Shown piece after piece: positions 1-64,000 of a DNA stretch of 64,000 nucleotides. The position numbers were made by a program, and so were the translations under genes. The DNA is from an uncultured Candidatus Binatia bacterium (GTDB taxonomy: Bacteria; Desulfobacterota; Binatia; Bin18), in assembly GCA_965214605.1 (NCBI GenBank), contig OZ243961.1, positions 3,488,001-3,552,000 on the forward strand, given 5' to 3'. Under the pieces are notes generated by a model. The model searched no databases. It was not told the origin of the DNA and saw nothing but the letters and a program-made list of their open reading frames with translations. Within the stretch, counting starts at the first letter, position 1; the number at the start of each line of letters is the position of its first letter.

Positions 1-487
1 GGCCGAGTATTACGCCAACGCCTACGGCCTGGAGCCGGTTGGGATTCGGCCGACTTCGGTGTTTGGTGAGGGGCGCGGCCAACGACGTGGAGCGGCCGGA
101 GACCACTTTATGGTCTTGCCCGAACTCGCTCTGCTCGGACAGCCGGTCGTCATGCCGCCTGACGAACAGATCGCGGATTGGCTGTACGTCGCCGACGCCG
201 CCGAAGTCTTTCGACTCGGCTATCACGTCCCCACCCCTTCCCACCGTATCTTCAACATGAGCGGACCGAGTCGAAAAACAGGCGAGATTACCGCCTATCT
301 CCGTGAGATTCTACCTGGCGCCGATATTTCGGTCAGTGATAAACCGTTTGTGATGACTTCACTATTCAACACTGACCGCCTGCGTGATGAGCTTGGTTTC
401 ACGCCTCAGTATACGGTTGAGAAGGGTATCCTGGCCTATCTGAACGATGTCAGACGGCGCGAGGGTATGCCCCTGGAGCCACGCTAG
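1..487 (+). CDS. NAD-dependent epimerase/dehydratase (extended SDR), 5'-truncated by the window
   Basis: Frame is open from base 2 (AEYYANAYGLEPVGIRPTSVFGEG). Contains DWLYVADAA, RIFNMSG and LRDELGFTPQYTVEKGI, typical of the extended-SDR C-terminal half. Confidence 0.8.
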   Translation, partial: AEYYANAYGLEPVGIRPTSVFGEGRGQRRGAAGDHFMVLPELALLGQPVVMPPDEQIADWLYVADAAEVFRLGYHVPTPSHRIFNMSGPSRKTGEITAYLREILPGADISVSDKPFVMTSLFNTDRLRDELGFTPQYTVEKGILAYLNDVRRREGMPLEPR

Positions 488-506
488 CCCGAGACGAGGA
501 AGCAGT

Positions 507-1592
507 ATGGACTTTGGGGTCAGTTTTCAAACCCATATCCAGCACAGCTGGAAGCATGCAATACTGGCCGAGCAGATGGGCTTTTCGCACGCTTGGTTTA
601 TCGACAGCCAAATGCTGGCGTCCGACGTCTATGCCTGCCTGGCCCTGGCGGCCGAACATACCCAGACAATTCGCCTGGGCACGGCAGTGGCCATCGCCGG
701 GACGCGGATTGCGCCGGTCATTGCCCACTCGATTGCCAGCATCAACCAGCTCGCACCGGGCCGGCTCATCCTCGGTCTGGGCACCGGCCACACCGCCTGG
801 CGAGCGATGGGCATGCCGCCGGCTCGACTCGACGACTTCCGGCACACAATCGAGGTGTGTCGAAACTTGTTGGCTGGACATAGCGTTGACTATCACGAAC
901 GTGGCCGGACCCGTACGATTCGCTTTTTCGACCTGGAGCACGGCTATGTCAACGTGCAGGATCCGGTACCCATCTACGTGGCGGCCGCCGCACCCCAGGC
1001 GTTAGCCGTGGCTGGGGAGCTGGGAGACGGGATCATTACCATCAGTGTCTTGTCTGCAGATATGCTCCGATCGACCCTGGCTGGTACGGTTCAGGGACGG
1101 CGGGCGGCCGCCGCCGGACCGGCATGGCCGGTTGTCACGGTTGGTGTGTCATGCGTTTTACGACCTGGTGAAGCCCTGGACAGCCCACGGGTGGTGGCGC
1201 GGGTCGGCCCGCGTATCGCGGTTGGCCTGCACTTCGGCTACGAAGCGGTCAAGCGCGGCAAGCCCGCCCCGGCTTCTACACAGGCCTTTCTGACCCCTGA
1301 CTACCAAGCCTATCTTGACGAGCGCTGGCAGGAGATTCACGCGACCCACTCGCGCTTCCTGCATCCTGGCGAAGAGAAGTTCATCACCCCGGAGGTCGTC
1401 TCCACAATGAGCCTGACCGGAACGCGAGAGGAGATTATCGCCCGTATCAGGCAGCTTGAGGCGGCCGGACTGAGCCAAATAGTCATCTCTCCCCCGTGGG
1501 GCTATGTTGAGGAGAGTATCGTCGAGTTTGCCCAGGAGATTATCGCCCATTATGAGGCAGGCTCCCTTGCCCTGGCTCGTCAGAAGGCTTAA
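507..1592 (+). CDS. LLM-class flavin-dependent oxidoreductase (luciferase-like)
   Basis: AEQMGFSHAWFIDS, TQTIRLGTAV, LAPGRLILGLGTG, VPIYVAA and AGELGDG motifs. ATG 507 follows GAGGA. Confidence 0.88.
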   Translation: MDFGVSFQTHIQHSWKHAILAEQMGFSHAWFIDSQMLASDVYACLALAAEHTQTIRLGTAVAIAGTRIAPVIAHSIASINQLAPGRLILGLGTGHTAWRAMGMPPARLDDFRHTIEVCRNLLAGHSVDYHERGRTRTIRFFDLEHGYVNVQDPVPIYVAAAAPQALAVAGELGDGIITISVLSADMLRSTLAGTVQGRRAAAAGPAWPVVTVGVSCVLRPGEALDSPRVVARVGPRIAVGLHFGYEAVKRGKPAPASTQAFLTPDYQAYLDERWQEIHATHSRFLHPGEEKFITPEVVSTMSLTGTREEIIARIRQLEAAGLSQIVISPPWGYVEESIVEFAQEIIAHYEAGSLALARQKA

Positions 1593-1636
1593 GCTCGAAG
1601 AGACCAAGCCCGAGGAAACGCAAAGGAGAGCGGTAT

Positions 1637-2464
1637 ATGGCAGACCAGAATTATAGTCGGCCTGAGATGCTGGTTGAGACCGACTGGCTGGCCGAGCATC
1701 TCCAAGACGCCAATCTGTGTGTCGTTGACTGTGATAACCGTGAGGCCTACCGCCGGGCGCATATTCCTGGGGCGCTGATGTTTCGCGGCCACCACTATTT
1801 AAAAGAAAAAGAGGGGGCGCTGCACCTTATGGGGCCCGAGCAGTTTGCCGAAACCATGGGTGGAGCGGGGATCGGGGATGATACTGTGGTAGTTGCCTAC
1901 GACGGATTCAGTGGGCTGTACGCCACCCGTCTATGGTGGGCGCTCAACCATTATGGCCACACCCAGGTCACTGTCCTAAACGGCGGCTGGGACGCTTGGT
2001 TAGCCGAAGGACGGCCGCTGACGAACGCGCCCGCCAAACGCGCCCCGGCGCGTTTTAGCCCGCGAGTGAATGAGGAGTTGATCGCCCGTTGGGACTATGT
2101 CCAGGACTTGATCGCTCAGCCCAACCGGGTGCTGCTCGATGTACGATCTGACGGTGAATGGACCGGGGAGAACGCACGGGGCACAAAGCGGGGGGGACGT
2201 ATCCCTGGCGCCGTTCATCTCGAATGGCTGAACGCTGTTGATAATCAGACCAAAAAGTTTAAACCCGCCGCCCAACTGCGAGCCATGTTTGCTGAGGCCG
2301 GAATCACCCCTGAATCAGAAGTCGTCACCTATTGACAGGGTGGGATCCGTGCGGCGCACGGACTCTTTAGTCTGCGTTTAGTCGGTTTTGACAGGGTTCG
2401 GAACTATGACGCCTCGTGGGCCGAGTGGGGCAATCGGGAAGAATTACCCCTCGAAAAGGACTAG
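1637..2464 (+). CDS. Two-domain rhodanese/3-mercaptopyruvate sulfurtransferase (SseA-like) with in-frame TGA (2333-2335) at the catalytic position; probable selenoprotein of 275 aa
   Basis: HIPGA, LNGGWDAW, LLDVRS and GRIPGAVH motifs. After TGA the frame continues QGGIRAAH...VRNYDASWAEWG (rhodanese C-terminal signature) to TAG 2462-2464. Confidence 0.88.
2342..2365 (+). promoter_or_regulatory. Candidate bacterial SECIS hairpin
   Basis: TCCGTGC (2346-2352), loop GGC, GCACGGA (2356-2362): a perfect 7-bp stem starting at +11 after the TGA, with a G-first apical loop. Extendable by GGG/CTC with a bulged A. Confidence 0.7.
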
Positions 2465-2679
2465 CGAGTGAGGAAGGGAATTGCCGCTAGGGCGAGGGCA
2501 CCGGCGGCGAGAATAGCCCCGATCCCCCAGGCCGGTGCCCGGTGACGGTCGAGCGCCGCGCCACAGTAGATGCATTCGGACAGAAACGAGCCACCGGTCA
2601 CATACACCCGGTTCCACTTGTGGCACACCGAACACCAGGGCTTTGGACGCCCTTGAAAAAAAGTCGCGAACTGAACCAT
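2461..2679 (-). CDS. Small zinc-ribbon-like protein with C-terminal transmembrane helix (72 aa)
   Basis: CSVC...CIYC followed by hydrophobic WGIGAILAAGALALAAIPFL. Its stop shares the CTAG (2461-2464) with the read-through sulfurtransferase stop. Confidence 0.55.
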   Translation of the reverse strand: MVQFATFFQGRPKPWCSVCHKWNRVYVTGGSFLSECIYCGAALDRHRAPAWGIGAILAAGALALAAIPFLTR

Positions 2680-2764
2680 AAACGCTATCCTTACTAGGAA
2701 GGTCAGTTCCAGACTAGCATACACCGGTGCCAGCGTCGAGGTCGGGGAGTCTACCACTGCCCCT

Positions 2765-3601
2765 TTAGCGACGCTTTTCCGCTCGGTGCTGCTTTGTGAG
2801 GTGGGGGGCCACCACGGCCATGAGTTGGGGATGAAGGAGGCGGTTACTGGCAACGAGTCCTTGGAGCAGGGTGGTGACTTGGTTGAAGAGTACCGGCTTT
2901 CCGCCCAGGGTGGTGAGCATGCCTCCAGCCTCTTCGATCAGCACGGTGCCAGCACACAGATCCCACTCATTCTTTGGCACGAGGGTAAAAGTCGCGTCGG
3001 CCTCACCCTTGGCAATTGTGGCTAGCTTATGCGCCATGCCACCGGCTGGCCGGACGTGAAACAGAGACCGAAACGGCCTCCATTCGCCCCGTTTTGTTTC
3101 TGAGCGGCTAGACAACACCGTCGCATCGGCCAAACGCTCCGTCGGGCTAACGCGCAGCGGTATATCGCCTGTGGCGGCCTCTGTTTGGACCCAAGCCCCC
3201 TGGCCGCGCACGGCCCACACCAACTCGTCTAGGGCCGGGTAGTAGATGACACCCAGGAGAGGCCAACCATCCTCAATCAGGCCGATTGAGACGGCGAACT
3301 CGGGGATTTTGTCAATAAACTCTTTGGTCCCGTCAAGCGGGTCAACAACCCACACGCGGCGCTTGGACAGCCGGGTTGGGGAATCGATGGTTTCTTCTGA
3401 CAACCAGCCGTCGTGCGGAAAGGCGTGGTGGATCATCCGATGGATCTCGTAATTGGCCTCGCGGTCGGCAACGGTGACCGGGCTGTCGTTGTGTTTGTAC
3501 TCTACGCGATAGTTCGTCTCATACAGCGCCCGAATCAGCGCGCCAGCCGCACGGGCAGCAGACATGGCCGTAGTTTTTTCGTGCTCCAGCCGGTCTGTCA
3601 T
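2765..3601 (-). CDS. cysQ: 3'(2'),5'-bisphosphate nucleotidase CysQ / inositol monophosphatase family
   Basis: SPVTVADREAN, LSEE, WVVDPLDGTKEF and EWDLCAG motifs. Confidence 0.8.
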   Translation of the reverse strand: MTDRLEHEKTTAMSAARAAGALIRALYETNYRVEYKHNDSPVTVADREANYEIHRMIHHAFPHDGWLSEETIDSPTRLSKRRVWVVDPLDGTKEFIDKIPEFAVSIGLIEDGWPLLGVIYYPALDELVWAVRGQGAWVQTEAATGDIPLRVSPTERLADATVLSSRSETKRGEWRPFRSLFHVRPAGGMAHKLATIAKGEADATFTLVPKNEWDLCAGTVLIEEAGGMLTTLGGKPVLFNQVTTLLQGLVASNRLLHPQLMAVVAPHLTKQHRAEKRR

Positions 3602-3607
3602 TGGCCC

Positions 3608-4585
3608 TTACATCCCTAAGACATAGGCAAACATGAGCGGGACGACGATTGACGCGTCGGATTCGATGATATAGCGTGGAGTCTCTACTCCAAGTTTGCC
3701 CCAGGTTATTTTTTCATTCGGTACTGCTCCTGAATACGAGCCGTAGCTAGTGGTCGAATCGCTGACCTGACAGAAGTAACTCCACAACGGAGTTTGGGTG
3801 CGGTGAAGATCTTGAATTAACAGCGGGACCACGCAGATAGGGAAATCTCCGGCAATACCCCCGCCGATCTGATAAAAGCCGAGGGCGCTTGTCCGGCACC
3901 CCTCCTCATACCAGTCGGCCAGAAAGGTCATGTACTCGGTGCCGCTGCGGACCGTCTGGGGGCTTTTGAGCTTGCTCGTTATACAATGGCTGGCAAATAC
4001 ATTACCGGTGGTTGAATCTTCCCACCCCGGCACCACAATGGGCAGATTTTTCTCCATAGCGGCCATCAGCCATGAATCTTTGGGATCAATCTGGTAGTGG
4101 GCCTGCAAGGTGCCGGAGCGTAAAATCTGATAGAAGTATTCGTGCGGAAAATAGCGCTCGCCCCGTTGTTCGGCCTTGAGCCACACGTCGAGGATGGCCA
4201 TCTCTACCCGTCGCATGGCCTCATCTTCGGGAATGCAGGTGTCGGTGACCCGATTCATATGTCGTTTGAGCAGGTCGGCCTCCTGGGCCGGGGTGAGGTC
4301 GCGGTAGTGGGGCACGCGTTCATAGTTGTTATGGGCGACTAGGTTAAAGACATCCTCTTCGAGATTAGCTCCGGTGCAGGATATGGCATGCACGCAGTCT
4401 TGGCGGATCATCTCGGCTAGAGACAACCCGATTTCCGCCGTACTCATGGCGCCAGCCATTGCCAGCAGCATCTTTCCGCCTCGGTCGAGGTGCCGCTTAT
4501 AGCCGTCTGAGGCCTCAATTAGGCTGGCTGCATTAAAATGACGGAAGTGGTGTTTGAGAAAGTCAGTCACCGGCTGGCTGCTCAT
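3608..4585 (-). CDS. Deoxyhypusine synthase-like protein (probable homospermidine synthase)
   Basis: MAGAMSTAE, CTGANLEED, QIGGGIAGDF, DSTTSYGSYSGA and NEKITWGK motifs. ATG 4585 follows AGGAG. Confidence 0.88.
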   Translation of the reverse strand: MSSQPVTDFLKHHFRHFNAASLIEASDGYKRHLDRGGKMLLAMAGAMSTAEIGLSLAEMIRQDCVHAISCTGANLEEDVFNLVAHNNYERVPHYRDLTPAQEADLLKRHMNRVTDTCIPEDEAMRRVEMAILDVWLKAEQRGERYFPHEYFYQILRSGTLQAHYQIDPKDSWLMAAMEKNLPIVVPGWEDSTTGNVFASHCITSKLKSPQTVRSGTEYMTFLADWYEEGCRTSALGFYQIGGGIAGDFPICVVPLLIQDLHRTQTPLWSYFCQVSDSTTSYGSYSGAVPNEKITWGKLGVETPRYIIESDASIVVPLMFAYVLGM

Positions 4586-4663
4586 ACGCTCCTGCCTCCT
4601 TCGAACAAGCTGGGTTTGGTCGCCTCGGATCACCCACAGGCTAGCATCATGCCTCCGCACCAG

Positions 4664-5692
4664 CTAGCCCGAACTATCCTCATTGGCGCAGGATGCTGAC
4701 CGGTCGAGGCAGGCGCATAACAGCTCGACAGCAGCCTGGGAAGAGGGCTCAGCACAAGCCTGGCGGAGGAGCCGTCCCTGGGGGGTCGCCGCCAGGGCAG
4801 TTCGCATCAGACGCTGAAAATCGAACTGGGTCCGGGGACGGATGCGGTATAGCAGCCGGAGGAGGGCCAGCCGAAGAGCATACGCGTCTACGGCTTCTCC
4901 AACCCGCAGTTCGGGAGGCTGGTAGGCGCGAGTTTCGTTCAGGTAGTGGTCCGTTTCGGCCGGAACGTACTCCCTAATTGAGCGGCCGGCCGCCAGCATG
5001 TCCCGAATGGCGGTGGCTGACAGATCCTTGATCGCACTCGTTGACGCGGACAGGGGAAAAAAGTGGACAGCTGGACCAAAGCCCTGATTTTCCGGCTGGG
5101 CCAGCAGTTGGTAGAAAGCAGTCTGATCCAGCCCGCCCCGATTCGCGACGATCAGACAGGCCAGGTCGAACAGCTCGTGGAGGGCGGCATCTCTATCTTG
5201 ATAATAGCGGGGGTCGAGAATCTGTACCAGCTTGTCCATCCCGGTCAGGAAATACAGATTGGTGTCTGCGCCCAACAAACGGCGAAAGGCCTGGGCCTGT
5301 TCGACGTACAAGCCACGGTTGACCAACGCCACGCTTATCGACGATCGGCTCTCGGCGTACAGGGACAGCAGCACTAGGCGATCCTCAAGTCCCAGGCCGG
5401 TCACCCGTTCTTTATCGACGGTAAACGTGGCTAGGCTCAGAAATACCTGATCGAGCTGCCAGGTCCGGCAGACCTGTTCGGCCAGCTGACTGTGGGCCAG
5501 GGTGAGAGGATTGAACGAGCCGCACAGAATACCGATTCGGCGATAGGACTGGGTCGATCCAGACGAAATGACCCGCACCTGGAGTGGTGCGCTAGGGGCT
5601 AGGCTGGTGACGGTCTCACGCAGGGAAAACAGCCGGTCCAGGTCATAGGCCGCCCCTCTGACCTGGACCGGGCTAAGGGATAGCTGGCTCAC
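4664..5692 (-). CDS. Nicotinamide/nicotinate mononucleotide adenylyltransferase-like (NadD/cytidylyltransferase fold)
   Basis: GILCGSFNPLTLAH, FLTGMDK and LSATAIRD motifs. GTG start at 5692 is inferred. Confidence 0.72.
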   Translation of the reverse strand: MSQLSLSPVQVRGAAYDLDRLFSLRETVTSLAPSAPLQVRVISSGSTQSYRRIGILCGSFNPLTLAHSQLAEQVCRTWQLDQVFLSLATFTVDKERVTGLGLEDRLVLLSLYAESRSSISVALVNRGLYVEQAQAFRRLLGADTNLYFLTGMDKLVQILDPRYYQDRDAALHELFDLACLIVANRGGLDQTAFYQLLAQPENQGFGPAVHFFPLSASTSAIKDLSATAIRDMLAAGRSIREYVPAETDHYLNETRAYQPPELRVGEAVDAYALRLALLRLLYRIRPRTQFDFQRLMRTALAATPQGRLLRQACAEPSSQAAVELLCACLDRSASCANEDSSG

Positions 5693-5818
5693 ACTCAAAG
5701 TTCTCCACGGTCGAGAGCTTATAGTCCTGCGGCTGGTAGGGCAAGTTATTGAGGTTGGGTCGCGGTGGGGTGGCCTTCCTGATTGACCGGGTCTTCTCCT
5801 CCGTGATAAGGTCTGAGA

Positions 5819-7633
5819 ATGTCTGCACGGCTGCGGTCGGGGGCGCCTTTGTGGCTCTCCATTCTCCTTTTTGGCAGTGTGTCCGTGCTGTCGGCCTGTT
5901 CTGCCCACCGCCCTGCTCAGCCATCTCGTCCAGCCTCCGCTCCTGTCCTCGCGCCGATGGGGCACACCATCCCGGGTAGCCCGGTCGCTCTTAGCCCTAA
6001 GGAGCGTGCCCTAGCCCATTTTCTCAAGAGCCGCGTGGCCCAGATGCGCGGCGATTATGACACAGCGGTGAGCAGCTTGGCCACAGCAGTCGAACTCGAC
6101 CCCGATACGTCCCTGTTACGCTTTCGCTTGGCCAAGCTGTACGTTCGGATGGGCAAGACCGACCTGGCCCTTCAACACTGTCGGATTGTTGTCGAACAAG
6201 AGCCCAAGGATCTTGAGGCTCAGATGTTTTTGGCTGGTCTGCTGTCTTCGACGCGTCAGGAAGACGAGGCCGCGGCTGTCTATGAAGCCGTCCTTGCGGG
6301 GCAGCCTGATAGTCAAGAACCGTATCTATATCTGGGGACCTTGTACGCCACGCAAAAGCGCTTTGAAAAAGCTGCTGAGGTGTTGTCGACCCTGGTCGAG
6401 CGCTATCCGCGTTCGCTGCTGGGCTATTATTACCTGGGCCAGATTTCGGCTACGGCCGGTCAGCTTGACACGGCCGAAACCTACTACAAAAAGGCCCTAT
6501 CGCTGAACGAACGCTCGGAAATGGTGATGCTCGACCTAGCGCTCGTGTATGAGATGCAGGATCAGGTTGACCGCGCCCGTGAAACCTATCAGCAGGCGCT
6601 CGACTACAACCCCGACAGCGAACAGGCGCGCAAACGTCTGGGACGCTTATTGCTTGAGGAAAAAGATCTCGATGGCGCCCTGGAGCAGTTTCGCGAGTTG
6701 GAAAAGATCCAGGAGAGGATTCAGACCGATCCCCAAGAGACTCGGCTGCGTATCAGCCTGATTTACAGCGAAAAAGGTGAGTACGACCGGGCGATCACCG
6801 AGTTGAATCTGGTCTTGACCGCCCAACCCGACAACAGCCAGGCTCGCTACTTTCTGGGCGTCATTTTGACCGAAGCCGAGGAATACGACAAAGCCGTCAC
6901 TGAGCTGCTGAAGATCTCGGACGATACCGACTACTACGCCGATGCGCGTTTGTATCTGAGCTATATCTATCGGCGCCAAAAGAAGCTGGCCCAAGCGATT
7001 GTTGAGGCCGAGCATGCCTTAAGGGTGAAAAAGGATGACCTTGAGGTAATGGAATATCTGGTCGACCTGGAGCGAGAGAACGGTAATCGCTCCCGGGCGA
7101 TTGAAATTCTCAAAAAAATGATCAGCTTGGTCTCCACCAATGACGTCTATCATTTCACTCTAGGAGTGCTCTACGGCGAGCAAAAAGAGCAAGACCTCTG
7201 TGTTGCCTCTATGCAAAAAGCGATCGAGCTCAACCCCGAGAACTCCGCAGCCCTAAACTACCTAGGCTATACCTGGGCCGAACAGGGGATCTACCTCGAT
7301 GAGGCCGAGCATCTGATTCGCCGGGCACTGAAGGTTGAGCCCGACGACGGATTTTATATCGACAGCCTAGGCTGGGTGTATTACCAGCGTGGGCAGTATC
7401 ATGAAGCCGTCAACTACTTAGAGCGGGCTATTGAACTGGTCAACGACAACTCGACCATCAGCGAGCATCTGGGCGACGCGTACCAGAAGGTCGGCAGAAT
7501 CAGCGAGGCGTCCCGCTTTTATCGGGCAGCCCTGGATCAGGCGACCGAGAACGCTCAGCGTCGACGCCTGCGAGAGAAGATTGCCACGCTGGCCCAGCAC
7601 GGTCAGGAGAGGCGTTCTTCTGAGCTTGAATAG
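5819..7633 (+). CDS. Tetratricopeptide-repeat lipoprotein
   Basis: Lipobox LSAC, many TPR units, and C-terminal ALNYLGYTWAE...YIDSLGWVYY...EHLGDAY. Confidence 0.88.
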   Translation: MSARLRSGAPLWLSILLFGSVSVLSACSAHRPAQPSRPASAPVLAPMGHTIPGSPVALSPKERALAHFLKSRVAQMRGDYDTAVSSLATAVELDPDTSLLRFRLAKLYVRMGKTDLALQHCRIVVEQEPKDLEAQMFLAGLLSSTRQEDEAAAVYEAVLAGQPDSQEPYLYLGTLYATQKRFEKAAEVLSTLVERYPRSLLGYYYLGQISATAGQLDTAETYYKKALSLNERSEMVMLDLALVYEMQDQVDRARETYQQALDYNPDSEQARKRLGRLLLEEKDLDGALEQFRELEKIQERIQTDPQETRLRISLIYSEKGEYDRAITELNLVLTAQPDNSQARYFLGVILTEAEEYDKAVTELLKISDDTDYYADARLYLSYIYRRQKKLAQAIVEAEHALRVKKDDLEVMEYLVDLERENGNRSRAIEILKKMISLVSTNDVYHFTLGVLYGEQKEQDLCVASMQKAIELNPENSAALNYLGYTWAEQGIYLDEAEHLIRRALKVEPDDGFYIDSLGWVYYQRGQYHEAVNYLERAIELVNDNSTISEHLGDAYQKVGRISEASRFYRAALDQATENAQRRRLREKIATLAQHGQERRSSELE

Positions 7634-7649
7634 GCTGTAAGCGCGGCCG

Positions 7650-8492
7650 GTGTGGGCAAATCAGATGGCCCCGTCCTTCTTTTTCTTTCCGATCTGGCTG
7701 ACCTGCATGTTGCTGGGAGGGGTGTTAAGTGCCTGTAGTGTCCGTCCCCGGCCGGCGCCGTCCCCACCGCAGCCTGTTGTGAGCGCCCAGGCTTTACTCG
7801 GCCAGCTGCACGCCAGGCGCCAGGCGCTTGATCGTGTACGTGGCTTAGCCCGAGTGAGCCATGCCGGTCCACACGGAAAAGGCAGCGCCAGGCAAGCGAT
7901 TGCGGTTGCTGCGCCGGACCGATTCCGGTTTGAGCTCTTCTCTCCGCTCGGCATGACCGCCCTTATCAGCTGTAACGGTCAGATCCTGGCCGCCTATTTC
8001 CCGCAGGACAAGGTGTTGTACCGGGGCCAGGCCGATCCTTTTACGATTGCCCGCTTTACCCGGGTCTTGTTGTCCGCCCGGGAGGTAGTTGATCTGTTGC
8101 GCGGCCTGCCCGTTCTGCCCATGCCCGAGGCCGCTTGGGCGGTGTCTTTCGACCATCAGTACGGCTGGCACCGCCTGGAGCTGGCCGTCTCCGAGGTCGC
8201 GACACACCGGGTGTGGTTTGAACCCACAACGTCGCTCCTGCGACGCTGGGAAAAACACACGCCGCAGGGACGGCTTGTGAGCCGGGTCGACTTTAGCCGC
8301 TACCGGCAAATCCAGCGTCAAGAATTTCCGTTTGAAATTAATCTGTCTGATTTGTCCAGCGGGCAGCAGGTGACGGTTGTCTATGAGCAGGTCGAGCTCG
8401 CCCCGGTCTTGTCCGATGGGCTGTTCGATCTGGGCTCGATTCCCGGAGTCCAGGAGGTCCGGATTGATCCGGGGAATGTTGAGCCGCGCTAG
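7650..8492 (+). CDS. LolB/LolA-fold outer-membrane lipoprotein (DUF4292-like)
   Basis: Lipobox LSAC, APDRFRFELFSPLG and FPFEI...VVYEQVEL. Follows the TPR gene as in TPR-lolB loci. Start uncertain. Confidence 0.6.
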   Translation: MWANQMAPSFFFFPIWLTCMLLGGVLSACSVRPRPAPSPPQPVVSAQALLGQLHARRQALDRVRGLARVSHAGPHGKGSARQAIAVAAPDRFRFELFSPLGMTALISCNGQILAAYFPQDKVLYRGQADPFTIARFTRVLLSAREVVDLLRGLPVLPMPEAAWAVSFDHQYGWHRLELAVSEVATHRVWFEPTTSLLRRWEKHTPQGRLVSRVDFSRYRQIQRQEFPFEINLSDLSSGQQVTVVYEQVELAPVLSDGLFDLGSIPGVQEVRIDPGNVEPR

Positions 8493-8523
8493 GACCGTGT
8501 GTCGCTGGCCTGACGGGGTGGTG

Positions 8524-9606
8524 CTAGGATTCTCCGTCCGGTTCGTCCTCTCCGCTTGACTCGGTTACCGGTATCACACTTTGTGCCGCCCCTGCCCGTT
8601 CGAACTCTGGGACCTTCTTGACCACAAAGTCGACCGCCCTGCCCTCATCAAGCGTTTCAAAGGCAACCCCTGGCTCTACATCGCTACAGTGAAAGAAATA
8701 GTCCTGCCCGTCAGCACCTTGGATAAAGCCAAAGCCGCGTTCGGCGACCTTTTTCTTCACTAGGCCTCTGAGCGGCGCACCGAGCTGGATCTGTGGACCG
8801 GCCACGGCCGGCGTGTCGTTACCGCTCAGATACTCGTGCTGGGTTTCCTGCCGCTGCTGAGCGAACGCTTCCCGACACGCGTCACAGAAGAATTTCTGGC
8901 CCTTGCGAGGGTGGAAGGTCGTCCACACACGGCGGTCGCCGACATGGCCGGGCGATTGGCAGTCAAGTTGGTGGCGTTCGTATTTGAGTTCTAGACGGTG
9001 CAGTAAGTCATCTAGCCAAATAACATCAAAATCTTTGACCCCGGCTTCGTCCCGAGGGTCGGCAAACTCGGGCGCGCAGCTCCCTTGGATGCTGACCAAT
9101 GCGACCTGTTTGCCTAGCCGCCGGACATGCTGAAAGACCGGTTTGAAATCCTGGTCGCCAACCACAGCGACGGCAATATCGTAAGCGTTGGGGATGGCGG
9201 CGTAATACAGAATGGAGGTGGCGAGGGAAATATCGACGCATTTTTCTTTGGGCTCGAACGGGTCGCTTGGGTCTCGATCAACCCGCCGCAGGCGTCGGCC
9301 CCGAAAATTGATCGGAAAGGTTTCTAGCTCATAGTGATACTCTTCTTTGAGCCGGAAGAAAAAATCGAGGCGCCGCTGGACGACCTCGCGGTCGTTCGGA
9401 TCATAGTTGTCGGCGTAGCTGCCAAATAAGTAGGTGCGGACGACGTGGACATCTAGCTCGTTGAGCTGACTCCGGAGCTCTTCGGCCAAGACCTGGGGCA
9501 GACGGCCAAAATCGAGCTGAAAGTCGCCTTTGCCGTACGAATCAGCTAGACGGGGCGTGTTTGAGTACAGCCACGTCCCGTCAATAAATAGCATTATTTT
9601 GAGCAT
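8524..9606 (-). CDS. NYN (LabA/DUF88 PIN-like) nuclease domain + Cys/His linker + C-terminal cold-shock domain
   Basis: MLFIDG, KEKCVDISLA and VVGDQDFKPV (NYN); RGFGFIQGADGQDYFFHCSD (CSD RNP1/RNP2). Confidence 0.85.
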   Translation of the reverse strand: MLKIMLFIDGTWLYSNTPRLADSYGKGDFQLDFGRLPQVLAEELRSQLNELDVHVVRTYLFGSYADNYDPNDREVVQRRLDFFFRLKEEYHYELETFPINFRGRRLRRVDRDPSDPFEPKEKCVDISLATSILYYAAIPNAYDIAVAVVGDQDFKPVFQHVRRLGKQVALVSIQGSCAPEFADPRDEAGVKDFDVIWLDDLLHRLELKYERHQLDCQSPGHVGDRRVWTTFHPRKGQKFFCDACREAFAQQRQETQHEYLSGNDTPAVAGPQIQLGAPLRGLVKKKVAERGFGFIQGADGQDYFFHCSDVEPGVAFETLDEGRAVDFVVKKVPEFERAGAAQSVIPVTESSGEDEPDGES

Positions 9607-10084
9607 TCTCAGTTTTCTTCGGGCCGCTATTGCCGTTCCCGTCCTGGAGATAGATGAGAGCAAAGCCCACCTGGGAGAGGTTGAAGGTTTTATTCGTCCG
9701 GGTATGTATCGAACCCGCGCCCTGGCCAAACCCAGACAGTTCGGTCGCCCAGTCCGGATAGGCGTTGAAGGTGTTCACATGTTCGACGTTTTGAACCGGC
9801 AGTAAAATGACGGCATGGGCACCGATCTGGCAGGCTTCGAAGCGAATCAGGTGTTGCATCCGAGACAGCTCGTCCTGTTCGTTCCCGTACGACCAGATTT
9901 GAGCAATGGTTTCGTGGGCTCTGTCGGGCGGGGCTTGGAGCATCGCCATTTGACAATCGTGAGGACGGGGGTCGGGGTAGATCGGAGCGGTTCTCTGTAC
10001 CCAGGCCACCGGTTTTCCCTTGGGCGAACAACCCGCCAACAGACATCCCGATACTATCAGCAAACAGCAGCAGATGAGATGCAT
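9581..10084 (-). CDS. Hypothetical lipoprotein
   Basis: Signal peptide with LAGC lipobox; EACQIGAHAVIL resembles small YbjQ/DUF4156-like domains. Confidence 0.6.
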   Translation of the reverse strand: MHLICCCLLIVSGCLLAGCSPKGKPVAWVQRTAPIYPDPRPHDCQMAMLQAPPDRAHETIAQIWSYGNEQDELSRMQHLIRFEACQIGAHAVILLPVQNVEHVNTFNAYPDWATELSGFGQGAGSIHTRTNKTFNLSQVGFALIYLQDGNGNSGPKKTENAQNNAIY

Positions 10085-10110
10085 GGCTCGCCTTCCTTGC
10101 GAGGCTGAGG

Positions 10111-10671
10111 TCAGCCTGTCACCCCCACCATAAACCGCCCTGCAGGTCGGTGCAAGCGCAGCTCCGGTCCGGCAGTAGCAACAGAGGAGAGATGGACAAT
10201 AAAGGCACACGCTACGTCAGCCGCTTCGGGCTGACGTACAATGACTTCAATCTGCCAGCTGTCGGCGTACAGCCGCACGCCACCGCTCGACCGATAGCGC
10301 CCCTCTCCTAAGGACACGGCAACGAGGGTTGTGGTCGTGCTGGTCGGTTTCCCCAGAGCTGGCAGCGGGGTGAAGACAAACACTACACGGCTCACCGTGG
10401 TCGGCGGCTGGCCGGCGCTATCCCGGACAGATGCAGTATAGGTGGGCGTGCCGTCCTGCTCGTAGCTCAGGGTGAAGCGGACCCGCAGGTCGTCGCAGGT
10501 CTTGGTCTGCGCTTGGGAGGGGGGTGGAGGACGAAAACTGGGCTGTGAGGACGCGGTACACGAGACGAGCAGGCCACACACCAGACTCAGCACACAACGG
10601 AGCGGGTGTGGGGAAGCGGGCAGCCCGCAGCCCGTCAGGCTGCTAAGCTCGGTTTGCCTGGAGAAGGCCAT
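10111..10671 (-). CDS. Hypothetical lipoprotein (FixH/YtkA-like Ig fold)
   Basis: LVSC lipobox; VRDSAGQP...GEGRY...WQIEVIV beta-strand pattern. Confidence 0.5.
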   Translation of the reverse strand: MAFSRQTELSSLTGCGLPASPHPLRCVLSLVCGLLVSCTASSQPSFRPPPPSQAQTKTCDDLRVRFTLSYEQDGTPTYTASVRDSAGQPPTTVSRVVFVFTPLPALGKPTSTTTTLVAVSLGEGRYRSSGGVRLYADSWQIEVIVRQPEAADVACAFIVHLSSVATAGPELRLHRPAGRFMVGVTG

Positions 10672-10679
10672 AGGAGGGC

Positions 10680-12011
10680 TTACGAGGCTCCGACGGACAC
10701 CGCGTCGGGCAGCTGATGAGCAGTCTGCCAGGCGGCCAGGTCGCGCAGCGCCCGTTGGGCCAGAATGGACTTTTTCTGGCGTCCTTGCAAGCGACGCGAG
10801 AGCGGGGGAAACAGGCCGTAGTTGATGTTCATGGGTTGAAACTCACGGCGTTCGCTGCTGGTGATATAGGTGAATAAAGCGCCCAACGCGGTCGTTGCCG
10901 GGGCACCTAGGAGCGGGGCTCGCCGGGCGTACCGGGCGGCGTTCAGCCCCGCTAGCAGGCCGGCCGCGGCCGACTCCAAATAGCCTTCCACTCCAACCAT
11001 CTGGCCGGCAAAGAACAGGTCTCCGCGGTCTCGAAACTGGAGGGTCGGTTTGAGCAGCCGGGGCGAGTCAATAAAGGTGTTCCGATGGAGACTGCCGAGG
11101 CGCACAAACTCGGCCTGCTCCAGACCTGGGATGGTACGAAACACCCGGCGTTGTTCCGGATAGCTCATCTTGGTCTGAAAGCCGACCATCCCCCACAAAC
11201 TGCCAGCCCGGTCGTCCTGACGGAGCTGGACAACCGCATAGGGCTGCTTGCCTGTTCGCGGATCGCTCAGGCCGACCGGCTTCAGCGGCCCAAAGGCCAG
11301 GGTGTCTCTGCCGCGTCGTGCCATCTCCTCAATCGGTAAGCAGCCCTCAAAATACACCGCCCGCTCGAACTCTTTGGCTTCCACCTTGCGCGCCCTCATA
11401 ATGTCGTCAACAAGGCGGTAATACTCCTCCTGATTCAGCGGACAGTTCAGATAGTCGTCGCCGCCACGATTATAGCGGGAGGCCCGAAACACCACCTCCC
11501 GATTGATAGAGGCGGCCTGAATTATTGGAGAAATGGCATCGTAAAAATACAGATAGTCACTGCCAAATAAGGCCTGGAGCCGGGCAGACAGAGCGGGCGA
11601 GGTCAAGGGGCCGGTGGCTACGACTGTGACGCCATCCGGTAGGCTGTCGACTTCTTGGCGCCGGATTTCAATCAGCGGATGGCCGGTCAGGGCCTCGCCC
11701 ACCGTATGGGAGAACATCTCCCGATCTACGGCCAGCGCCTGGCCGGCGGGTACCTGCGAGGCATCCGCAGCGCGCATAATCAGCGAACCCAAGTGGCGCA
11801 TTTCCTGTTTGAGCAACCCGATTGCGGTTGTCAACGATACGCTGCGCAAAGAATTTGAACACACCAGCTCGGCAAAGCCGTCCGTTTGGTGCGCCTCGGT
11901 CGGCCGCACCGGCCGCATCTCGTGCAAACATACGGCAAGGCCGGATTGAGCGATTTGCCATGCGGCTTCGCTTCCGGCCAGCCCGCCGCCAATGACTGTG
12001 ATGGCTTGCAT
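10680..12011 (-). CDS. trmFO: Methylenetetrahydrofolate--tRNA-(uracil-5-)-methyltransferase TrmFO
   Basis: [39 protein letters not shown] and [14 protein letters not shown] motifs. Confidence 0.97.
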
Positions 12012-12079
12012 CGTCTGTCAAAGCTCAAAAAATGGGCCCATCATCACAATGAAGTATGTCCTCCATTGCATGCCTCTCT

Positions 12080-14530
12080 TCACCCCGCCACCTGATCCAT
12101 GGCCGGCTCGGTTGCTGTCGGGACCTCCTCGACCGACACAGTGTAGTCGCACTCGTCCCGGAAACAGCGTCGGGTCGTGCCGGTCCGCTTGGTCGTTTTT
12201 TCGACTACAAAGGGCGCCTGGCACCGCGGGCAGGGCGTGGCCACGGGCTTATCCCACAGCGCAAATTCGCATTTGGGGTAGCGGTTACATCCGTAGAAGG
12301 TCTTTCCGCGTCTGGACTGCTTCTGCTGGAGCTCACCCTCCTGACAGTCCGGACAGGCGATACCCAAGGATACGGCCGCGGCCTGGCCTAACTTTTTTAT
12401 CGCCTTACACTCCGGGTAGCCCGAACAGCCGAGAAACGCGCCATACCGACCAGAGCGGACCTGCATGGGTCTGCCACACTCTTCACAGGTCTCGTCGGTT
12501 AGAGTCTCGGGCAGAGCTTGGGGCACAATGTCTCCCTGTTCGTTGCGGCTGAAGTTGCGGGTTGCGGTGCAGTCGGGATAGTTTGTACAGGCTAGAAACT
12601 CGCCGTTGCGTCCCCATTTGATGATCATCTTCCCATCAGCGCATTCCTGGCAGGCGAGATCGGTCGTCGTGCCTGCGCCGACATCACGCATTTCTTTGGC
12701 GGCTTTTTCAAGTCTGGTCGAGAAGGGAACGTAGAAGCGCTCCATGGCCTGTTGCCAGTTTTCTTTTCCCTCCTCAATTTTATCCAGAATTTCTTCCATG
12801 CCGGCGGTGAACTCGGCGTTCAGAATATCGGGGAAGGACTCGACTAGGAGTTCGGTGACCAGCATGCCGAGGTCGGTGGGCCGCAAGCGCCGCTGCTCGT
12901 CTTCATAGACGTACTCTTTGTTGAGAATCGTGCTCATAATTGCAGCGTAGGTCGACGGGCGGCCAATCCCGTCCTCTTCAAGCTCTTTGATCAAGGTGGC
13001 CTGGGTAAAGCGGGGCGGTGGCTGGGTGAAGTGTTGATTGGGTGCCACTTTCAGCAGGGTTAGAATTTCCCCCTCAGTCAGCGGCGGAAGCTGCTTCTCT
13101 TCGTCTTTGTCGGCGTTGGTTTTATCGTCTGTGCCTTCACTATAGACCCGCAGGAACCCATCGAAGCGCATGACTTGACCACTAGCTCGGAACAGATAGT
13201 CATTGACCGACATATCAACGCTGGTCAGCGCGGACGGGTCATTGACCAACATATCAACGCTGGTCTGTTCAAACTGGGCTGGGGCCATCTGGCTGGCCAG
13301 AAAACGGTTCCAGATCAAGGTATAGAGTTTGAGTTCTTCTGGTTTGAGATACGGAGCGACGGACGTAGGGGTGTAATCCAACGAGGTCGGACGAATTGCC
13401 TCATGGGCCTCTTGCGCGCTCTTTGCCGAACGGTAGATGTTTGGTCGCTTAGGGACATATTGGGCGCCATAGGTTACAGTCAGATACTCACGCGCGGCCG
13501 CTGTCATCTGGGGCGAGATGCGCGGTGAATCCGTCCGCATATACGTAATCAGGCCAACCTCCCCCTCAGCTCCGAGTTTAACCCCCATATAGAGGCGCTG
13601 AGCAATACCCATTGTCCGGCTGGGAGCAAAACGCAGCTTACGGGACGCTTCTTGCTGGAGGCGCGAGGTGATGAATGGCGGGGCTGGCTTCCGGCGTTTA
13701 TTGCGTTTGGTCACAGTGGTGACCTTCCAGTCGGCACCGTCGATCCGCTTCAGCAGCGCTTGGGCCGCATCTTCAGTGCCAATCCGGACGCTTGCGGTGT
13801 TCGCCCTCTGAAGGCCGTCTACGGCCAGCAGTCCGTTGGCATCGAGCACCTGTTTGGCTGTGGCCTCCACCCGCAGATCGCCGACCTTGGCCAGTCGAGC
13901 CTCAAAGGCAGGGGGCAGCTGGCCCTCAAGAGTGGCAGTGATCGACCAGTATTCGACCGGCTCAAAGGCACGCAGGACTTGCTCGCGTTCGCTAATGATC
14001 CGGACCGCCACCGATTGGACGCGCCCGGCCGATAATCCCCCGCGCACTTTTTTCCACAGAAGCGGGCTAATTTTATACCCAACCAGGCGATCCAAAACAC
14101 GGCGCGCAATCTGGGCGTTGTAGCGTTCACGGTTGAGTTCCTTTGGGTTGTCCAGCGCGTCTTTGACCGCCTGTTGGGTGATTTCGTTGAGTAGGATACG
14201 GTAGATTTTAGTGTCTTTTAAGCCGCTTTTACCCCCTATTTTTTCGGCGATATGCCAGGCGATGGCTTCTCCTTCTCGGTCGGGGTCAGAGGCCAAAAAA
14301 ATCTGCTGTTTGCCCTTGGCCGCTTTGCGCAGCTCCTTAACCACCTTGCTTTTGCCGTGAATGACCTGGTATTGGACGGCAAAGCCGTTATCCACATCCA
14401 CCCCCAGCTTACTCTTAGGCAAGTCCATGATATGCCCAACCGAGGCCTTGACCTGGTAGCCACGTCCCAGGTATTTGCCGATCGTTCTGGCTTTAGCTGG
14501 AGATTCCACAATCACCAAATTTTTCACCAT
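12080..14530 (-). CDS. topA: DNA topoisomerase I
   Basis: LVIVESPAKA, DPDREGEAIAWH, SAGRVQS, LITYMRTDS, QEAHEAIRPT, GIGRPSTY and C-terminal C4 zinc ribbons. Confidence 0.98.
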   Translation of the reverse strand: MVKNLVIVESPAKARTIGKYLGRGYQVKASVGHIMDLPKSKLGVDVDNGFAVQYQVIHGKSKVVKELRKAAKGKQQIFLASDPDREGEAIAWHIAEKIGGKSGLKDTKIYRILLNEITQQAVKDALDNPKELNRERYNAQIARRVLDRLVGYKISPLLWKKVRGGLSAGRVQSVAVRIISEREQVLRAFEPVEYWSITATLEGQLPPAFEARLAKVGDLRVEATAKQVLDANGLLAVDGLQRANTASVRIGTEDAAQALLKRIDGADWKVTTVTKRNKRRKPAPPFITSRLQQEASRKLRFAPSRTMGIAQRLYMGVKLGAEGEVGLITYMRTDSPRISPQMTAAAREYLTVTYGAQYVPKRPNIYRSAKSAQEAHEAIRPTSLDYTPTSVAPYLKPEELKLYTLIWNRFLASQMAPAQFEQTSVDMLVNDPSALTSVDMSVNDYLFRASGQVMRFDGFLRVYSEGTDDKTNADKDEEKQLPPLTEGEILTLLKVAPNQHFTQPPPRFTQATLIKELEEDGIGRPSTYAAIMSTILNKEYVYEDEQRRLRPTDLGMLVTELLVESFPDILNAEFTAGMEEILDKIEEGKENWQQAMERFYVPFSTRLEKAAKEMRDVGAGTTTDLACQECADGKMIIKWGRNGEFLACTNYPDCTATRNFSRNEQGDIVPQALPETLTDETCEECGRPMQVRSGRYGAFLGCSGYPECKAIKKLGQAAAVSLGIACPDCQEGELQQKQSRRGKTFYGCNRYPKCEFALWDKPVATPCPRCQAPFVVEKTTKRTGTTRRCFRDECDYTVSVEEVPTATEPAMDQVAG
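13199..13265. repeat. 28-bp direct repeat (39-bp period) inside topA
   Basis: gtcattgaccgacatatcaacgctggtc (13199-13226) and gtcattgaccaacatatcaacgctggtc (13238-13265), one mismatch. Encodes TSVDMLVND-PSAL-TSVDMSVND. Confidence 0.9.
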
Positions 14531-14589
14531 TTTTCAGACCCTTCCGTTCCCCATCCATGTCCTAGTACGCTCCCTCTTGCAACCATAGC

Positions 14590-15400
14590 TGCTTTCTCAG
14601 TCTCGAACCGGCACCTCGTGCCCGGGGGAAGGAGGCGGACAGGTGGATAAGAATCCCGTCGAGTTCCAGTCTCAAACACCCGAGCCGGCCCAATTCCACT
14701 TCTGGCGATCAATACATCCATATGCATGCAAGGGCTCCCTGTCAAACAGCTTCACCTAGCAGCTCACCGTCGGGCTCAAAGGTCCAACATAGGCTGGCTG
14801 AGACTGGACAGATATAGGCTCGGATCCGTCTTGAAACTCGGCCCGACCGGTTGCGATCGGGAAAATGGCTGCGGGGTGGCTGCCCGGAAGGAAAGATCAC
14901 CGTGCTGTGCTGAATCATGTCTTGTGCCGGGGCCGATGCTCCAGACCCATCACCTCCGCTCCACTCAGTGTCCGTCCCCCAAGCCTTGAGTGCCGCGTGG
15001 GGTGGCTCTGGGCCAGCCCACTGACCACAGTCGCCCGTCCGTGAGTGAAATGATGCGCCCTCGTCCTGCGACTCTAAGCTGCCAGCGATATACACAAAGG
15101 GCGGCGGAGCGCGTCTGTAATTCTCCGGATAGCTCGAATTGGCGGGGGTCACCAGGCGCTTCTCAACCCTAGCGCTATACTCCAGCTCGGTGTCGACCGT
15201 CCCCTACTAAATCAAAGCCAGCAACGGTCCAGACGGCGAGCTCCGGCGTCTGTCGACCGTGCCACAGATGTGGCAAAAACGGCCTGAGGCGCATCAAAGT
15301 GCTCACGCAGCATTCGGACAGGGGACATTTGCCCACCAACCACCCCACGCACCGAATGCAGGGTCAGCCCTTTGCGCCACTGCGCCGGCTGGTACGCGTT
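14590..15400 (-). pseudogene. dprA: Degraded dprA (DNA-processing protein A)
   Basis: Fragments in several frames: LREHFDAPQAVFATS, VDTELE...LVTPANSSYPENY...PPPFVYIAGSL, FPSGQPPRSHFPDRNR and MHMDVLIARSGIG. Occupies the usual position upstream of topA. Bounds approximate. Confidence 0.75.
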
Positions 15401-15839
15401 TCCGTGAAGGCTGGGGCACTTCTTCAAGCCCGCTGGACTCTCGGCGGCTACGGTTGTGCGGGGCGGTGGGTGCGGCAACCCTTTCGACCTCTGTGTCGTG
15501 CCTGTCGCGGAGCCTCGGCCGGGCGTCGTTCCCCTCCTCCTAGATAGTGAGGTTAAAGCGGGCGGCCTGGTCCGGCACTATCTCAAAGCGCCTGACGCTT
15601 TCTTTGGAATTGCGGTCCACGATTTGTGGAGAACATGCCCAAGCAGCGAGAAGAGGCGGCAGTGCGCTAGGCACTCGCCAAATGCTCGCAACGCTCCGCC
15701 AAGGGAAAGATCGTCTTCACATCCTGCCGTGTCGAGGCAGCAGACCTTTATGTCAAAGTGCTTCTGGACCGCTTGAAGACCATTTGATACAAGTCCAGAC
15801 CATTAATGAGGGTGCAAACGCACCGCTTTCTCAACCACT

Positions 15840-17558
15840 ATGCTAACTATTCAGCAGCTACTCGAAGAAAAGACAACCCAAGCCTTAGCCGCAGCCAGCG
15901 GGACCTTGGCCCCCGCCCTGGTCAACCCGGCGGCCAATCCGAAATTTGGCGATTATCAGGCCAACGGGGTGATGGCGGTTGCCAAGATGCAAAAGACAAA
16001 CCCCCGTCAGCTTGCCCAAGAGGTTAGCGCTCGGCTGAGTCGTGATGAAATTCCGGCTACCTGGGAGATCGCCGGGCCTGGCTTTATCAATTTTCGCCTC
16101 GACCCCGACTGGCTCGGCCAAACTGTTCTCAAGGCCGCGCTTGATGCCCGGTTGGGGGTGGAGCCCGCGGCGCAGCCGGAAACGATTGTGATTGATTTTA
16201 GCGCGCCCAATATTGCCAAACCCATGCATGTGGGCCACATCCGCTCGACAATTCTGGGCGACGCCCTGGCACGCATCCTGCGCTTTATCGGCCATGGCGT
16301 GGTGACGGACAACCACGTTGGTGACTGGGGCACCCAGTTTGGCATGCTGATCGTTGGCTATCGGACCGTGTTGGACAAAGACGCCTACCGCCGCGATCCG
16401 CTCAGCGAAATGGAACGTATCTATAAGGCCGTGCAGGCTCGGACCAAGACGGATCTGGCGGTCGCCGATCAGGCTCGCCAAGAGCTGGTCAAGCTGCAGA
16501 AGGGCGATGCTGAGAATACGGCCCTGTGGCAAGAGTTTATGGATATTTCGCGCCGAGCTTTTGAGCGACTCTACCAGCGGCTCAATATCAGCTTTGACCA
16601 CTGGCTGGGCGAGAGTTTTTATAATCCAATGCTGGCCGGCGTGGTGCAGGACTTACAGGACAAGCACATTGCCCGACCTAGTGAGGGGGCGGTGTGTATC
16701 TTTTATGACGATGACCCCCAGCTGGCCGACCGCCCGTTTCTGATCCAGAAGTCGGATGGGGCGTTCCTGTATGCCACCACTGACCTGGCGACGATTCGGT
16801 ATCGGATCGAAACGTTTCGACCGGACCGCATTGTGTACGTAACCGATGGCCGCCAGCAGCTGCACTTCAAGCAACTGTTTGCTGCTGCACGTAAGTGGGG
16901 CTATCAGCCCAAGCTCGAACATGTTTGGTTTGGGACCATCCTGGGCGAGGATGGTAGGCCGATTAAGACCCGCGAGGGTGAGCCGGTCAAGCTCAAAGCT
17001 CTGCTCGACGAAGCCGTACAACGAGCTCTGGCCGTGGTCCACAACAAAAACCCGAGCCTCTCTGAGACCGAGCGGCAAGAGGTCGCCCGAATAGTTGGGC
17101 TCGGGGCGGTGAAATACGCCGATTTAATGCAGAATCGTACGGCCGACTATCGCTTCAGCTGGGATAAGCTGCTGGCTTTTGAGGGCAACACGGCCCCGTA
17201 TCTCCAGTACGTGTATGCCCGCATTCGTTCAATTTTTCGGCGCGGTGGCTTGACCGACTGGCAGCCTACGGCGGACATGGACATCCGACTCCAAGCAGCG
17301 GAAGAGCTAGAGCTGGCCAAACAGATGATTCGCTTTGGCGATGTTTTGCTCGAAGTCGAGCGCGCCTACAAGCCCAACCTGCTGGCCGGTTTTTTGTACG
17401 ACTTGGCCGCCAAGTTCAACCTCTTCTACCAAGCTCACCAGGTGCTGAAAGCGTCTCCAGACCAACGGCCGACCCGTCTGTTGCTGTGTGCGCTAACCGC
17501 CCGCTATTTGAAGACGGGTTTGGATCTGTTGGGCATTGAAACTCTAGAAGCGATGTGA
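15840..17558 (+). CDS. argS: Arginine--tRNA ligase
   Basis: FGDYQAN, AGPGFINF, PNIAKPMHVGHIRST, NHVGDWGTQFG and GNTAPYLQY motifs. Confidence 0.98.
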   Translation: MLTIQQLLEEKTTQALAAASGTLAPALVNPAANPKFGDYQANGVMAVAKMQKTNPRQLAQEVSARLSRDEIPATWEIAGPGFINFRLDPDWLGQTVLKAALDARLGVEPAAQPETIVIDFSAPNIAKPMHVGHIRSTILGDALARILRFIGHGVVTDNHVGDWGTQFGMLIVGYRTVLDKDAYRRDPLSEMERIYKAVQARTKTDLAVADQARQELVKLQKGDAENTALWQEFMDISRRAFERLYQRLNISFDHWLGESFYNPMLAGVVQDLQDKHIARPSEGAVCIFYDDDPQLADRPFLIQKSDGAFLYATTDLATIRYRIETFRPDRIVYVTDGRQQLHFKQLFAAARKWGYQPKLEHVWFGTILGEDGRPIKTREGEPVKLKALLDEAVQRALAVVHNKNPSLSETERQEVARIVGLGAVKYADLMQNRTADYRFSWDKLLAFEGNTAPYLQYVYARIRSIFRRGGLTDWQPTADMDIRLQAAEELELAKQMIRFGDVLLEVERAYKPNLLAGFLYDLAAKFNLFYQAHQVLKASPDQRPTRLLLCALTARYLKTGLDLLGIETLEAM

Positions 17559-17565
17559 GACTGCC

Positions 17566-18411
17566 ATGTTGGTTACCCGTTACACGCCCGACCCCGTCTC
17601 AATTGCCTATGATATCGTCGGCCGCGGTCCACTGCTTATCTTTCTCCATGGCATCGGTGGCAACCGCACCAACTGGACCAGCCAGCTCGAATCCTTTGGC
17701 ACGCGTTTCTGCGCGGTGGCCTGGGACGCCCGCGGCTATGGTGACAGTCATGATTTTTCCCAGCCCTTACGCTTCAGCGATTATGCCGATGATCTGCTGC
17801 GTTTGCTGGATCACCTCAAGGCCGAGCGGGCCCACCTAGTTGGTCTGTCCATGGGGGGGATGATTATTCAGGACTTCTATCGGCGGTATGCCGAGCGGGT
17901 CGCCAGCCTATCCTTGGTTGATACCTCGGCTGGTTTTGGCGGAGCACCCGAGGAGGTTAAACGCGACTTTCTGGCCCGCCGTCTTGATCCTTTAGAACGG
18001 GGTCTCAGCCCGCAAGATATAGCCCCGAGTGTAATTGAGGTGCTGGTGGCCGAGAGTGCTTCTCCTGAGGTGCGGGCAAAACTCCAGGCTTCACTGTCGG
18101 CCCTACGGGTCGAGCCATACAAACAAGCCCTACACGCAATCGTAACGACTGATTTTCGACCGGTGTTGCCACGGATTAGCGTGCCGACCCTGGTTATTGT
18201 TGGCGAGGAGGATCGGGTCACACCGCCCCAAGCCTCAGAATTTTTGGCCAGCAGTATCGCTCGTGCCTCACTGGTGAAAATTCCCGATGCCGGTCATCTA
18301 ACCAACCTTGAACGCCCCGAGGCGTTTAACGCCGCCCTGGCAGCCTTCCTTGAACGGCAAACAGGAGAAGCGTCGGTGGTGTCGGCGGGCCGAGGAGATG
18401 AGGATGGGTGA
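17566..18411 (+). CDS. Alpha/beta hydrolase (PcaD/MhpC-like)
   Basis: FLHGIGG, DARGYGDS, nucleophile elbow GLSMGG, GEEDRVTP and AGHLTNLE. Confidence 0.9.
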   Translation: MLVTRYTPDPVSIAYDIVGRGPLLIFLHGIGGNRTNWTSQLESFGTRFCAVAWDARGYGDSHDFSQPLRFSDYADDLLRLLDHLKAERAHLVGLSMGGMIIQDFYRRYAERVASLSLVDTSAGFGGAPEEVKRDFLARRLDPLERGLSPQDIAPSVIEVLVAESASPEVRAKLQASLSALRVEPYKQALHAIVTTDFRPVLPRISVPTLVIVGEEDRVTPPQASEFLASSIARASLVKIPDAGHLTNLERPEAFNAALAAFLERQTGEASVVSAGRGDEDG

Positions 18412-19150
18412 ACAGCCCGGTTAAGAACGCGCCACGGAAATCGACGTTCACTACCCCTGATTTCCCGAAGCCTTCTCCTCACAGGTCTAAGGAATACTAG
18501 CCCCCCGAGACGGTCTTAGACCACAATTTGCGGGGCTGTCCGATGAGAGCACGGGCCACGTATCGAAGAGATGAACAAAGGCCGAGTAGAGACCACCCCC
18601 TCCTCTCCAACCCGTCTCTCTACATCTGGGTTGATGAGCACATGTGCCGCTTGGTCAGCGACACCTATACCGAAGCCAACCGCTAGAGTCCTGAGCATTT
18701 CAGAGCCTTTGCCCGTATGTATTTCGCCCCCAAGCCGACCTCTGGCCGACCTCGACTAGACGCCCAAGATTCTCGGCTTCGTCAGAGCAGATGGTGCGGT
18801 ATGCTGATTAGCAGCTGCTCTTCAGAGCAGACTCTGGAGGAGCAGTGTGTTCATCGTATACAGATTGACTCCGCATGGGGAGCGTGTTGCATTTTTGGTC
18901 GGTCTCCCTCTGTCTGAAGAGAGTTAAGAACAAGATTGATGACAAGACTGCGGGTTGCAGGAGTCATAATGGAACGTGTCAACCGGCATGGGGGCACGGC
19001 TCATAATCCGGAAAGGAAAAAGAGACTCTGCCAAGAAATAGCAAAAAACACGAGCCTATTCCGCAGCGCTTCTCACAGAGACGTTCACCAACGTCTGTTG
19101 ACGGAAAGATTAGCCGCGGCGGGACAGGAGGATTGATCGTTCGCCTGCTC

Positions 19151-20218
19151 TCATTTCGAGGGCGCTTTCCAGATCCCCCGATCTTGCATCAGCCTAATCT
19201 GTCTGTCGATGACCTCCGTCTTGTACTCGGCGTGCTTGCCGGGGATGCGGCCGAGATAGCGGTTCTTAGGATAAATGGACTGCTCATAAATAAGCTGGGC
19301 CATCTCGGCCCGGACGTCTTTCAACCAATTCGTCACCTGAGCTGTGGCCCGGTGGTGACGCAGGGCTTCGATGTCGATAACACCTCTTACATATGTCGAG
19401 CCGTTGGTGTCGCGCTGCTTCCCGATAATTGTACCCTTGTAGTCAACGACCATGGATTGGCCGCTGCCGGCGTCGATCGGTGTTTGACTGTCCGGATAGA
19501 GATAATAGCCGCCGATATTGGGCGCCACCACATACATATTGTTTTCCAGCGCGCGGGCCCGGTTGGAGATCTCAAACATGTCGTTTTGGGTGAACGGACC
19601 GGGCAGGGAAGCCCGGTAGACCACCTCGGCTCCGTTCATGGCTAGCCCGCGGCCGTTCTCGGGGTAATTGCCCTCCATCGCCATCATGATCCCCAGCCGC
19701 CCAATCTCAGTGTCAACGACCGGCCAGAAGGCGTCTAGCGTGCGACCGTACTTATCAATCCACCAGTCGAACAAATCGTGTGGCGAGACCGAGCGCTCGC
19801 ACGGCAGCAGGGAAGAGATCTTGTAGTGTTTGAGAAGGAGATCGCCGTTCGGGTCGAGAATAAAGCCGACATTAAAAAACAGGGTTGGCCAGTCTCCGTG
19901 CCGAGCCTTGGCCTGAGCCATGATAAACACCTGCCATTGGCGGGCTAGTTCGGCTAGCTGGTCGGTTTCGGGACCAGGAATATCAATCGCACACGTTCGA
20001 GCGAATTCGGCGTGGTCAACATCCAACACCTCATCGGTAAAACCCTGGAGAGCCCCTTCCGGAATGGCCAACAGACGAACCGGGATATCAAGGTTTGACA
20101 GCCAGAACGCGGCTTTCGTCAGACTTTTAATATGTTCGATGTTTTTCTGCATATCTTCGCGCTTCCGAATACCCCAAAACGTGGGCACTAATCCGACAGC
20201 GTTGTACGGTTCAGTCAT
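19151..20218 (-). CDS. Nitrilase-superfamily carbon-nitrogen hydrolase homologue (catalytic Cys replaced by Ala)
   Basis: PEG (Glu), FNVGFI, HYK (Lys), GIMMAMEGNYPE, NRARALEN and GSGQSMVVD. ATG 20218 follows GGAGG. Confidence 0.85.
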   Translation of the reverse strand: MTEPYNAVGLVPTFWGIRKREDMQKNIEHIKSLTKAAFWLSNLDIPVRLLAIPEGALQGFTDEVLDVDHAEFARTCAIDIPGPETDQLAELARQWQVFIMAQAKARHGDWPTLFFNVGFILDPNGDLLLKHYKISSLLPCERSVSPHDLFDWWIDKYGRTLDAFWPVVDTEIGRLGIMMAMEGNYPENGRGLAMNGAEVVYRASLPGPFTQNDMFEISNRARALENNMYVVAPNIGGYYLYPDSQTPIDAGSGQSMVVDYKGTIIGKQRDTNGSTYVRGVIDIEALRHHRATAQVTNWLKDVRAEMAQLIYEQSIYPKNRYLGRIPGKHAEYKTEVIDRQIRLMQDRGIWKAPSK

Positions 20219-20244
20219 GCGTATCCTCCCTGTTGGCAGCTCTG

Positions 20245-20291
20245 AAGATACAAGACTGCTCAGGGCTTGTAAAAGCATGGCGTACGCCATG
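20245..20291 (-). promoter_or_regulatory. Sigma70-like promoter with adjacent 16-bp perfect palindrome upstream of the nitrilase-like gene
   Basis: Minus strand TTTACA (20273-20268)-N17-TATCTT (20250-20245). CATGGCGTACGCCATG at 20276-20291. Confidence 0.5.
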
Positions 20292-20512
20292 AGGTGGACG
20301 ATGATGACTGCCTCATCAGAAGGAGACCATCATTCACCTTTCTGGTCATAGCCAAAGGCACCCCTGAGCATACAGATGGAAAAGACACGTAGCTGATCAA
20401 GACCTCCTCATGACCCCCTACTCACCGGGAATCAAGACAGGCTGGCCTCGCGGTTTACCGGAAGATAATGAGGCTGTCCGCCCGCCACTGGAGGTCATCA
20501 AAGGTGGACCAG

Positions 20513-20710
20513 AGAGCTGGGTGGAGATAGACCTCCCGGCTTAACATCCATCGGAGTGTGGCTGGCCGGGGCACCTCAGTTGTCCGGCACTCTATTTCGG
20601 CCAACACCCGTAGAGCTGGGTGGAGATAGACCTCCCGGCTTAACATCCATCGGAGTGTGGCTGGCCGGGGCACCTCAGTTGTCCGGCACTCTATTTCGGC
20701 CAACACCCGT
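20513..20710. repeat. Perfect 99-bp tandem duplication (2 copies)
   Basis: 20513-20611 and 20612-20710 are identical (agagctgggtggagatag...caacacccgt). Confidence 0.95.
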
Positions 20711-20877
20711 CAGGGGTGCAGTACGGCAGCGAGTACTGCCGGACCTACGTAGGACCGGGCAGCACGCCAAAATTAAAGAGTACGCCGGCACCGACAAGGC
20801 GGCTAGGCGCCACTAAGTTGTTGGTGTTGGGTCCGTGCCAAGAGGCTATACCGACTGAACGGAAAATGATCACTTCA

Positions 20878-22029
20878 TCAGGAAGAGATGGGCGTGTATC
20901 TTTCCTGGAGGCCAAACAGCTTAGCCGCATCACCCATCACCATCTGATATACCTCGTCTTCGGGCACGCCGGCAAAGTCCTTGGCAATTTGGCGCTGAGA
21001 CTTCGGAAAGGTGCCCTCGGTATGCGGATGGTCGGCTCCCCACATCAGGCGATCGACGCCCATAAGCTCACGGGTCAGAATCCCCCGGCGCGATCATCTT
21101 CAAACGTCGCCCAGAATTGCCGCTTAAAATAGGTGCTAGGGGGTTCGTCGAGCTTAGGCTGCAGCCAGTGACGATGATCTTCACCACTAGTGATCCATCA
21201 GACGCAGGATGCACGCAATTCCCCCGATTCCCCCTCAGAGATAATGAACTTGAGCCGGGGATGGCGCTGGGGGGGCTCCGCTCCAAATCAGCTCGGTCAA
21301 TGCGTTCATGGGCTGAAACGCCTTCTCGTCCATAAAAGCATACCGGGACCATTCTTGCGCGCTTTGACAACGGTTGAGGCACCGATATCTGCGGCCGTGC
21401 CCGAGTGGGCGACAGCCGGTAATCCGATCTCTTCCAAACGCTTCCACAGTGGCTCGTAGTCCGGATGGATATACGGCTTGGTCAGCACCGCAGCCGGGAT
21501 CATGAATGCCCTGAGGCCGATCTTGGCCGTCCGTTCGGCTTCTTCGGCCGCCCATTCCAGGGGGCCTTGCATGGGCAGCATCGCCGCTCCGAGTAAACGC
21601 TGCGGGGCGTAGGAACAGAACTCGCTGAGCCAGTCGTTGTACACCCGGACGGCGGCGCGCTGATACTCGGCGTTCGCAATGCGGTAGAACATCAGACTCC
21701 ACTGGCCCGGATAGATTATCTCGGCTCGGAGATTCCAGATCCTGATCTTTGAGCCGTCGGCGTGGATCTGAGGCACCTGGGCGGGTCTCTGAGTGACGGG
21801 CAACCGGGGATTCGACTTTGCCCGCAATCTTGCTCTCCAGAGCTGCCCCGTCAAGGCCGACGGTGACCGGATTGAGCCCATCGACAACGTAGAAGTCGAT
21901 CGCCTTGTGGGTTTCGATCTGGGGGGCCCGGTCGCGAAAGCGGAGTGCTATACGGCTGGTCCACGAATCGGCCGGTTCGACCACATGACCATCGGCTGAA
22001 ACGTATCCGCTAGCAAGGCTGCTTGACAT
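20878..22029 (-). pseudogene. Frameshifted amidohydrolase_2 family gene
   Basis: VSADGHVVEP, then a frameshift to AEIIYPG...VYNDWLSEFC...YEPLW...HSGT, then another frame AFQPMNALTELIWSG, and finally DRLMWGADHPHTEGTFP...AAKLFGL. Confidence 0.88.
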
Positions 22030-22256
22030 GATGCACGACTCCTTCTTGTGTGAACACTCAATGATCAGCGCAGCTAAAAACTCTCTGTCATCCCAGAGCA
22101 GCGGTCTCTTTTTTGGCAAGATAGCACAAGAGACTGACTCAGACAGCCGACTAGAGCGGCTGGAACGGTTGGGCCATTTGACTCTCTGTGAGCGCCCGGC
22201 TATAGCTCTGCAGTCAGCAAGAAGCGGCTGATGGGGTCAGCCCATGAAGGGAGAAA

Positions 22257-22610
22257 ATGATGGTCAAATTTGTTGCTTGTGTCCGCCGTAAAACGGGAAT
22301 GACAAGGACGGAGTTTCAGGATTACTGGAAAAACACCCACGGCCCACTCGTCCGCAGCGTGCCCGAGTTTTGGGCTTATGTCCGCAGATATGTCCAAGGC
22401 CACACGATGAGTGACTCTGTTCCGGGCTTCCCACCTCAGGACGAGGCCCCGTTCGACGGCATTGCCGAGCTGTGGTTTGACGGCGTCGAAGATATCGACA
22501 AAGCTTTTAGTCATCCCCGCTATCTGGAAATCATTCGGCCGGATGAACTGAAATTTGTCGACTTTGCCAATTCCAGGATCTTTGTTGTCGAGGATACGGA
22601 GATTTCGTGA
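22257..22610 (+). CDS. EthD domain-containing protein
   Basis: RKTGMTRTEFQDYWKNTHGPLV, FDGIAELWFD and IRPDELKFVD. Confidence 0.9.
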   Translation: MMVKFVACVRRKTGMTRTEFQDYWKNTHGPLVRSVPEFWAYVRRYVQGHTMSDSVPGFPPQDEAPFDGIAELWFDGVEDIDKAFSHPRYLEIIRPDELKFVDFANSRIFVVEDTEIS

Positions 22611-22667
22611 GCGCTAAGCTGGAGCAGGTGACTCCCCGCCCCAGCGGCTCACTTAGGTTCCACAGTC

Positions 22668-23537
22668 CTATAAGCCCAGAATCTCACGCTTCATTGCCGC
22701 CCGAATATGACACGGGCTGCCAGCCATCTCAGAAATCCTCAGATCGGCCGCCACGCTGGCCAGCATTGCCGCTTCGGTCATATCGGCCTCGGTCCGCACA
22801 ACCAGCAGACGGGCCAGTTCGTCCAAGGCCGCCCGCGCCGCTGCTTCAGCCGTCTCGCCGCTGCCCATGGTCTGGACTTCATTCTGGGTGACGACGATCG
22901 GCTGGCTGAGAGGCAGTTCGGTGACGATATGGCAGCGGAGAGTTACTTCTGCAGCGATCTCGACCGCCGAGGCGGTGGCCTCGCCATCACCCATCCTGGC
23001 GTGCACGTCTTCGATGGTCAGCAGCCCGCCCTCAACAAACACCGGCAAAAAGATTGTTGAGCCAATCCCCAGCTGGCTGTTGCTCAGCTGACCGCCGAAA
23101 TCCCCACACGCTCCGCTCGGCTGGGAGCCTGAGGCAGGCGCCAGTCCAATTTTGCTGATATTCGGGATGAATGGCAGGCTCAGGGTGTCGCTGTAGCGAA
23201 TGCGATTGCCCTCAATTGGGACAACTTTTTTCCGAAACTCGACCTGGTCTTTGAGCAGGCCGAAGCCTGGAATTGCCACTATATAGCCAAACCCCTGGGA
23301 GGCTTTGATGTCCAACACTTCCACGGCCAGCACTTGGCCGGGCTGAACGCTCTCAATAAAGACCGGCCCGGTCATGACGGTCAGCTGCTCCATGGGCCAC
23401 TGCCCGCCCTCGTTCCAGTCTCGAAAGCGGTCATTGGTTTCCATCACAAATACTTCCCCAGGCTTAACTGTGGCAGCCGCAGGGTGGTCGGCGTCAAACG
23501 TCCGCACGATATGCTCTTTGCCAATGGTTTGCATCAC
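22668..23537 (-). CDS. Acetamidase/formamidase family protein (divergent motifs)
   Basis: TVKPGE, TGPVFIESVQPGQVLAVEVLDI, LPVFVEGGLL and DVHARMGDGE. Confidence 0.82.
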   Translation of the reverse strand: MMQTIGKEHIVRTFDADHPAAATVKPGEVFVMETNDRFRDWNEGGQWPMEQLTVMTGPVFIESVQPGQVLAVEVLDIKASQGFGYIVAIPGFGLLKDQVEFRKKVVPIEGNRIRYSDTLSLPFIPNISKIGLAPASGSQPSGACGDFGGQLSNSQLGIGSTIFLPVFVEGGLLTIEDVHARMGDGEATASAVEIAAEVTLRCHIVTELPLSQPIVVTQNEVQTMGSGETAEAAARAALDELARLLVVRTEADMTEAAMLASVAADLRISEMAGSPCHIRAAMKREILGL

Positions 23538-23558
23538 AGGCCTCCTTCTCTGTGGCGA

Positions 23559-23978
23559 TTAGTCGGCGATGGCGTCCAGCCCGGCTTGGGAGCAGGCAAT
23601 ATCTTCGTCAACCGTCCCGCCACCGACTCCGATCCCGCCGATTACTTCGCCGCTGACCACGATCGGCAGGCCGCCACCGACCAGGGTCGCACGTGAGAAG
23701 TGAGAGAGGCCGACCACCAGGGACAGATCGTCCTTGATACGGCCGTACAGATCTTTCGTGCCGACGCCGAACAGCGCCGTAAATGCCTTGCGTTGGCAGC
23801 CTTCAATCCCGAGCAGGAGTGCCCCGTCCATACTGGCCAGGGCCTTTAGATTTCCCCCGCTATCGATCACCGCCACGTTCTGTTTGCAGCCCAGTTCCTC
23901 AGCTTTGGCAACCGCCGCGGCCACCATCTTGGCGGCAGTCTCATACGATAACATCTGTCTGGCGTATGTTTTGGCCAT
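23559..23978 (-). CDS. GlcG/HbpS family heme-binding protein
   Basis: VAVIDSGGNL, RKAFTA and GGGLPIVVSGEVIGGIGVGGG...DIAC. ATG 23978 follows AAAGGAGG. Confidence 0.9.
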   Translation of the reverse strand: MAKTYARQMLSYETAAKMVAAAVAKAEELGCKQNVAVIDSGGNLKALASMDGALLLGIEGCQRKAFTALFGVGTKDLYGRIKDDLSLVVGLSHFSRATLVGGGLPIVVSGEVIGGIGVGGGTVDEDIACSQAGLDAIAD

Positions 23979-24092
23979 AGACGTTCCTCCTTTACTGTTA
24001 TAGGGGGGATGATCTCTCTCTGAGTCATCGCCGTTCACCCTTTCCGTACCCCGCTCCTGTGCCAGCGTCAAGCTTGTCCGGATAGCGGTTGG

Positions 24093-24123
24093 TTTGACAA
24101 AAGCGGCCGAAGCGCAGAATAAT
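24093..24123 (+). promoter_or_regulatory. Promoter-like element, copy A
   Basis: tTTGACAaaagcggccgaagcgcagAATAAT; 27/31 identical to 36901-36931. Confidence 0.6.
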
Positions 24124-24146
24124 TGCCGGTAAACGGGAGATCTGCC

Positions 24147-24767
24147 GTGTTCTGTATTACCGCAATCCAGCACGCTCTGGCTCAGCGCGCCCCAGCCCCG
24201 GATCCGTCTCAACTCGACCGCAACCGGACCGCGGTGGCACTGGTCTTAGCCGGCTCCGAGCCCGACTTACACCTGTGTATGATCCGTCGGGCCGACCGCA
24301 CGGGTGATCCGTGGTCGGGGGATATGGCGCTGCCGGGTGGCCGGGCTGCGCCGGAGGATATCAGTTTACAGGAGACGGCGGAACGGGAGACGTATGAAGA
24401 AGTCGGTCTCGTCCTCGCTCCCACCCACCGGTTGGGAGCACTGGCCGAAATATCGATCCTGCTACGTGGCCGGGACCGGCTGCTGTTCCTAGCACCGTTT
24501 GTGTATTACCTGGGACCGACCCTTGCGCCGTTTACTCCTAACGCCGAGGTCGGAGAGGTCTATTGGATAGCGCTGGCGCATTTGTGGAACGAACACAACG
24601 CCACCTCGCTCAATCTACCGACCCAGGACGTTTCGTTATGGTACCCGGCGATTGGTTACCGTCAGCAGATAGTGTGGGGTATTACTCACCGGGTGTTAAT
24701 GCTCTTTTCGGACGTCATCGGACGTCCCTTACCGCATTTGGAAGCCATCCCGGGCCTTGGTCACTAG
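24147..24767 (+). CDS. CoA pyrophosphatase-like Nudix hydrolase
   Basis: WSGDMALPGG, Nudix box TAERETYEEVGL, PNAEV and IVWGIT. GTG start inferred. Confidence 0.85.
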   Translation: MFCITAIQHALAQRAPAPDPSQLDRNRTAVALVLAGSEPDLHLCMIRRADRTGDPWSGDMALPGGRAAPEDISLQETAERETYEEVGLVLAPTHRLGALAEISILLRGRDRLLFLAPFVYYLGPTLAPFTPNAEVGEVYWIALAHLWNEHNATSLNLPTQDVSLWYPAIGYRQQIVWGITHRVLMLFSDVIGRPLPHLEAIPGLGH

Positions 24768-24803
24768 GCGGCCTGCGGGGCGGCTATTTGGAGGCAGACA
24801 AAC

Positions 24804-27035
24804 ATGGAGATCGTCGGCTATGCTGACCAATTCAGTGTCGCTCCGGGTGAAACGATTCGTTTTCATGTCAGCTGTAAACAGCAGCGGTACCAGGCCGATA
24901 TCGTGCGTCTAATCCACGGGGATCCCAACCCGCGCGGACCGGGCTTCAAAGAGACACTTGTTCAGACGACGGTAAGCGGCGAGTATCCGGGTCGTGAGCA
25001 GGTGATCCACACCGGCTCACATGTCGTCGTGCCCGATGCGCCTCTGCTGCGCCTGCACGACAGTTTCAGCCTGCAAGCCTGGATCTATCCCACCACACCG
25101 CAGAAAGCCCAACAGGGGATTCTTACCAAATGGTCGGCCGCCGACGGTGGTTATGCTTTAGTCCTTGATGAGGGTGGGGTTTTAGCCTTGTGGGTGACCG
25201 ACCTCCAAGGCCGCAGACAGCAGGTACGGGGTGCTACGCCGCTACGAGCGGGAGAGTGGTATTTTGTGGCGGCGACCTTTGACGCCCAGATCGGGACACT
25301 CGCGATCTACCAGGAGCCGCTGCGCACCTGGCCGCGCGATCCGACCCGGGGGATGGAGACCGCCCCGACCAACATCCGGGCGATACAAACGACGGCGGCC
25401 GATTGTGTGATAGCCGGTATGTGGCAGCCTGGAGCCGACGGGGAGTCCCGGGTTGGACGACATTTTAACGGCAAGATCGACCGCCCACGCGTCTTCCAGC
25501 GGGCTCTGAGTCAGGAAGAACTGGTCTCGCTGCAGCGCGGAGCCTCGCCGCTCACCTTTGGCGACGCTCTCGTTGTTGCCTGGGATTTTTCGGTTGATAT
25601 GGCCTCGTCGACAGTGATAGACACCTCACCCCACGGCTTGCACGGCCGGACGGTCAATATGCCTGCCCGGGCGATGACGGGCTACAATTGGAGTGGACAG
25701 GAAACCCACTTTCGGTATGCCCCGCACGAGTACGGGGCGATTCATTTTCATGATGACGATCTTGAGGACGCCGGCTGGGAGGTGGATTTTGTCTGGACGC
25801 TACCGATCGATCTGAAAAGCGGGGTGTATGCCGCGCGCCTGCGTACTGAAGGGGGCGAGGACCATATTCCGTTTTTTGTGCGTCCACCAAAGGGCAGAGC
25901 CACGGCGGACATCGCCTTCCTCGCTCCCACCAACAGTTATTTGGCCTATGCCAACGAGCAACTCGCCGAGCTGTCGCTGGACCTGTTTCCCAATCAAAAG
26001 AAGGGTGAGCTTGCGCCGGACGACCGCTACCTCAGAGAGAATCGCCTGCTGAGCCTATACGATAGTCATGCCGACGGCAGCGGAGTCTGCTATTCCAGCC
26101 GGTTGCGGCCTATACTCAATATGCGCCCGCGCTACCACATGCAGCTTCTTAGCTCTCCGCACCAGTTTCCCGCCGACTTACACCTGATCGACTGGCTCGA
26201 AGCTAAGAGCCATGCCTATGATGTGATTACCGATGAGAATCTGCACGCTGAGGGGCTGGACCTACTCGCCCCCTACAAGGTCATCATCACTGGCAGTCAT
26301 CCCGAGTACTGGTCCGGGCCGATGCTGGACGCGCTGGAAGCCTATCTGCAAAACGGTGGACGGCTGATGTATCTGGGTGGTAACGGTTTTTATTGGGTTA
26401 CCTCGTTTGCTCCCGGCCGTCCTCACGTTGTTGAGGTCCGGCGTTGGGGCGGGACCCGCAGCTGGCAGGCCAAACCCGGCGAATACCACCACAGCACTAC
26501 CGGAGAACCCGGTGGTTTGTGGCGTGATCGAGGCCGAACGCCCCAGCGCCTAGTCGGCGTTGGCTTCACCACCCAAGGCTTTGATATCAGCGCCCCATAC
26601 CAGCGCCAGTCCGACAGCTTTGATCCGCGCGTGGCGTTTATTTTTGAGGGGATCGGAGCCAAAGAAGCCATCGGCGACTTTGACACTCTAGTCCTCAACT
26701 ACGGGGCGGCCGGTTTTGAGCTGGACCGGGCCGAGCGTTCTCTCGGCACCCCCGCCCACGCCTTGGTCCTCGCCTCCTCGTCCGGCCACTCGGATGCCTA
26801 TCAGCACGTGGTCGAAGAAGTACTCGCGAGCGATTCAAAACAGGGCGGTACGGTTAACCCCAAGGTCCGCGCCGATATGGTGTATTTTGAATACCCCAAG
26901 GGCGGTGCGGTCTTTTCGGCGAGCTCTATCGCCTGGTGCGGAGCCCTCTCTTACAACCAGTATAATAACAATGTGTCGCGGATTACCGATAACGTCTTGC
27001 GCCGATTCGCCGCCCAGGGCCCACTGTCCGAATAA
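24804..27035 (+). CDS. N,N-dimethylformamidase large (beta) subunit-like protein with LamG-like domain
   Basis: GYADQFSVAPGETI, GAIHFHDDDL, SGVYAARL, SYLAYAN, SLYDSH, GSHPEYWS, MYLGGNGFYW and NNVSRITDNVLRRF. Confidence 0.9.
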   Translation: MEIVGYADQFSVAPGETIRFHVSCKQQRYQADIVRLIHGDPNPRGPGFKETLVQTTVSGEYPGREQVIHTGSHVVVPDAPLLRLHDSFSLQAWIYPTTPQKAQQGILTKWSAADGGYALVLDEGGVLALWVTDLQGRRQQVRGATPLRAGEWYFVAATFDAQIGTLAIYQEPLRTWPRDPTRGMETAPTNIRAIQTTAADCVIAGMWQPGADGESRVGRHFNGKIDRPRVFQRALSQEELVSLQRGASPLTFGDALVVAWDFSVDMASSTVIDTSPHGLHGRTVNMPARAMTGYNWSGQETHFRYAPHEYGAIHFHDDDLEDAGWEVDFVWTLPIDLKSGVYAARLRTEGGEDHIPFFVRPPKGRATADIAFLAPTNSYLAYANEQLAELSLDLFPNQKKGELAPDDRYLRENRLLSLYDSHADGSGVCYSSRLRPILNMRPRYHMQLLSSPHQFPADLHLIDWLEAKSHAYDVITDENLHAEGLDLLAPYKVIITGSHPEYWSGPMLDALEAYLQNGGRLMYLGGNGFYWVTSFAPGRPHVVEVRRWGGTRSWQAKPGEYHHSTTGEPGGLWRDRGRTPQRLVGVGFTTQGFDISAPYQRQSDSFDPRVAFIFEGIGAKEAIGDFDTLVLNYGAAGFELDRAERSLGTPAHALVLASSSGHSDAYQHVVEEVLASDSKQGGTVNPKVRADMVYFEYPKGGAVFSASSIAWCGALSYNQYNNNVSRITDNVLRRFAAQGPLSE

Positions 27036-27229
27036 GACGGGAGGGACGTCCCTACATTTTGGCACTGGGCTGTTTCTTGTTGGGCTGCTCGACTCTGCAC
27101 GTGCCCTCAAGCTATCGCCCTCTTTGGTTGGATATGATCCGCCACGGCTGAAACCGCACGTCGCTTATTGCTGAGTGGAGTCATTCCGGTCAGGCTGATG
27201 CCGAGGGCTTTGGCGACGAGGCTGGCCGC

Positions 27230-27760
27230 TTTCTCTAGAGCAGCGCGGGGAGGATTTCTGACCTGTTGGCATCAAGCCAACCGGATGGATTTATGTGGAC
27301 CCCAGATGAGGCGCGGTCGTGCTCGTCGCGATAAAACCATAGGCCCAACTCTGAGGGGCTGAGGTCTTGAGCCATTTGCACAGTTCAATCAGGACAAAGT
27401 TCTCCCACACGGCTCCGGCGAGGGAAAAAGGTGCCGAGGGAATCTGAGCCTACGTTTAAACGAACGAAGCCAGTATCGCCGAAGTATAGCTTCGGGGATT
27501 TCACTGGCCGTTTGCCAATATTGGCAAACGGCTCAAGCTGGATGATTTGGTTGCTGGCCTCAAGCACGGAGAGCTATTGACTGGCTATTGTTTGGGGAAG
27601 CTCCGCCCAAAATCTTTGGCTCGCTCGGCCAGCCGGGGCTGATGAGAGGCTGCAGCTTAGGCCGGCAACATTTCGCCGCTCTGTTCAATCGTGATTTCGG
27701 CGGCGTCCAGCTCCAGCTTCTCGACATGGCCGTCTGAGCCTTCGTACATCTGAGCCGCTC
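27230..27760 (-). pseudogene. Remnant of AAA ATPase / DUF4143 gene
   Basis: LEASNQIIQLEPFANIGKRPVKSPKLYFGDTG, plus GAVWENFVLIELCKW and LWFYRD in other frames. Bounds approximate. Confidence 0.7.
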
Positions 27761-27859
27761 AGGTGACAGCGTCTCTTCCCTCAAGCTACAGTTCTGTCTG
27801 GAAGTGGCCGCCGAGTAGGCCAATATACACTGCCTGGCGAAGCGCGGTCCAATAGCCTT

Positions 27860-28600
27860 CGGTCGGGTAATCACGAGAGGACAGGTCCTCAGAATCGTAG
27901 CCCGCAACGTCTCAAAGCATGCAGGCCGTATCCTCCGCCCGCCCGGACAGTAGGCTAACCATATCAAAGGTCCGGTTGACTGACATCACCCCTCGGTTGC
28001 TGATCCGAGCAACCGTTGGACGCAAACCGCACGCGTTGTTTAAGGCCGCCGGGATGCGGACCGACCCACCCGCGTCGGTGCCTGGGCTGGCCGCTGCCAT
28101 ATGCACGGCCCACCGCCGTGCCTGAGCCCCCGCTGGAGCAGCCTGGAATCTAGCTGCCTAGGAGTTGTGACACGGGCCATGGTGTGAATTGCGCATTGTG
28201 GCGCCAATCGTCCATTCGTACATCTTGCCCAGAATACCGGCTCCGGCCTGTCGTAGTCGGGGCGCGGCCTCAGCGTCTGTTGCCGCGATATTGCCCTGCA
28301 AGAAGCGAATGCCGGCCGCCAGGTGCACGCTGGCAACAGTGTAGTTGTCTTTCAGGGCGATGGGGACGCCGTGTAGAGCGTCTACGGCAGCGTTTTCAGC
28401 CTACGTTCGCTTGGAGGCCGCCTTTGCGGCTGGCCTGGCCTCCTCAGCCATGACCGTGAAGGAGATCCTTAAGCCGGCAGCGAGTGCTTCACCGCCCTAC
28501 CAGAGAGCGGTCACAACAAGTCCGACCGGGGAGAGTTAAGGAGTCTGGGTCAAACCCGCAATATCAGTAATGCCTAGCTGGACGAGGTTCGGATGGTGTT
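27860..28600 (-). pseudogene. Remnant of amidase-signature (GatA-like) gene
   Basis: LHGVPIALKDN, RLRQAGAGILGK and GTDAGGSVRIPAALN...GLRPT, interrupted by stops and frameshifts; C-terminal half missing. Confidence 0.8.
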
Positions 28601-28694
28601 AGAGCGTCATCCTTTGCTGTTGCCGTCGTAGTGTTGACGAAAGGCGGCTTTTGTTCAACGCTTGTATCACGTTGAGAGCTGAGGAAGGGTTTTG

Positions 28695-29819
28695 ATGCTC
28701 AGTCGTTTTGTCATTATTGGAGCGGGGATTGCCGGTGCGTCGGTGGGCTATTGGTTATCCCAACACGCATCGGTCCTCGTGCTCGAACGTGAACAACAAC
28801 CGGGCTATCACACCACCGGGCGCTCGGCGGCCATGTTCATCGAAACCTACGGGCCGCCGCTGGTCAGGGCCCTGACGGTTGGCAGCCGGGCGTTCTACGA
28901 AGACCCGCCGGCTGGCTTCAGCGAATCTCCTATTCTGAGCCAACGTGGCTTGCTGCTAATCGGGACTGAGGGCCAGCGCGCTCAGCTCGATGAAGCGTAT
29001 GCAATTGCGCGTGAGGTCGGCTCTGAGGTGGTGCGGCTGTCGCCGGACGAGGCTCGCGACCGGGTACCGGTGCTGCGGACCGACTATATGGCTGGGGCCA
29101 TCTACGAGGCTGCCCCGAGCGATATTGATGTGCATGGCCTGCACCAGGGATTTTTGAGCGGAATCCGCCGCAATGGCGGGCGGGTGCTCACCTCGGCTGA
29201 AGTGACCGGTCTGAGTCGTCAGACCGGCGGCTGGTGGATCGAAACCTCGGCTGGCGACTTTGAGGCTGAGAGTGTGGTCAACGCTACGGGGGCGTGGTGC
29301 GATGAGATTGCTAAGCTGGCCACAGTCCCCCTGATCGGTCTCGTGCCCAAACGGCGTAGTGCCTTTACCTTTGCCCCGCCTGAGCGGCTGGACATCCGTG
29401 CCTGGCCAACAGTTGTCGGGGCTGACGAGGCGTTCTATTTCAAACCCGAGGCGGGGATGTTGCTTGGCTCACCGGCCAATGTCGACCCGACCTTTCCCCA
29501 CGATGTGCGGCCCGAAGAACTCGATATTGCGACCGGCATTGCCCGTATTGAGGCGGCGACCAACCTGCGCATCCGCCGCCCAGCCCGAACCTGGGCCGGC
29601 CTGCGCTCCTTTGTGGCCGATGGTGAGTTAATCGGTGGTTTTGATCCTGGTGCCCCAGGCTTTTTCTGGCTGGCCGGGCAGGGCGGCTACGGCATCCAGA
29701 CTGCGGCAGCTATGGGCCAGGCATGCAGTGCCATCCTGCTCGGCCAGCCGTTTCCCGAACCGCTTGTGAAGCTCGGTGTTTCCGCTACCGAGCTTTCTCC
29801 ACAACGTTTGCGTGGCTAG
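28695..29819 (+). CDS. FAD-dependent oxidoreductase, DAO family (D-amino acid/D-arginine dehydrogenase-like)
   Basis: IIGAGIAG, GYHTTGRSAA, VVNATGAW, WAGLRSF and LAGQGGYGIQT. Confidence 0.88.
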   Translation: MLSRFVIIGAGIAGASVGYWLSQHASVLVLEREQQPGYHTTGRSAAMFIETYGPPLVRALTVGSRAFYEDPPAGFSESPILSQRGLLLIGTEGQRAQLDEAYAIAREVGSEVVRLSPDEARDRVPVLRTDYMAGAIYEAAPSDIDVHGLHQGFLSGIRRNGGRVLTSAEVTGLSRQTGGWWIETSAGDFEAESVVNATGAWCDEIAKLATVPLIGLVPKRRSAFTFAPPERLDIRAWPTVVGADEAFYFKPEAGMLLGSPANVDPTFPHDVRPEELDIATGIARIEAATNLRIRRPARTWAGLRSFVADGELIGGFDPGAPGFFWLAGQGGYGIQTAAAMGQACSAILLGQPFPEPLVKLGVSATELSPQRLRG

Positions 29820-30321
29820 GCTGTGCGGCTTGCTCTCTTCCCAGGTTTTCTCCCAAGAAGAGAGATCGGCCAAGCGCTAGGGCTGCTTACTCGACCACAC
29901 CAGCCGGGATGAGCGGTGCGCCAAGGGTAAAACCGATGACCAGCAATAATAATTGCCCTGTCTTTCCTTGTGGTGATTCGGACAATAGCACAGTCTAGGA
30001 GTTTAGATTGGCAGAGCGCCGTCCAACACCCCGCCCGCGTAAAGAAAACGTCTGAGGGCATCTCGAAAGACCACCAACAAAGCCCGCGGCCACACTAACT
30101 GTCCGCCGCTACCGGCCGGCTGGTCTCAGCCCCACATCCACACCCTACCGCTGGTCCGGTAACATACGTAGACTCAGAAGGATTTGTTCACGTCAGCGGC
30201 GACCGGCATATACCGCCGGGCTCCATCCGGCATAGAGTGGAGTACCGGCAATTTCTCTCACCTCATTTCGTGTCTTCTCCTGTCATTGACGAGTCGGGTG
30301 GTCTGGCGATAGGGTATAGGT

Positions 30322-30843
30322 ATGATTGCGCCTGCTTTCGACACGCACAAGGCCGTCAAGGCGCTCCAAGAAGCCGGAGCGGCCGAATCCTTGGCTGAAG
30401 CCGTAGTGGCAACCGTCGGCGCGGCGATGGGCGAGAGCATAAAGACAAAGGCTGACCTGACCGAAGTGAAGGCTGGTCTGACCGAAGTGAAGGCTGACCT
30501 GACCGAAGTGAAGGCTGGTCTGACTGCAGTGAAGGTTGACCTGACTGCAGTGAAGAGTGAGATAGCCAGTGTGCGGACCGAGTTGACTGGCGAGATAGCC
30601 AGTGTGCGGGCCGAGTTGACTGGCGAAATAGCCAGTGTGCGGACCGAGTTGACTGGCGAGATAGCCAGTGTGCGGACCGAATTGACTGGTGAGATAGCCA
30701 GCGTGCGGGCCGAGTTGACCGACGTAAAGGCCGAGTTCAAAGCCGACGTAGCCGGGCTGGAAGTTCGCTTATACCGTCAGTTGTGGGTTCTTGGGGTTAG
30801 CATTGTCGGGCTGACGGTCACGTTGATGAAGCTACTCAACTGA
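30322..30843 (+). CDS. DUF1640/CCDC90-like membrane-anchored coiled-coil protein
   Basis: Head motif FDTHKAVKALQEAG...AEAVV, TKADL neck, repetitive stalk and C-terminal TM helix. Confidence 0.8.
   Translation: MIAPAFDTHKAVKALQEAGAAESLAEAVVATVGAAMGESIKTKADLTEVKAGLTEVKADLTEVKAGLTAVKVDLTAVKSEIASVRTELTGEIASVRAELTGEIASVRTELTGEIASVRTELTGEIASVRAELTDVKAEFKADVAGLEVRLYRQLWVLGVSIVGLTVTLMKLLN
30451..30720 (+). repeat. Coding tandem repeats: 5 x 21 bp then about 5 x 33 bp
   Basis: gctgacctgaccgaagtgaag-type units at 30451-30555 (ADLTEVK); gagatagccagtgtgcggaccgagttgactggc-type units at 30559-30720 (EIASVRTELTG). Confidence 0.95.
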
Positions 30844-31019
30844 GCCGTGCAGGCCAATATGTCAGACTAATGGAGCGTGATCCCCGACAGCCTGCCCGTG
30901 TAAAGAAAGCGCTCGAAGCCCTCTTAGGACAGTACTGGATATGGAACTTTTCGAACTGTCCGACTTAGACCACCAACAATTACACCAACGACCGATGAGA
31001 TGACAGGTGAAAGAAACAC

Positions 31020-31342
31020 TTTTTGATCTGACTCATCAATATATCGCTGAGCGAGTTTGATACAGTCCTTAAGGTCCGGTTCGTTCGTGGTTCAGACGCA
31101 GGTGGGAGGCGAGAAAATCTTTGGTTATGCCTTCCCTACGAACAAGCTCGCTAAACGCTGCTTTCCAGAGCGATGCCCCAATGTCGGCTATACTGTCGCA
31201 GATCATGTCTGCACGCTCGCTCTCCTTCAACGCGGGAATCAGCACTTCCTTGCCGGATGTTATTGTACTCTTCGTCATCAGAATACCGGCCGTCCGGATA
31301 TACAGAGAAGTCATCGGTAATTGAGATTCTGCTATTGTTCAT
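31020..31342 (-). pseudogene. Frameshifted STAS-like (DUF4325-type) gene
   Basis: MNNSRISITDDFSVYPDGRYSDD, then frameshifts to EVLIPALKES...SLWKAAFSELVRREG and DLKDCIKLAQRYIDE. Confidence 0.6.
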
Positions 31343-31394
31343 AGCGCCTCGCTGTAGGCCCTCAAGTTCGTCTCTGCGTGAACAGGAGGACCTT

Positions 31395-32552
31395 TCAGTC
31401 AAAGTTATGAGTATCCAGGTAGTCGCGGATACGGCCCAGGGCGGTTTCGATCCGCTGGGCGGATTGAGCGAAGCACAGCCGGAAGTGGGCCTCGTTGCCG
31501 GGTCCAAAGGTAAAGCCCGGAGCAAGGCCCACGTTTTTTTCGGCCAGTAGGCCCTGCACGAACTCCAGGCCGGAACGCAGTCCCCGGACGTGGGGAAAGA
31601 CATAGAAGGCGCCTTCTGGCTCGCTCAGCTCAATACGCGGGTGTGGGGCTAGAATCTGCATCACCAACTCGCGCCCGGCCCGGTAGCGCTCGCGCAGTTC
31701 CTGCACAAAGGGCTCACCCTGGGTGAGAGCGATAATGCCGGCGCTCTGGATGAAAGGCGGAGCACCGGTATTGGAGCACTCGGAGAATGCGGCCATCTGC
31801 TCGCCATAGCCGGCCGGTACAACCATCCAGCCCAGCCGCCAGCCGGTCATGGCGAACGCCTTGGAGAAGCCATTGATGACAATCAGCGGATCGTCTGGCG
31901 CGGCTATGGACAGAAAAGAGGGGGCAACGTCACCCTCAAAGACGTTGCGATGATAGACCTCGTCGGCGATAATTACGATGTTCCGCTGACGGCAGAAATC
32001 GAGCAGCCGTTGCTGTTCGTCGCGGGGCATGACCCAGCCGGTGGGATTGCAGGGCGTGTTGAGAAACAGCGCCCTGGTTTGCGGGCGGACCGTAGCGAAC
32101 AGGTCGTCAAGCTCAAGCCGCCAGCCGCATGGCTCAAGCCGTTGGCGCACAAAGTCGAACGTCGCCCCGCTCATCTGGAACGCTCGATCAATGTTGGGCC
32201 AGTTGGGGCTGATGATCAGACCATGGTCGCCGGAGCCGAGCGCCATGCGGGCTGCCATTGATATGCCCAGCATGGTGGAACCTGGCACGATGATACGCTC
32301 CATGTCAAGGTCGATCCCGTACAGGCGGTCGAGATACGCCTTGATTGCCGCCCGCAGATCCGGCCGTCCAGAAGGATGGTTGTAAAAGGTTAGTCCAGCA
32401 TCGAGAGCACTTTTGGCGGCTTCGCGGATAAAAGCCGGGGTGGGCAGGTCGCCCTCGCCAAACCACAGTGGAATGACAGACGGATCGCCGATGCGGGGCA
32501 GACCGACCTGGGTGATTCCGTTCTGTTGCAGAGTTTCAAATTCGCGACGCAT
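31395..32552 (-). CDS. PLP-dependent aminotransferase class I/II
   Basis: GEGDLPTP, NTPCNPTG, IADEVY and NGFSKAFAMTGWRLGW. Confidence 0.93.
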   Translation of the reverse strand: MRREFETLQQNGITQVGLPRIGDPSVIPLWFGEGDLPTPAFIREAAKSALDAGLTFYNHPSGRPDLRAAIKAYLDRLYGIDLDMERIIVPGSTMLGISMAARMALGSGDHGLIISPNWPNIDRAFQMSGATFDFVRQRLEPCGWRLELDDLFATVRPQTRALFLNTPCNPTGWVMPRDEQQRLLDFCRQRNIVIIADEVYHRNVFEGDVAPSFLSIAAPDDPLIVINGFSKAFAMTGWRLGWMVVPAGYGEQMAAFSECSNTGAPPFIQSAGIIALTQGEPFVQELRERYRAGRELVMQILAPHPRIELSEPEGAFYVFPHVRGLRSGLEFVQGLLAEKNVGLAPGFTFGPGNEAHFRLCFAQSAQRIETALGRIRDYLDTHNFD

Positions 32553-32585
32553 ATCGTGTTTATCCTTTGCTGGTGGAGGCCTCTA

Positions 32586-35500
32586 CTATGGGCGAAACTG
32601 TAACACCCTAGGCACTAGCTGGGCCGGCTGTGACACCAACCTATAGGCGGTCTCCAGCCACTCGCAGATCAGTTTTCGCGTGTCCCTGGGATCGATCATC
32701 TCCTCAATCTGGAACTTGGACAACGGCCCCACCGGTCCGCGCACGCTCTCGATCCGTGCCATGAGTTCGTCGCGAAACGCCTGGGGGTCGTCTGCCGCTG
32801 CCAGTTGGCGCTTATAGGCGGCCTCAATCCCCCCCTCGGGGGGAATCCCGCCCACGTCCGCGGCCGGCCACGCTACCCGCACCGACGGCCGTGACCGGGG
32901 TGTAGCGTAGTTGTTGCCCGCCACGCCAAAGCTGCGACGCATCAGGACGGTGAAGATGGGTACACTGACCTGGGCAAAGGCGATCATCCACGCGCCGCCC
33001 CGGCGAATCGTACCGGTGAGTTCGTGCTCCAAGCCCACGGCAAAGCCCGGATTGTCGATCAGGTTGAGGATTGGCAGGTGAAACAAGTCACACAGATCAA
33101 GGTGGCGCGTCAGCTTGCTACATCCATCCGCGGTCAGCGCGCCACCGTTGGCGTGCTGGCTGTCCGAGGCGATGACCCCCAACGGATAGCCGTTGAAGCG
33201 CACAAAACCTGTGATTTGGTCTGTGCCCCACAGCGGTCCGATCTCGAAGAACGATCCGACATCGGCCATCAGGGTGATGGCTTTTCTTATATCAAAGGTC
33301 ATGGTGCGCTTGCGGGGGATGAGGCTGGACAGCTCCTCTTCACGACGGTCAGGCGGATCGTGGGGGTTGGGCGGTAGAACTGGGGGCGCTTCATACACGC
33401 TCGATGGCAGATACGAGAGAAAGCGCTTGGTCATCGCCACTGCTTCCTGCTCGGTCTCGGCCAGGTTGTCCACCGAACCGTTCCGGCAGTGAATGTGCCA
33501 CCCGCCAAGATTCTCCTTGGTGATGTCATAACCTATGGCGTGGCGCACGACCGGCGGCCCGGCCACAAACAGCTGGGCGATATCGCGGACCATGACCGAG
33601 AAGTGGCCCAAGACGGCCTTAGCCGCCCCAATACCCACCACGCTGCCGAGCAGGAGATTGACCACCGGCACGGCCCCTAGCTGCTCAGTGTATAGGGTGC
33701 TGCCCAGGTGCCCAGGCAGGTATGAACCCCCTCCGCCCGCGACCCGCGGTCTGCCCGCCTTGATAGCGCCCGCGCTCTCTTTGGCGCTGCTCTCACCCTC
33801 TTTTTTCTGCGCCGGTACCATCGCCGCTACACTGCCCCCTCCTGATGAGCCGTCCAACAGCCGTACTGAGGGGATGCGCAGCTCCAGGGAGAGGCGGTCG
33901 AGGTAACTACTTTTGGCGCCGATCGCGCCGTCCGCATGCCCGCCACGCGACGTAAAATCGTCGGCGCACACGACCGCGGGGCGGGCGTCGATCTTTCCCC
34001 AGCCACCGACATGGTTGGCGGGCGTAAAATCTGTAAGGTTCCCGTCTTCGTCATACGAAGCGAACCCGGTCACGCTGCCCACCTCGTGGAAGCTGCCATC
34101 ATCCAACAGCAGAGCGATACGCTCCCGGCAGGTGAGCTTGCCACGACCGCGCTGACGGACAACGCCTGGGTCCTCCGAGCCCGCTGCCAGCCTTCTCAGA
34201 GCCAGCTTTTGCATGGCCGTGACCTCGTCCAGAAGCGGTGCCCAGGTCTGTTTGCTGGGCAGCGGTTCGTGGTGTGTGACCTCGTCGGGCGTGAGCACCA
34301 TCACCACCTGTCTAGCAGTGACGCTATCTCCGGCGTTTAAGGGCTGGGCGGCCGTCACCACGCCTGCACACGGGGCCGTGACCATGGTTTCCATTTTCAT
34401 TGCGCTGAGGATCAGCAGGGTATCGCCCGCGGCCACACGGCTGCCCTCCTTGACCCGAAGCTCGACTACAGCGCCCGCCATTGGACACTCTACCACGCGT
34501 TGGCCGGGGCGCACCTCAAGCATCGGCGCTGAAGAGGTCGAAGACGCGGTTGATGAAGCCACAGGCAGACCGGTCGCCGTGTCGAGGCTCCTGACACGGG
34601 CTTGCTGCTCAAGAAGTGTGAGCGCGGCGCTGTTGGCCTTGGTGGAGGAGGGCGGCGACAGGAGCTCAGGTTCTTCGGCCAGCAGCGATGTTCTGGCGTC
34701 GCCAGCCCGAACAGTCGGGTGGGAGAGAATGGCCCGAAGCTGGGGCAGGTTGGTGGGCAGACCGGCAATGTGGAACTCGTCTAGCGCGCGGAGCGTCCGC
34801 TCAATAGCGGAGGCGAAGGATGCCGAGGAGCTTGAGGAACAAACGACCTTGGCGAGAAGCGGATCGAACTGTGACGGTAGGGTGTAGCCCAGGTAAGCGC
34901 AAGCGTCAACCCGCACCCCCGGCCCTGAGGGTTCCTTATACGCACTCAGCGTCCCCCCGCCTCTGGCAACGACTCTGGCCTGGACTGCAAAGCCGCGCGG
35001 GACGCTCACAGCCCGCTGGTCGCCCAGGCCTAAGGACCGCAGCGTCGCTCCAGATGCGATCTGGAACTGGGCCTCGACCAGGTCAATGCCCGTTACCTGT
35101 TCGGTGACGGTGTGCTCGACCTGGATGCGTGGGTTGCATTCGAGAAAGAAGTGCTGGCCAGTTTCGGGCGCGACCAGGAACTCCACGGTCCCCGCGTTGA
35201 CATACTCGGCGGCTCGGATGAGTTTGAGCGCGGCGGCCAGAATCCTCTCCCGGACAGCGTTGTCGAGCGCTGGTGCCGGGGCCACCTCTACGACCTTCTG
35301 GTTTCTGAGCTGCACCGAACAGTCCCGCTCGTGGAGATGGATCGCGTTGCCATGGGCGTCGGCCAGGATTTGAACCTCGATGTGTCGCGGTCGGGCGATG
35401 AGCTTCTCGACGAACAGAGCATCGTCGCCAAAGGCGGCCCGTGCCTCACTGCGGCAGCGGTCAAACGACTCGGCCATCTCTTCAGCCCGTTCGACCGCAC

Positions 35501-36044
35501 GCATACCGCGTCCACCACCGCCGGCTGCCGCTTTGAGCATAATGGGATAGCCGAGGGCGAGCGCTAATTCTGCCGCTTCGTCCGGCGATGTGAGGGGTGT
35601 GGTGCTGCCGGGCACGATCGGGATGGCTAAGGATTGGGCGAGCAGGCGGGCACGAATCTTGTCTCCAAACAGTGCCAGGGCAGCGGGCGGTGGGCCAATA
35701 AAGGTGAGGCCCTCAGACGCGCAGCATTCGGCAAAGTGCGCATTCTCGGACAAGAAACCGTAGCCCGGATGGACACAGTCACAGGCCGAGACCTTGGCCA
35801 GGTCTATGAGGGCTTGGACGTCTAGGTAGGCGCTCACGGCGTCTGGCTCGCTGTTGTGACTGTTAAGCTCCCGCGTTTCGGTTGTGAACCGCGTGTGCAG
35901 CGATAGCGCATCAACGGGGGCGTATATGCCCACGGATTCTATGCCGAGTGCCTCAGCGGCTTTGGCAATGCGAATAGCAATCTCGCCGCGATTACTGATG
36001 AAGACGCGTTTGAGCCCTGTCACTCCTCGCCCCTCTCGACTCAT
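32586..36044 (-). CDS. Single-chain acyl-CoA carboxylase (biotin carboxylase + BCCP + carboxyltransferase)
   Basis: NRGEIAIR, HPGYGFLSEN, GGGGRGMR, ERDCSVQ, AMKM biotin site, GKLTCRERI and IDNPGFAVG. ATG 36044 follows AGGAGG. Confidence 0.92.
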   Translation of the reverse strand: MSREGRGVTGLKRVFISNRGEIAIRIAKAAEALGIESVGIYAPVDALSLHTRFTTETRELNSHNSEPDAVSAYLDVQALIDLAKVSACDCVHPGYGFLSENAHFAECCASEGLTFIGPPPAALALFGDKIRARLLAQSLAIPIVPGSTTPLTSPDEAAELALALGYPIMLKAAAGGGGRGMRAVERAEEMAESFDRCRSEARAAFGDDALFVEKLIARPRHIEVQILADAHGNAIHLHERDCSVQLRNQKVVEVAPAPALDNAVRERILAAALKLIRAAEYVNAGTVEFLVAPETGQHFFLECNPRIQVEHTVTEQVTGIDLVEAQFQIASGATLRSLGLGDQRAVSVPRGFAVQARVVARGGGTLSAYKEPSGPGVRVDACAYLGYTLPSQFDPLLAKVVCSSSSSASFASAIERTLRALDEFHIAGLPTNLPQLRAILSHPTVRAGDARTSLLAEEPELLSPPSSTKANSAALTLLEQQARVRSLDTATGLPVASSTASSTSSAPMLEVRPGQRVVECPMAGAVVELRVKEGSRVAAGDTLLILSAMKMETMVTAPCAGVVTAAQPLNAGDSVTARQVVMVLTPDEVTHHEPLPSKQTWAPLLDEVTAMQKLALRRLAAGSEDPGVVRQRGRGKLTCRERIALLLDDGSFHEVGSVTGFASYDEDGNLTDFTPANHVGGWGKIDARPAVVCADDFTSRGGHADGAIGAKSSYLDRLSLELRIPSVRLLDGSSGGGSVAAMVPAQKKEGESSAKESAGAIKAGRPRVAGGGGSYLPGHLGSTLYTEQLGAVPVVNLLLGSVVGIGAAKAVLGHFSVMVRDIAQLFVAGPPVVRHAIGYDITKENLGGWHIHCRNGSVDNLAETEQEAVAMTKRFLSYLPSSVYEAPPVLPPNPHDPPDRREEELSSLIPRKRTMTFDIRKAITLMADVGSFFEIGPLWGTDQITGFVRFNGYPLGVIASDSQHANGGALTADGCSKLTRHLDLCDLFHLPILNLIDNPGFAVGLEHELTGTIRRGGAWMIAFAQVSVPIFTVLMRRSFGVAGNNYATPRSRPSVRVAWPAADVGGIPPEGGIEAAYKRQLAAADDPQAFRDELMARIESVRGPVGPLSKFQIEEMIDPRDTRKLICEWLETAYRLVSQPAQLVPRVLQFRP

Positions 36045-36111
36045 CGAAGCCCTCCTTTTGCCGACTGGACTATCCCTGGTCACGGCAGCCTGATGAAGAA
36101 TCCCAACAAAA

Positions 36112-36804
36112 CTAAGCGTCTCCTCGCCGCTGTCCCCAGCCGTTCCAGTAGGTCACCTCTTCGACCGGCAGACGCTTGGCCGGTCTGAAACCGTCGCCCG
36201 TAAAGTGGGCTACGGGCAGCAGGGCGGCCTGTAAAATATCGTCCGGAATGCCCAGAATCTCGGCCGCCTGTCGTTCATATACCAGATGGACTGTGGTCCA
36301 TGCCGAGCCCAAGCCTCGGGCGCGCAGGGCCAACATCAGCGACCAGGTGGCAGGCAAAATCGAGCCGTACAGCGAGGCGTGGTAAAATGAACTGGGCGTG
36401 GGAGACTGGAACAGCAGAGGATACTCTTTCACTCGAGTATTGATGCAGGGGATGATGTGGACCGGGGCCTCATGGAGGTGTTCGTTGAGGTACATACTGG
36501 CGTCGAGCATGCGCTGCCACTGCCCCGCCCGCAGACTATCGGTCGGATACTGGGGCGGCTGTTGGTTCTGGAACTGCCTATAATCACGCATCGCCCTGCG
36601 ATAGACCTCGGCCAACGCCAGGCGTTTTTCTGGTTCGGTTATCACCAGAAAATACCAGCCTTGCGAATTGACACCAGTGGGCGACTGTAGGGCAATCTCG
36701 ATGCAACGCTGAATCACAGCGGGGTCGACGGGACGAGTGAAGTTTAGGCGTTTTTTCACGGAGCGCGTTGTCGTGAGAATATGGTCTATAGTTTCTACAT
36801 CCAT
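36112..36804 (-). CDS. Nitroreductase family protein
   Basis: LTTTRSVKKRL, SPTGVNSQGWYFLVI and LALRARGLGSAWTT. Confidence 0.9.
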   Translation of the reverse strand: MDVETIDHILTTTRSVKKRLNFTRPVDPAVIQRCIEIALQSPTGVNSQGWYFLVITEPEKRLALAEVYRRAMRDYRQFQNQQPPQYPTDSLRAGQWQRMLDASMYLNEHLHEAPVHIIPCINTRVKEYPLLFQSPTPSSFYHASLYGSILPATWSLMLALRARGLGSAWTTVHLVYERQAAEILGIPDDILQAALLPVAHFTGDGFRPAKRLPVEEVTYWNGWGQRRGDA

Positions 36805-36900
36805 AGGGGCGCCTCCTTAATTGGTCCTGGCCTGTCCAGACCCTGCAGGCCTGTGTCGTGTATACACTATTGGACGGGGAAATCAGAGCTGTATCTTGCC

Positions 36901-36931
36901 TTTGACAAACACGGTCCAAGCGCAGAATAAT
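36901..36931 (+). promoter_or_regulatory. Promoter-like element, copy B
   Basis: tTTGACAaacacggtccaagcgcagAATAAT, 26 nt upstream of the dipeptidase GTG (RBS AAGGAGG). Confidence 0.6.
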
Positions 36932-36957
36932 CTCGGACACACAAGGAGGTCCGACTA

Positions 36958-38160
36958 GTGGGGACTCATAAACACTATAGCGGCTATCGTTCCTATCAGT
37001 ATCTGGATGGGGGCCACGATTACAAACGCTTCAAACTTGCCAAAGAGGTTGGACGGGTACCCTCTGCTCAGGTCGTGCTCAGCCCAAGTCAGGAACAGCG
37101 TGTCCAAGACCTCCTAGCCCGGCACCTAGCCATCTCTATGCATGATCACCCGGTCGTGGTCCCGGAGGACGTGACCGAGATTTTTGAACAAAAGCGCTTG
37201 GGGCGCGATTTTAGCGGGTTCCAGGGCTTGGCGGCGTCTGGCCTTGATGCCGTCTTTGATAACATGATGAACGGCATGTGCACAATTACCTCGCAGGCCG
37301 GTTGGAAGTGGAACGATGTTATCCACGACTTAGGCATGCGTTTGTGCGATCTGGCTCACCAGGACTTTGTTGTGGTGTGTGACGGCGTGCGCGATATTCT
37401 GGCCGCCCATGAGACGGGCCGGCTGGCCCTGGTGCCGACCCTTGAATCGGCCACCCCCATAGAGAACGAACTCGACCGGCTCGACGTCCTGTATGGGGTT
37501 GGGGTGCGCAGCATGGGGATCACGTACAGTGAATCGAATCTGTTAGGGAGCGGCCTACGCGAGGCGGGCGATAGCGGTCTGACCGATTTTGGGCGACAGG
37601 CGGTAGAACGCATGAACAAGCTCGGCATTTTGATCGATACCGCGCACTGCGGCGATCAGACCACCTTGGACACGATTGAAGTGAGCCATCAGCCGATTGT
37701 CATCTCGCACGCTGGCGCGCGGGCCTTGTGGCAGACGCCGCGTTTAAAGCCCGATCATGTCCTCGAAGCTATGGCCGCTAAGGGCGGCGTGCTTGGCATT
37801 GAAGCCGCTCCGCATACGACCCTGACCGAGCACTACCCCCGGCATACAATCGACTCGTGTATGGAGCACTTTGAGTACGCAGTCGGCCTGCTGGGTATCG
37901 ATCATGTCGGCTTTGGGCCTGATACCATCTTTGGCGATCACGTTGGACTGCACCGGACTTATGCCGCGCAACTGTCGGTGACAAAAATCCTTGGCAACAA
38001 GTCCTACCAGCCGGTTGAGTATGTCGACGGGCTAGAGAATCCCGCCGACTTTCCCAATATCATCCGCTGGCTCGTCAAACACGCCTACAGCGACGAGGAC
38101 ATTGCCAAGGTGATGGGGGCGAACGCGTTACGGGTCCTCAGGCAAGTCTGGGTTCGTTGA
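36958..38160 (+). CDS. Membrane dipeptidase (peptidase M19) family
   Basis: SMHDHP, GLTDFGRQAVERMNKLGILIDTAH, ISHAG, GIDHVGFGPD and KVMGANALRV. Confidence 0.9.
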   Translation: MGTHKHYSGYRSYQYLDGGHDYKRFKLAKEVGRVPSAQVVLSPSQEQRVQDLLARHLAISMHDHPVVVPEDVTEIFEQKRLGRDFSGFQGLAASGLDAVFDNMMNGMCTITSQAGWKWNDVIHDLGMRLCDLAHQDFVVVCDGVRDILAAHETGRLALVPTLESATPIENELDRLDVLYGVGVRSMGITYSESNLLGSGLREAGDSGLTDFGRQAVERMNKLGILIDTAHCGDQTTLDTIEVSHQPIVISHAGARALWQTPRLKPDHVLEAMAAKGGVLGIEAAPHTTLTEHYPRHTIDSCMEHFEYAVGLLGIDHVGFGPDTIFGDHVGLHRTYAAQLSVTKILGNKSYQPVEYVDGLENPADFPNIIRWLVKHAYSDEDIAKVMGANALRVLRQVWVR

Positions 38161-38164
38161 GACG

Positions 38165-38587
38165 TGCATCGTATTGAGCTGTCTTCCGGGACGAACGCCA
38201 ATCGTCTTGATCTCGATCAGCAGACCAGCGGCAACAATGGTCGCGCGCTGGCCGGCGGATTGTCGCTAAATATACTGCCACGCCGCTTCCGGCATATTCA
38301 TGAACTTGTTGGCATCGGGAATAGACGTGTTGATTGTGACGAGGCGTTTCGTCTGGGCTCTGGCTGCTGCCAAGACGGCCTTGATATTTTGAAACGGCTG
38401 GCAGGTTGAGGCTTTCATGTTGTCCTGAGCGACCAGTTTTCTCTGGACATTAAAAGCGCTCCGACCGGCCACGTAGCGCTCTGCTTGGCCTGCGGGCCAG
38501 CGGCAGACGACCGTCCCAACTCCACCCCGGATCGCTAATACGGATCGGCCCGCTATCTGAAACCTGGGCTGCAGAAGTCTGTATCAT
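38165..38587 (-). pseudogene. Degraded RidA/YjgF family gene
   Basis: YVAGRSAF...LVAQDNM, FQNIKAVLAAA and RATIVAAGLLIEIKTI, with stops and frameshifts. Confidence 0.65.
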
Positions 38588-38642
38588 CTCTCTGCTATGG
38601 ATGGGCGTGGTGACCGGCTAGCCCTCAGGATCTGGACCCGTC

Positions 38643-38901
38643 CTATTGCCTTTCGCCCGGTGGCGGTGATAGGCTTATCGCTACTGCGGCGTCCAACTCA
38701 ATGGTGAACGTTGCCTTGGTGGAGATGAACCCCTGCATGATCTCGTGGATCACGGCCTGGGTTAGTGGCAACGTGATCTGTGGACGCAGCAAAACGGGCG
38801 CTTGGCTCGCACAGAGCTGGTGCCGTGCCGTCTCAAGGTCTCCCTTTTCTACGGCGTCGATCAATAAGAAGATCCCATTCTTTGGGTTTGGGTGTCGGCA
38901 T
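38643..38901 (-). pseudogene. Degraded SnoaL/YybH-like (NTF2-fold) gene
   Basis: RBS GGAGAGGAG then MPTPKPKEWDLL; frameshift to IDAVEKGDLETA...IHEIMQGFISTKATFTIE; truncated. Confidence 0.5.
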
Positions 38902-39140
38902 GTCTCTCCTCTCCTTTGTTGGTTGTGACTTGATATCTCCTCCTTCCCGGCGATACTCAGCCAAAAAAGCCTCAAATGGCCAAGGCTGCTTTTCGGGTCA
39001 GTGTGGCTCGTCCTGTTCGGCTTGACACCTCTCCTTGGGTGGGGCGATAAGGACGTCTCTGGAAGAAAAGAGCATACCAGCACCTTGCCTAGGCCGACTG
39101 TCTGTGAACCTGTATCTCTTGTGCTCGAAGGGGGTTGTGG

Positions 39141-40451
39141 ATGGAGGACTCACTACATAGTGTTGCGCCGGCTCATGGGAAACTCGGCGTTTTGTTACCC
39201 GGCATGGGGGCTGTCAGCACGACTCTGATTGCCGGGGTCGAGTTGATCAAGAAGGGTTTGGGGCGACCTATCGGTTGTTTGACCCAGTACGGTACTCTGC
39301 GGCCCGTTGCAGCTACCGACACGAGGCGCATTAAAGAGTGGGTGCCGCTGGCTAGTCTGGATGATCTTGTCTTTGGCTGCTGGGACATTTTTCCGGATAC
39401 TTGCTATGAGGCAGCCCTGCACGCTGGCGTTATTGAACCACGCCAGCTGGCATCCGTCTGTGAGGAACTCACCGCTCTAAGGCCGTGGAAGGCGGTCTTT
39501 GACCAGCACTACGTGCGCCGGCTGTCCGGTCCCCACGTCAAGCAGGCTCCGAACAAGTATGAGTTGGCCCTTCAGATTCGGGCCGACATCGACGGCTTTC
39601 GGAAAAAGCGAGGACTGGCCCGGATGGTGATGTTGTGGTGCGGCAGCACCGAGATTTTTCTGCAGCCTGAGACGGTCCATACTACGCTCCAGCGTTTTGA
39701 ACAGGGTCTTAAAAATAATCACCACGCTATCACGCCGACTATGATTTACGCCTATGCCGCGCTCATGGAGGGCGTGCCGTTCGGCAATGGGGCTCCGAAC
39801 CTGGCTGTCGAGATCCCAGCCTTACAGCAACTCGCCCATGAGAACGGCGTGCCGGTGTGTGGCAAGGACTTTAAGACCGGCCAGACCCTTACGAAAACGA
39901 TTCTGGCCCCTGGACTCAAAGCGCGTAGCTTAGGGCTGCGAGGGTGGTTCTCGACCAATATTTTAGGCAATCGGGACGGCGAGGTGCTGCACGATCCAGC
40001 CTCGCTCCAGACCAAAGAGCACAGTAAGCTGTCCGTCTTAGACTCTATTCTCCAGCCCGAAGTACACCCGGAACTCTACAGCGACTATGAGCACCAGGTC
40101 CACATTCATTACTACAAGGCGCGGGGAGACAACAAAGAAGGCTGGGATAATATTGATATCTTTGGGTGGCTTGATTACCCCATGCAAATCAAGCTGAATT
40201 TTTTGTGCCGTGATAGCATTCTCGCCGCTCCGCTAGCGCTTGACCTGGTGTTGTTTTTGGATCTCGCTCAGCGTAGCGGGCTGGGGGGTGTCCAAGACTG
40301 GCTGGCGTTCTATTTCAAGAGTCCGCTCTGTTCCTCACATCCCCCCCCAGCAGATGATCTGTTCACGCAGTTAGCCGTACTCAAGGATACCCTGGTGTCC
40401 CTGCGGAATACGGCCGCATCTCCGGCATTACTCCAAAGCACGAGGAGATGA
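39141..40451 (+). CDS. ino1: myo-Inositol-1-phosphate synthase
   Basis: PGMGAVSTT, WCGSTE, GKDFKTGQT, STNILGNRDG, GDNKEGWD and CRDSILAAPLALDL. Confidence 0.93.
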   Translation: MEDSLHSVAPAHGKLGVLLPGMGAVSTTLIAGVELIKKGLGRPIGCLTQYGTLRPVAATDTRRIKEWVPLASLDDLVFGCWDIFPDTCYEAALHAGVIEPRQLASVCEELTALRPWKAVFDQHYVRRLSGPHVKQAPNKYELALQIRADIDGFRKKRGLARMVMLWCGSTEIFLQPETVHTTLQRFEQGLKNNHHAITPTMIYAYAALMEGVPFGNGAPNLAVEIPALQQLAHENGVPVCGKDFKTGQTLTKTILAPGLKARSLGLRGWFSTNILGNRDGEVLHDPASLQTKEHSKLSVLDSILQPEVHPELYSDYEHQVHIHYYKARGDNKEGWDNIDIFGWLDYPMQIKLNFLCRDSILAAPLALDLVLFLDLAQRSGLGGVQDWLAFYFKSPLCSSHPPPADDLFTQLAVLKDTLVSLRNTAASPALLQSTRR

Positions 40452-40459
40452 GAAAGATG

Positions 40460-41010
40460 GTGGGGTTTTTAAGGAAGAGGAAACGCCCTGGGCCAGACCA
40501 GCAACCAGGATCCTCTAACGTTACCCAGAGCCATGCCACGCACGACTGGAGTAACGGTCCGGGGTGCCAGCGGTACCGCGCCCACGCTGGCGACGCGGAT
40601 CCATCTCCTTAGGTGGTCTCTTCCTCGGCGGTAACGTCCCAGTTAGCAAAGGCGAGAACTCACGCTAGTGCCAGAGGTCTTACCGCGCAGTAGTGCTGCT
40701 AGCTCCAGAAAATTCCCCAACTCGGCAATGGCTGTTGGCTCCAATGCGGTCGGCGGCGATCGGCACAATTCACGGGAAAGCACTTACAAAGCCTCTGCTT
40801 GGTCGCCATAGTGCAGATGGTCGAAGGAGTCCTGGGCGGCTCATCGGTCGCCGGAAGCCAGAAACGATCCGATGTCCCAGACGAACTCATCAATCAAACT
40901 CCTCGGGCGGGCGGAGATCCTCCTCAATGTGTGGGTCTGCTTGACGCAGCTCAAGACTGATCCGCCGGTGTCGCTCCTCCTCAGGCGCGACTGGGCAGCT
41001 CCTTCATAGC
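40460..41010 (-). pseudogene. mgtE: Collapsed remnant of Mg2+ transporter mgtE
   Basis: FDHLHYGDQAEAL*...LEPTAIAELGNFLE (MgtE N-domain-like) followed after about 150 nt by TVTPVVRGMALGNV (MgtE TM motif). CBS domains are deleted. Confidence 0.55.
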
Positions 41011-41114
41011 TCGAGGAGAGCCTCTAGACTGTGGACGGCTCAAACCGTGGTGGAAGGCCACTCCAACAAAAGAGGAAGGCGCGGTCGGCTCAGATTTTGT
41101 ACACGGCGGCCGAC

Positions 41115-43118
41115 TCAGTGCTGGTTTGGATTTGTTTTTGTCGTGGCTTTGGCATTATCCTGTTCACCACAGCTGCCAGCGCGGCCAAGGCTCATGGGCT
41201 GCAGCCTAGGGGCGTGCGGAAAGACCTGCCGCCACCACAGGGGCACGAGGCTGAGGCTGAGGACCGGGAGCGCCACCAGCCAAACCGACCGCCAGGGAAA
41301 CCAGCTTGGGGTCGGGCTGAAAAAGAGCCAGCTGCCAAGTCCTGTTAGCAGCAAAAAGACAGACAGAGCGGCACTGAGCGTCGCCAGCAGCGTCCAGCCC
41401 AGTTGGCGACGTCCCTGGCGGGGGTCTTGACCGAGCGCCCGGTGCTGGGGGCCCCAAAAACCCGGCGGGCGGACTTGGCGGTAGAAGGCCTGCAGTTGCC
41501 CATCGTCCACTCTGGCCGTTTGCACCGAGGTCCATATACCCGCGGCAGACGAAACGGCCGCCACGCTGAGCAGGCGCAGGGCTTCATAGCTATCAGGGAC
41601 AGTGAGCAGAAGGATCGGAGCCAGCACACACGACACGCCTATGGTGGTGAGTTCCCCGACTGCGGTAATCCGCCACCACACCCAGCGCAGGACCAACATG
41701 ACACCTATGCCAGCCCCAAATAGGAGGCTGATTTTCCAGGCCGTTTGAATTGAGGAGAGGTGGAACATGATGATCAGAGCGATGGCCAAAATCCCAATAT
41801 TTGCCCCGCGTGCCACCCAAACTAGCGAACGGTCGCTTGGCTCGCGCCCCAGCCACCGTTGGCACACCAGGCGGCGGTAGATATCGTTGCTCCAGTACGA
41901 TGCACCCCAGTTCAGATGGGTATCAACCGTTGAGGCCAGGGCGGCCAGCAGACCCATCAACATCAGGCCTTTGAGACCCGGAGGCAGGAGTTCGGCAATC
42001 CCACGGACAAAGGACGCCTCCCGGTCTGCAGTTAGCGCGCTCCCGGTCAAGCTTGGCTCGGGCGGCAGCAGAACGAGCAGACCTAGGCCGATCGTAATCC
42101 ACAACAGACTACGAAAAACGACCTGGACCAGGGTAAATATCAGGCTGGCCCGTTTGGCATCAAGATCGCTCCGACAGGCCATGCTCCGCTGGGCAAGATA
42201 GCCTGTACCGTCCGCATTCATTTGTACCAGCCATTGGAGGGCAAGCACGGCCAGAAACGCGACTGAAACGTCTTTGGCCTGAGAGGGGGTAAAGGCCAGG
42301 AGCTGGCTGGCTTGTATTCCGCCCGGACCGGCCTGGCCGATGTAGATGACCGACAGCTGTCCGGCCAGAGTGCTTAGTCCGCCGACCTCGGCGAGGACCC
42401 AGCCGGCGTAGGCAGCCGTGGCCAGCATGGCCACACTAAATTGCAGCACGTCGGTTGCCACCACGCTGCGCAATCCGCCGGTTGTCGAGTAGAAAACGGT
42501 GACTAGCACGATCAGAGCGATGGATAACAGGTTGTTGGTCGAGCGAATCCACACCTCCGGACTGTTGTCGGTGAGCGTGGTCAGGGGGGTGTTGAGCCAC
42601 TGTACGGCGGACAAAAGCGGCTCGTACAGCTCTGGGCTGAGCCAGCGATGCCAGACCAAAAAGGGCTCTGCAATGCGCGTTGTGGCCAGCAGAACGATAG
42701 CCAGCACCGTACAGTTGAAAATTGTCCCCAAATAGATCGCCTTCACTCCACGCAGCAGGAGGGCAGTGGGGGAGCCGTAGCGCCGCTCGGTCAACTCGGC
42801 GTCGGTCAGCACGCCGGCCCGCCGCCAGGCCGGGGCCAGGACAAAACCGACCAACAGAAAGGACAGGGCGTAGGACCAGATCCACCAGAGGGAAAAAATG
42901 CCGGACACCGCCAGCAGACCAGTACATAACAGCGGCGTATCCGCGGCAAACTGAGTCGCCGCCATGCTGATTCCCGCCTGCCAGCCGTTCAGACTCCGAC
43001 CGGCCAAAAAGTACTCTTCTAAATTCTTTGAGGCGAGGCGACGGGAACGCAGGCCCGCGCTGATGGCGTACACTAGGAAGGCGACCAGAATGCAGATGTC
43101 AATCGTCTCCAGACCCAT
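41115..43118 (-). CDS. Sodium:solute symporter (SSS) family transporter
   Basis: EYFLAGRSL, SMAATQFAADTP, GGLRSVVATDVLQF, GYLAQR and LAALASTVDT; many TM segments. Confidence 0.92.
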   Translation of the reverse strand: MGLETIDICILVAFLVYAISAGLRSRRLASKNLEEYFLAGRSLNGWQAGISMAATQFAADTPLLCTGLLAVSGIFSLWWIWSYALSFLLVGFVLAPAWRRAGVLTDAELTERRYGSPTALLLRGVKAIYLGTIFNCTVLAIVLLATTRIAEPFLVWHRWLSPELYEPLLSAVQWLNTPLTTLTDNSPEVWIRSTNNLLSIALIVLVTVFYSTTGGLRSVVATDVLQFSVAMLATAAYAGWVLAEVGGLSTLAGQLSVIYIGQAGPGGIQASQLLAFTPSQAKDVSVAFLAVLALQWLVQMNADGTGYLAQRSMACRSDLDAKRASLIFTLVQVVFRSLLWITIGLGLLVLLPPEPSLTGSALTADREASFVRGIAELLPPGLKGLMLMGLLAALASTVDTHLNWGASYWSNDIYRRLVCQRWLGREPSDRSLVWVARGANIGILAIALIIMFHLSSIQTAWKISLLFGAGIGVMLVLRWVWWRITAVGELTTIGVSCVLAPILLLTVPDSYEALRLLSVAAVSSAAGIWTSVQTARVDDGQLQAFYRQVRPPGFWGPQHRALGQDPRQGRRQLGWTLLATLSAALSVFLLLTGLGSWLFFSPTPSWFPWRSVWLVALPVLSLSLVPLWWRQVFPHAPRLQPMSLGRAGSCGEQDNAKATTKTNPNQH

Positions 43119-43228
43119 GCGTGTGTCCGAATGCGCTCATTAGGGGAAACAACAGTGTGACAAATGGGAGACCGAGGGCGTTTTTCAGTATGGATTATAT
43201 TTGCCGCAGTGCGTTAAGATCAACAAAT

Positions 43229-44026
43229 ATGAATAGCCGCCCGCCTCGTGTTGACCATGCGCTCTCTAGCCTGCACCGCCAATGGTGGTTGATTAGCCTT
43301 ATCTCCAGTCTGAGCTTGGGTCTGAGCTCTGCGCTGCTGTGCGTCGGTTGGCGACCCGATGCGGTCCGTCGCTGGGCGTTACTGGCCGGCTGTGTGTTGG
43401 TGACCGAACTGATTTTCTTATGGAGATGGCTCCCGGACAACTATAGACAGCCCGGGCAGCGTCTGCTGCCCGTCTTAGGGATGGGAAACCTCCTAACTAT
43501 TATGCGTGGGCTGCTGGTTGGCCTGTTGGCCGGCTTTCTGGGGGGCGGCTGGCCGCCCGGCTGGCTGGCCTGTCTTCCGGCTGGTCTGTATAGCCTGGCC
43601 GCGGTCGGAGATTGGCTCGACGGCTATGTGTCTCGAAAGACGCACTATACCACCCATCTGGGCCGACGCCTGGACATGGAGGTCGACGCGCTGGGGCTGT
43701 TGGTGGCAACTAGCCTGGCCGTGCAGTATGGTCAACTGCCCGTCTGGTACCTGTGTCTGGGGTTTGCCCCTTATGGTTTTGGATTGGGTCAGTGGTGGCG
43801 GGGATGGCGGGGAAAACCGGTCTATAGCCTTCCGCCGCGGGCGACCCGAGCCGTGATCGGGGGTTGCCAGGTCGGCTTTATCAGCGTCGTCCTGTGGCCC
43901 GTCTTCTCGCCGCCCCTCACCACGCTGGTCGGCCTGCTGTTCGTGATTCCTACCGCGGTGAGCTTTAGCCATGATTGGCTGGCGGTAAGCGGCCGGCTAG
44001 GGGCTGCATCTCCCGATAGCGGCTAG
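43229..44026 (+). CDS. CDP-alcohol phosphatidyltransferase family protein
   Basis: GNLLTIMRG and signature DWLDGYVSR...LGRRLDMEVD. Start uncertain. Confidence 0.88.
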   Translation: MNSRPPRVDHALSSLHRQWWLISLISSLSLGLSSALLCVGWRPDAVRRWALLAGCVLVTELIFLWRWLPDNYRQPGQRLLPVLGMGNLLTIMRGLLVGLLAGFLGGGWPPGWLACLPAGLYSLAAVGDWLDGYVSRKTHYTTHLGRRLDMEVDALGLLVATSLAVQYGQLPVWYLCLGFAPYGFGLGQWWRGWRGKPVYSLPPRATRAVIGGCQVGFISVVLWPVFSPPLTTLVGLLFVIPTAVSFSHDWLAVSGRLGAASPDSG

Positions 44027-44104
44027 GAACATTGTTGCATTTTGTGAGAAATCGTGCATGTTCCTGTGTCGGTGAGGCGCCTGCAAGCCGAAGGAGGGCA
44101 GAGT

Positions 44105-45496
44105 ATGGGTGAAGCCAGTGTTCAGCCAGTAGCGCGTGCCCGTATCCCGACCGCAGAGGGGGAATTCCAGCTGTGTCTGTACAAGAACGGGCAGGCCGGC
44201 AAGGAACATCTAGCGCTGGTGCTTGGGAATGTGGCGGGTCGCCCCGACGTGCTGGTTCGGGTCCACTCAGAATGCTTCACCGGTGACGTCCTAGGCTCTC
44301 TGCGCTGTGATTGTGGCTCCCAACTGAACTGCTCCATGCAGCGAATCGCGCAAGAGGGAGTCGGCATTATTGTCTATCTGCGCCAGGAGGGCCGGGGGAT
44401 CGGTCTGTCCGACAAGCTGCGGGCCTATAATCTCCAAGATCAGGGCCATGGGAGCGTCGAGACCAACCTCCTGCTCTCTCACCAGGCAGCTGAGCACGAT
44501 TACACCGTGGCAGCGATGATTCTCAAAAATCTGGACGTTCTGTCTGTCCGTCTGTTGACCAACATCCCCCTCAAAATCGAGAGCTTGCGAGAGTACGGGG
44601 TAGCGGTTACCGCGCAGATTCCTCTCTCAGCTCCTGTGCCTGCCGGAAATGCTGGCGATCTGCAGACCAAAGTCCAGCGTATGCATCATCTGCTGAGCCT
44701 CGACTCGATTGCCTCGGCCGCCGCGTCCCCCCACGCCGACGTCCCCCCGGCCGCCCACGCCGATACGTATCGGCGCGCCCTCCTGGCGCGCATGGTCGGC
44801 CATCGCCAACGCACCGGCCTCCCATTTGTCACTCTGAGTTATGCCCAGAGCGTGGACGGGTGCATCGCCGCCCGCCCGGGCCAGCCCATGGCCCTCAGTG
44901 GACCGCAAGCGCTCGTCCTGACCCACCAGCTGCGGGCCGACCATGATGCCATTCTGGTCGGTATCGGAACAGTGTTAGCAGACGACCCACGCCTGAGCGT
45001 CCGTCTCGTCAAAGGGCGCAATCCGCAGCCGATTATTGCCGATAGCCGTCTGCGTTTTCCACCCGATGCCAGGCTGCTCCGGAACCCTGACCGAACGGCC
45101 TGGATTGCGACCTGCCAACAGGCCGACGGACACCGTCAGGAGGTCTTTGAGAGCGCTGGCGCACGCGTGCTGCGGCTGCCGCCAAACGCCCGCGGCCAAG
45201 TTGACCTGGCCGTGTTGTTGGAACGCCTTGGACAGCTTGGCATTAACAGCCTGATGGTTGAGGGCGGGACGCGCATCATTACCAGTTTTCTTTCAGAGCA
45301 GTTGGTCGATTCGGTCGTGTTAACCATTGCGCCAAAACTGCTGGGTGGACTGCGAGCCGTGCGTCAACTGCGCCTCCTCGACCCGATCCAACTGCCGCAC
45401 CTGCACAATGTTCGCTATCAACAGCTTGAAGACGACATCATCATGTGGGGCGATCCCGTGTGGGAGGTCCAAGAGGACTGGGCCGTGCAGGAGTAG
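44105..45496 (+). CDS. Fusion of GTP cyclohydrolase II (degenerate) and RibD C-terminal/Rib7-type pyrimidine reductase
   Basis: RVHSECFTGDVLGSLRCDCG, RQEGRGIG and KLRAYNLQD; then VTLSYAQSVDG, DAILVGIGTVLADDPRL and LMVEGG. No deaminase domain. Confidence 0.9.
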   Translation: MGEASVQPVARARIPTAEGEFQLCLYKNGQAGKEHLALVLGNVAGRPDVLVRVHSECFTGDVLGSLRCDCGSQLNCSMQRIAQEGVGIIVYLRQEGRGIGLSDKLRAYNLQDQGHGSVETNLLLSHQAAEHDYTVAAMILKNLDVLSVRLLTNIPLKIESLREYGVAVTAQIPLSAPVPAGNAGDLQTKVQRMHHLLSLDSIASAAASPHADVPPAAHADTYRRALLARMVGHRQRTGLPFVTLSYAQSVDGCIAARPGQPMALSGPQALVLTHQLRADHDAILVGIGTVLADDPRLSVRLVKGRNPQPIIADSRLRFPPDARLLRNPDRTAWIATCQQADGHRQEVFESAGARVLRLPPNARGQVDLAVLLERLGQLGINSLMVEGGTRIITSFLSEQLVDSVVLTIAPKLLGGLRAVRQLRLLDPIQLPHLHNVRYQQLEDDIIMWGDPVWEVQEDWAVQE

Positions 45497-45498
45497 CT

Positions 45499-46545
45499 AT
45501 GAGGCGTCAGGCGCTGTACTTCACCGCGCCGTATCAGCTTACGGTACGAGAGGAGCCGCTGGCCATACCGCTGGGCGGTCAAATACTGGTCCAAACCGTG
45601 CTCTCGGCCATTAGCTCAGGGACCGAGCTGTTGATCTACCGCGGCCAAGTCCCCACTGATATGGCAGTCGATGACACCATTGCCGCGCTGAGTGGCGATT
45701 TTGGCTTCCCCCTCAAATACGGATATGCGGTTGTTGGGCGTGTCGTCGCCGTGGGGCCGGACGTTTCCTCGGACTGGGAGAGCCGGCTGGTGTTTGCCTT
45801 TCACCCCCATGAGAGCCACTTTGTGACTACGCTGGCCGAAGTCGTTCCGCTACCGGTTGACATGACGCCGGACCAAGCCGTTTTTCTGCCTAATATGGAA
45901 ACCGCAGTCAACCTGCTGATGGATGGCCGTCCGCTGATCGGTGAACGAGTTGTGATTATTGGCCAGGGCATCGTTGGGCTCCTGACTACCCGCCTGCTGA
46001 CTCGCCTGCCGGTCGGTCGCCTAATCAGCCTCGACCGCTATGCCGCCCGGCGAGAACGCTCCCTTAGTCTGGGAGCCCAGGTGAGTGTAGACGCCGAGGC
46101 GACCGACGTGCTGGATCGGATGCGCCAGGCCCTTGAGGATGGCGCGCCGGTCAGAGGGGCGGACCTGACGTATGAGTTGTCGGGCAATCCGGCTGCTCTT
46201 GACCTGGCCATTGCTGCGACCGGCTTCGATGGGCGGGTGATTATTGGCTCGTGGTATGGACATAAGCGGGCGGTGGTAGACCTGGGTGGACGTTTTCATC
46301 GCAGTCGGATTCGCCTGATCAGCAGCCAGGTGAGCAGCATTGCCTCAGAGTGGACCGGTCGCTGGACCAAAGCGCGTCGTTTGCAGCTCGCCTGGCAGCT
46401 ACTCGAACACCGCCCGCCCGGTCCGCGCCTGACTGAGCTGATTAGCCACCGCTTTCCGCTTGGACAGGCGGCTGAGGCTTACGCTCTGCTCGATCAACAG
46501 CCCCAGCACGCATTGCAAGTCGTGCTGACCTATGAGGGCTGCTGA
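45499..46545 (+). CDS. MDR-family (zinc-binding alcohol dehydrogenase-like) oxidoreductase
   Basis: SAISSGTELLIYRG, FPLKYGY, FHPHES, NMETAVN and IGQGIVG. Confidence 0.88.
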   Translation: MRRQALYFTAPYQLTVREEPLAIPLGGQILVQTVLSAISSGTELLIYRGQVPTDMAVDDTIAALSGDFGFPLKYGYAVVGRVVAVGPDVSSDWESRLVFAFHPHESHFVTTLAEVVPLPVDMTPDQAVFLPNMETAVNLLMDGRPLIGERVVIIGQGIVGLLTTRLLTRLPVGRLISLDRYAARRERSLSLGAQVSVDAEATDVLDRMRQALEDGAPVRGADLTYELSGNPAALDLAIAATGFDGRVIIGSWYGHKRAVVDLGGRFHRSRIRLISSQVSSIASEWTGRWTKARRLQLAWQLLEHRPPGPRLTELISHRFPLGQAAEAYALLDQQPQHALQVVLTYEGC

Positions 46546-46570
46546 GAAACATGACAAGGAGGAAACGCAT

Positions 46571-46966
46571 ATGTATAGGGTTGCCATTAAGCGGGATTTC
46601 GTGGCCCAACACTTTCTGATTGGGGGTGACTGGGGGGCGGAGAATGAGTGGCACTCACACCATTACCAGGCCGAGATTCAGTTGGAAGGCAATAGCCTGG
46701 ATCAGCACGGCTACCTCGTCGACATCGTTGACATTGAGGCCAATCTGGATGACTTGGTGGCCTATTTCCGAGACAAAACCCTGAACGAAAAGCCCGAGTT
46801 CGAGGGCCTCAATCCCAGTATTGAGCGCTTTGCCCACATCTTCTGCCGGGCGCTGGCCGAACGTCTGCAAGCGCCGACCCTCACGGCCCTCACGGTCAAG
46901 CTGTGGGAGCACGAGAATGCCTGGGCATCGTATCGACAGGAAGTGTCGTGCGGGTTGGGCTCCTGA
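46571..46966 (+). CDS. PTPS/QueD (COG0720) paralogue lacking the catalytic Cys (PTPS-IV-like)
   Basis: RDFVAQHFLIGGDWGAENEWHSHHY, GYLVDI, LNEKPEFEGLNPSIE and LWEHENAWASY. No CxxxHGH motif. Confidence 0.85.
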   Translation: MYRVAIKRDFVAQHFLIGGDWGAENEWHSHHYQAEIQLEGNSLDQHGYLVDIVDIEANLDDLVAYFRDKTLNEKPEFEGLNPSIERFAHIFCRALAERLQAPTLTALTVKLWEHENAWASYRQEVSCGLGS

Positions 46967-48030
46967 TCTATGGCAGTCTGGATATTTTGACCGGGGGGTT
47001 TCTGTACGATCGCCTGCTGGTCGACTACCTCCGTCGTCAGGGGGATGAGGTCGAGGTCATCAGCCTGCCGTGGCGGACGTATGGACATCACCTGGCCGAC
47101 AATTTCTCGACCGCTTTTTTCCAGCGCCTATGTCAAACCTCGTGCGATGTACTGATCCAAGACGAATTGAACCATCCGTCGCTATGGTGGCTCAACGGTC
47201 GGCTGAAGCGGCGGGTCGACTACCCGCTGGTCACCCTTGTGCATCTGCTGCGTTCGAGTGAGGCGCGGCCGGCTTGGCAGAACCGTTTCCACCGCTGGGT
47301 GGAACAGCGCTACCTGCGGACCCTTGACGGTTTGATTTTTAACAGCAAAACGACCGGGCGCCAAGTCGAAGCCCTGCTTGGGCCGGGATATCCGAGTGTG
47401 GTGGCCTATCCTGGCTGTGACCATCTCCACCCAACGCTGTGCTCCGACGCTATCGCCGCCCGAGCCCGGCAGCCCGGTGCGCTGCGGATTCTGTTCATCG
47501 GCAACCTGATCCCACGTAAGGGATTGCATGTGCTAATTGAGGCCCTGACGAGTCTTCCTCGACCTGACTGGCAGCTCACAGTGATTGGTGATCTGAACAT
47601 GGACCCCGCCTATGTCCGTCAGGTGCGCCGCCAGATCAACCGGGCCGATCTACAGGCCCAGATCACCCTTCTCGGAGCCGTCCTGCAGGAAAACATCGTG
47701 TCCCACCTTGCCCACCACCAGGTGCTGGCCGTGCCCTCTTTGTACGAGCCGTTCGGGATTGTGTATGTTGAGGCGCTGGGTTTTGGTCAGCCGGTCATCG
47801 CCACCACGGTTGGCGCCGCCCACGAAATTATCAGCCATGGCCGGGAAGGGTTTCTCATTGCCCCCGGCGACAGCGCTGCGCTGGCCCACCATCTCAGCCG
47901 ACTCCACGCCGACCGGCAGGGCTTGGTGCGGATGAGTCTGGCCGCCCAGCAGCGCTACCGCAGCTGTCCGACCTGGGACGAGAGCGCAGGACGGATTCGC
48001 CAATTTATCTCCACTCTAACCAAGCCATGA
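46948..48030 (+). CDS. Glycosyltransferase family 4
   Basis: TGGFLYDR, FIGNLIPRKG and PSLYEPFGIVYVEAL...PVIAT. Confidence 0.92.
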   Translation: MRVGLLIYGSLDILTGGFLYDRLLVDYLRRQGDEVEVISLPWRTYGHHLADNFSTAFFQRLCQTSCDVLIQDELNHPSLWWLNGRLKRRVDYPLVTLVHLLRSSEARPAWQNRFHRWVEQRYLRTLDGLIFNSKTTGRQVEALLGPGYPSVVAYPGCDHLHPTLCSDAIAARARQPGALRILFIGNLIPRKGLHVLIEALTSLPRPDWQLTVIGDLNMDPAYVRQVRRQINRADLQAQITLLGAVLQENIVSHLAHHQVLAVPSLYEPFGIVYVEALGFGQPVIATTVGAAHEIISHGREGFLIAPGDSAALAHHLSRLHADRQGLVRMSLAAQQRYRSCPTWDESAGRIRQFISTLTKP

Positions 48031-48989
48031 TTCGTCCCCACCACTACTCGTACTCTCGCTACCTAGCGGCCAAAAAGAGCCTTGATGACCGCTCTCTCAA
48101 CCCCCGGGTGTGGCAGCGTTTTGCTGAGGCCCTGCCCCAGGCCGGCCAGGATCGCCCCCTGCGCTTGCTTGAGGTCGGAGCCGGAATTGGCACGATGGTC
48201 GAGCGAGTGTTGGAAAAGCGGCTGCTGAGCCGGGCGACCTATACCGCTATTGACGTGGAATGGGCCACTATAACCGAGGCCGCCCGTCGCCTCCCACGCT
48301 GGGCCGGTCAGCACGGATTTCACGTCAGCCAAGCCCCGCCGTCTCAAGACCGTTGTCGGCGGCTACGTTTTCAGTCTGGTCAAGAGGGTGGACAAGATAT
48401 TGCGGTCGAACTGGAAGCCGTTGAGCTATCGGCCTTTGTGCGTCGCGAACAGGGCAGACGGACCTGGGATGTCCTCCTCGCCCACGCCTTGCTCGATCTC
48501 GTTGACGTGCCGTCGGTTTTGCCTGGACTGGTGTCTGTTCTTTCGCCGGGTGGGGTGCTGTATTGCACCCTGACCTTTGACGGAGCGACTATTTTCCAGC
48601 CCCAGCTTGAGCCTCAGCTTGACGCCCAGATTGAAGCTTTGTACCACCGGACGATGGACCAGCGTCGTATCGCCGGCGTTCGGTCCGGAGAGAGTCGGGC
48701 CGGGCGACACCTTTTTGGCCATATGCGGACCGCCGGGGTCGAGGTGGTGGCAGCGGGCAGCTCTGACTGGGTTGTGTTTGCCGGGTCGGACGGATACCCG
48801 GCCGACGAGGCCTATTTTTTGCACTGCATTCTTAACACGGTCGAGACCACCCTGACCGGACATCCTGAGCTTGATGCCAAGCGCTTTACGGCCTGGCTGG
48901 CCCGGCGTCACGCTCAGGTTGAGCACGGCTCCTTGGTCTATATTGCCCATCAGTTAGATCTGCTGGGACGCCTAGGGACTCCCCCCTGA
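48027..48989 (+). CDS. Class I SAM-dependent methyltransferase
   Basis: YLAAKKSLDDRSLN, motif I LLEVGAGIG, HALLDL and LSPGG. ATGA overlap with the GT4 gene. Confidence 0.85.
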   Translation: MIRPHHYSYSRYLAAKKSLDDRSLNPRVWQRFAEALPQAGQDRPLRLLEVGAGIGTMVERVLEKRLLSRATYTAIDVEWATITEAARRLPRWAGQHGFHVSQAPPSQDRCRRLRFQSGQEGGQDIAVELEAVELSAFVRREQGRRTWDVLLAHALLDLVDVPSVLPGLVSVLSPGGVLYCTLTFDGATIFQPQLEPQLDAQIEALYHRTMDQRRIAGVRSGESRAGRHLFGHMRTAGVEVVAAGSSDWVVFAGSDGYPADEAYFLHCILNTVETTLTGHPELDAKRFTAWLARRHAQVEHGSLVYIAHQLDLLGRLGTPP

Positions 48990-49002
48990 TAACTCAGGGG
49001 GG
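48981..49002. terminator. GC-rich hairpin between the convergent operon end and tRNA
   Basis: CCCCCCTGA-taac-TCAGGGGGG (9-bp stem); no U-tract. Confidence 0.4.
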
Positions 49003-49011
49003 GCTGGGGAG

Positions 49012-49084
49012 AGCCACCCATCGGACTTGAACCGACGACCTGCTAATTACGAATCAGCTGCTCTACCAACTGAGCTAGGGTGGC
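49012..49084 (-). tRNA. tRNA-Thr(CGT)
   Basis: GCCACCC acceptor stem, TAGCTCAGTTGGTAGAGC D-arm, GCTGA-TTCGTAA-TTAGC anticodon arm and GTTCAAGTC T-loop. CCA is not encoded. Confidence 0.96.
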
Positions 49085-49133
49085 AGAGGGGATGAGCGTA
49101 GATGAAGAGGGATAAATGACGGCTGACAGAATG

Positions 49134-49781
49134 TCAATCGGCCCCGTATGACGGCTCGAATTCCGCCAACAGATCTTGGGCCGCTCGGCTCGGCTCGGCG
49201 ACGCTGCTCAAGGCCGAGATGAGGGCGATGCCGTATGCGCCGGCGGCACGGACCGCCGCGATCCGGCCGGTTTGTATACCGCCAATAGCAAAGAGCGGAG
49301 TTGAGCTGCGGCGGACCGCTTGGCGTAAGCGCTCAAGCCCTTGTGGCTCTCCGTACGCCGCTTTGGAGGGGGTGAAATACACCGGTCCAAAGACCACAAA
49401 ATCCGCTCCCTCGGCAGCCGCAATCTCGGGCGGAGAATGGGTTGAGACGCCGATCAGTTTGTCCGCGCCGAGTAACTGGCGGGCGGTGCGGACCGGAAAA
49501 GACGTCTGTCCAAGGTGGACCCCGTCGGCATCAACGGCGAGGGCAACATCGAGGCGATCGTTAATCAGCAGGCGAGCCGCGTAATGAGCGGTGAGGTCCC
49601 GTAGCCGAGTAGCTAACCGGTATAGCTCCCCACCCTCAAGATCTTTCTCGCGTAGCTGAATGGCGCGAACGCCGCCGTCTAAGGCGGCCCAGACGACGTC
49701 GGGCAAGGGCCGGCCGGCCGTCTGGTGGCGGTCGGTGACAAAATACAAGCGGAAGTCGAGCACTTTATTCGAGGAGCCCAT
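49134..49781 (-). CDS. thiE: Thiamine-phosphate synthase
   Basis: [39 protein letters not shown] and AIGGI. Confidence 0.93.
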
Positions 49782-50538
49782 CTAAGGGGCTTGAGGCTGT
49801 GGCGTACAGCTTCTTGGGCATACGCCCGGCCAAGAACGCTTTGCGCCCGGCCTGGATACTCAGCTTCATCGCTTCGGCCATCAGGATGGGATTTTTGGCC
49901 GCAGCAATCGCCGTGTTCATTAACACCGCGTCACAGCCCATCTCAAGGGCGACCGCGGCATCCGAGGCGGTCCCAACCCCTGCATCGACGACCACCGGCA
50001 CGGTACTGTTTGCACGAATAATCTGGATATTGTACGGATTACGGATACCTAGCCCGGAACCAATCGGGGCGGCCAGCGGCATAACCGCCGCACAGCCCAT
50101 GTCTTCGAGTTTTTTGCACGAGATCGGGTCGTCGTGAATATACGGCAGGACGATAAAGCCCTCGTTTACCAGCACTTGGGCCGCCTCGAGTGTGGCCGGA
50201 ATATCGGGGAAGAGGGTCTTGTCGTCGCCAATGACCTCCAACTTGACCATATTGCCAACCCCGGCCTCGCGCGCTAGACGGCAGGTCCGAATCGCGTCCT
50301 CAGCCGTGTAGCAACCCGCGGTGTTGGGCAGGATCGTGTACTTGGTGGGATCGATGTAGTCGAGGAGATTCTCTTTGTGCGGGTCGGTGATATTTACCCG
50401 CCGCACGGCGACGGTCACGATCTCAGCCCCCGAGGCCTCAATCGCCCCTTTGGTCTCGGTAAAATCTTTATACTTGCCCGTCCCCACGATCAGGCGCGAT
50501 TGGTACTCTTTGCCGGCAAGAATGAAAGGGTCCTTCAT
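49765..50538 (-). CDS. thiG: Thiazole synthase
   Basis: [36 protein letters not shown] and VDAGVG. Confidence 0.97.
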
Positions 50539-50578
50539 AGTCCACATACCCCGTTCTGTGTGCGTGAGCTGCTGCGTG

Positions 50579-50779
50579 CTATCCCCCACCCACAAAGTTG
50601 ACGACTTCAACCACATCGCCCGCCTGGAGGCGCTGCTGGTCATACTCAGCGCGGGGGATGATATCTCGGTTCACCTCAGCGGCAATGCGCTTATGGGCGA
50701 GACCCAAATCTTTGACTAAGTCCGCCAGCGTCCAGCCGTCCTGACACTCGCGCTCTTCGCCGTTAAGAACAATCCTCAT
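50579..50779 (-). CDS. thiS: Sulfur carrier protein ThiS
   Basis: 66 aa ending in EVVNFVGGG; directly upstream of thiG. Confidence 0.95.
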
Positions 50780-50901
50780 AACTATTCTACCATATGCCTT
50801 CGCCTGCAGCTTGACAAGTCATCGCGGCCGTCTCTGGACAAGCCGTGGGGCTTTTGTTATGTCCCCTCGCAAAGACGGAGCGAGACGAGAGGGAGTAGTC
50901 T

Positions 50902-52485
50902 ATGCCGAGTGTCAGCCGGGCGCTGATCAGTGTGAGCGATAAACGTGGAGTGGTTGAATTTGCCCGTGGTCTGATTGCTCTCGGTATTGAGATTGTGTCA
51001 ACCGGTGGAACTGCCCAAGCCTTGTCCGAGGCTGGGGTGAGAGTTGTTCCGGTCGAGGACGTCACCGGTTTTCCGGAGATGCTTGATGGGCGGGTCAAGA
51101 CCTTACACCCGCATGTCCACGCCGGAATTTTGCACCGCCGTGATGATCCCGGTCATGTACGAGAGATGAACAAAAGCGGCCTACAGCCGATCGACCTGGT
51201 GGTCGTCAATCTCTACCCCTTCGAGCAAACGATCGCTCGCCCGGATTGCTCGTTTGCCGAGGCGATTGAGAATATTGATATTGGTGGGCCGTCGTTGCTG
51301 CGGGCAGCGGCCAAGAATCATGCCGATGTTGGGGTGGTGGTTGATCCGGACGATTATCCTCAGATCCTGACCGCTCTCCAGACCGGCGGCCTATCGGTTG
51401 AGCAGAGCCTTGAGTTGGCCAAAAAAGCGTTTCGGCTGACCGCACGCTACGATGCGGCAATCGCCGATTATTTGGGCGGTCTCAACGGTGACGAAGACGC
51501 ACCGTTTGGCGAGACCGTGCACTTCCAATACGTCAAAGTGCAAGACTTACGCTACGGCGAGAACCCCCACCAACGGGCTGCGTTTTATCGTGCTCCAGAG
51601 ATTCGGGAGGCGTGTATTGCCAATGCCCACCAACTGCAGGGCAAAGAACTGTCGTTTAATAATATCGTTGATGCCAACGCGGCCTTTGAGCTGTTGCACG
51701 AGTTTGATCGGACGGCGGCAGTCGCCGTTAAGCACACCAACCCGTGCGGCGTAGCCACGTCCGAGACCTCGCTGGCCGAGGCCTTCCGTAAGGCCCGGGC
51801 GTGTGATCCGGTCTCTATTTTTGGGGGTATTGTCGGGTTCAACCGTGAGCTTGATCCGGACACGGTCCGAGAGATTCTGGATTTATATCAACACGGATTT
51901 CTGGAGATTATCATTGCGCCGGGCTTTTCTGGGCAAGCGCTCGCCATGCTGGCCTCGTCAAAGCGGCTGCGGAATATCCGGTTGCTTGAAATCCCGTCTT
52001 TGGCCGATCCCCAGCCCGCCCGCTTCGAGGCTAAACCGGTTGTTGGTGGGCTGCTGCTCCAGGATCGCGACCGTGGTCGCATCCGAGTCGAAGACTGCCA
52101 GGTAGTGACCAAGCGCCGCCCAAGCGCCGAGGAGTATCGGGCCCTGGACTTTGCCTGGCGGATCTGCAAACATGTCAAGTCAAACGCCATCGTTCTAACC
52201 GGGCCGGATCAGATCGTCGGGGTTGGGGCGGGTCAGATGAGCCGGGTTGATTCGGCCAAGATCGCCGTGTCTCGGGCGCATGACTTAGGGCTTGAAACCC
52301 GCGGCTCGGTGGTTGGTTCGGATGCCTTTTTTCCCTTTCGTGACGGCCTCGATGTGACGGCTACGGCCGGGGCAACGGCGGTGATTCAGCCCGGCGGCAG
52401 CCTGCGCGATAAAGAAGTCATTGCCGCGGCCGACGAACACGGCATGGCGATGGTCTTTGCCGGCATGCGCCATTTTCGGCACTAG
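50902..52485 (+). CDS. purH: Bifunctional AICAR formyltransferase/IMP cyclohydrolase
   Basis: [40 protein letters not shown] and MRHFRH. Confidence 0.98.
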
Positions 52486-52486
52486 C

Positions 52487-53773
52487 ATGAGAGTTCTTGT
52501 CATTGGTGGTGGGGGCCGTGAACATGCGCTGGTGTGGAAGATTCACCACAGTCCGCGCGTGTCTCAGATCTATTGCGCACCCGGTAATCCGGGCATGGAT
52601 GACTTGGCTGAGCGAGTCGCCCTCACACCCGAAGACATTGCAGGTCTGGTGCGCTTTGCCCAACACCGGCGTATCGATCTGACTGTGGTCGGACCCGAAC
52701 TGCCGCTGAGTCTGGGTGTTGTTGACGCTTTTGAGGCGGCCGGGCTGCGTATCTTTGGTCCGCGGCGTCAAGCCGCGCAGCTGGAGGCGAGCAAAGCTTT
52801 TGCCCGGGAGTTGATGCACGACCAGGGGATCGCCTCACCCGCGTTTCACTCCTGTACTGACCCGGACGAGGCGCGTCGCTATGTGGCCAGTGTCGGCGCG
52901 CCGCTCGTTGTCAAGGCCGATGGTTTAGCTGCCGGCAAAGGCGTGGTGGTCTGCCCCACGCTTGAGGAAGCTTACGCGGCGATTGATCATATGATGCGGG
53001 CGCGGGCCTTTGGCACGGCCGGGGACCGCGTGGTGATTGAAGAGTTCCTGGAAGGTGAAGAAGTTTCGTTTCTGGCCTTGAGCGACGGCACAAGTGTGGT
53101 CCCGTTGGCGTCCTCCCAGGATCATAAGCGCGTTTTTGACGCCGACCAGGGTCCAAATACCGGCGGTATGGGCGCGTATTCTCCGGCTCCGGTGGTGACG
53201 CCCCAGCTGTCCGAACAGATTATAGATGAGATTGTATACCCTACCCTAGACGGGTTGAGACGGCGTGGCCTTGTCTACAAAGGGGTCTTATACGCGGGGC
53301 TGATGATAACCCAGGAGGGCCCCAAGGTGCTCGAATTTAACATCCGTTTTGGCGACCCGGAATGCCAGCCGCTGATGCTCCGTCTCAAGTCTGATTTGGT
53401 CGAGGTGATGGAAGCGGTGATTGATGAACGCCTCGACGAGGTATCCTTGGTGTGGGATGAGCGTCCGGCCGTGTGTGTGGTGCTGGCAGCCGACGGCTAC
53501 CCTGGCCGCTATGAAAAAGGTCATCCGATCATCGGCTTGGATACGCTCCACGACTGGTCGGCGGGAGTGGTCTTCCACGCCGGAACGGCAAAATACGACG
53601 ACGACTTTGTCACCAACGGCGGACGGGTGTTGGGTGTGACGGGCTGCGGCCGGGATTTTCGGGCGGCGCTAGCCGACACCTACCGCGCTGTTGAACGGAT
53701 TAGTTGGCCGGGCGTACACTACCGACGGGATATCGGTCGGTGGGCTCTCCGACGCGCTGACTCGCAGCACTAA
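52487..53773 (+). CDS. purD: Phosphoribosylamine--glycine ligase
   Basis: GGGGREHAL, VKADGLAAGKGV, QDHKR, GPNTGGMGAY and RFGDPE. Confidence 0.98.
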   Translation: MRVLVIGGGGREHALVWKIHHSPRVSQIYCAPGNPGMDDLAERVALTPEDIAGLVRFAQHRRIDLTVVGPELPLSLGVVDAFEAAGLRIFGPRRQAAQLEASKAFARELMHDQGIASPAFHSCTDPDEARRYVASVGAPLVVKADGLAAGKGVVVCPTLEEAYAAIDHMMRARAFGTAGDRVVIEEFLEGEEVSFLALSDGTSVVPLASSQDHKRVFDADQGPNTGGMGAYSPAPVVTPQLSEQIIDEIVYPTLDGLRRRGLVYKGVLYAGLMITQEGPKVLEFNIRFGDPECQPLMLRLKSDLVEVMEAVIDERLDEVSLVWDERPAVCVVLAADGYPGRYEKGHPIIGLDTLHDWSAGVVFHAGTAKYDDDFVTNGGRVLGVTGCGRDFRAALADTYRAVERISWPGVHYRRDIGRWALRRADSQH

Positions 53774-55065
53774 TGGCACAGATTCGACCCTTTCGCGGCA
53801 TCCGTTATAACCCGGCTGTGGCCGGCGACCTGCAAGCGCTCGTCTGCCCGCCGTATGATGTGATCTCCGAACACCAACAGACCCTGCTCCACAGCCAAAA
53901 CCCCTACAACGCGGTTCATCTTGACCTGAATCAGGCTGCCGAGCGCTATACCACGGCCGCCAAGCTGTGGCACGTCTGGCGGGACAAACGGGTCTTGATG
54001 CAGGATCCGGAACCTTCGCTGTACGTCTACAGCCAGGACTTCAGTCTGCCTGATGGCAGCTCGCGTCGCCGCACCGGGATCTTATCCGCCGTCCGGCTCG
54101 AAGAGTTCTCCAGCGGTGTCATTCGTCCCCACGAACAAACCTTTGAGGACGCCAAAAAAGATCGCCTGGCTTTACTCAGAGTGTGTCAGGCACAGCTCAG
54201 CCCGGTGTTTTTGTTGTACGCGCGTAACTGGTCGATTGAACGGGTATTGGCTGCGGAACTGACCACCCGGCCGATTATCGCCGTCACAGACGGACAGGGT
54301 AACCGACACACGGTCTGGCGGGTGACGAACTCGGCTCTGATCGCCGAAGTAGTAGCGGGTTTATCCGCGGAGTCATTGATTATTGCTGACGGCCATCATC
54401 GGTATGAGACTGCTCTACGCTATTGCCACGAAAACCTTGGGGCCCATACGGCACCCGACGCCGCATTGCGGTACGTCTTGGCGTATGTGACCAATGCCGA
54501 GGACGAAGGCGTGGTGATTCTGCCCACCCACCGCTTGGTTCACGACGCGCCCCTGCCGAGTGTGGATGAGCTGCGGGCTGTTTTCAGCAGGCACTTTTGG
54601 CTCCGGTCCTATGCCCGGGCTGATGAGTTCTTTGCTGCCTTACAAGATGATGTGGGTGACTCGGAGCGACGGATTGGCTGTATGCTAGCCGGTGCCGAAC
54701 AGTATTGGTTGTTGTCCTTTGATGAACGTATCAATTGGAACTCAGACAGATCTGCTGCCCTGCGGGCTATAGACGTGACAGTCCTACACGATGTACTTCT
54801 TCAGCGTATTTTGAACCTCACGCCCGAGCAACAAGAAGAAACGGTCTCATACACGAGCAGCGCACGAGAAGCCCTGCAAGCGGTGACCGAGCGGCGCTGT
54901 CAAGCCGCCTTTTTTCTAAACCCAACTCCGTATCAACAGGTTCAACAGGTGTGTATTGGAGGGGAGACCATGCCCCACAAATCAACCTATTTTTATCCTA
55001 AACTCTTAACCGGCCTGGTATTCTACAATCTTGCAACCAACGCAGGGGAATGGGCAAGGTTTTGA
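53773..55065 (+). CDS. DUF1015 family protein
   Basis: IRPFRGIRY, PPYDVIS, PHEQT, IADGHHRYETA, ILPTHR and MPHKSTYFYPKLLTG. Confidence 0.92.
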   Translation: MAQIRPFRGIRYNPAVAGDLQALVCPPYDVISEHQQTLLHSQNPYNAVHLDLNQAAERYTTAAKLWHVWRDKRVLMQDPEPSLYVYSQDFSLPDGSSRRRTGILSAVRLEEFSSGVIRPHEQTFEDAKKDRLALLRVCQAQLSPVFLLYARNWSIERVLAAELTTRPIIAVTDGQGNRHTVWRVTNSALIAEVVAGLSAESLIIADGHHRYETALRYCHENLGAHTAPDAALRYVLAYVTNAEDEGVVILPTHRLVHDAPLPSVDELRAVFSRHFWLRSYARADEFFAALQDDVGDSERRIGCMLAGAEQYWLLSFDERINWNSDRSAALRAIDVTVLHDVLLQRILNLTPEQQEETVSYTSSAREALQAVTERRCQAAFFLNPTPYQQVQQVCIGGETMPHKSTYFYPKLLTGLVFYNLATNAGEWARF

Positions 55066-55077
55066 ACCTTGCCTTTT
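55053..55077 (+). terminator. Putative intrinsic terminator of the purH-purD-DUF1015 unit
   Basis: GGCAAGGTT-ttg-AACCTTGCC followed by TTTT; overlaps the stop codon. Confidence 0.55.
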
Positions 55078-55107
55078 GACTTCAGAACCGGGGAGGACGC
55101 CTGTGGT

Positions 55108-55710
55108 CTAATAGCGGCGCCGTCCGCCTCCACGCCGCTCTGCCGGCCGGGCTTCGTTCACTTTGAGCACGCGTCCAAGCTGTGTCTGGCCGTCAAAGCG
55201 CTTGATGGCCGCTTCGGCCTCCTCTTTTGAACCCATCTCAACAAAGGCAAACCCTTTGGATTGACCGGTCCCGCGGTCCGTCACCAGACTGACGCTAGCC
55301 ACGGTTCCGGCTTCTTTGAGCAACGTCTCAACGTCTGAAGCGCTGGCACTATAGGGCAGATTGCCAACAAACAGCCGGGTCCCGCGTGAACGTGGTGGAC
55401 CGCCCGACGAGCGGCCGGCATCTCCTCCATCAGACCGTGGACCTCTGCCTCTCGGACCTCCGCGCATCAGGCTGGCTTCGTTGACAACGAGGTTCTTGCC
55501 CTCAATCTCGCGACCGTTGAGAGCCGTTATGGCGGCTTGGGCGTCTTCGTTGTTGGCCATCTCGACAAAGCCAAAGCCACGCGACCAACCGGTTGCTGGA
55601 TCGGTGATCAGCTCGGCCGTGGCGATCGTACCAAATGGGGTGAACAAGTCTTCCAATTCAGGAAAACACAGACGCGAGGGCAGATTTCCAACGTAGAGCC
55701 GTGTGCTCAA
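55108..55710 (-). CDS. RNA-binding protein with two RRM domains
   Basis: RNP2/RNP1 pairs LYVGNL/RGFGFVEM and LFVGNL/KGFAFVEM with a Gly/Arg-rich linker. TTG start follows GGAGG. Confidence 0.92.
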   Translation of the reverse strand: MSTRLYVGNLPSRLCFPELEDLFTPFGTIATAELITDPATGWSRGFGFVEMANNEDAQAAITALNGREIEGKNLVVNEASLMRGGPRGRGPRSDGGDAGRSSGGPPRSRGTRLFVGNLPYSASASDVETLLKEAGTVASVSLVTDRGTGQSKGFAFVEMGSKEEAEAAIKRFDGQTQLGRVLKVNEARPAERRGGGRRRY

Positions 55711-55758
55711 TACAACCTCCCTGTCTAATGCATAGGCCGACGGACATGAGTCTCTGGG

Positions 55759-56046
55759 CTACCAGCGCTCGCGGCCCTCACCGCGTGGTCCGCGCGGTTC
55801 CTTGGGTTTGGCCTCGTTGACCGTCAGCGGTCGTCCGTTCAGTTCGTATTCATGGAAGCGTTCTATGGCTGCCTGCGCTTCTTCATCAGTGCCCATTTCC
55901 ACAAAACCAAAGCCGCGTGAACGACCGGTAAATTTATCCATAATGATATTCACCGATGTCACAGCACCTGACTGAGCAAAGAGTTCTTCGAGATCTTGAT
56001 TGGTCGTGCTAAAGGGTAGATTTCCAACAAAAAGTTTGTTTGCCAC
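55759..56046 (-). CDS. RNA-binding protein, single RRM
   Basis: LFVGNL, RSRGFGFVEM and LTVNEAKP. GTG start follows GGAGG. Confidence 0.95.
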   Translation of the reverse strand: MANKLFVGNLPFSTTNQDLEELFAQSGAVTSVNIIMDKFTGRSRGFGFVEMGTDEEAQAAIERFHEYELNGRPLTVNEAKPKEPRGPRGEGRERW

Positions 56047-56065
56047 GTTTTTCCTCCGTCGTGGT

Positions 56066-56104
56066 AAAAAAAGGCCCGGGAACCTATGAGTGGGTTCCTG
56101 GGCC
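56066..56104 (-). terminator. Intrinsic terminator within the leader of the RRM genes
   Basis: GGCCCAGGAACCCA-CUCA-UAGGUUCCCGGGCC (12/14 paired) followed by U7, ending 19 nt before the start codon. Confidence 0.7.
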
Positions 56105-56160
56105 TTCGCTCTCGAACCAACTCACTCAGCGAATAGACAAAGTCAGCTAGTGACCACTCG

Positions 56161-56189
56161 ACTATAGCAAATTCTGATCGGTGAGACAA
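56161..56189 (-). promoter_or_regulatory. Sigma70-like promoter for the RRM genes
   Basis: TTGTCT-N17-TATAGT with a TG extended -10. Confidence 0.6.
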
Positions 56190-56251
56190 TGGAAAAGATA
56201 GAGGCGAAAGACCCCGGCCTGAGAAAAGCACGCTTTCTGTAGTACGGATAG

Positions 56252-56800
56252 CTATCCCTGAGCTTGGCTGGCAGCGGTAAACAGCTTGCGTATATCCCAC
56301 AGGACAACGGCGCCGACTAACACGACCTGGGGCGAATCGTTAATCTGGGCGTACAGGCTGCTCTGGACCGGATTACGGGTGCCGATCTGTAAGCGGCGCG
56401 TTTCCTGGCCGTTCAACTGGAGAGTAATTGAGGCCCGGGGCGGTTTGAGGCCGTATTCGCCCAGCTCTTCCTGTATCCCTTCGACGTCGCCAAGGTGGAT
56501 TAACTTGCCGAGATTGCTCAGAAAGTCTTGGACTGCCTCGGTACGGACCGACATCCCGGTTGCGACGAGGTGCCAGCCGTCTTGGCTGCGCTGGCAGACT
56601 AGGCGTTGCTGGTTATACACAAGCTCAATCTGGGTGACCTCTTCAGCCGTAAAGTTCAGGGCCGGGCGTTCTCGGTCAGCCACGGCTTGGGAACCACTGA
56701 GGGGACGGCTTCCGGGAGTGCTGAGATAGGTATAGCTGCCTAAGATCAGAGCGACTAGTCCCAGCACAATAACCCGCCGACTTTCTGCTGACGGCCTCAT
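56252..56800 (-). CDS. DUF4340 domain protein
   Basis: N-terminal TM, EYGLKPP and LQIGTRNP...YAQ; last gene of the Gld-like ABC operon. Confidence 0.75.
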   Translation of the reverse strand: MRPSAESRRVIVLGLVALILGSYTYLSTPGSRPLSGSQAVADRERPALNFTAEEVTQIELVYNQQRLVCQRSQDGWHLVATGMSVRTEAVQDFLSNLGKLIHLGDVEGIQEELGEYGLKPPRASITLQLNGQETRRLQIGTRNPVQSSLYAQINDSPQVVLVGAVVLWDIRKLFTAASQAQG

Positions 56801-58209
56801 CCGCGTTTTCTCCGTTGAACGGCAACAAATAGGCCGAGGGACAGGACCACGGCAGGTTCGAGGACGACCATCAACCAGAAGAAGCGATTCTTCTGCAACT
56901 CGGATAAATACAAGCTCTGGCGGGGAGTTGAGACCCGTTTTTGGTCGGGGATGCCGCCTGGGTTGCGGCCCATGCTAATCAGCTGTTGGCGTCCTAACAT
57001 CCAGCCGACTGTATTCATGAAGAAGTCGACATTGCCAGGAATACGGACATAAAAATTATTCACAAAGTCCGAATCGCCCAATACGACTAGTTTGCCCGAC
57101 CGTTCGGCACCGATCTCAGCGACCGCTGCGACCGGGATGGGGCCGCGTTCGTCCTCGCCCTCTTTGAAATACAGCCCCTCTTGTTCGGCACGGTCTCTAT
57201 TCTTGAGGGCCCAACTGCCCTCGCTGGAAAAGGCAAATGGGATGGCCTGGCCGTCCTGAACACGGATCGGACGGGTGTAGGGCAGAATTGGCGAGCCGCT
57301 TAAACGGCGCGGAAAAATTTCTTCGGCAAAATCCGAGATAATCGGCATCAGTGGCTCTCCACCCGCCACGCCGCGTTCTTCATCAATCACCACGTCTTCA
57401 TCAAGGCGCAACCCGAACTGAGTCAGGTAGGCGGACAGATGGGGCACGGTGAAGGGATCGAGCATCAAGAAGGTGTTACCGCCGGCTTCGAGATAGCCCG
57501 TGAGGGCCGTTAACTCGGCCGGCGCCAGATCTTCCTTGGGACCGCTGACAATGACGAGGTCGGCGTCGGGCGGGACCTGTTGTGTCTGGAGCAGAGCCAG
57601 AGGACGGACCTGATAGTTTTCGGTTTCCAGGACCTGCCGGACCACTCCATACCCGTTGCGTTCTTGGCTATCGCCCGGATTATTCTCGCCGTGACCAACT
57701 AGGAAGTAGACGGTTTTCTGACGCTGGGAGACGCGTAGCAGCGCGTTCAACATGCGTTCTTCGTCCACCATAGGGAGGGTCACCCGGTTGTCCGCCGACT
57801 CCAGAATGACCGTTCCGTAGGCTGTTACCCCATGGCGTTGGGCCAGACCCGGGGTGCGGTCCAGATCGTATAAACGGTACTGGAACAGCCTGTTTTCCTG
57901 GTGCATCAGGCTGAGCAGCTCATCGTGCTTTTCGCGGTCGCCGCGTCGGTAAAAGACGGTGGCTTGGATGGGGAAGGTGATAGTGTCCAAGATTTGTACC
58001 GTGATGGGAGCTAGGCTGTATTTTTGGCTGGGAGTGAGATCAAAGCGTACATTCCAACGGCTGAACAGGCTGCCCAGCGAAAAGACGATCACCAACACGA
58101 GCCCGATCTCAAGCCCTAACAGGCAGCCACGCCGAACGGTCTCTGCGCCCGGCCACAGACCAGTACCGAGGGTCGATACACCGAGGTCTTCTAACGTGTC
58201 CCGCGCCAT
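56797..58209 (-). CDS. GldG-like ABC transporter auxiliary component
   Basis: RFDLTPSQKYSL, VYFLVGHGE, LVVLGDSDF...NVDFFMNTVGW and C-terminal TM. Start uncertain. Confidence 0.85.
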   Translation of the reverse strand: MARDTLEDLGVSTLGTGLWPGAETVRRGCLLGLEIGLVLVIVFSLGSLFSRWNVRFDLTPSQKYSLAPITVQILDTITFPIQATVFYRRGDREKHDELLSLMHQENRLFQYRLYDLDRTPGLAQRHGVTAYGTVILESADNRVTLPMVDEERMLNALLRVSQRQKTVYFLVGHGENNPGDSQERNGYGVVRQVLETENYQVRPLALLQTQQVPPDADLVIVSGPKEDLAPAELTALTGYLEAGGNTFLMLDPFTVPHLSAYLTQFGLRLDEDVVIDEERGVAGGEPLMPIISDFAEEIFPRRLSGSPILPYTRPIRVQDGQAIPFAFSSEGSWALKNRDRAEQEGLYFKEGEDERGPIPVAAVAEIGAERSGKLVVLGDSDFVNNFYVRIPGNVDFFMNTVGWMLGRQQLISMGRNPGGIPDQKRVSTPRQSLYLSELQKNRFFWLMVVLEPAVVLSLGLFVAVQRRKRG

Positions 58210-58922
58210 TTCCGCGACTCCATGGATCGTAGGGTTAAATATAAAAAGACCAGGGTGACGATCACAAAGAAGAAGACATCTTTGGTATTAATCACACCCT
58301 TCGCAAACGGCTCAAAGCGATCAAACAGGGAAATCCCCAGCAGTTCGTCTCCGACCGCCTCTTCATTCCAGGTTAAAAACCACCACGAGACGAGCACCGC
58401 ATAGGTCGACATGGCGCTGACCAACTGATTTTCGGTCAGCGACGAGATAAACGTGCCGCAGGCAATAAATGACGTACCTAACAGCAGAATACCGAAATAG
58501 CCTGCCAGGGGTGGTCCCCAGGCAAAGGCATGAATCGTTGACAGTAACAGCGGATAGAGCAGGGTGGCGACGACCATCAAGAAAAATACAAAAAAACAGG
58601 CCAAGAACTTGCCCAGAATGATGTGGGAGTCCTTGAGCGGGTAGGTCCACAGTAATTCGATCGTGCCCAGCTTTTTCTCCTCGGCAAACAGGCGCATGGT
58701 CAGCAACGGCAGGATGAGCAGGCTAAAGAAGCGTACGTCCTGAAAATAGTAGAACCACAGCGAGGTGGTGATATCCATAAAGTCACCGAACAGATCATAA
58801 AAAATCATGTCGGTGTAGAAAAAATATCCAGCCAGGACCAGAAAGGCTCCGGACAGAGCATAGGCGATGAACGAACCGTAGTAGAGTTGAAGTTCTTTTT
58901 TGAAAACGCACCAGAATTTCAT
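58191..58922 (-). CDS. ABC-2 type permease (GldF-like)
   Basis: KKELQLYY, PLLTMRLFAEEKKLGTIELLWTYP...ILGKF and SSLTENQ. Confidence 0.9.
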   Translation of the reverse strand: MKFWCVFKKELQLYYGSFIAYALSGAFLVLAGYFFYTDMIFYDLFGDFMDITTSLWFYYFQDVRFFSLLILPLLTMRLFAEEKKLGTIELLWTYPLKDSHIILGKFLACFFVFFLMVVATLLYPLLLSTIHAFAWGPPLAGYFGILLLGTSFIACGTFISSLTENQLVSAMSTYAVLVSWWFLTWNEEAVGDELLGISLFDRFEPFAKGVINTKDVFFFVIVTLVFLYLTLRSMESRKWRGTR

Positions 58923-58950
58923 TGTTCTACTCAGGCGAAAGGGGCTGTTC

Positions 58951-59928
58951 CTACTGTCGTTCTTCCTGCGCCGCCTGCCGGACCAACTGCAAATACATAT
59001 CCTCCAGGGTTGGCTCCAGAGAGCGAATTTCCAGCAAACCGCCCCCCTGCTCAAGCACGGTCCGACTAATCTCGGTTCGTACATCCTCCCCCTCATGTTC
59101 AACAATCCAGCACCTGGACCCGTTTCCGTCGGGGTGGATGGCTTCGCTATTCTGGTCCAGACGCACCTGCACCACACCAGGGAGACGGCTCAAGGCTTTT
59201 GGAACAGATTGGGCATGGGTGCCGGTCACCGTAACGCGAACCTGGCGATTTCGGCGCAGCTGGACGCGCAGGGTTTCGAGAGATTCTGAGGCAAGAATAC
59301 GGCCTTGATTGATAATAATGACCCGATCACACACCGAGCTGACCTCGGACAGGATATGGGTCGACAGAATGACTGTCCGCTCTGAGCCCAGATCACGGAT
59401 CAATTTGCGAATCTCCACCACTTGGGCTGGGTCAAGACCAATAGTCGGCTCATCAAGGATCAGGACCTGGGGTTTATGCATCAGAGCTTGGGCAATACCG
59501 ACCCGTTGACGATAGCCCTTAGACAGGTGGCCGATGATGCGGGTACGGACCTCTTGTAAGCCGCACGCTTCCATGACCTCGCCGAGTGCTCTCTTGCGCT
59601 CAGACCGGGGGACGTCTTTTGCCTCAGCCACAAACTTGAGAAAGCTTTGAACCGGCAGGTCGGGATACACCGCTACACGTTCGGGGAAATAGCCGACTAG
59701 CTCTTTGACCTGGTGGGCGTGGGTGACGACGTCATGAGCGCCGACGCTGGCTCGCCCCGAGGTTGGCGGAAAAAAGCCAGCCAAAATACGCATGGTGGTG
59801 CTTTTGCCAGCTCCGTTTGGGCCTAGGAAACCGACCACTTCGCCACGAGAGACCTGAAAGGAAACATTGTCAACGGCCAGAATAGGACCGAAGCGTTTGG
59901 TCACGTTTTCGACGCTAATCATACTCAT
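58951..59928 (-). CDS. ABC transporter ATP-binding protein (GldA-like)
   Basis: Walker A GPNGAGKST, signature LSKGYRQR and Walker B LILDEPT. Confidence 0.95.
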   Translation of the reverse strand: MSMISVENVTKRFGPILAVDNVSFQVSRGEVVGFLGPNGAGKSTTMRILAGFFPPTSGRASVGAHDVVTHAHQVKELVGYFPERVAVYPDLPVQSFLKFVAEAKDVPRSERKRALGEVMEACGLQEVRTRIIGHLSKGYRQRVGIAQALMHKPQVLILDEPTIGLDPAQVVEIRKLIRDLGSERTVILSTHILSEVSSVCDRVIIINQGRILASESLETLRVQLRRNRQVRVTVTGTHAQSVPKALSRLPGVVQVRLDQNSEAIHPDGNGSRCWIVEHEGEDVRTEISRTVLEQGGGLLEIRSLEPTLEDMYLQLVRQAAQEERQ

Positions 59929-60204
59929 AGTGGCATAACCTCTAAACCGGCACGATTATTCCTTCCTGGTGGGCGGGGAGAGTCTTCGTCATTGGCGCTC
60001 AGCCGACCCCCCGCTTGCCGATGACGGCTTCACCCAAACCGTCTCAAGCAGGCCTTCGCGGTAAGCCCCGCGCAAGGCCCCATACTCATGACTGTATCAG
60101 GCGCGTATCCACTATCATTGCCCATTTTTATCCGAACCCTGTTTCGCCCGCTCCTGCTCCTCTTGCGCAGCCGAACCCCGGCCATCGTAACCAAAAAAAG
60201 ACAG

Positions 60205-60242
60205 CGCCAAAAGCAACACGGGCGGCGCATCCGCCGCCCGTG
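60205..60242 (-). terminator. Intrinsic terminator downstream of the DUF1302-like gene
   Basis: 11-bp perfect stem CACGGGCGGCG/CGCCGCCCGTG (60217-60242) followed on the minus strand by TTGCTTTT. Confidence 0.7.
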
Positions 60243-60297
60243 GGAGAAGTTCCCGTGGACAAACGCCCACGGGCTTACCAGCTAGGAGTGACTCAAT

Positions 60298-62532
60298 TTA
60301 ATAGAGCAAGTACTGGAGCTCAAACCAGACACTGTCCTTATTCTTGAAGAAGCCGATTCCGGTGTATTTCCCGTCAATGAAGTTATAACGGATGCTGAGC
60401 CGGAACGGATCCCAGAACCACCAGTCGAGACCGGGCTGCAGCAGGTAGGCACCCGCCATATCGTAGAAAACGACAAACCGGGGTCGGACGTTACCCGCGT
60501 TATAACTGGTCGTGATCGCCAGGGTGAATACCTGCGAGATGGACTGCAGCTGCAACAGGCGCTTGAAATCACACGGTGGGGTGCTTCCTGGCGCGGTCGC
60601 ATTGAGACAGGCAGTGGTGCGGTTGCCGGTGCCGCCGATACGGTCTGCAAGCTCTTCCTCGCCCGGTCCGGTCGGCGCGGCCGAGCGCCGCGTCACACCG
60701 ATTGAGTGGGTATCGTTATCCCGCCCAACCGGGACGCCCTTCTTGTAACGCTTGACGTTGTTGGTGTGGCGGTGGAAGTACTGGCCCGAGAACACAAAAC
60801 TGTTGTTCTTGTTCAACCACCGAATCCACTGAATGTGGTCGATGCCGAGGACAAACGCCCACTGGTCACGGCTTGAGTGGTGACCGCTGCGGCAGCCTCG
60901 AATGCCCTGCGGACCCCAGCCCATGTGATCGTCGCAGTTGCCTTCGCTGGCCGAGAGCCCGTCTGCGAGGTAGCGCGGATCGTAGAGCGTATGGGAGGTG
61001 ATGCCCGCCGCGTGTAAGGGCCGGGTCATGAACCGTTGCATATTGACCAAGGATTCGCTTCCACCAGCGTACTGCTCCCGTAGTAGGTTGTTGCGGGTGT
61101 AAGTGAACTCAGCCCGAATCGTTGTGTACAGGTAGAACAGCGGACTGCTGCTGTCCACAAACATGCTGGTCAAGGCATTCAGCGGAAAGGACAGACTCCC
61201 GCCAGTGATCTGCACCCGCTTGGCGTGAATCGGGACGGGCAGGGTTCGTTCAACGGTACAGGGAACTCCGGCAAAGAGACCGCCCGGGCCGCCTCGATTA
61301 CACGGATCGTTCGGTCCCCAGGGGTTATTCTCTGGGGTTGCGTCTAGACCCGTTAGGGCTGTGAACGCATCCGGTAGCGAGTCATAGGCTAAGTGCATTG
61401 GTGTCGGTGAACCAATCGTCGCATCACTCAGGACGCTGTCCGACCAGGTGTAGTAGTGGGCCAGAGAGAAGGTAAAGTCGCGAATCGTCCCGATGATCCG
61501 CGCGCCCCCGCGGCTGTCGGATAGGCTGCTGTGCGGTCCGTGCGCTCGGGTCGAGCAGTTAAACTGATTGCCGTTGGTACTAAGACCCAAGTTCCCGGCT
61601 TTCTTGAGCGCTTGGCCGTATATTGGCCCACCGCACGGCATGCGATGCACACTGACCGGTGAGGTGTTGGTCCGGACGCTCCACATGCCGCCCTGGTGCA
61701 GGGCCGGAACTGCGGCCGTCCGATGGTCGGGGGAAACAAAGGCTTCTAGAGTCAGGTCCTGAATCGGCCCAACTCTGCCAAAGTTCCACTGTCCCCGCAA
61801 CATGAACAGTGGGATCCGTCGCTCGTCCAGAGGAGTGGTAAAACCGCCAAACCCGTTGTCAAGGGGGTTGATCTGGTCGAGCAGACGGAACGAATCCGCT
61901 TCACCCCAGGACAGGTTTTGGCGCCCAATCCGTAAAAACAGCGGTCCTTTGGTGATGTTGAAATACCACTCAAACAGCCGTAGTTGCTGGACCTTCTTCT
62001 CCAGAAAATTTTGGCTGGAGACATAGCCAAAGTTTTTGTAGCGGGCTAATTCGCCGGGGTACTTTTCGATGTAATAATTGCCAGTGGCATTCTGCCGCTG
62101 GCCGTAGTACTTATCCCAGAACTCGGTGCCGCCGCCGCCGTCGAGTTGCCGCCGGGCCGAAGCGCCGCCATACTCCCAGATGCCCTCAAACTCTTCGCGC
62201 AGGTTGAGATAGTAATCAAAGGCGTCCAGGTTCGCATACTGGAATAGAGTGCCTATGGTTGGGAACTCACGTGACAAGCGGTTCAGATTATGACGCCACT
62301 CCAGAGTCAGGTAGTTGCGGTGCTGAACTACATTGCCCCGTTTCCATAAACCTTTGCCGGTCCCGATCTCGTCGCCTTTACCGGTTTGAATAGTCGCTCG
62401 GGTATAGGCTTGACCAGACAAGCTCATTTCCCGACGCTCATCAAAGTAATATCCCCACGCGCTTGGTGCGGATAAGAGTAGGACAACCCCCGCGGCTAAC
62501 AGCCGCCTGAATCCCTGCCTGTACCTCCTCAT
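60298..62532 (-). CDS. DUF1302-like outer-membrane beta-barrel protein
   Basis: Signal peptide (AWG), LRIGRQNLSWGE...LLDQINPLD...RIPL, and an aromatic-rich C-terminal strand VWFELQYLLY. Adjacent to an RND gene. Confidence 0.7.
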   Translation of the reverse strand: MRRYRQGFRRLLAAGVVLLLSAPSAWGYYFDERREMSLSGQAYTRATIQTGKGDEIGTGKGLWKRGNVVQHRNYLTLEWRHNLNRLSREFPTIGTLFQYANLDAFDYYLNLREEFEGIWEYGGASARRQLDGGGGTEFWDKYYGQRQNATGNYYIEKYPGELARYKNFGYVSSQNFLEKKVQQLRLFEWYFNITKGPLFLRIGRQNLSWGEADSFRLLDQINPLDNGFGGFTTPLDERRIPLFMLRGQWNFGRVGPIQDLTLEAFVSPDHRTAAVPALHQGGMWSVRTNTSPVSVHRMPCGGPIYGQALKKAGNLGLSTNGNQFNCSTRAHGPHSSLSDSRGGARIIGTIRDFTFSLAHYYTWSDSVLSDATIGSPTPMHLAYDSLPDAFTALTGLDATPENNPWGPNDPCNRGGPGGLFAGVPCTVERTLPVPIHAKRVQITGGSLSFPLNALTSMFVDSSSPLFYLYTTIRAEFTYTRNNLLREQYAGGSESLVNMQRFMTRPLHAAGITSHTLYDPRYLADGLSASEGNCDDHMGWGPQGIRGCRSGHHSSRDQWAFVLGIDHIQWIRWLNKNNSFVFSGQYFHRHTNNVKRYKKGVPVGRDNDTHSIGVTRRSAAPTGPGEEELADRIGGTGNRTTACLNATAPGSTPPCDFKRLLQLQSISQVFTLAITTSYNAGNVRPRFVVFYDMAGAYLLQPGLDWWFWDPFRLSIRYNFIDGKYTGIGFFKNKDSVWFELQYLLY

Positions 62533-62657
62533 AAAGAACCCTCCTTGTGTTCGGCAAGTCTCCTATCTGTATGTGATCTTTTGGCTAGTCCGGAGCAGCC
62601 TCCCTTCTTCCACCGCAGCCTGGCATACACCCATGGGAAATGATTTGTCAAGCTTTC

Positions 62658-64000
62658 CTAAGCTCGTAGCTCCATCCCAATGTTGTGGCGGGTCGACCAC
62701 ATATGCTCGCCAACGGCCACGACTAAGGCTAAAATGCCCAGGGTCAGCAGATCGGCGTGGTTGGTGTAGACCAGGAGCGCCGAGGGAACGGCGATACAGG
62801 CCAGAATGACAAGCATGACCTTGTTAGGCAGAGGAAAGCGTGGCTTAAGTAGGGAGACCGTCCCAGGGATAAAGGCCAGCGCGCCGACCACGTGGAAGAA
62901 CAACAACAGGGTCAGCAGCACGGCCATTTCCGACTGGAACTTCATGGGAAAAAATATCCAGAAAATAACGCTGACCGTCAGCGTCGTGCCGGTGAACATG
63001 ATCGCCCGGCCGGTAGTCATCAGGGCCTCTTCAATGGCCCTGTCGTGGTCACCGAACCTCTGATACTCCTCAACAATCCGTGACAACACGTAATAGCCAT
63101 AATCAATACCGATGCCGATGCCGACCGCGGCGACCGGCAGCGAGTTGATATTGGCGTCAATGCCCATGCCGTACATCAAGCCCTCGGATAGTGGCTGGGC
63201 CACAATCGAGGGAATCATCACAATCAGTGCACCAACCACCGAGGCGTAGGTGAGCATGCTCAGGGTGAACACGGTGACCATGACCAAGATCAGATTCCAC
63301 TTGTACGACCACTCGACCTCGTCGTTGATAGCCGCCAACACCCCGAGCAGGCCGCCGGCTAGCCGGAAACGCAGGTCTTCGACCGGATTGTTGTAGATGA
63401 ACTCCTCGGCCATGGCAATCGAGCCGGTGACAGTGGCGTGGTTGTAATCCTTGTAATAAATCGTGACAGTGGCGTTGGTTGAGGTCTTATCGATAAAGCG
63501 ATCAAGATCGTCCGAGCCGACTGTGTTGAGGAACTGATAGAAAATATTGCCTACGTCACGCGGGTTGTTGGGGATGATTGCCCACTTGGGGATACCGAGC
63601 TGAAACAGCTGATACAGCCGTCGGGCCCAGGTGGTGATGCTGATGCTGCCACCGACCATCTCCTGCTCCTGCATATAGCGTTGGAATTTTTCCAGGGTCA
63701 GCAACGCCTCAGGATCTTTGATCGCGCCCTCGCGTTGGCCTTCGGCAATCACGATGAGGCGCGAGGCGCCAACAAATTGGTCGTTTACCTTATCGTACGA
63801 GACGTTGTACTCGTGGGTGTCGTATAACAGGGCTTTCCCGATCGACACATCGCCAATTTTGAGAAATTGAGCGTAAAACATGCCGCCTAGCAGGGCGACT
63901 GAGAACGAGCCAATCACCGCCCAGCGGTAGCCGCCATAGCTGATCTTGACCATGAAGCTGTTGATCGTGTTGTACAGCTTGTCCGAAAACCGGTGACCCG
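62658..64000 (-). CDS. RND/MMPL-family (hopanoid/sterol-type) transporter, 5'-truncated by the window
   Basis: AVGIGIGIDYGYY, ALMTTGRAIMFTG and KFQSEMA; frame open to the window edge. Confidence 0.85.
   Translation of the reverse strand, partial: GHRFSDKLYNTINSFMVKISYGGYRWAVIGSFSVALLGGMFYAQFLKIGDVSIGKALLYDTHEYNVSYDKVNDQFVGASRLIVIAEGQREGAIKDPEALLTLEKFQRYMQEQEMVGGSISITTWARRLYQLFQLGIPKWAIIPNNPRDVGNIFYQFLNTVGSDDLDRFIDKTSTNATVTIYYKDYNHATVTGSIAMAEEFIYNNPVEDLRFRLAGGLLGVLAAINDEVEWSYKWNLILVMVTVFTLSMLTYASVVGALIVMIPSIVAQPLSEGLMYGMGIDANINSLPVAAVGIGIGIDYGYYVLSRIVEEYQRFGDHDRAIEEALMTTGRAIMFTGTTLTVSVIFWIFFPMKFQSEMAVLLTLLLFFHVVGALAFIPGTVSLLKPRFPLPNKVMLVILACIAVPSALLVYTNHADLLTLGILALVVAVGEHMWSTRHNIGMELRA

Follow-up and report, generated by a model that had tools for sequence, protein, structure and literature searches.

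Selenocysteine-containing rhodaneses and the gene in the window

A selenoprotein family of the COG2897 type entered the literature in 2005, in work by Zhang, Fomenko and Gladyshev. In the 2005 Sargasso Sea study (PMC1088965), COG2897 (SseA), a rhodanese-related sulfurtransferase with the motif UxxG, is a predicted selenoprotein family, and later papers report it from Olavius-symbiont and GOS data sets (PMC1976440, PMC2398784) and list it in reviews of 2022 and 2026 (PMC9312934, PMC13188914). The second of these reviews gives the UxxG motif, and the 2022 review places the family among its 'Predicted' selenoprotein families. Published representatives include AACY01016424, MQG53192.1 and MCY3690685.1, to which we liken the gene considered here by class and motif only.

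The window is a stretch of 64,000 nucleotides from a Candidatus Binatia MAG of 4.37 Mb, in which a preliminary description had proposed a hidden selenoprotein, namely a sulfurtransferase with UGA at the catalytic cysteine followed by a SECIS. This reading of the gene as a Sec-rhodanese is correct, but it concerns a kind of selenoprotein that has been catalogued since 2005, as the description itself had anticipated in noting that Sec-containing rhodanese-like proteins were already predicted. With orthology taken from COG/Pfam class and motif only, we infer that the window gene is a member of the COG2897 family. Both share a tandem-rhodanese, SseA-type architecture, Sec at the position of the catalytic Cys, the UxxG motif (U-Q-G-G in the window), a SECIS directly downstream with a G in its apical loop and many Cys homologues, and both are known computationally alone; the window copy differs in coming from Candidatus Binatia. 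Among the literature matches listed, none of relevance linked Binatia with selenoproteins. The features of the locus are as follows.

1623 to 1628, forward strand: Shine-Dalgarno-like AAGGAG, read from the sequence, 8 nt before the ATG at 1637
1637 to 2464, forward strand: full coding sequence of the predicted Sec-containing tandem rhodanese, 275 aa with U233, translated with TGA as U; stop TAG at 2462-2464
1679 to 2005, forward strand: N-terminal rhodanese domain, presumably non-catalytic (PF00581, 62.9 bits; genome 3489679-3490005)
2093 to 2431, forward strand: putative C-terminal catalytic rhodanese domain, spanning the UGA (PF00581, 56.1 bits; genome 3490093-3490431, one internal TGA)
2333 to 2335, forward strand: UGA predicted to be read as Sec (U233), at the catalytic-Cys column (homologue alignment; contigs of three runs)
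2336 to 2461, forward strand: 42 codons 3' of the UGA, predicted to be translated (rest of the active-site loop, helix and last strand), with conserved amino acids and varying synonymous codons
2346 to 2362, forward strand: putative SECIS hairpin UCCGUGC-GGC-GCACGGA, 17 nt (arms 2346-2352 and 2356-2362, loop 2353-2355), from comparative evidence

The listed open reading frame (1637-2335) ends at the TGA after ...EVVTY, and beyond it the frame stays open for 42 codons (QGGIRAAH...NYDASWAEWGNREELPLEKD) up to the TAG at 2462-2464; the motif at the site reads Y232-U233-Q-G-G236-I-R238. This continuation, the 17-nt hairpin from position +11 and the CTAG at 2461-2464, which the end of the gene has in common with the stop of a convergent ORF (2461-2853, reverse strand), are exactly as first described. 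The TGA, which had been singled out for checking at 2333-2335, is unchanged in contigs from three public runs belonging to two studies, and these contigs span 2200-2500 with zero differing letters, so it is not an assembly slip. The three runs may include the source sample; run X6, whose contigs do not span the whole stretch, was left out of this check. Among the 14 runs listed as containing the sequence, none is of RNA.

Conservation of the UGA and of the hairpin behind it

Profile searches of the genome found selA (583 bits against a cut-off of 268), selB (382 against 242) and selD (388 against 125), all above curated cut-offs, and a tRNA-SeC gene (selC, anticodon tca) adjoins selA; the four genes that had been named as the ones to search for are all there. 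One in-frame TGA within selD suggests that SelD is itself Sec-containing, and a similar hairpin (GGUCC-GGC-GGACC) lies about 12 nt past that UGA. A global reassignment of TGA was rejected: the triplet terminates 14 of the 34 long ORFs in the window and is thus otherwise an ordinary stop.

Aligning homologues for Cys/TGA pairs, as had been proposed, covered 180 homologous loci from three collections that extend to the site: the catalytic column holds TGA in 134 of them, Cys in 45 and Ser in 1, with the TGA-bearing loci spread over at least two phyla. The TGA is found in the genome itself, in 23 of 24 genomes of the same family and in the one genome of the same order, where the proteins are 69-89% identical; more distant copies (about 40% identity) lack a stop at the site, and close Cys-form orthologues exist. 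The TGA occupies the same column in all 25 orthologous loci compared, Cys stands opposite it in five of five paralogue loci, and in alignments with 1UAR, 8K55 and 3HZU the TGA falls on the Cys that opens the active-site loop, which bears out the claim that it occupies the rhodanese catalytic position. Past the UGA the 25 orthologues keep the amino acids but, outside the hairpin, use different synonymous codons at most positions (beyond it, five codons are used for L+13 and four each for R+14, G+17 and V+21), and these patterns support purifying selection on the 42 downstream codons. Across 52 homologues, C233, Q234, G236, R238, A239, Y257, S260, W264 and N266 do not vary. Judged from these comparisons, the TGA at 2333-2335 almost certainly specifies a catalytic selenocysteine and is not a mutation.

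The hairpin falls within codons 237-242 (I-R-A-A-H-G) and consists of a 7-bp stem and a GGC triloop closed by C-G, with a spacer of 10 nt between it and the UGA, its first base being the eleventh after the UGA. The bSECIS model has a G in the apical loop and about 16-37 nt between UGA and loop; in the window, a stem-loop lies directly 3' of the UGA, with G in its apical loop and 17 nt to that loop. For the SECIS of E. coli fdhF, work by Liu, Reches and Engelberg-Kulka from 1998 reportedly gave an upper stem-loop of 17 nt as the minimum, at a distance of 11 nt from the UGA. The two hairpins are alike in their 17 nt, their 10-nt spacer, the G residues of the apical loop and their place inside the coding sequence, whereas the window's perfect 7-bp stem, GGC triloop and lack of a bulged U set it apart, and the sequences are unrelated.

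Evidence for the hairpin comes mainly from comparison. Each of the codons +4 to +9 is represented by a single codon in 25 of 25 orthologues, with zero synonymous change, whereas the degenerate codons +1 to +3 and +10 onward vary; the Tyr at -1 also has a single codon. A 13-nt core is kept in 95 of 100 distinct TGA forms and in none of 41 distinct Cys forms. All seven stem pairs form in 85 of those 100 TGA forms and six in a further 13, against mostly only one to four of the seven positions in the Cys forms, the hairpin having decayed in the Cys-form loci L146, L094 and L104-L108. Of the 448 cells examined, 98.2% are paired, compared with 14-71% in slid controls. Four of the seven stem pairs are invariant and covariation is confined to one, pair 2 (CG in 62, AU in 1, GC in 1), where compensatory double changes convert C-G to A-U in L103 and C-G to G-C in L109; one further stem change turns G-C into G-U. 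The case for constraint at the RNA level rests mainly on the frozen synonymous sites and the contrast with the Cys forms. RNAalifold recovers a 6-bp core of the hairpin, and in metagenome runs the similarity between the window and contigs from other organisms is confined to about 2318-2367.

The 17-mer and the 13-nt core each occur once in the 4.37-Mb genome. When TGA triplets on both strands and in any frame were scanned for a Watson-Crick stem of at least 7 bp, with a loop of 3-8 nt, starting 8-14 nt downstream, just 505 of 138,038 (0.37%) had a comparable perfect stem, so the pairing of TGA and hairpin is more than chance. Folding of the single sequence is weak evidence by comparison (29 nt, -13.6 kcal/mol, z = -2.85; 40 nt, z = -1.90; 76 nt, z = -0.99, with an MFE structure that lacks the hairpin), and a search of 2250-2470 against Rfam, with E values up to 10, gave no SECIS family and only two chance-level matches (ClpQY_promoter and Six3os1). 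The 13-nt core is identical between Binatia and Chloroflexota despite a protein identity of 45-55%. Residue 242 is Gly (GGA). Where Val (GUA) or Ala (GCA) takes its place, codon 237 has changed to match in L103 and L109; changes at residue 242 without a matching codon 237 leave a U-U mismatch in L183 and lose pairs in L167.

Sec decoding is thus indicated by the presence of the Sec machinery, the joint conservation of UGA and hairpin and the selection acting on the downstream frame, and the first reading of the gene as a hidden selenoprotein with a SECIS has held. We also looked for what had been named beforehand as evidence against it and found none: the machinery is present, the contigs show TGA, and relatives keep both the TGA and the hairpin.

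Enzyme class, proposed mechanism and gene neighbourhood

The full protein carries two Pfam Rhodanese domains (E 4e-35), its best NCBIfam match is an SseA-type model covering residues 10-274, and its AlphaFold model (pLDDT 96.2) has a TM score of 0.91 to 1UAR, the rhodanese of Thermus thermophilus; domains, profile and fold together are those of the tandem rhodanese (SseA/COG2897) class. No other tandem rhodanese was detected in the genome, which has no Cys-type tandem copy. In the model, strand 84-88 and helix 94-105 of the N-terminal domain mirror strand 228-232 and helix 237-248, and Asp89 (invariant, like Y88, in 52 homologues) occupies the place equivalent to Sec233. By analogy with known tandem rhodaneses, the N-terminal domain is presumably inactive.

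The protein had been proposed to be a two-domain MST-type enzyme, of which the two domains stand and the MST type is not supported. Bit scores against rhodaneses and thiosulfate sulfurtransferases (TSTs) are 168 for 1UAR, 133-147 for TSTs of Mycobacterium and Azotobacter and 126-130 for bovine rhodanese, compared with 105-111 for 3-MSTs, and the NCBIfam 3-MST equivalog NF008557 gave 143 bits, below its cut-off of 250. The active-site loop is C-R-x-G-x-[RT] in TSTs and C-G-[ST]-G-V-T in MSTs; U-Q-G-G-I-R agrees with the TST loop at positions 1 (Sec replacing Cys), 4 and 6 but departs from it with Gln at position 2, and it does not fit the MST loop. Solved TSTs and rhodaneses (1UAR, M. tuberculosis SseA 3HZU, CysA2/3 3HWI/3AAX and A. 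vinelandii RhdA 1E0C) share the two-domain fold (TM 0.87-0.91, rmsd about 2 A) at 30-36% identity (E 2e-48 to 1.5e-37), with the catalytic residue at the same loop start and Arg at loop position 6; they differ in a Cys loop, C-R-I-G/A-E-R, where the window protein would have Sec and has Gln at position 2. The likeness to 3-MSTs (E. coli SseA 1URH, human MPST 4JGT/3OLH) lies in the tandem-rhodanese fold and overall length. On these scores the protein is closer to thiosulfate sulfurtransferases than to 3-MST.

It is highly probable, in our judgement, that 1637-2464 of the forward strand encodes a 275-residue, two-domain, TST-like rhodanese in which Sec, inserted with the aid of a SECIS, replaces the catalytic Cys. 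The UGA would be decoded by Sec-tRNA(Sec) delivered by SelB, itself recruited through a predicted contact with the hairpin at 2346-2362. If the protein behaves as its family does, the selenolate of U233 would lie in the cradle loop (U-Q-G-G-I-R) connecting strand 228-232 to helix 237-248. Thiosulfate, a persulfide or a similar donor would give up its sulfane sulfur to this selenolate, producing an enzyme Se-S intermediate, as the chemistry of Cys rhodaneses suggests; the sulfur would then be handed to a thiophilic acceptor. The N-terminal domain would be structural, with Asp89 at the equivalent place.

Upstream, an LLM oxidoreductase ORF stops with TAA at 1590-1592 and the rhodanese gene begins 44 nt later, a gap that makes co-transcription likely. 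The functional partnership that had been suggested between the two is not borne out as a conserved link and was rejected. The LLM gene lies immediately upstream in only part of the Binatia loci: an enoyl-CoA hydratase gene is directly upstream in L057, L050 and L052, with LLM beyond it in L057 only, and L049, of the same genus and at 89% identity, has no LLM within its 4-kb flanks. In Dehalococcoidia the neighbours are unrelated (DUF3090, PHP, acyl-CoA enzymes, Rho, aconitase and others) and LLM is absent. Judged from gene order at these loci, the Sec-rhodanese gene has no conserved operon partner.

Alternative readings and significance

The alternative that survives best accepts the gene and its decoding and proposes a role in selenium trafficking, for instance carrying Se(0) as an Se-Se adduct towards SelD. 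In a review, Cys rhodaneses are described as binding Se 1:1 in vitro as a perselenide and are proposed as Se donors for selenophosphate synthesis (PMC9369223, citing Ogasawara 2001 and Melino 2003). Against this, the gene (3.49 Mb) has no genomic link to selD/selB (1.90 Mb) or selA/selC (3.62 Mb), none of the 14 loci examined has a conserved Se-related neighbour, and the close Cys-form orthologues suggest a chemistry with no requirement for Se; we regard this role as unlikely. Equally speculative is a broader proposal, that the Sec-rhodanese is the lineage's dedicated chalcogen shuttle for sulfur and perhaps selenium, for example feeding SelD, rather than a faster copy of a Cys enzyme, and that its SECIS moved with the gene by horizontal transfer and dictates residue 242.

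Read-through of the UGA not, or not only, as Sec is a good deal less probable. A near-cognate Cys or Trp might be inserted, or selenium supply might regulate a mix of truncated and full-length protein. In its favour, Sec insertion always has release factor 2 as a competitor, and in every one of the 64 distinct sequences aligned the UGA is followed by C, a weak termination context. The coupling of the hairpin to TGA and its decay in Cys forms are, however, predicted by a SelB-dependent mechanism and not by SECIS-independent read-through, and the full Sec machinery is present.

The chance that the TGA is a true stop followed by an intrinsic terminator, leaving a 232-residue enzyme, is negligible. 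The hairpin and its CTCTTTAG tail do match a simple terminator pattern, and a simple scan of the window lists 2346-2362 plus CTCTTTAGTC. That scan gave 4 sites against 3.0 +/- 1.8 in shuffles, though, the tails of orthologues, such as CTGTTCACCCTG or TTGTTCACCCTG, are not T-rich, the reading frame past the hairpin is conserved at the protein level, and in the model the shortened product would be missing the active-site loop together with the last helix and strands; the terminator reading was rejected. Equally improbable, a recent nonsense mutation or assembly error that cut a pseudogene at codon 233 and left a downstream remnant would agree with the Cys-type homologues and with gene callers and public collections that end the sulfurtransferase at the UGA, at 230-235 residues (about 67 of 120 clusters among those listed), but it is already refuted by the sequence conservation, with TGA at one column in 134 loci from at least two phyla and in relatives drawn from NCBI, ENA, JGI and Logan (which makes a single-pipeline artefact unlikely), by the same TGA in three runs, by synonymous turnover in the retained downstream codons and by the absence of a Cys-type tandem copy to take over.

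The reading as a Sec-containing, TST-like rhodanese leaves the kinds of selenoproteins known to exist unchanged. It does correct an annotation, since the gene is on record as a sulfurtransferase of 230-235 residues that lacks the catalytic loop, and a large bacterial clade from soil, groundwater and marine habitats (Binatia, Dehalococcoidia) shares the error. The locus also offers a clear comparative example of a SECIS within a coding region, frozen where TGA is present and decayed where TGT or TGC has taken its place. As no COG2897 selenoprotein is listed as characterised, the 2022 review having the family as 'Predicted', why these bacteria would use selenium for sulfur transfer becomes a testable question.

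Selenocysteine decoding and the rhodanese gene

The preliminary description took this gene to encode a hidden selenoprotein, and its account of the sequence (a TGA stop, a 42-codon extension, a hairpin and a shared CTAG) matches the window exactly. The features concerned are:

1623-1628, plus strand: AAGGAG, ahead of the ATG
1637, plus strand: start ATG of the Sec-rhodanese gene, 44 nt past the stop of the luciferase-like monooxygenase (LLM) ORF
2333-2335, plus strand: in-frame TGA, after ...EVVTY
2346-2362, plus strand: hairpin UCCGUGC-GGC-GCACGGA, with a perfect 7-bp stem and a 3-nt loop, ten bases from the UGA
2462-2464, plus strand: final stop TAG, after 42 further open codons past the TGA

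The read-through product has 275 residues and the motif Y-U-Q-G-G-I-R, and its TAG overlaps, within a CTAG, the stop codon of a minus-strand ORF at 2461-2853 that converges on it. A check of the reads at 2333-2335 had been advised; contigs from three public runs (two studies), some of which could themselves have supplied the assembly, span 2200-2500 with zero differing letters.

The window corresponds to C1:3488001-3552000 of a 4.37-Mb assembly (G000, the organism's own genome) that is 99.99% complete. The Sec machinery that the preliminary description had proposed looking for is present there, with selA (583 bits, cut-off 268), selB (382 bits, cut-off 242) and selD (388 bits, cut-off 125) all above their thresholds and a tRNA-SeC with anticodon tca adjoining selA. 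This organism decodes selenocysteine, and TGA is otherwise an ordinary stop codon in it, ending 14 of 34 long non-overlapping ORFs of the window. Outside the window, selD (locus L015, G000:C1:1899798-1900724, minus strand) is itself a selenoprotein gene: its reading frame contains one TGA (AAG-U-AGK), and about 12 nt past this UGA lies the hairpin GGUCC-GGC-GGACC. Its GGC loop is closed by C-G as in the rhodanese SECIS, a hint of what the SelB of this organism recognises.

A further locus outside the window (L006, G000:C1:3941756-3942046, minus strand) encodes one rhodanese domain whose frame contains two TGAs, in the motif LY-U-T-U; a long C-terminal part, nucleotide-cyclase-like by eye, continues in frame, and a hairpin with the loop CGGGU folds downstream. 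A passage of the Olavius-symbiont paper (PMC1976440) mentions a UxU form of rhodanese selenoproteins.

A tandem rhodanese of the TST-like kind

By Pfam the protein has two Rhodanese domains (E 4e-35), and its best solved relative by sequence is 1UAR, a rhodanese of Thermus thermophilus (168 bits). An AlphaFold model made with 52 homologues (pLDDT 96.2, pTM 0.94) matches 1UAR with a TM of 0.91 and an rmsd of 1.9 A, and places residue 233 between strand 228-232 and helix 237-248, where rhodaneses classically have their catalytic loop. The N-terminal-domain counterpart of this residue is Asp89, and that domain is probably non-catalytic, like its equivalent in known tandem rhodaneses.

The enzyme had been called MST-type (3-mercaptopyruvate sulfurtransferase). 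Bacterial and bovine thiosulfate sulfurtransferases (TSTs) score 126-148 bits, above the MSTs (105-111 bits), the NCBIfam 3-MST model gives 143 bits, below its cut-off of 250, and the loop U-Q-G-G-I-R is like the TST pattern in positions 1 (Sec for Cys), 4 and 6, with Gln at position 2, and departs from the loop of MSTs. The MST label is therefore unsupported, and a tandem rhodanese, TST-like, is supported. Judged from its family, the U233 enzyme would transfer sulfane sulfur through a Se-S intermediate; a role in selenium delivery is less likely. A tblastn search of the whole genome with the protein, at E up to 1e-3, returned no second tandem rhodanese and only the gene's own locus, so the Sec enzyme is the sole tandem rhodanese detected in G000. 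A second copy, Cys-type and of about 40% identity, occurs in all seven same-genus genomes (G001-G007).

Conservation of the TGA, its hairpin and the tail

The read-through protein was searched against 41 genomes. Besides the own genome, 23 of the 24 genomes from its family and the single one from its order gave an orthologue, at 69-89% identity, with exactly one TGA; G023, the family member that did not, is split into 1,250 contigs and 84% complete. The other 15 genomes of the class yielded no TGA form in this search, and the copies near 40% identity are uninterrupted by a stop. The TGA stands at one alignment column in 25 of 25 loci, and Cys stands there in five of five paralogue loci. Widening the set by one scan each of genome contigs and metagenome contigs gave 188 matching loci, of which 180 reach the site, with TGA in 134, a Cys codon in 45 and Ser in one across three overlapping collections; because of this overlap, distinct 54-nt stretches were also counted (100 TGA, 41 Cys). 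The Cys/TGA pairs that had been suggested as a check are thus there, and the TGA is conserved, not recent. TGA forms extend to Dehalococcoidia/Chloroflexota proteins at an identity of only 45-56%.

One same-family genome carries a second TGA copy (G015:C21:87024-87836, 55% identical to the window protein) in addition to a 74% orthologue, so some Binatia have two Sec-rhodanese genes, one of them Dehalococcoidia-like.

Past the hairpin, amino acids are kept and codons vary (five at L+13, four each at R+14, G+17 and V+21, counted from the UGA), and C233 (for U), Q234, G236, R238, A239, Y257, S260, W264 and N266 are invariant in 52 homologues, a pattern that shows the tail to be translated. The hairpin could instead have been an intrinsic terminator behind a real stop, and a simple terminator scan of the window does list it, but the yield of that scan is near chance (4 sites against 3.0 +/- 1.8 in shuffles), the orthologues are without a T-rich tail behind the hairpin, and the protein-level conservation after the UGA excludes this reading. 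The conserved amino acids with codon turnover also rule out a pseudogene.

A comparable hairpin lies 8-14 nt past 505 of the 138,038 TGA triplets of G000 (0.37%), and the 17-mer itself occurs once in 4.37 Mb. Single-sequence folding alone is not convincing: in a 76-nt context z is -0.99 and the hairpin is absent from the MFE structure, with z = -1.90 for 40 nt and z = -2.85 (-13.6 kcal/mol) for 29 nt. Across 25 of 25 orthologues, codons +4 to +9 (ATC CGT GCG GCG CAC GGA, residues 237-242) use one codon each; among degenerate codons, those at +1 to +3 and +10 to +41 have 2-7 synonymous forms each, as do those upstream of the UGA, Tyr at -1 excepted. Pairing was also compared between the two forms.

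Stem positions paired, of seven, and presence of the 13-nt core CGUGCGGCGCACG in distinct 54-mers
TGA form (100 distinct 54-mers): 7 in 85; 6 in 13; 5 in 1; 3 in 1; core in 95
Cys form (41 distinct 54-mers): 1 in 4; 2 in 6; 3 in 19; 4 in 9; 5 in 2; 6 in 1; core in 0

In an alignment of 64 distinct sequences, 98.2% of 448 stem cells are paired, with 14-71% in slid controls. Four of the seven stem pairs are invariant, one shows G-C to G-U, and the second is C-G in 62 sequences, A-U in locus L103 and G-C in locus L109; RNAalifold recovers a 6-bp core. Residue 242 changes from Gly to Val in L103 and from Gly to Ala in L109 with the second pair kept, so this residue seems to be constrained by RNA pairing, with two counter-cases that do not keep the pair (L183, Val, with a U-U mismatch; L167, Ala, with 5/7 pairs). 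Metagenome contigs from other community members align with the window over about 2318-2367 alone, diverging on both sides, and summed contig depth over this stretch is up several-fold in runs X1, X4, X5 and X6 (about 40-fold in X4); the UGA and hairpin stand out as a short stretch of nucleotide identity shared by many organisms of those samples. These comparisons show RNA-level selection on a hairpin coupled to the TGA, and the frozen codons and the core confined to TGA forms agree with the earlier placing of a SECIS just 3' of the UGA. Decoding of the UGA as Sec with this predicted element is well supported by comparison.

Locus L115, from a Planctomycetota MAG, has 36% identity, TGA at the catalytic column, 3/7 pairs in this hairpin's register and other downstream sequence, for which it was omitted from the pair-count alignment; it is possibly a separate Sec form that has a SECIS of its own. 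The orthologue on metagenome contig L146 (73% identity) has TGT (Cys), an intact 5' arm and loop, and a 3' arm that is now GCATGCA, and looks like a recent Sec-to-Cys switch whose SECIS is starting to decay. Full-length Cys proteins at 72-73% identity are present in the protein collection (P0003, P0005, P0006).

A quick maximum-likelihood tree (91 rows from L019-L127, leaving out HSPs below about 240 residues and identical proteins) has a 71-row clade (SH-aLRT 97) with 66 Sec and five Cys forms. All 49 Binatia-type rows fall in one all-Sec clade (support 100), four Cys forms from Dehalococcoidia branch from within Sec groups, and the placement of L109 and L115 is unsafe owing to long branches. 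At least five Sec/Cys changes are needed; the root was not inferred, so their direction is not given.

Neighbourhood and place in a known family

The genes around the rhodanese in the window are:

2-487, plus strand: epimerase fragment
447-1592, plus strand: LLM
2461-2853, minus strand: small conserved ORF, 130 residues, no Pfam match
2765-3601, minus strand: inositol-monophosphatase-family gene
3608-4660, minus strand: deoxyhypusine-synthase-like gene
4664-5965, minus strand: cytidylyltransferase-like gene

This order is found again in many Binatia. A partnership with the LLM had been envisaged, and several loci speak against it: the LLM is absent at L049 (89% identity, 4-kb flanks), an enoyl-CoA hydratase gene lies immediately upstream of the rhodanese in L057, L050 and L052 (in L057 between LLM and rhodanese), and the Dehalococcoidia neighbours are unrelated. 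The neighbourhood is lineage synteny with no conserved partner. For the ORF at 2461-2853, tblastn gives matches of 43-76% identity close to the rhodanese in many loci of Binatia, so this small gene is probably real; by eye, it has paired Cys residues and hydrophobic stretches.

That Sec-containing rhodanese-like proteins had already been predicted, as the preliminary description held, is confirmed by a passage of the 2005 Sargasso Sea study (PMC1088965), which gives 'Rhodanese-related sulfurtransferase, COG2897' as a new selenoprotein family of three sequences with a predicted SECIS. 'Sulfurtransferase COG2897' appears in lists of the Olavius-symbiont (PMC1976440) and GOS (PMC2398784) papers, and 'COG2897 (SseA)' among the predicted families in a 2022 review (PMC9312934). 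The window gene agrees with this family in architecture and UxxG motif. In public databases the Binatia proteins are entered with 230-235 residues, under the name 'sulfurtransferase' or 'thiosulfate/3-mercaptopyruvate sulfurtransferase'; among the best 120 protein clusters, about 67 end at the UGA and none is named as a selenoprotein.

The reading as a hidden selenoprotein is upheld by the Sec machinery, the prevalence of TGA among the loci, the TGA-coupled hairpin and the conserved tail, and on this comparative evidence the gene encodes a true Sec-containing rhodanese, whose SECIS is compact and highly conserved. The gene is a Candidatus Binatia addition to a selenoprotein family predicted since 2005.

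Follow-up and report, generated by a model that had tools for sequence, protein, structure and literature searches.

An orphan PTPS-IV/SCO6650-type gene cluster in an uncultured Candidatus Binatia bacterium and its possible route from GTP to a glycosylated pterin-type compound

Introduction

The closest described relatives of the operon examined here are the gene neighborhoods of the PTPS-IV subgroup of COG0720, typified by SCO6650 of Streptomyces coelicolor (PDB 3d7j; SCO6650-SCO6655-type neighborhood). PF00925 and PF01872 are listed as PTPS-IV neighbors (PMC5445326); PF00925 is named "FolE2" there, whereas its Pfam name is GTP cyclohydrolase II. PTPS-IV has also been placed in F420 synthesis, in a statement that cites unpublished work and gives no data alongside (PMC5041015). 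The cluster is widespread yet uncharacterized; our literature search found no published end product, and an earlier sequence-only reading of this DNA likewise knew of none. New here are a definition of the core, the recognition of three cyclohydrolase set-ups, the accessory status of the phosphatidyltransferase, the finding that an F420 role is unsupported, and the probable decay of the RibA domain in the host copy.

Results

The window (the whole stretch of DNA analyzed, 64 kb) contains an operon of six plus-strand ORFs at positions 43229-48989. Pfam searches confirmed the six co-oriented genes and the domains assigned to them by the sequence-only reading. The features are as follows:

43229..44026, + strand: CDP-alcohol phosphatidyltransferase, cluster-specific type, accessory (265 aa; PF01066, E 1.5e-12)
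44105-45496, + strand: RibA/RibD-C fusion gene (463 aa; PF00925 and PF01872, deaminase domain absent)
44105..44704, + strand: GTP cyclohydrolase II (RibA) domain of the fusion (PF00925)
44801..45496, + strand: RibD-type reductase domain without deaminase (PF01872; TIGR00227 above cut-off)
45499..46545, + strand: medium-chain dehydrogenase, zinc-site-less, BchC-like, core (348 aa; PF00107)
46571..46966, + strand: PTPS/QueD-family T-fold protein, E-x3-H-x-H branch (131 aa; PF01242)
46948..48030, + strand: GT4 glycosyltransferase, core (360 aa; PF00534, E 2.6e-33; PF13692)
48027..48989, + strand: class I SAM-dependent methyltransferase, near-core (320 aa; PF08242)
49011..49084, - strand: tRNA-Thr(CGT), outside the pathway (ARAGORN; Rfam RF00005)

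With the start codons as listed for the ORFs, the junctions are 78, 2, 25, -19, and -4 nt, which reproduces the 2-nt gap, 19-nt overlap, and ATGA overlap reported earlier. The tRNA gene begins 21 nt beyond the last operon stop codon and marks the downstream boundary. An alternative GTG start at 43121 lengthens the phosphatidyltransferase ORF and overlaps the divergent promoter region. The ino1 gene lies beyond a divergent transporter gene, with a spacing that differs among members of the genus, and we therefore place it outside the unit. Because the identical gene order recurs in three same-genus genomes (L004, L139, and L140), the six-gene set is not a chance assembly; moreover, one contig from public run X2 spans 43100-49039 with 2 differences. 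The fusion gene was absent from three of the seven same-genus genomes and from all 47 genomes of other genera in the family.

In line with the reported absence of ribE, ribH, and queC/E/F, the host's housekeeping RibH as query had no match in the window, the QueC family had none in the whole host genome (99.99% complete), and a Pfam scan of 34 window ORFs showed no ribE, queE, or queF. Elsewhere the host genome has a separate ribD-ribBA-ribH operon, folE, one PTPS-II-motif gene, one PTPS-III-motif gene, cofG, and cofD.

The operon represents the known orphan PTPS-IV/SCO6650-type cluster and belongs to its branch that carries E-x3-H-x-H rather than the FGPAQ signature. SCO6650 was the best solved match of the T-fold protein (E 5.9e-8 with the single sequence, 1.5e-15 with the profile), which scored far under the QueD cut-offs. 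FGPAQ-type loci likewise have the dehydrogenase, GT4, methyltransferase, phosphatidyltransferase, RibA, and often RibD-C. The earlier assignment to PTPS-IV held for the cluster type, but the motif of the T-fold protein is WGAENxxHSHHY rather than the FGPAQxxHGAT of PTPS-IV: Glu is kept where the catalytic Cys would lie, and there is one more His, the third. The host locus further differs in having RibA, of the Tyr type, fused to RibD-C, and in lacking a creatininase and a flippase-like gene.

In the T-fold protein H14, E24, H28, H30, E85, and E113 were invariant in 41 sequences; among them are three His and the two Glu positions that bind the ring. Its most faithful partner is the dehydrogenase. 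The predicted model of the latter has an MDR fold (pLDDT 91; Z 34.2 to 4oh1), and polyol and secondary-alcohol dehydrogenases make up most of its structural neighbors. It lacks the customary ligands of the catalytic zinc (Ser39 and G-Y-A versus Cys and G-H-E of zinc enzymes); S39, E43, Y76, H104, and E134 were invariant in 49 sequences. TIGR01202 (bchC) matched all 49 members, with the host protein at 67.6 bits against a cut-off of 291. In a quick tree of the dehydrogenase, the E-x3-H-x-H and FGPAQ types formed two distinct, deeply separated branches (SH-aLRT 100). An ortholog was present in 49/51 cluster genomes, and dehydrogenase and T-fold protein were confined to the same 11 of 201 genomes, on separate contigs in three of them; the co-occurrence profiles behind such counts (A1 and A2) contain sequences from several of the genomes later searched, and related genomes are not independent.

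The RibD-type domain is predicted from its residues to be a DARP reductase of the ArfC/Rib7 kind. R277, D293, R300, and E386 are retained; Ser245 corresponds to Lys in the housekeeping RibD of the host and of B. subtilis, and none of 41 cluster copies has Lys there. No deaminase motif adjoined any of 47 cluster copies. Among the solved structures matched, archaeal DARP reductases ranked second and third (E 4e-29 and 7e-28) and Rv2671, a RibD-C-like dihydrofolate reductase, ranked last (8e-11). In all four cluster genomes tested whose locus showed no copy, a stand-alone reductase ortholog was found; the single control genome had none. The reductase is missing at all six haloarchaeal loci; a housekeeping haloarchaeal ArfC, HVO_1341, exists (PMC8305020).

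The fused RibA domain retains the zinc cysteines and the Tyr105 equivalent. Homologues are invariant (38/38) at D116, T117, D129, R131, N154, and Y185. The host domain has nine private substitutions at columns at least 90% conserved, none of them common to the same-genus copy L004, and runs of four studies show no differing letters at these changes. For the fusion, dN was 0.183 in codons 111-200 versus 0.056 in codons 1-110; the domain is canonical in four same-genus genomes. The second half of the host domain has probably decayed and the domain is probably inactive, which weakens the earlier scheme on this point.

First-step enzymes vary among clusters. Tyr-type RibA occurred in 37/38 aligned bacterial E-x3-H-x-H clusters, the exception being a Streptomyces locus, and neither creatininase nor GCH III was found at any of 89 bacterial E-x3-H-x-H loci. 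At FGPAQ-type loci a creatininase-family deformylase adjoined six of seven non-Tyr (Met or His) RibA genes versus none of seven of the Tyr type, and some haloarchaeal loci have GCH III (L086) or a creatininase (L087) instead. Creatininase-family enzymes deformylate the formyl intermediate to DARP (PMC9478397). Three distinct cyclohydrolase set-ups therefore converge on DARP; together with the deaminase-less reductase they support the claim that the cluster starts from ring-opened, non-deaminated GTP.

GT4, whose gene shares 19 nt with the PTPS gene, was present at 36/37 well-flanked GTDB loci and at all 43 FGPAQ-type loci with room downstream; in two of six haloarchaeal loci it was not directly downstream of PTPS. 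Its matches include 5ze7 and 9v0l, and those to pterin glycosyltransferases (E ~1e-10) cover the C-terminal domain only, with unrelated GT4s equally close. The methyltransferase was found at 34/37 GTDB loci and, in the phylum sample, in eight of 11 cluster genomes versus none of 190 others; one of the three exceptions has its locus at a contig end. E49-x-G51-x-G53-x-G55 and D76 were invariant in 55 sequences, but all characterized structural matches were distant (TM <=0.55) and gave no substrate clue. We conclude that the core consists of the deaminase-less RibD reductase, the zinc-site-less dehydrogenase, the T-fold protein, and GT4.

The phosphatidyltransferase motif D128-x2-D131-G132-x3-R136-x8-G145-x3-D149-x3-D153 was invariant in 36 cluster-type sequences. 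An ortholog occurred in 30/38 Chloroflexota/Binatia-type cluster genomes and in none of six relatives without the cluster. All ten near-complete same-phylum genomes with the core lacked it; their best matches (31-49 bits) were as in non-cluster genomes, versus 259-289 for orthologs. Its usual partner, the PF03706 flippase-like gene, has no cluster-type ortholog in the host genome (best 41.5 bits versus 255-272 for true orthologs). The enzyme is accessory and lipid anchoring is outside the core features. These two absences weaken the earlier suggestion of a lipid-anchored product, and lipid attachment in the host is doubtful.

Discussion

Our preferred reading, held tentatively and at somewhat under an even chance, is that the operon converts GTP into a pterin-type compound that bears a sugar and usually a methyl group, bypassing GTP cyclohydrolase I. 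Its parts differ in strength: entry through DAROPP is very probable, whereas a pterin ring in the product is an even call. GTP would, with good support, be converted to DARP (2,5-diamino-6-ribosylamino-4(3H)-pyrimidinone 5'-phosphate), in the host probably by housekeeping RibBA because the fused RibA domain appears decayed. The deaminase-less reductase would then, on similarly strong grounds, capture DARP ahead of deamination by housekeeping RibD and yield the ribitylamino compound DAROPP, with the 2-amino group retained. The later steps are suggested by gene company and analogy. The dehydrogenase may oxidize the ribityl C2'-OH to a ketone, which could condense with the 5-amino group to 7,8-dihydroneopterin 3'-phosphate, so that reduction and oxidation would take the place of an Amadori rearrangement. 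The T-fold protein may bind the 2-amino-4-oxo face and promote ring closure, cut or rearrange the side chain, with 6-hydroxymethyl-dihydropterin as one conceivable outcome, or both. GT4 may add a sugar and the methyltransferase a methyl group, as in cyanopterin, and the phosphatidyltransferase, if present, might couple the product to a phosphatidyl group.

Reduction followed by oxidation appears roundabout for a pterin route. GTP cyclohydrolase I is already present in at least 43/51 cluster genomes, and also in the host, which counts against a bypass. E24 and the third His are missing from the FGPAQ branch, whose neighbors are unchanged, so these residues may be dispensable for the shared reaction. 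The loci that lack the methyltransferase or GT4, and the merely generic similarity of GT4 to pterin glycosyltransferases, also count against this reading. From the sequence-only reading, co-occurrence of the genes across bacteria and haloarchaea, the cluster type, and entry from ring-opened GTP were upheld; it is weakened by the accessory status of the phosphatidyltransferase, the missing FGPAQ signature, the probably inactive RibA domain, and the place of ino1 outside the unit, and its scheme left the dehydrogenase without a role.

It is unlikely, though a serious alternative, that a pterin never forms and that, after the same DAROPP entry, changes to the ribityl chain by the dehydrogenase and the T-fold protein (oxidation at C3' or C4', phosphate loss) give a modified ribitylamino-pyrimidine or seven-membered pyrimidodiazepine, which is glycosylated and serves as head group of a membrane lipid, the main product. 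The T-fold site fits no PTPS-I, II, or III motif; the transferase adjoins the core in 20/37 GTDB, 20/27 FGPAQ-type, and 3/6 haloarchaeal loci, is paired with PF03706 in 26 of 31 transferase-bearing loci, and PF03706 was found at eight FGPAQ-type loci (8/13 ORFs scanned). However, none of the observations indicates C3' or C4' oxidation, the host genome lacks the flippase-type partner, and the ten genomes with the core alone imply a soluble product useful by itself, unless a housekeeping transferase substitutes.

Still less likely, the T-fold protein would isomerize DARP by Amadori rearrangement and ring closure, like Chlamydia TrpF, leaving the RibD-type domain and dehydrogenase to act later as ring and side-chain reductases and giving a tetrahydrobiopterin-like glycoside. 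Both GCH I and PTPS are T-fold enzymes that use enolization chemistry, BH4 glucosyltransferases belong to GT4, and Rv2671 is a weak match to the reductase. That match is far outranked by the archaeal DARP reductases, however; the reductase keeps the two Arg, the Asp, and the Glu of the ribosyl-phosphate site, and its absence from all six haloarchaeal clusters is expected if it duplicates ArfC.

Decay of the whole operon into a productless state, with the RibA damage as first sign, is very improbable. The nine private changes, the missing flippase partner, and the three same-genus genomes without the fusion gene would fit, but all six reading frames are intact, other domains have 0-2 private changes at conserved columns with dN/dS versus L004 of 0.10-0.21, and DARP can come from the housekeeping RibBA.

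Least probable of all is supply of F420, folate, or riboflavin, for which the published PTPS-IV statement (PMC5041015), the host's cofG and cofD, and eight of 51 cluster genomes with neither GCH I family (assemblies of unstated completeness) could be cited: the F420 role is unsupported because cofG occurs in just 3/48 cluster genomes (0/10 near-complete ones), and the host already has the riboflavin, folE, and PTPS-motif genes listed above, the fusion gene is absent from all 47 genomes of the family's other genera, and these pathways need neither GT4 nor methyltransferase.

The preferred pterin-type reading can be set beside four known systems. Haloarchaeal MDR-PTPS-GT4-methyltransferase operons (Haloarcula, Natronorubrum, Haladaptatus, Halomicrococcus, and Halobellus plasmids) resemble the host operon in T-fold identity (43-52%, full-length matches), E-x3-H-x-H motif, and gene order, but have no RibA/RibD-C at the locus, sometimes have GCH III or creatininase, and in three of six cases neighbor DUF7475. 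Cyanobacterial pterin-glycoside pathways start from GCH I. In these (BH4-glucoside BGluT; cyanopterin PgtA), known GT4 enzymes glycosylate the pterin side chain, and in cyanopterin an O-methylated sugar is attached to 6-hydroxymethylpterin; the parts of that account consulted describe no lipid link (PMC3546692). Their GT4s share only generic C-terminal similarity with the host enzyme (E ~1e-10). Chlamydia RibA plus TrpF offers a chemical precedent, since DARP is there likewise routed to 7,8-dihydroneopterin monophosphate without GTP cyclohydrolase I, by a single isomerase for folate supply, where the host would use reductase plus dehydrogenase for a decorated end product (PMC4161248). Finally, the archaeal/fungal riboflavin route (ArfA, ArfB, ArfC/Rib7) likewise reduces DARP before deamination with similar reductase residues, whereas the host cluster has no deaminase, lumazine synthase, or riboflavin synthase, and its flux would exit the flavin route.

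The operon and its surroundings

The operon is genuine and, as a copy of an already known orphan cluster, looks ordinary. The sequence-only reading had described six co-oriented, closely spaced genes, and both points held; all six ORFs are on the + strand. The products match, in order, a CDP-alcohol phosphatidyltransferase (PF01066; here the transferase), a RibA-RibD-C fusion (PF00925 + PF01872), an MDR dehydrogenase (PF00107), a PTPS-family T-fold protein (PF01242), a GT4 (PF00534), and a SAM methyltransferase (PF08242), and the junctions between the genes are 78, 2, 25, −19, and −4 nt. A divergent sodium:solute symporter gene lies upstream, and convergent tRNA-Thr and thiE/thiG genes lie downstream. 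Features of the window are as follows.

2765-3601, − strand: inositol monophosphatase gene
3608-4660, − strand: deoxyhypusine synthase family gene (PF01916), adjoining the inositol monophosphatase gene
19151-27035: amide-degradation gene group (carbon-nitrogen hydrolase, acetamidase/formamidase, HbpS-like protein, N,N-dimethylformamidase large-subunit-like gene, PF20254)
39135-40451, + strand: myo-inositol-1-phosphate synthase gene (ino1; PF07994/PF01658)
41115-43118, − strand: symporter-family gene (PF00474), divergent from the operon; sigma-70-like site at 43223-43194 on the symporter strand
43229-48989, + strand: six-gene operon
55108-55710 and 55759-56046, − strand: two neighbouring genes for RRM-type RNA-binding proteins, one of which has a pair of RRM domains

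Every same-genus copy had the symporter gene at the same position. In L008, another Binatia genome, it lay immediately 5' of the RibA fusion, with the transferase gene located elsewhere; it could share regulation with the operon or import a substrate. Promoter and terminator scans gave counts at chance level only (2 vs 1.4 and 8 vs 4.9), and the sole match in an Rfam scan was the tRNA, with no FMN riboswitch found. Although ino1 is near the operon within the genus, it was rejected as an operon member because its distance varies among same-genus genomes; no recurrence beside the cluster was seen at other loci.

The host genome (4.37 Mb, 99.99% complete) was found by genome search to carry its own ribD-ribBA-ribH operon, folE, cofG, and cofD. 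It also has two further PTPS-family genes, a tandem two-domain gene with two CxxxxxHGH (PTPS-II) motifs and a separate ExxHGH (PTPS-III) gene (host coordinates G000:C1:345214-346032 and C1:3709556-3709987). The absence of queC, noted from the window sequence, extended to the whole genome, which gave no QueC match. Because riboflavin and folate genes and PTPS-II and PTPS-III genes are present separately and QueC is not matched, we regard the operon as an addition to the riboflavin, folate, and queuosine routes. Replacement of folE by the cluster was not supported.

Distribution of the cluster

The sequence-only reading took similar genes to cluster around PTPS-IV members of Streptomyces and haloarchaea; co-occurrence was seen in GTDB loci, haloarchaeal plasmids, metagenomes, and the host's phylum. 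The T-fold protein has at least 527 confirmed relatives in GTDB genomes. The best 80 were retained; 79 were distinct, mostly from Chloroflexota, and 37 distinct loci were flanked by 7 kb or more in each direction. Among these 37 well-flanked loci (from the best 80 of at least 527 relatives), GT4 was present in 36, the methyltransferase in 34, the dehydrogenase in 31, a RibD-type reductase in 23, a PF03706 flippase-like gene in 21, and RibA and the transferase in 20 each; 12 contained the complete six-gene set of the window.

Six of ten haloarchaeal plasmid matches were examined. All six had the order dehydrogenase, T-fold protein, methyltransferase, with a GT4 gene between in four. Three (L085, L086, and L087) had a small DUF7475 membrane protein gene in or beside the cluster, and two of the six had a Gfo/Idh/MocA oxidoreductase gene. 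Weak sulfatase-family matches, under the Pfam cut-off, lay beside two distant clusters (L201:5819-7882 and L087:7979-8848). A metagenome scan seeded by the Streptomyces plasmid copy found at least 518 relatives of the SCO6650-like, or FGPAQ, type. The dehydrogenase was present in 48 of 49 such loci with upstream room and GT4 in all 43 with downstream room; the transferase was found in 20 of 27 and RibA or RibD-C in 19 of 20.

In 201 evenly drawn genomes of the host's phylum, a T-fold ortholog was present in 11 (E ≤ 1.6e-32; the rest had E ≥ 4.9e-18). Exactly the same 11 contained a dehydrogenase ortholog, and the methyltransferase was found in eight of them and in none outside; the profiles used contained sequences from several of the tested genomes, and related genomes are not independent. 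In the family, four of seven other same-genus genomes and none of 47 others had the fusion gene, an uneven distribution that points to acquisition or repeated loss. A quick dehydrogenase tree (49 of 85 sequences) left most inner branches unresolved and named no donor.

The T-fold protein

The accessible part of PMC5445326 gives PTPS-IV as a cluster of 561 sequences that carry the signature FGPAQ and are neighboured by PF00925 and PF01872. Assignment of the window protein to PTPS-IV, proposed from sequence alone, stood in part. Both neighbour domains are in the gene two places upstream of the T-fold gene, and the closest solved relative is SCO6650 (3d7j; 60.4 bits vs 33.4 for the next match). 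However, the signature as printed in that part of PMC5445326 is absent: the protein reads WGAEN there, and W21, G22, and E24 are invariant in 41 relatives. The original definition of PTPS-IV may be wider than this signature. The protein also differs from the other subfamilies. For PTPS-I/QueD (CxxxHGH), it reads ENEWHSH, scores 43 bits against the TIGR03367 cut-off of 89, and has no clustered queC/E/F genes. Its motif contains no Cys, which separates it from PTPS-II, and its invariant Glu is four residues ahead of the His of an H-S-H motif, which separates it from PTPS-III; the host genes that carry those motifs are separate, the latter reading EPLHGH.

H14, H28, and H30 are retained, as are a Glu at what we take, from PTPS structures, to be the catalytic-Cys position and both presumed ring-anchoring Glu positions. 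This site fits both a 2-amino-4-oxo substrate and the absence of a deaminase. The FGPAQ branch lacks E24 and H30 but has the same partners, which calls for caution over the weight given to the E-x3-H-x-H site. Prediction of a complex between the dehydrogenase and the T-fold protein gave a score of 0.01, which speaks neither for nor against an interaction.

The RibA domain of the window copy

Aligned to 2bz0 (offset 3), the fused RibA domain retains C57, C68, and C70 of the GCH II zinc site and Y108, the Tyr105 equivalent. At the positions of Arg128 and Asp126, which we take to be the pair at the GCH II alpha-phosphate site, it has His131 and Ala129, whereas 38 of 38 homologues have Arg and Asp. 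The accessible part of PMC13151069 places an unnumbered arginine beside the alpha-phosphorus of GCH II and questions whether the mechanism is covalent. Nine columns with at least 90% conservation, the Arg128 and Asp126 equivalents among them, are altered in the window and unaltered in same-genus L004; each other domain has 0-2 such changes. Codons 111-200 of RibA had a dN three times that of codons 1-110. Sequencing error was rejected as the source of the changes because contigs from four studies had identical letters, those of public runs X2 and X5 over all nine sites and those of X6 and X8 over codons 115-154. No RNA run was among the sequencing runs listed as containing the sequence.

From this comparison, the fused RibA domain is probably dead in the window copy, with the remainder under purifying selection. 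In the host, DARP (2,5-diamino-6-ribosylamino-4(3H)-pyrimidinone 5'-phosphate) can come from the housekeeping RibBA. A second ribBA-like gene, presumably of RibBX type (G000:C1:853660-854892; L003 1423-2655, − strand), has a cyclohydrolase domain without zinc cysteines, which brings the host genome to one intact GCH II domain and two degenerate ones. For whole-operon expression the window copy is a poor choice unless active RibA is added; RibA is canonical in four same-genus genomes (one ends at a contig edge, codon 182).

Proposed entry into the pathway

Three cyclohydrolase set-ups alternate across the clusters. Bacterial clusters of the E-x3-H-x-H branch, to which the window copy belongs, lack a deformylase and have a RibA that retains the Tyr105 equivalent. 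FGPAQ-type loci with Met or His at that site have an adjoining creatininase-family gene in 6/7 cases, and those with Tyr-type RibA have one in 0/7, some contigs being short. Some haloarchaeal loci have GCH III or creatininase. With the Met-type S. coelicolor enzyme SCO6655 (Tyr-to-Met), the reaction reportedly halts at the formyl intermediate. Because creatininase-family enzymes deformylate this intermediate, according to the accessible part of PMC9478397, all three set-ups would lead to DARP.

No deaminase motif was found near 47 cluster reductases, with a positive housekeeping control. The window reductase has the features of a DARP reductase of the ArfC/Rib7 type: the deaminase domain is absent, and R277, D293, R300, and E386, which presumably provide the phosphate-binding arginines and the catalytic Asp/Glu, are retained. 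The Lys of housekeeping RibD, at what we take to be its deaminated-substrate position, is replaced by Ser, Thr, Ala, Cys, or Gln and occurs in none of 41 cluster copies. The score against TIGR01508 was 141.7 bits, under the cut-off of 186.45. Where the reductase was missing at the locus, it was encoded elsewhere in the genome in all four cases tested. Haloarchaeal loci have no reductase gene; these hosts reduce DARP for riboflavin in any case (accessible part of PMC8305020). Because the entry set-ups converge on DARP and the features and distribution of the reductase fit, we infer that DAROPP, the ribitylamino reduction product of DARP, is the committed substrate of the cluster.

The dehydrogenase and proposed ring formation

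The dehydrogenase has the MDR fold, with Ser39 and G-Y-A at the zinc ligand positions and S39, E43, Y76, H104, and E134 invariant. Neither for it nor for the methyltransferase did fold searches or the Atlas return a match that was specific to a substrate. Passage from a ribitylamino-diaminopyrimidine to a pterin would require a single oxidation. In the role we prefer, the dehydrogenase would oxidise C2', and the ketone would condense with the 5-amino group to give dihydroneopterin 3'-phosphate, a compound that Chlamydia makes from DARP using TrpF (accessible part of PMC4161248). The oxidation may instead fall at another chain position, or the T-fold protein may act as an isomerase with the reductases acting downstream. 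A HAD hydrolase gene after the methyltransferase gene in one same-phylum cluster (L124:12188-12820) is a candidate for the phosphatase that the scheme requires.

Possible decoration and lipid anchoring

The GT4 and the methyltransferase are assigned at the family level only. Against the pteridine glycosyltransferases (BGluT/PgtA), only residues 177-332 of the GT4 align, and these enzymes rank 6-9 among GT4 structures. Cyanopterin shows that methylated pterin glycosides exist (accessible part of PMC3546692). For the charged halopterins that haloarchaea are reported to contain, no gene link was seen in the accessible literature.

Lipid anchoring, raised in the sequence-only reading, fared unevenly. 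In its favour, the transferase retains all Asp, Gly, and Arg residues of D-x2-D-G-x2-A-R-x7-9-G-x3-D-x3-D, with Ala changed to Ser, and is present in 30 of 38 genomes reached through GTDB loci (among the best 80 of at least 527 relatives). It was paired with the PF03706 gene in 26/31 loci, and Pfam also placed PF03706 in eight FGPAQ-type loci. The intact motif and usual pairing favour a lipid product in those lineages. The cluster-type transferase of several Chloroflexota loci, L006 and L009 among them, is ~390 aa, its C-terminus ~130 aa longer than that of the 265-aa window protein and without a Pfam domain there. Against anchoring, neither a single transferase nor a 36-sequence profile over both branches found the transferase in ten near-complete same-phylum genomes with the core (reductase, dehydrogenase, T-fold protein, GT4). 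No cluster-type PF03706 ortholog was found in the host genome, two same-genus genomes, or one further Binatia genome, all with the transferase. Because the transferase is missing from the ten core genomes and its partner from the host genome, the predicted anchoring is an optional module, not the defining step.

Discussion

The accessible part of PMC5041015 places PTPS-IV in F420 synthesis, citing work that is unpublished. This assignment is doubtful, and a role in F420 is unsupported for the E-x3-H-x-H branch because just three of the 48 cluster genomes, and none of the ten near-complete ones, had the FO synthase gene cofG. According to the accessible part of PMC13151069, S. coelicolor has three RibA copies, of which one has taken on a new function unrelated to flavins. 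The sequence-only reading knew of no end product, and a literature search outside subscription journals likewise found none, for a common cluster type that has been in the literature for more than 10 years.

The boldest reading of the cluster is a tentative one, with the odds against it. The reduction of DARP and re-oxidation at C2' would form a two-enzyme bypass of GTP cyclohydrolase I, and new chemistry by the T-fold protein would lead to an undescribed glycosyl-methyl-pterin or pyrimidodiazepine, which, where transferase and flippase are present, would be phosphatidyl-joined and displayed outside the membrane. If true, this would be a third pterin route from GTP and possibly a new membrane lipid class, with the first pterin-type phospholipid, common to actinomycetes, Chloroflexota, Binatia, and haloarchaea. 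The comparisons reduce the product question to DARP or DAROPP plus three soluble enzymes, separate the soluble core from the optional lipid module, and argue, for the E-x3-H-x-H branch, against F420, the sole function in print.

Two known systems bear comparison. BchC, which we take to be zinc-independent (a literature search on this point found nothing relevant), resembles the dehydrogenase in being without zinc ligands; the dehydrogenase scores 67.6 bits against the TIGR01202 cut-off of 291, and no bch genes lie alongside. The SCO6650/PTPS-IV cluster appears to work like that of the window, yet the window cluster departs from its printed FGPAQ signature.
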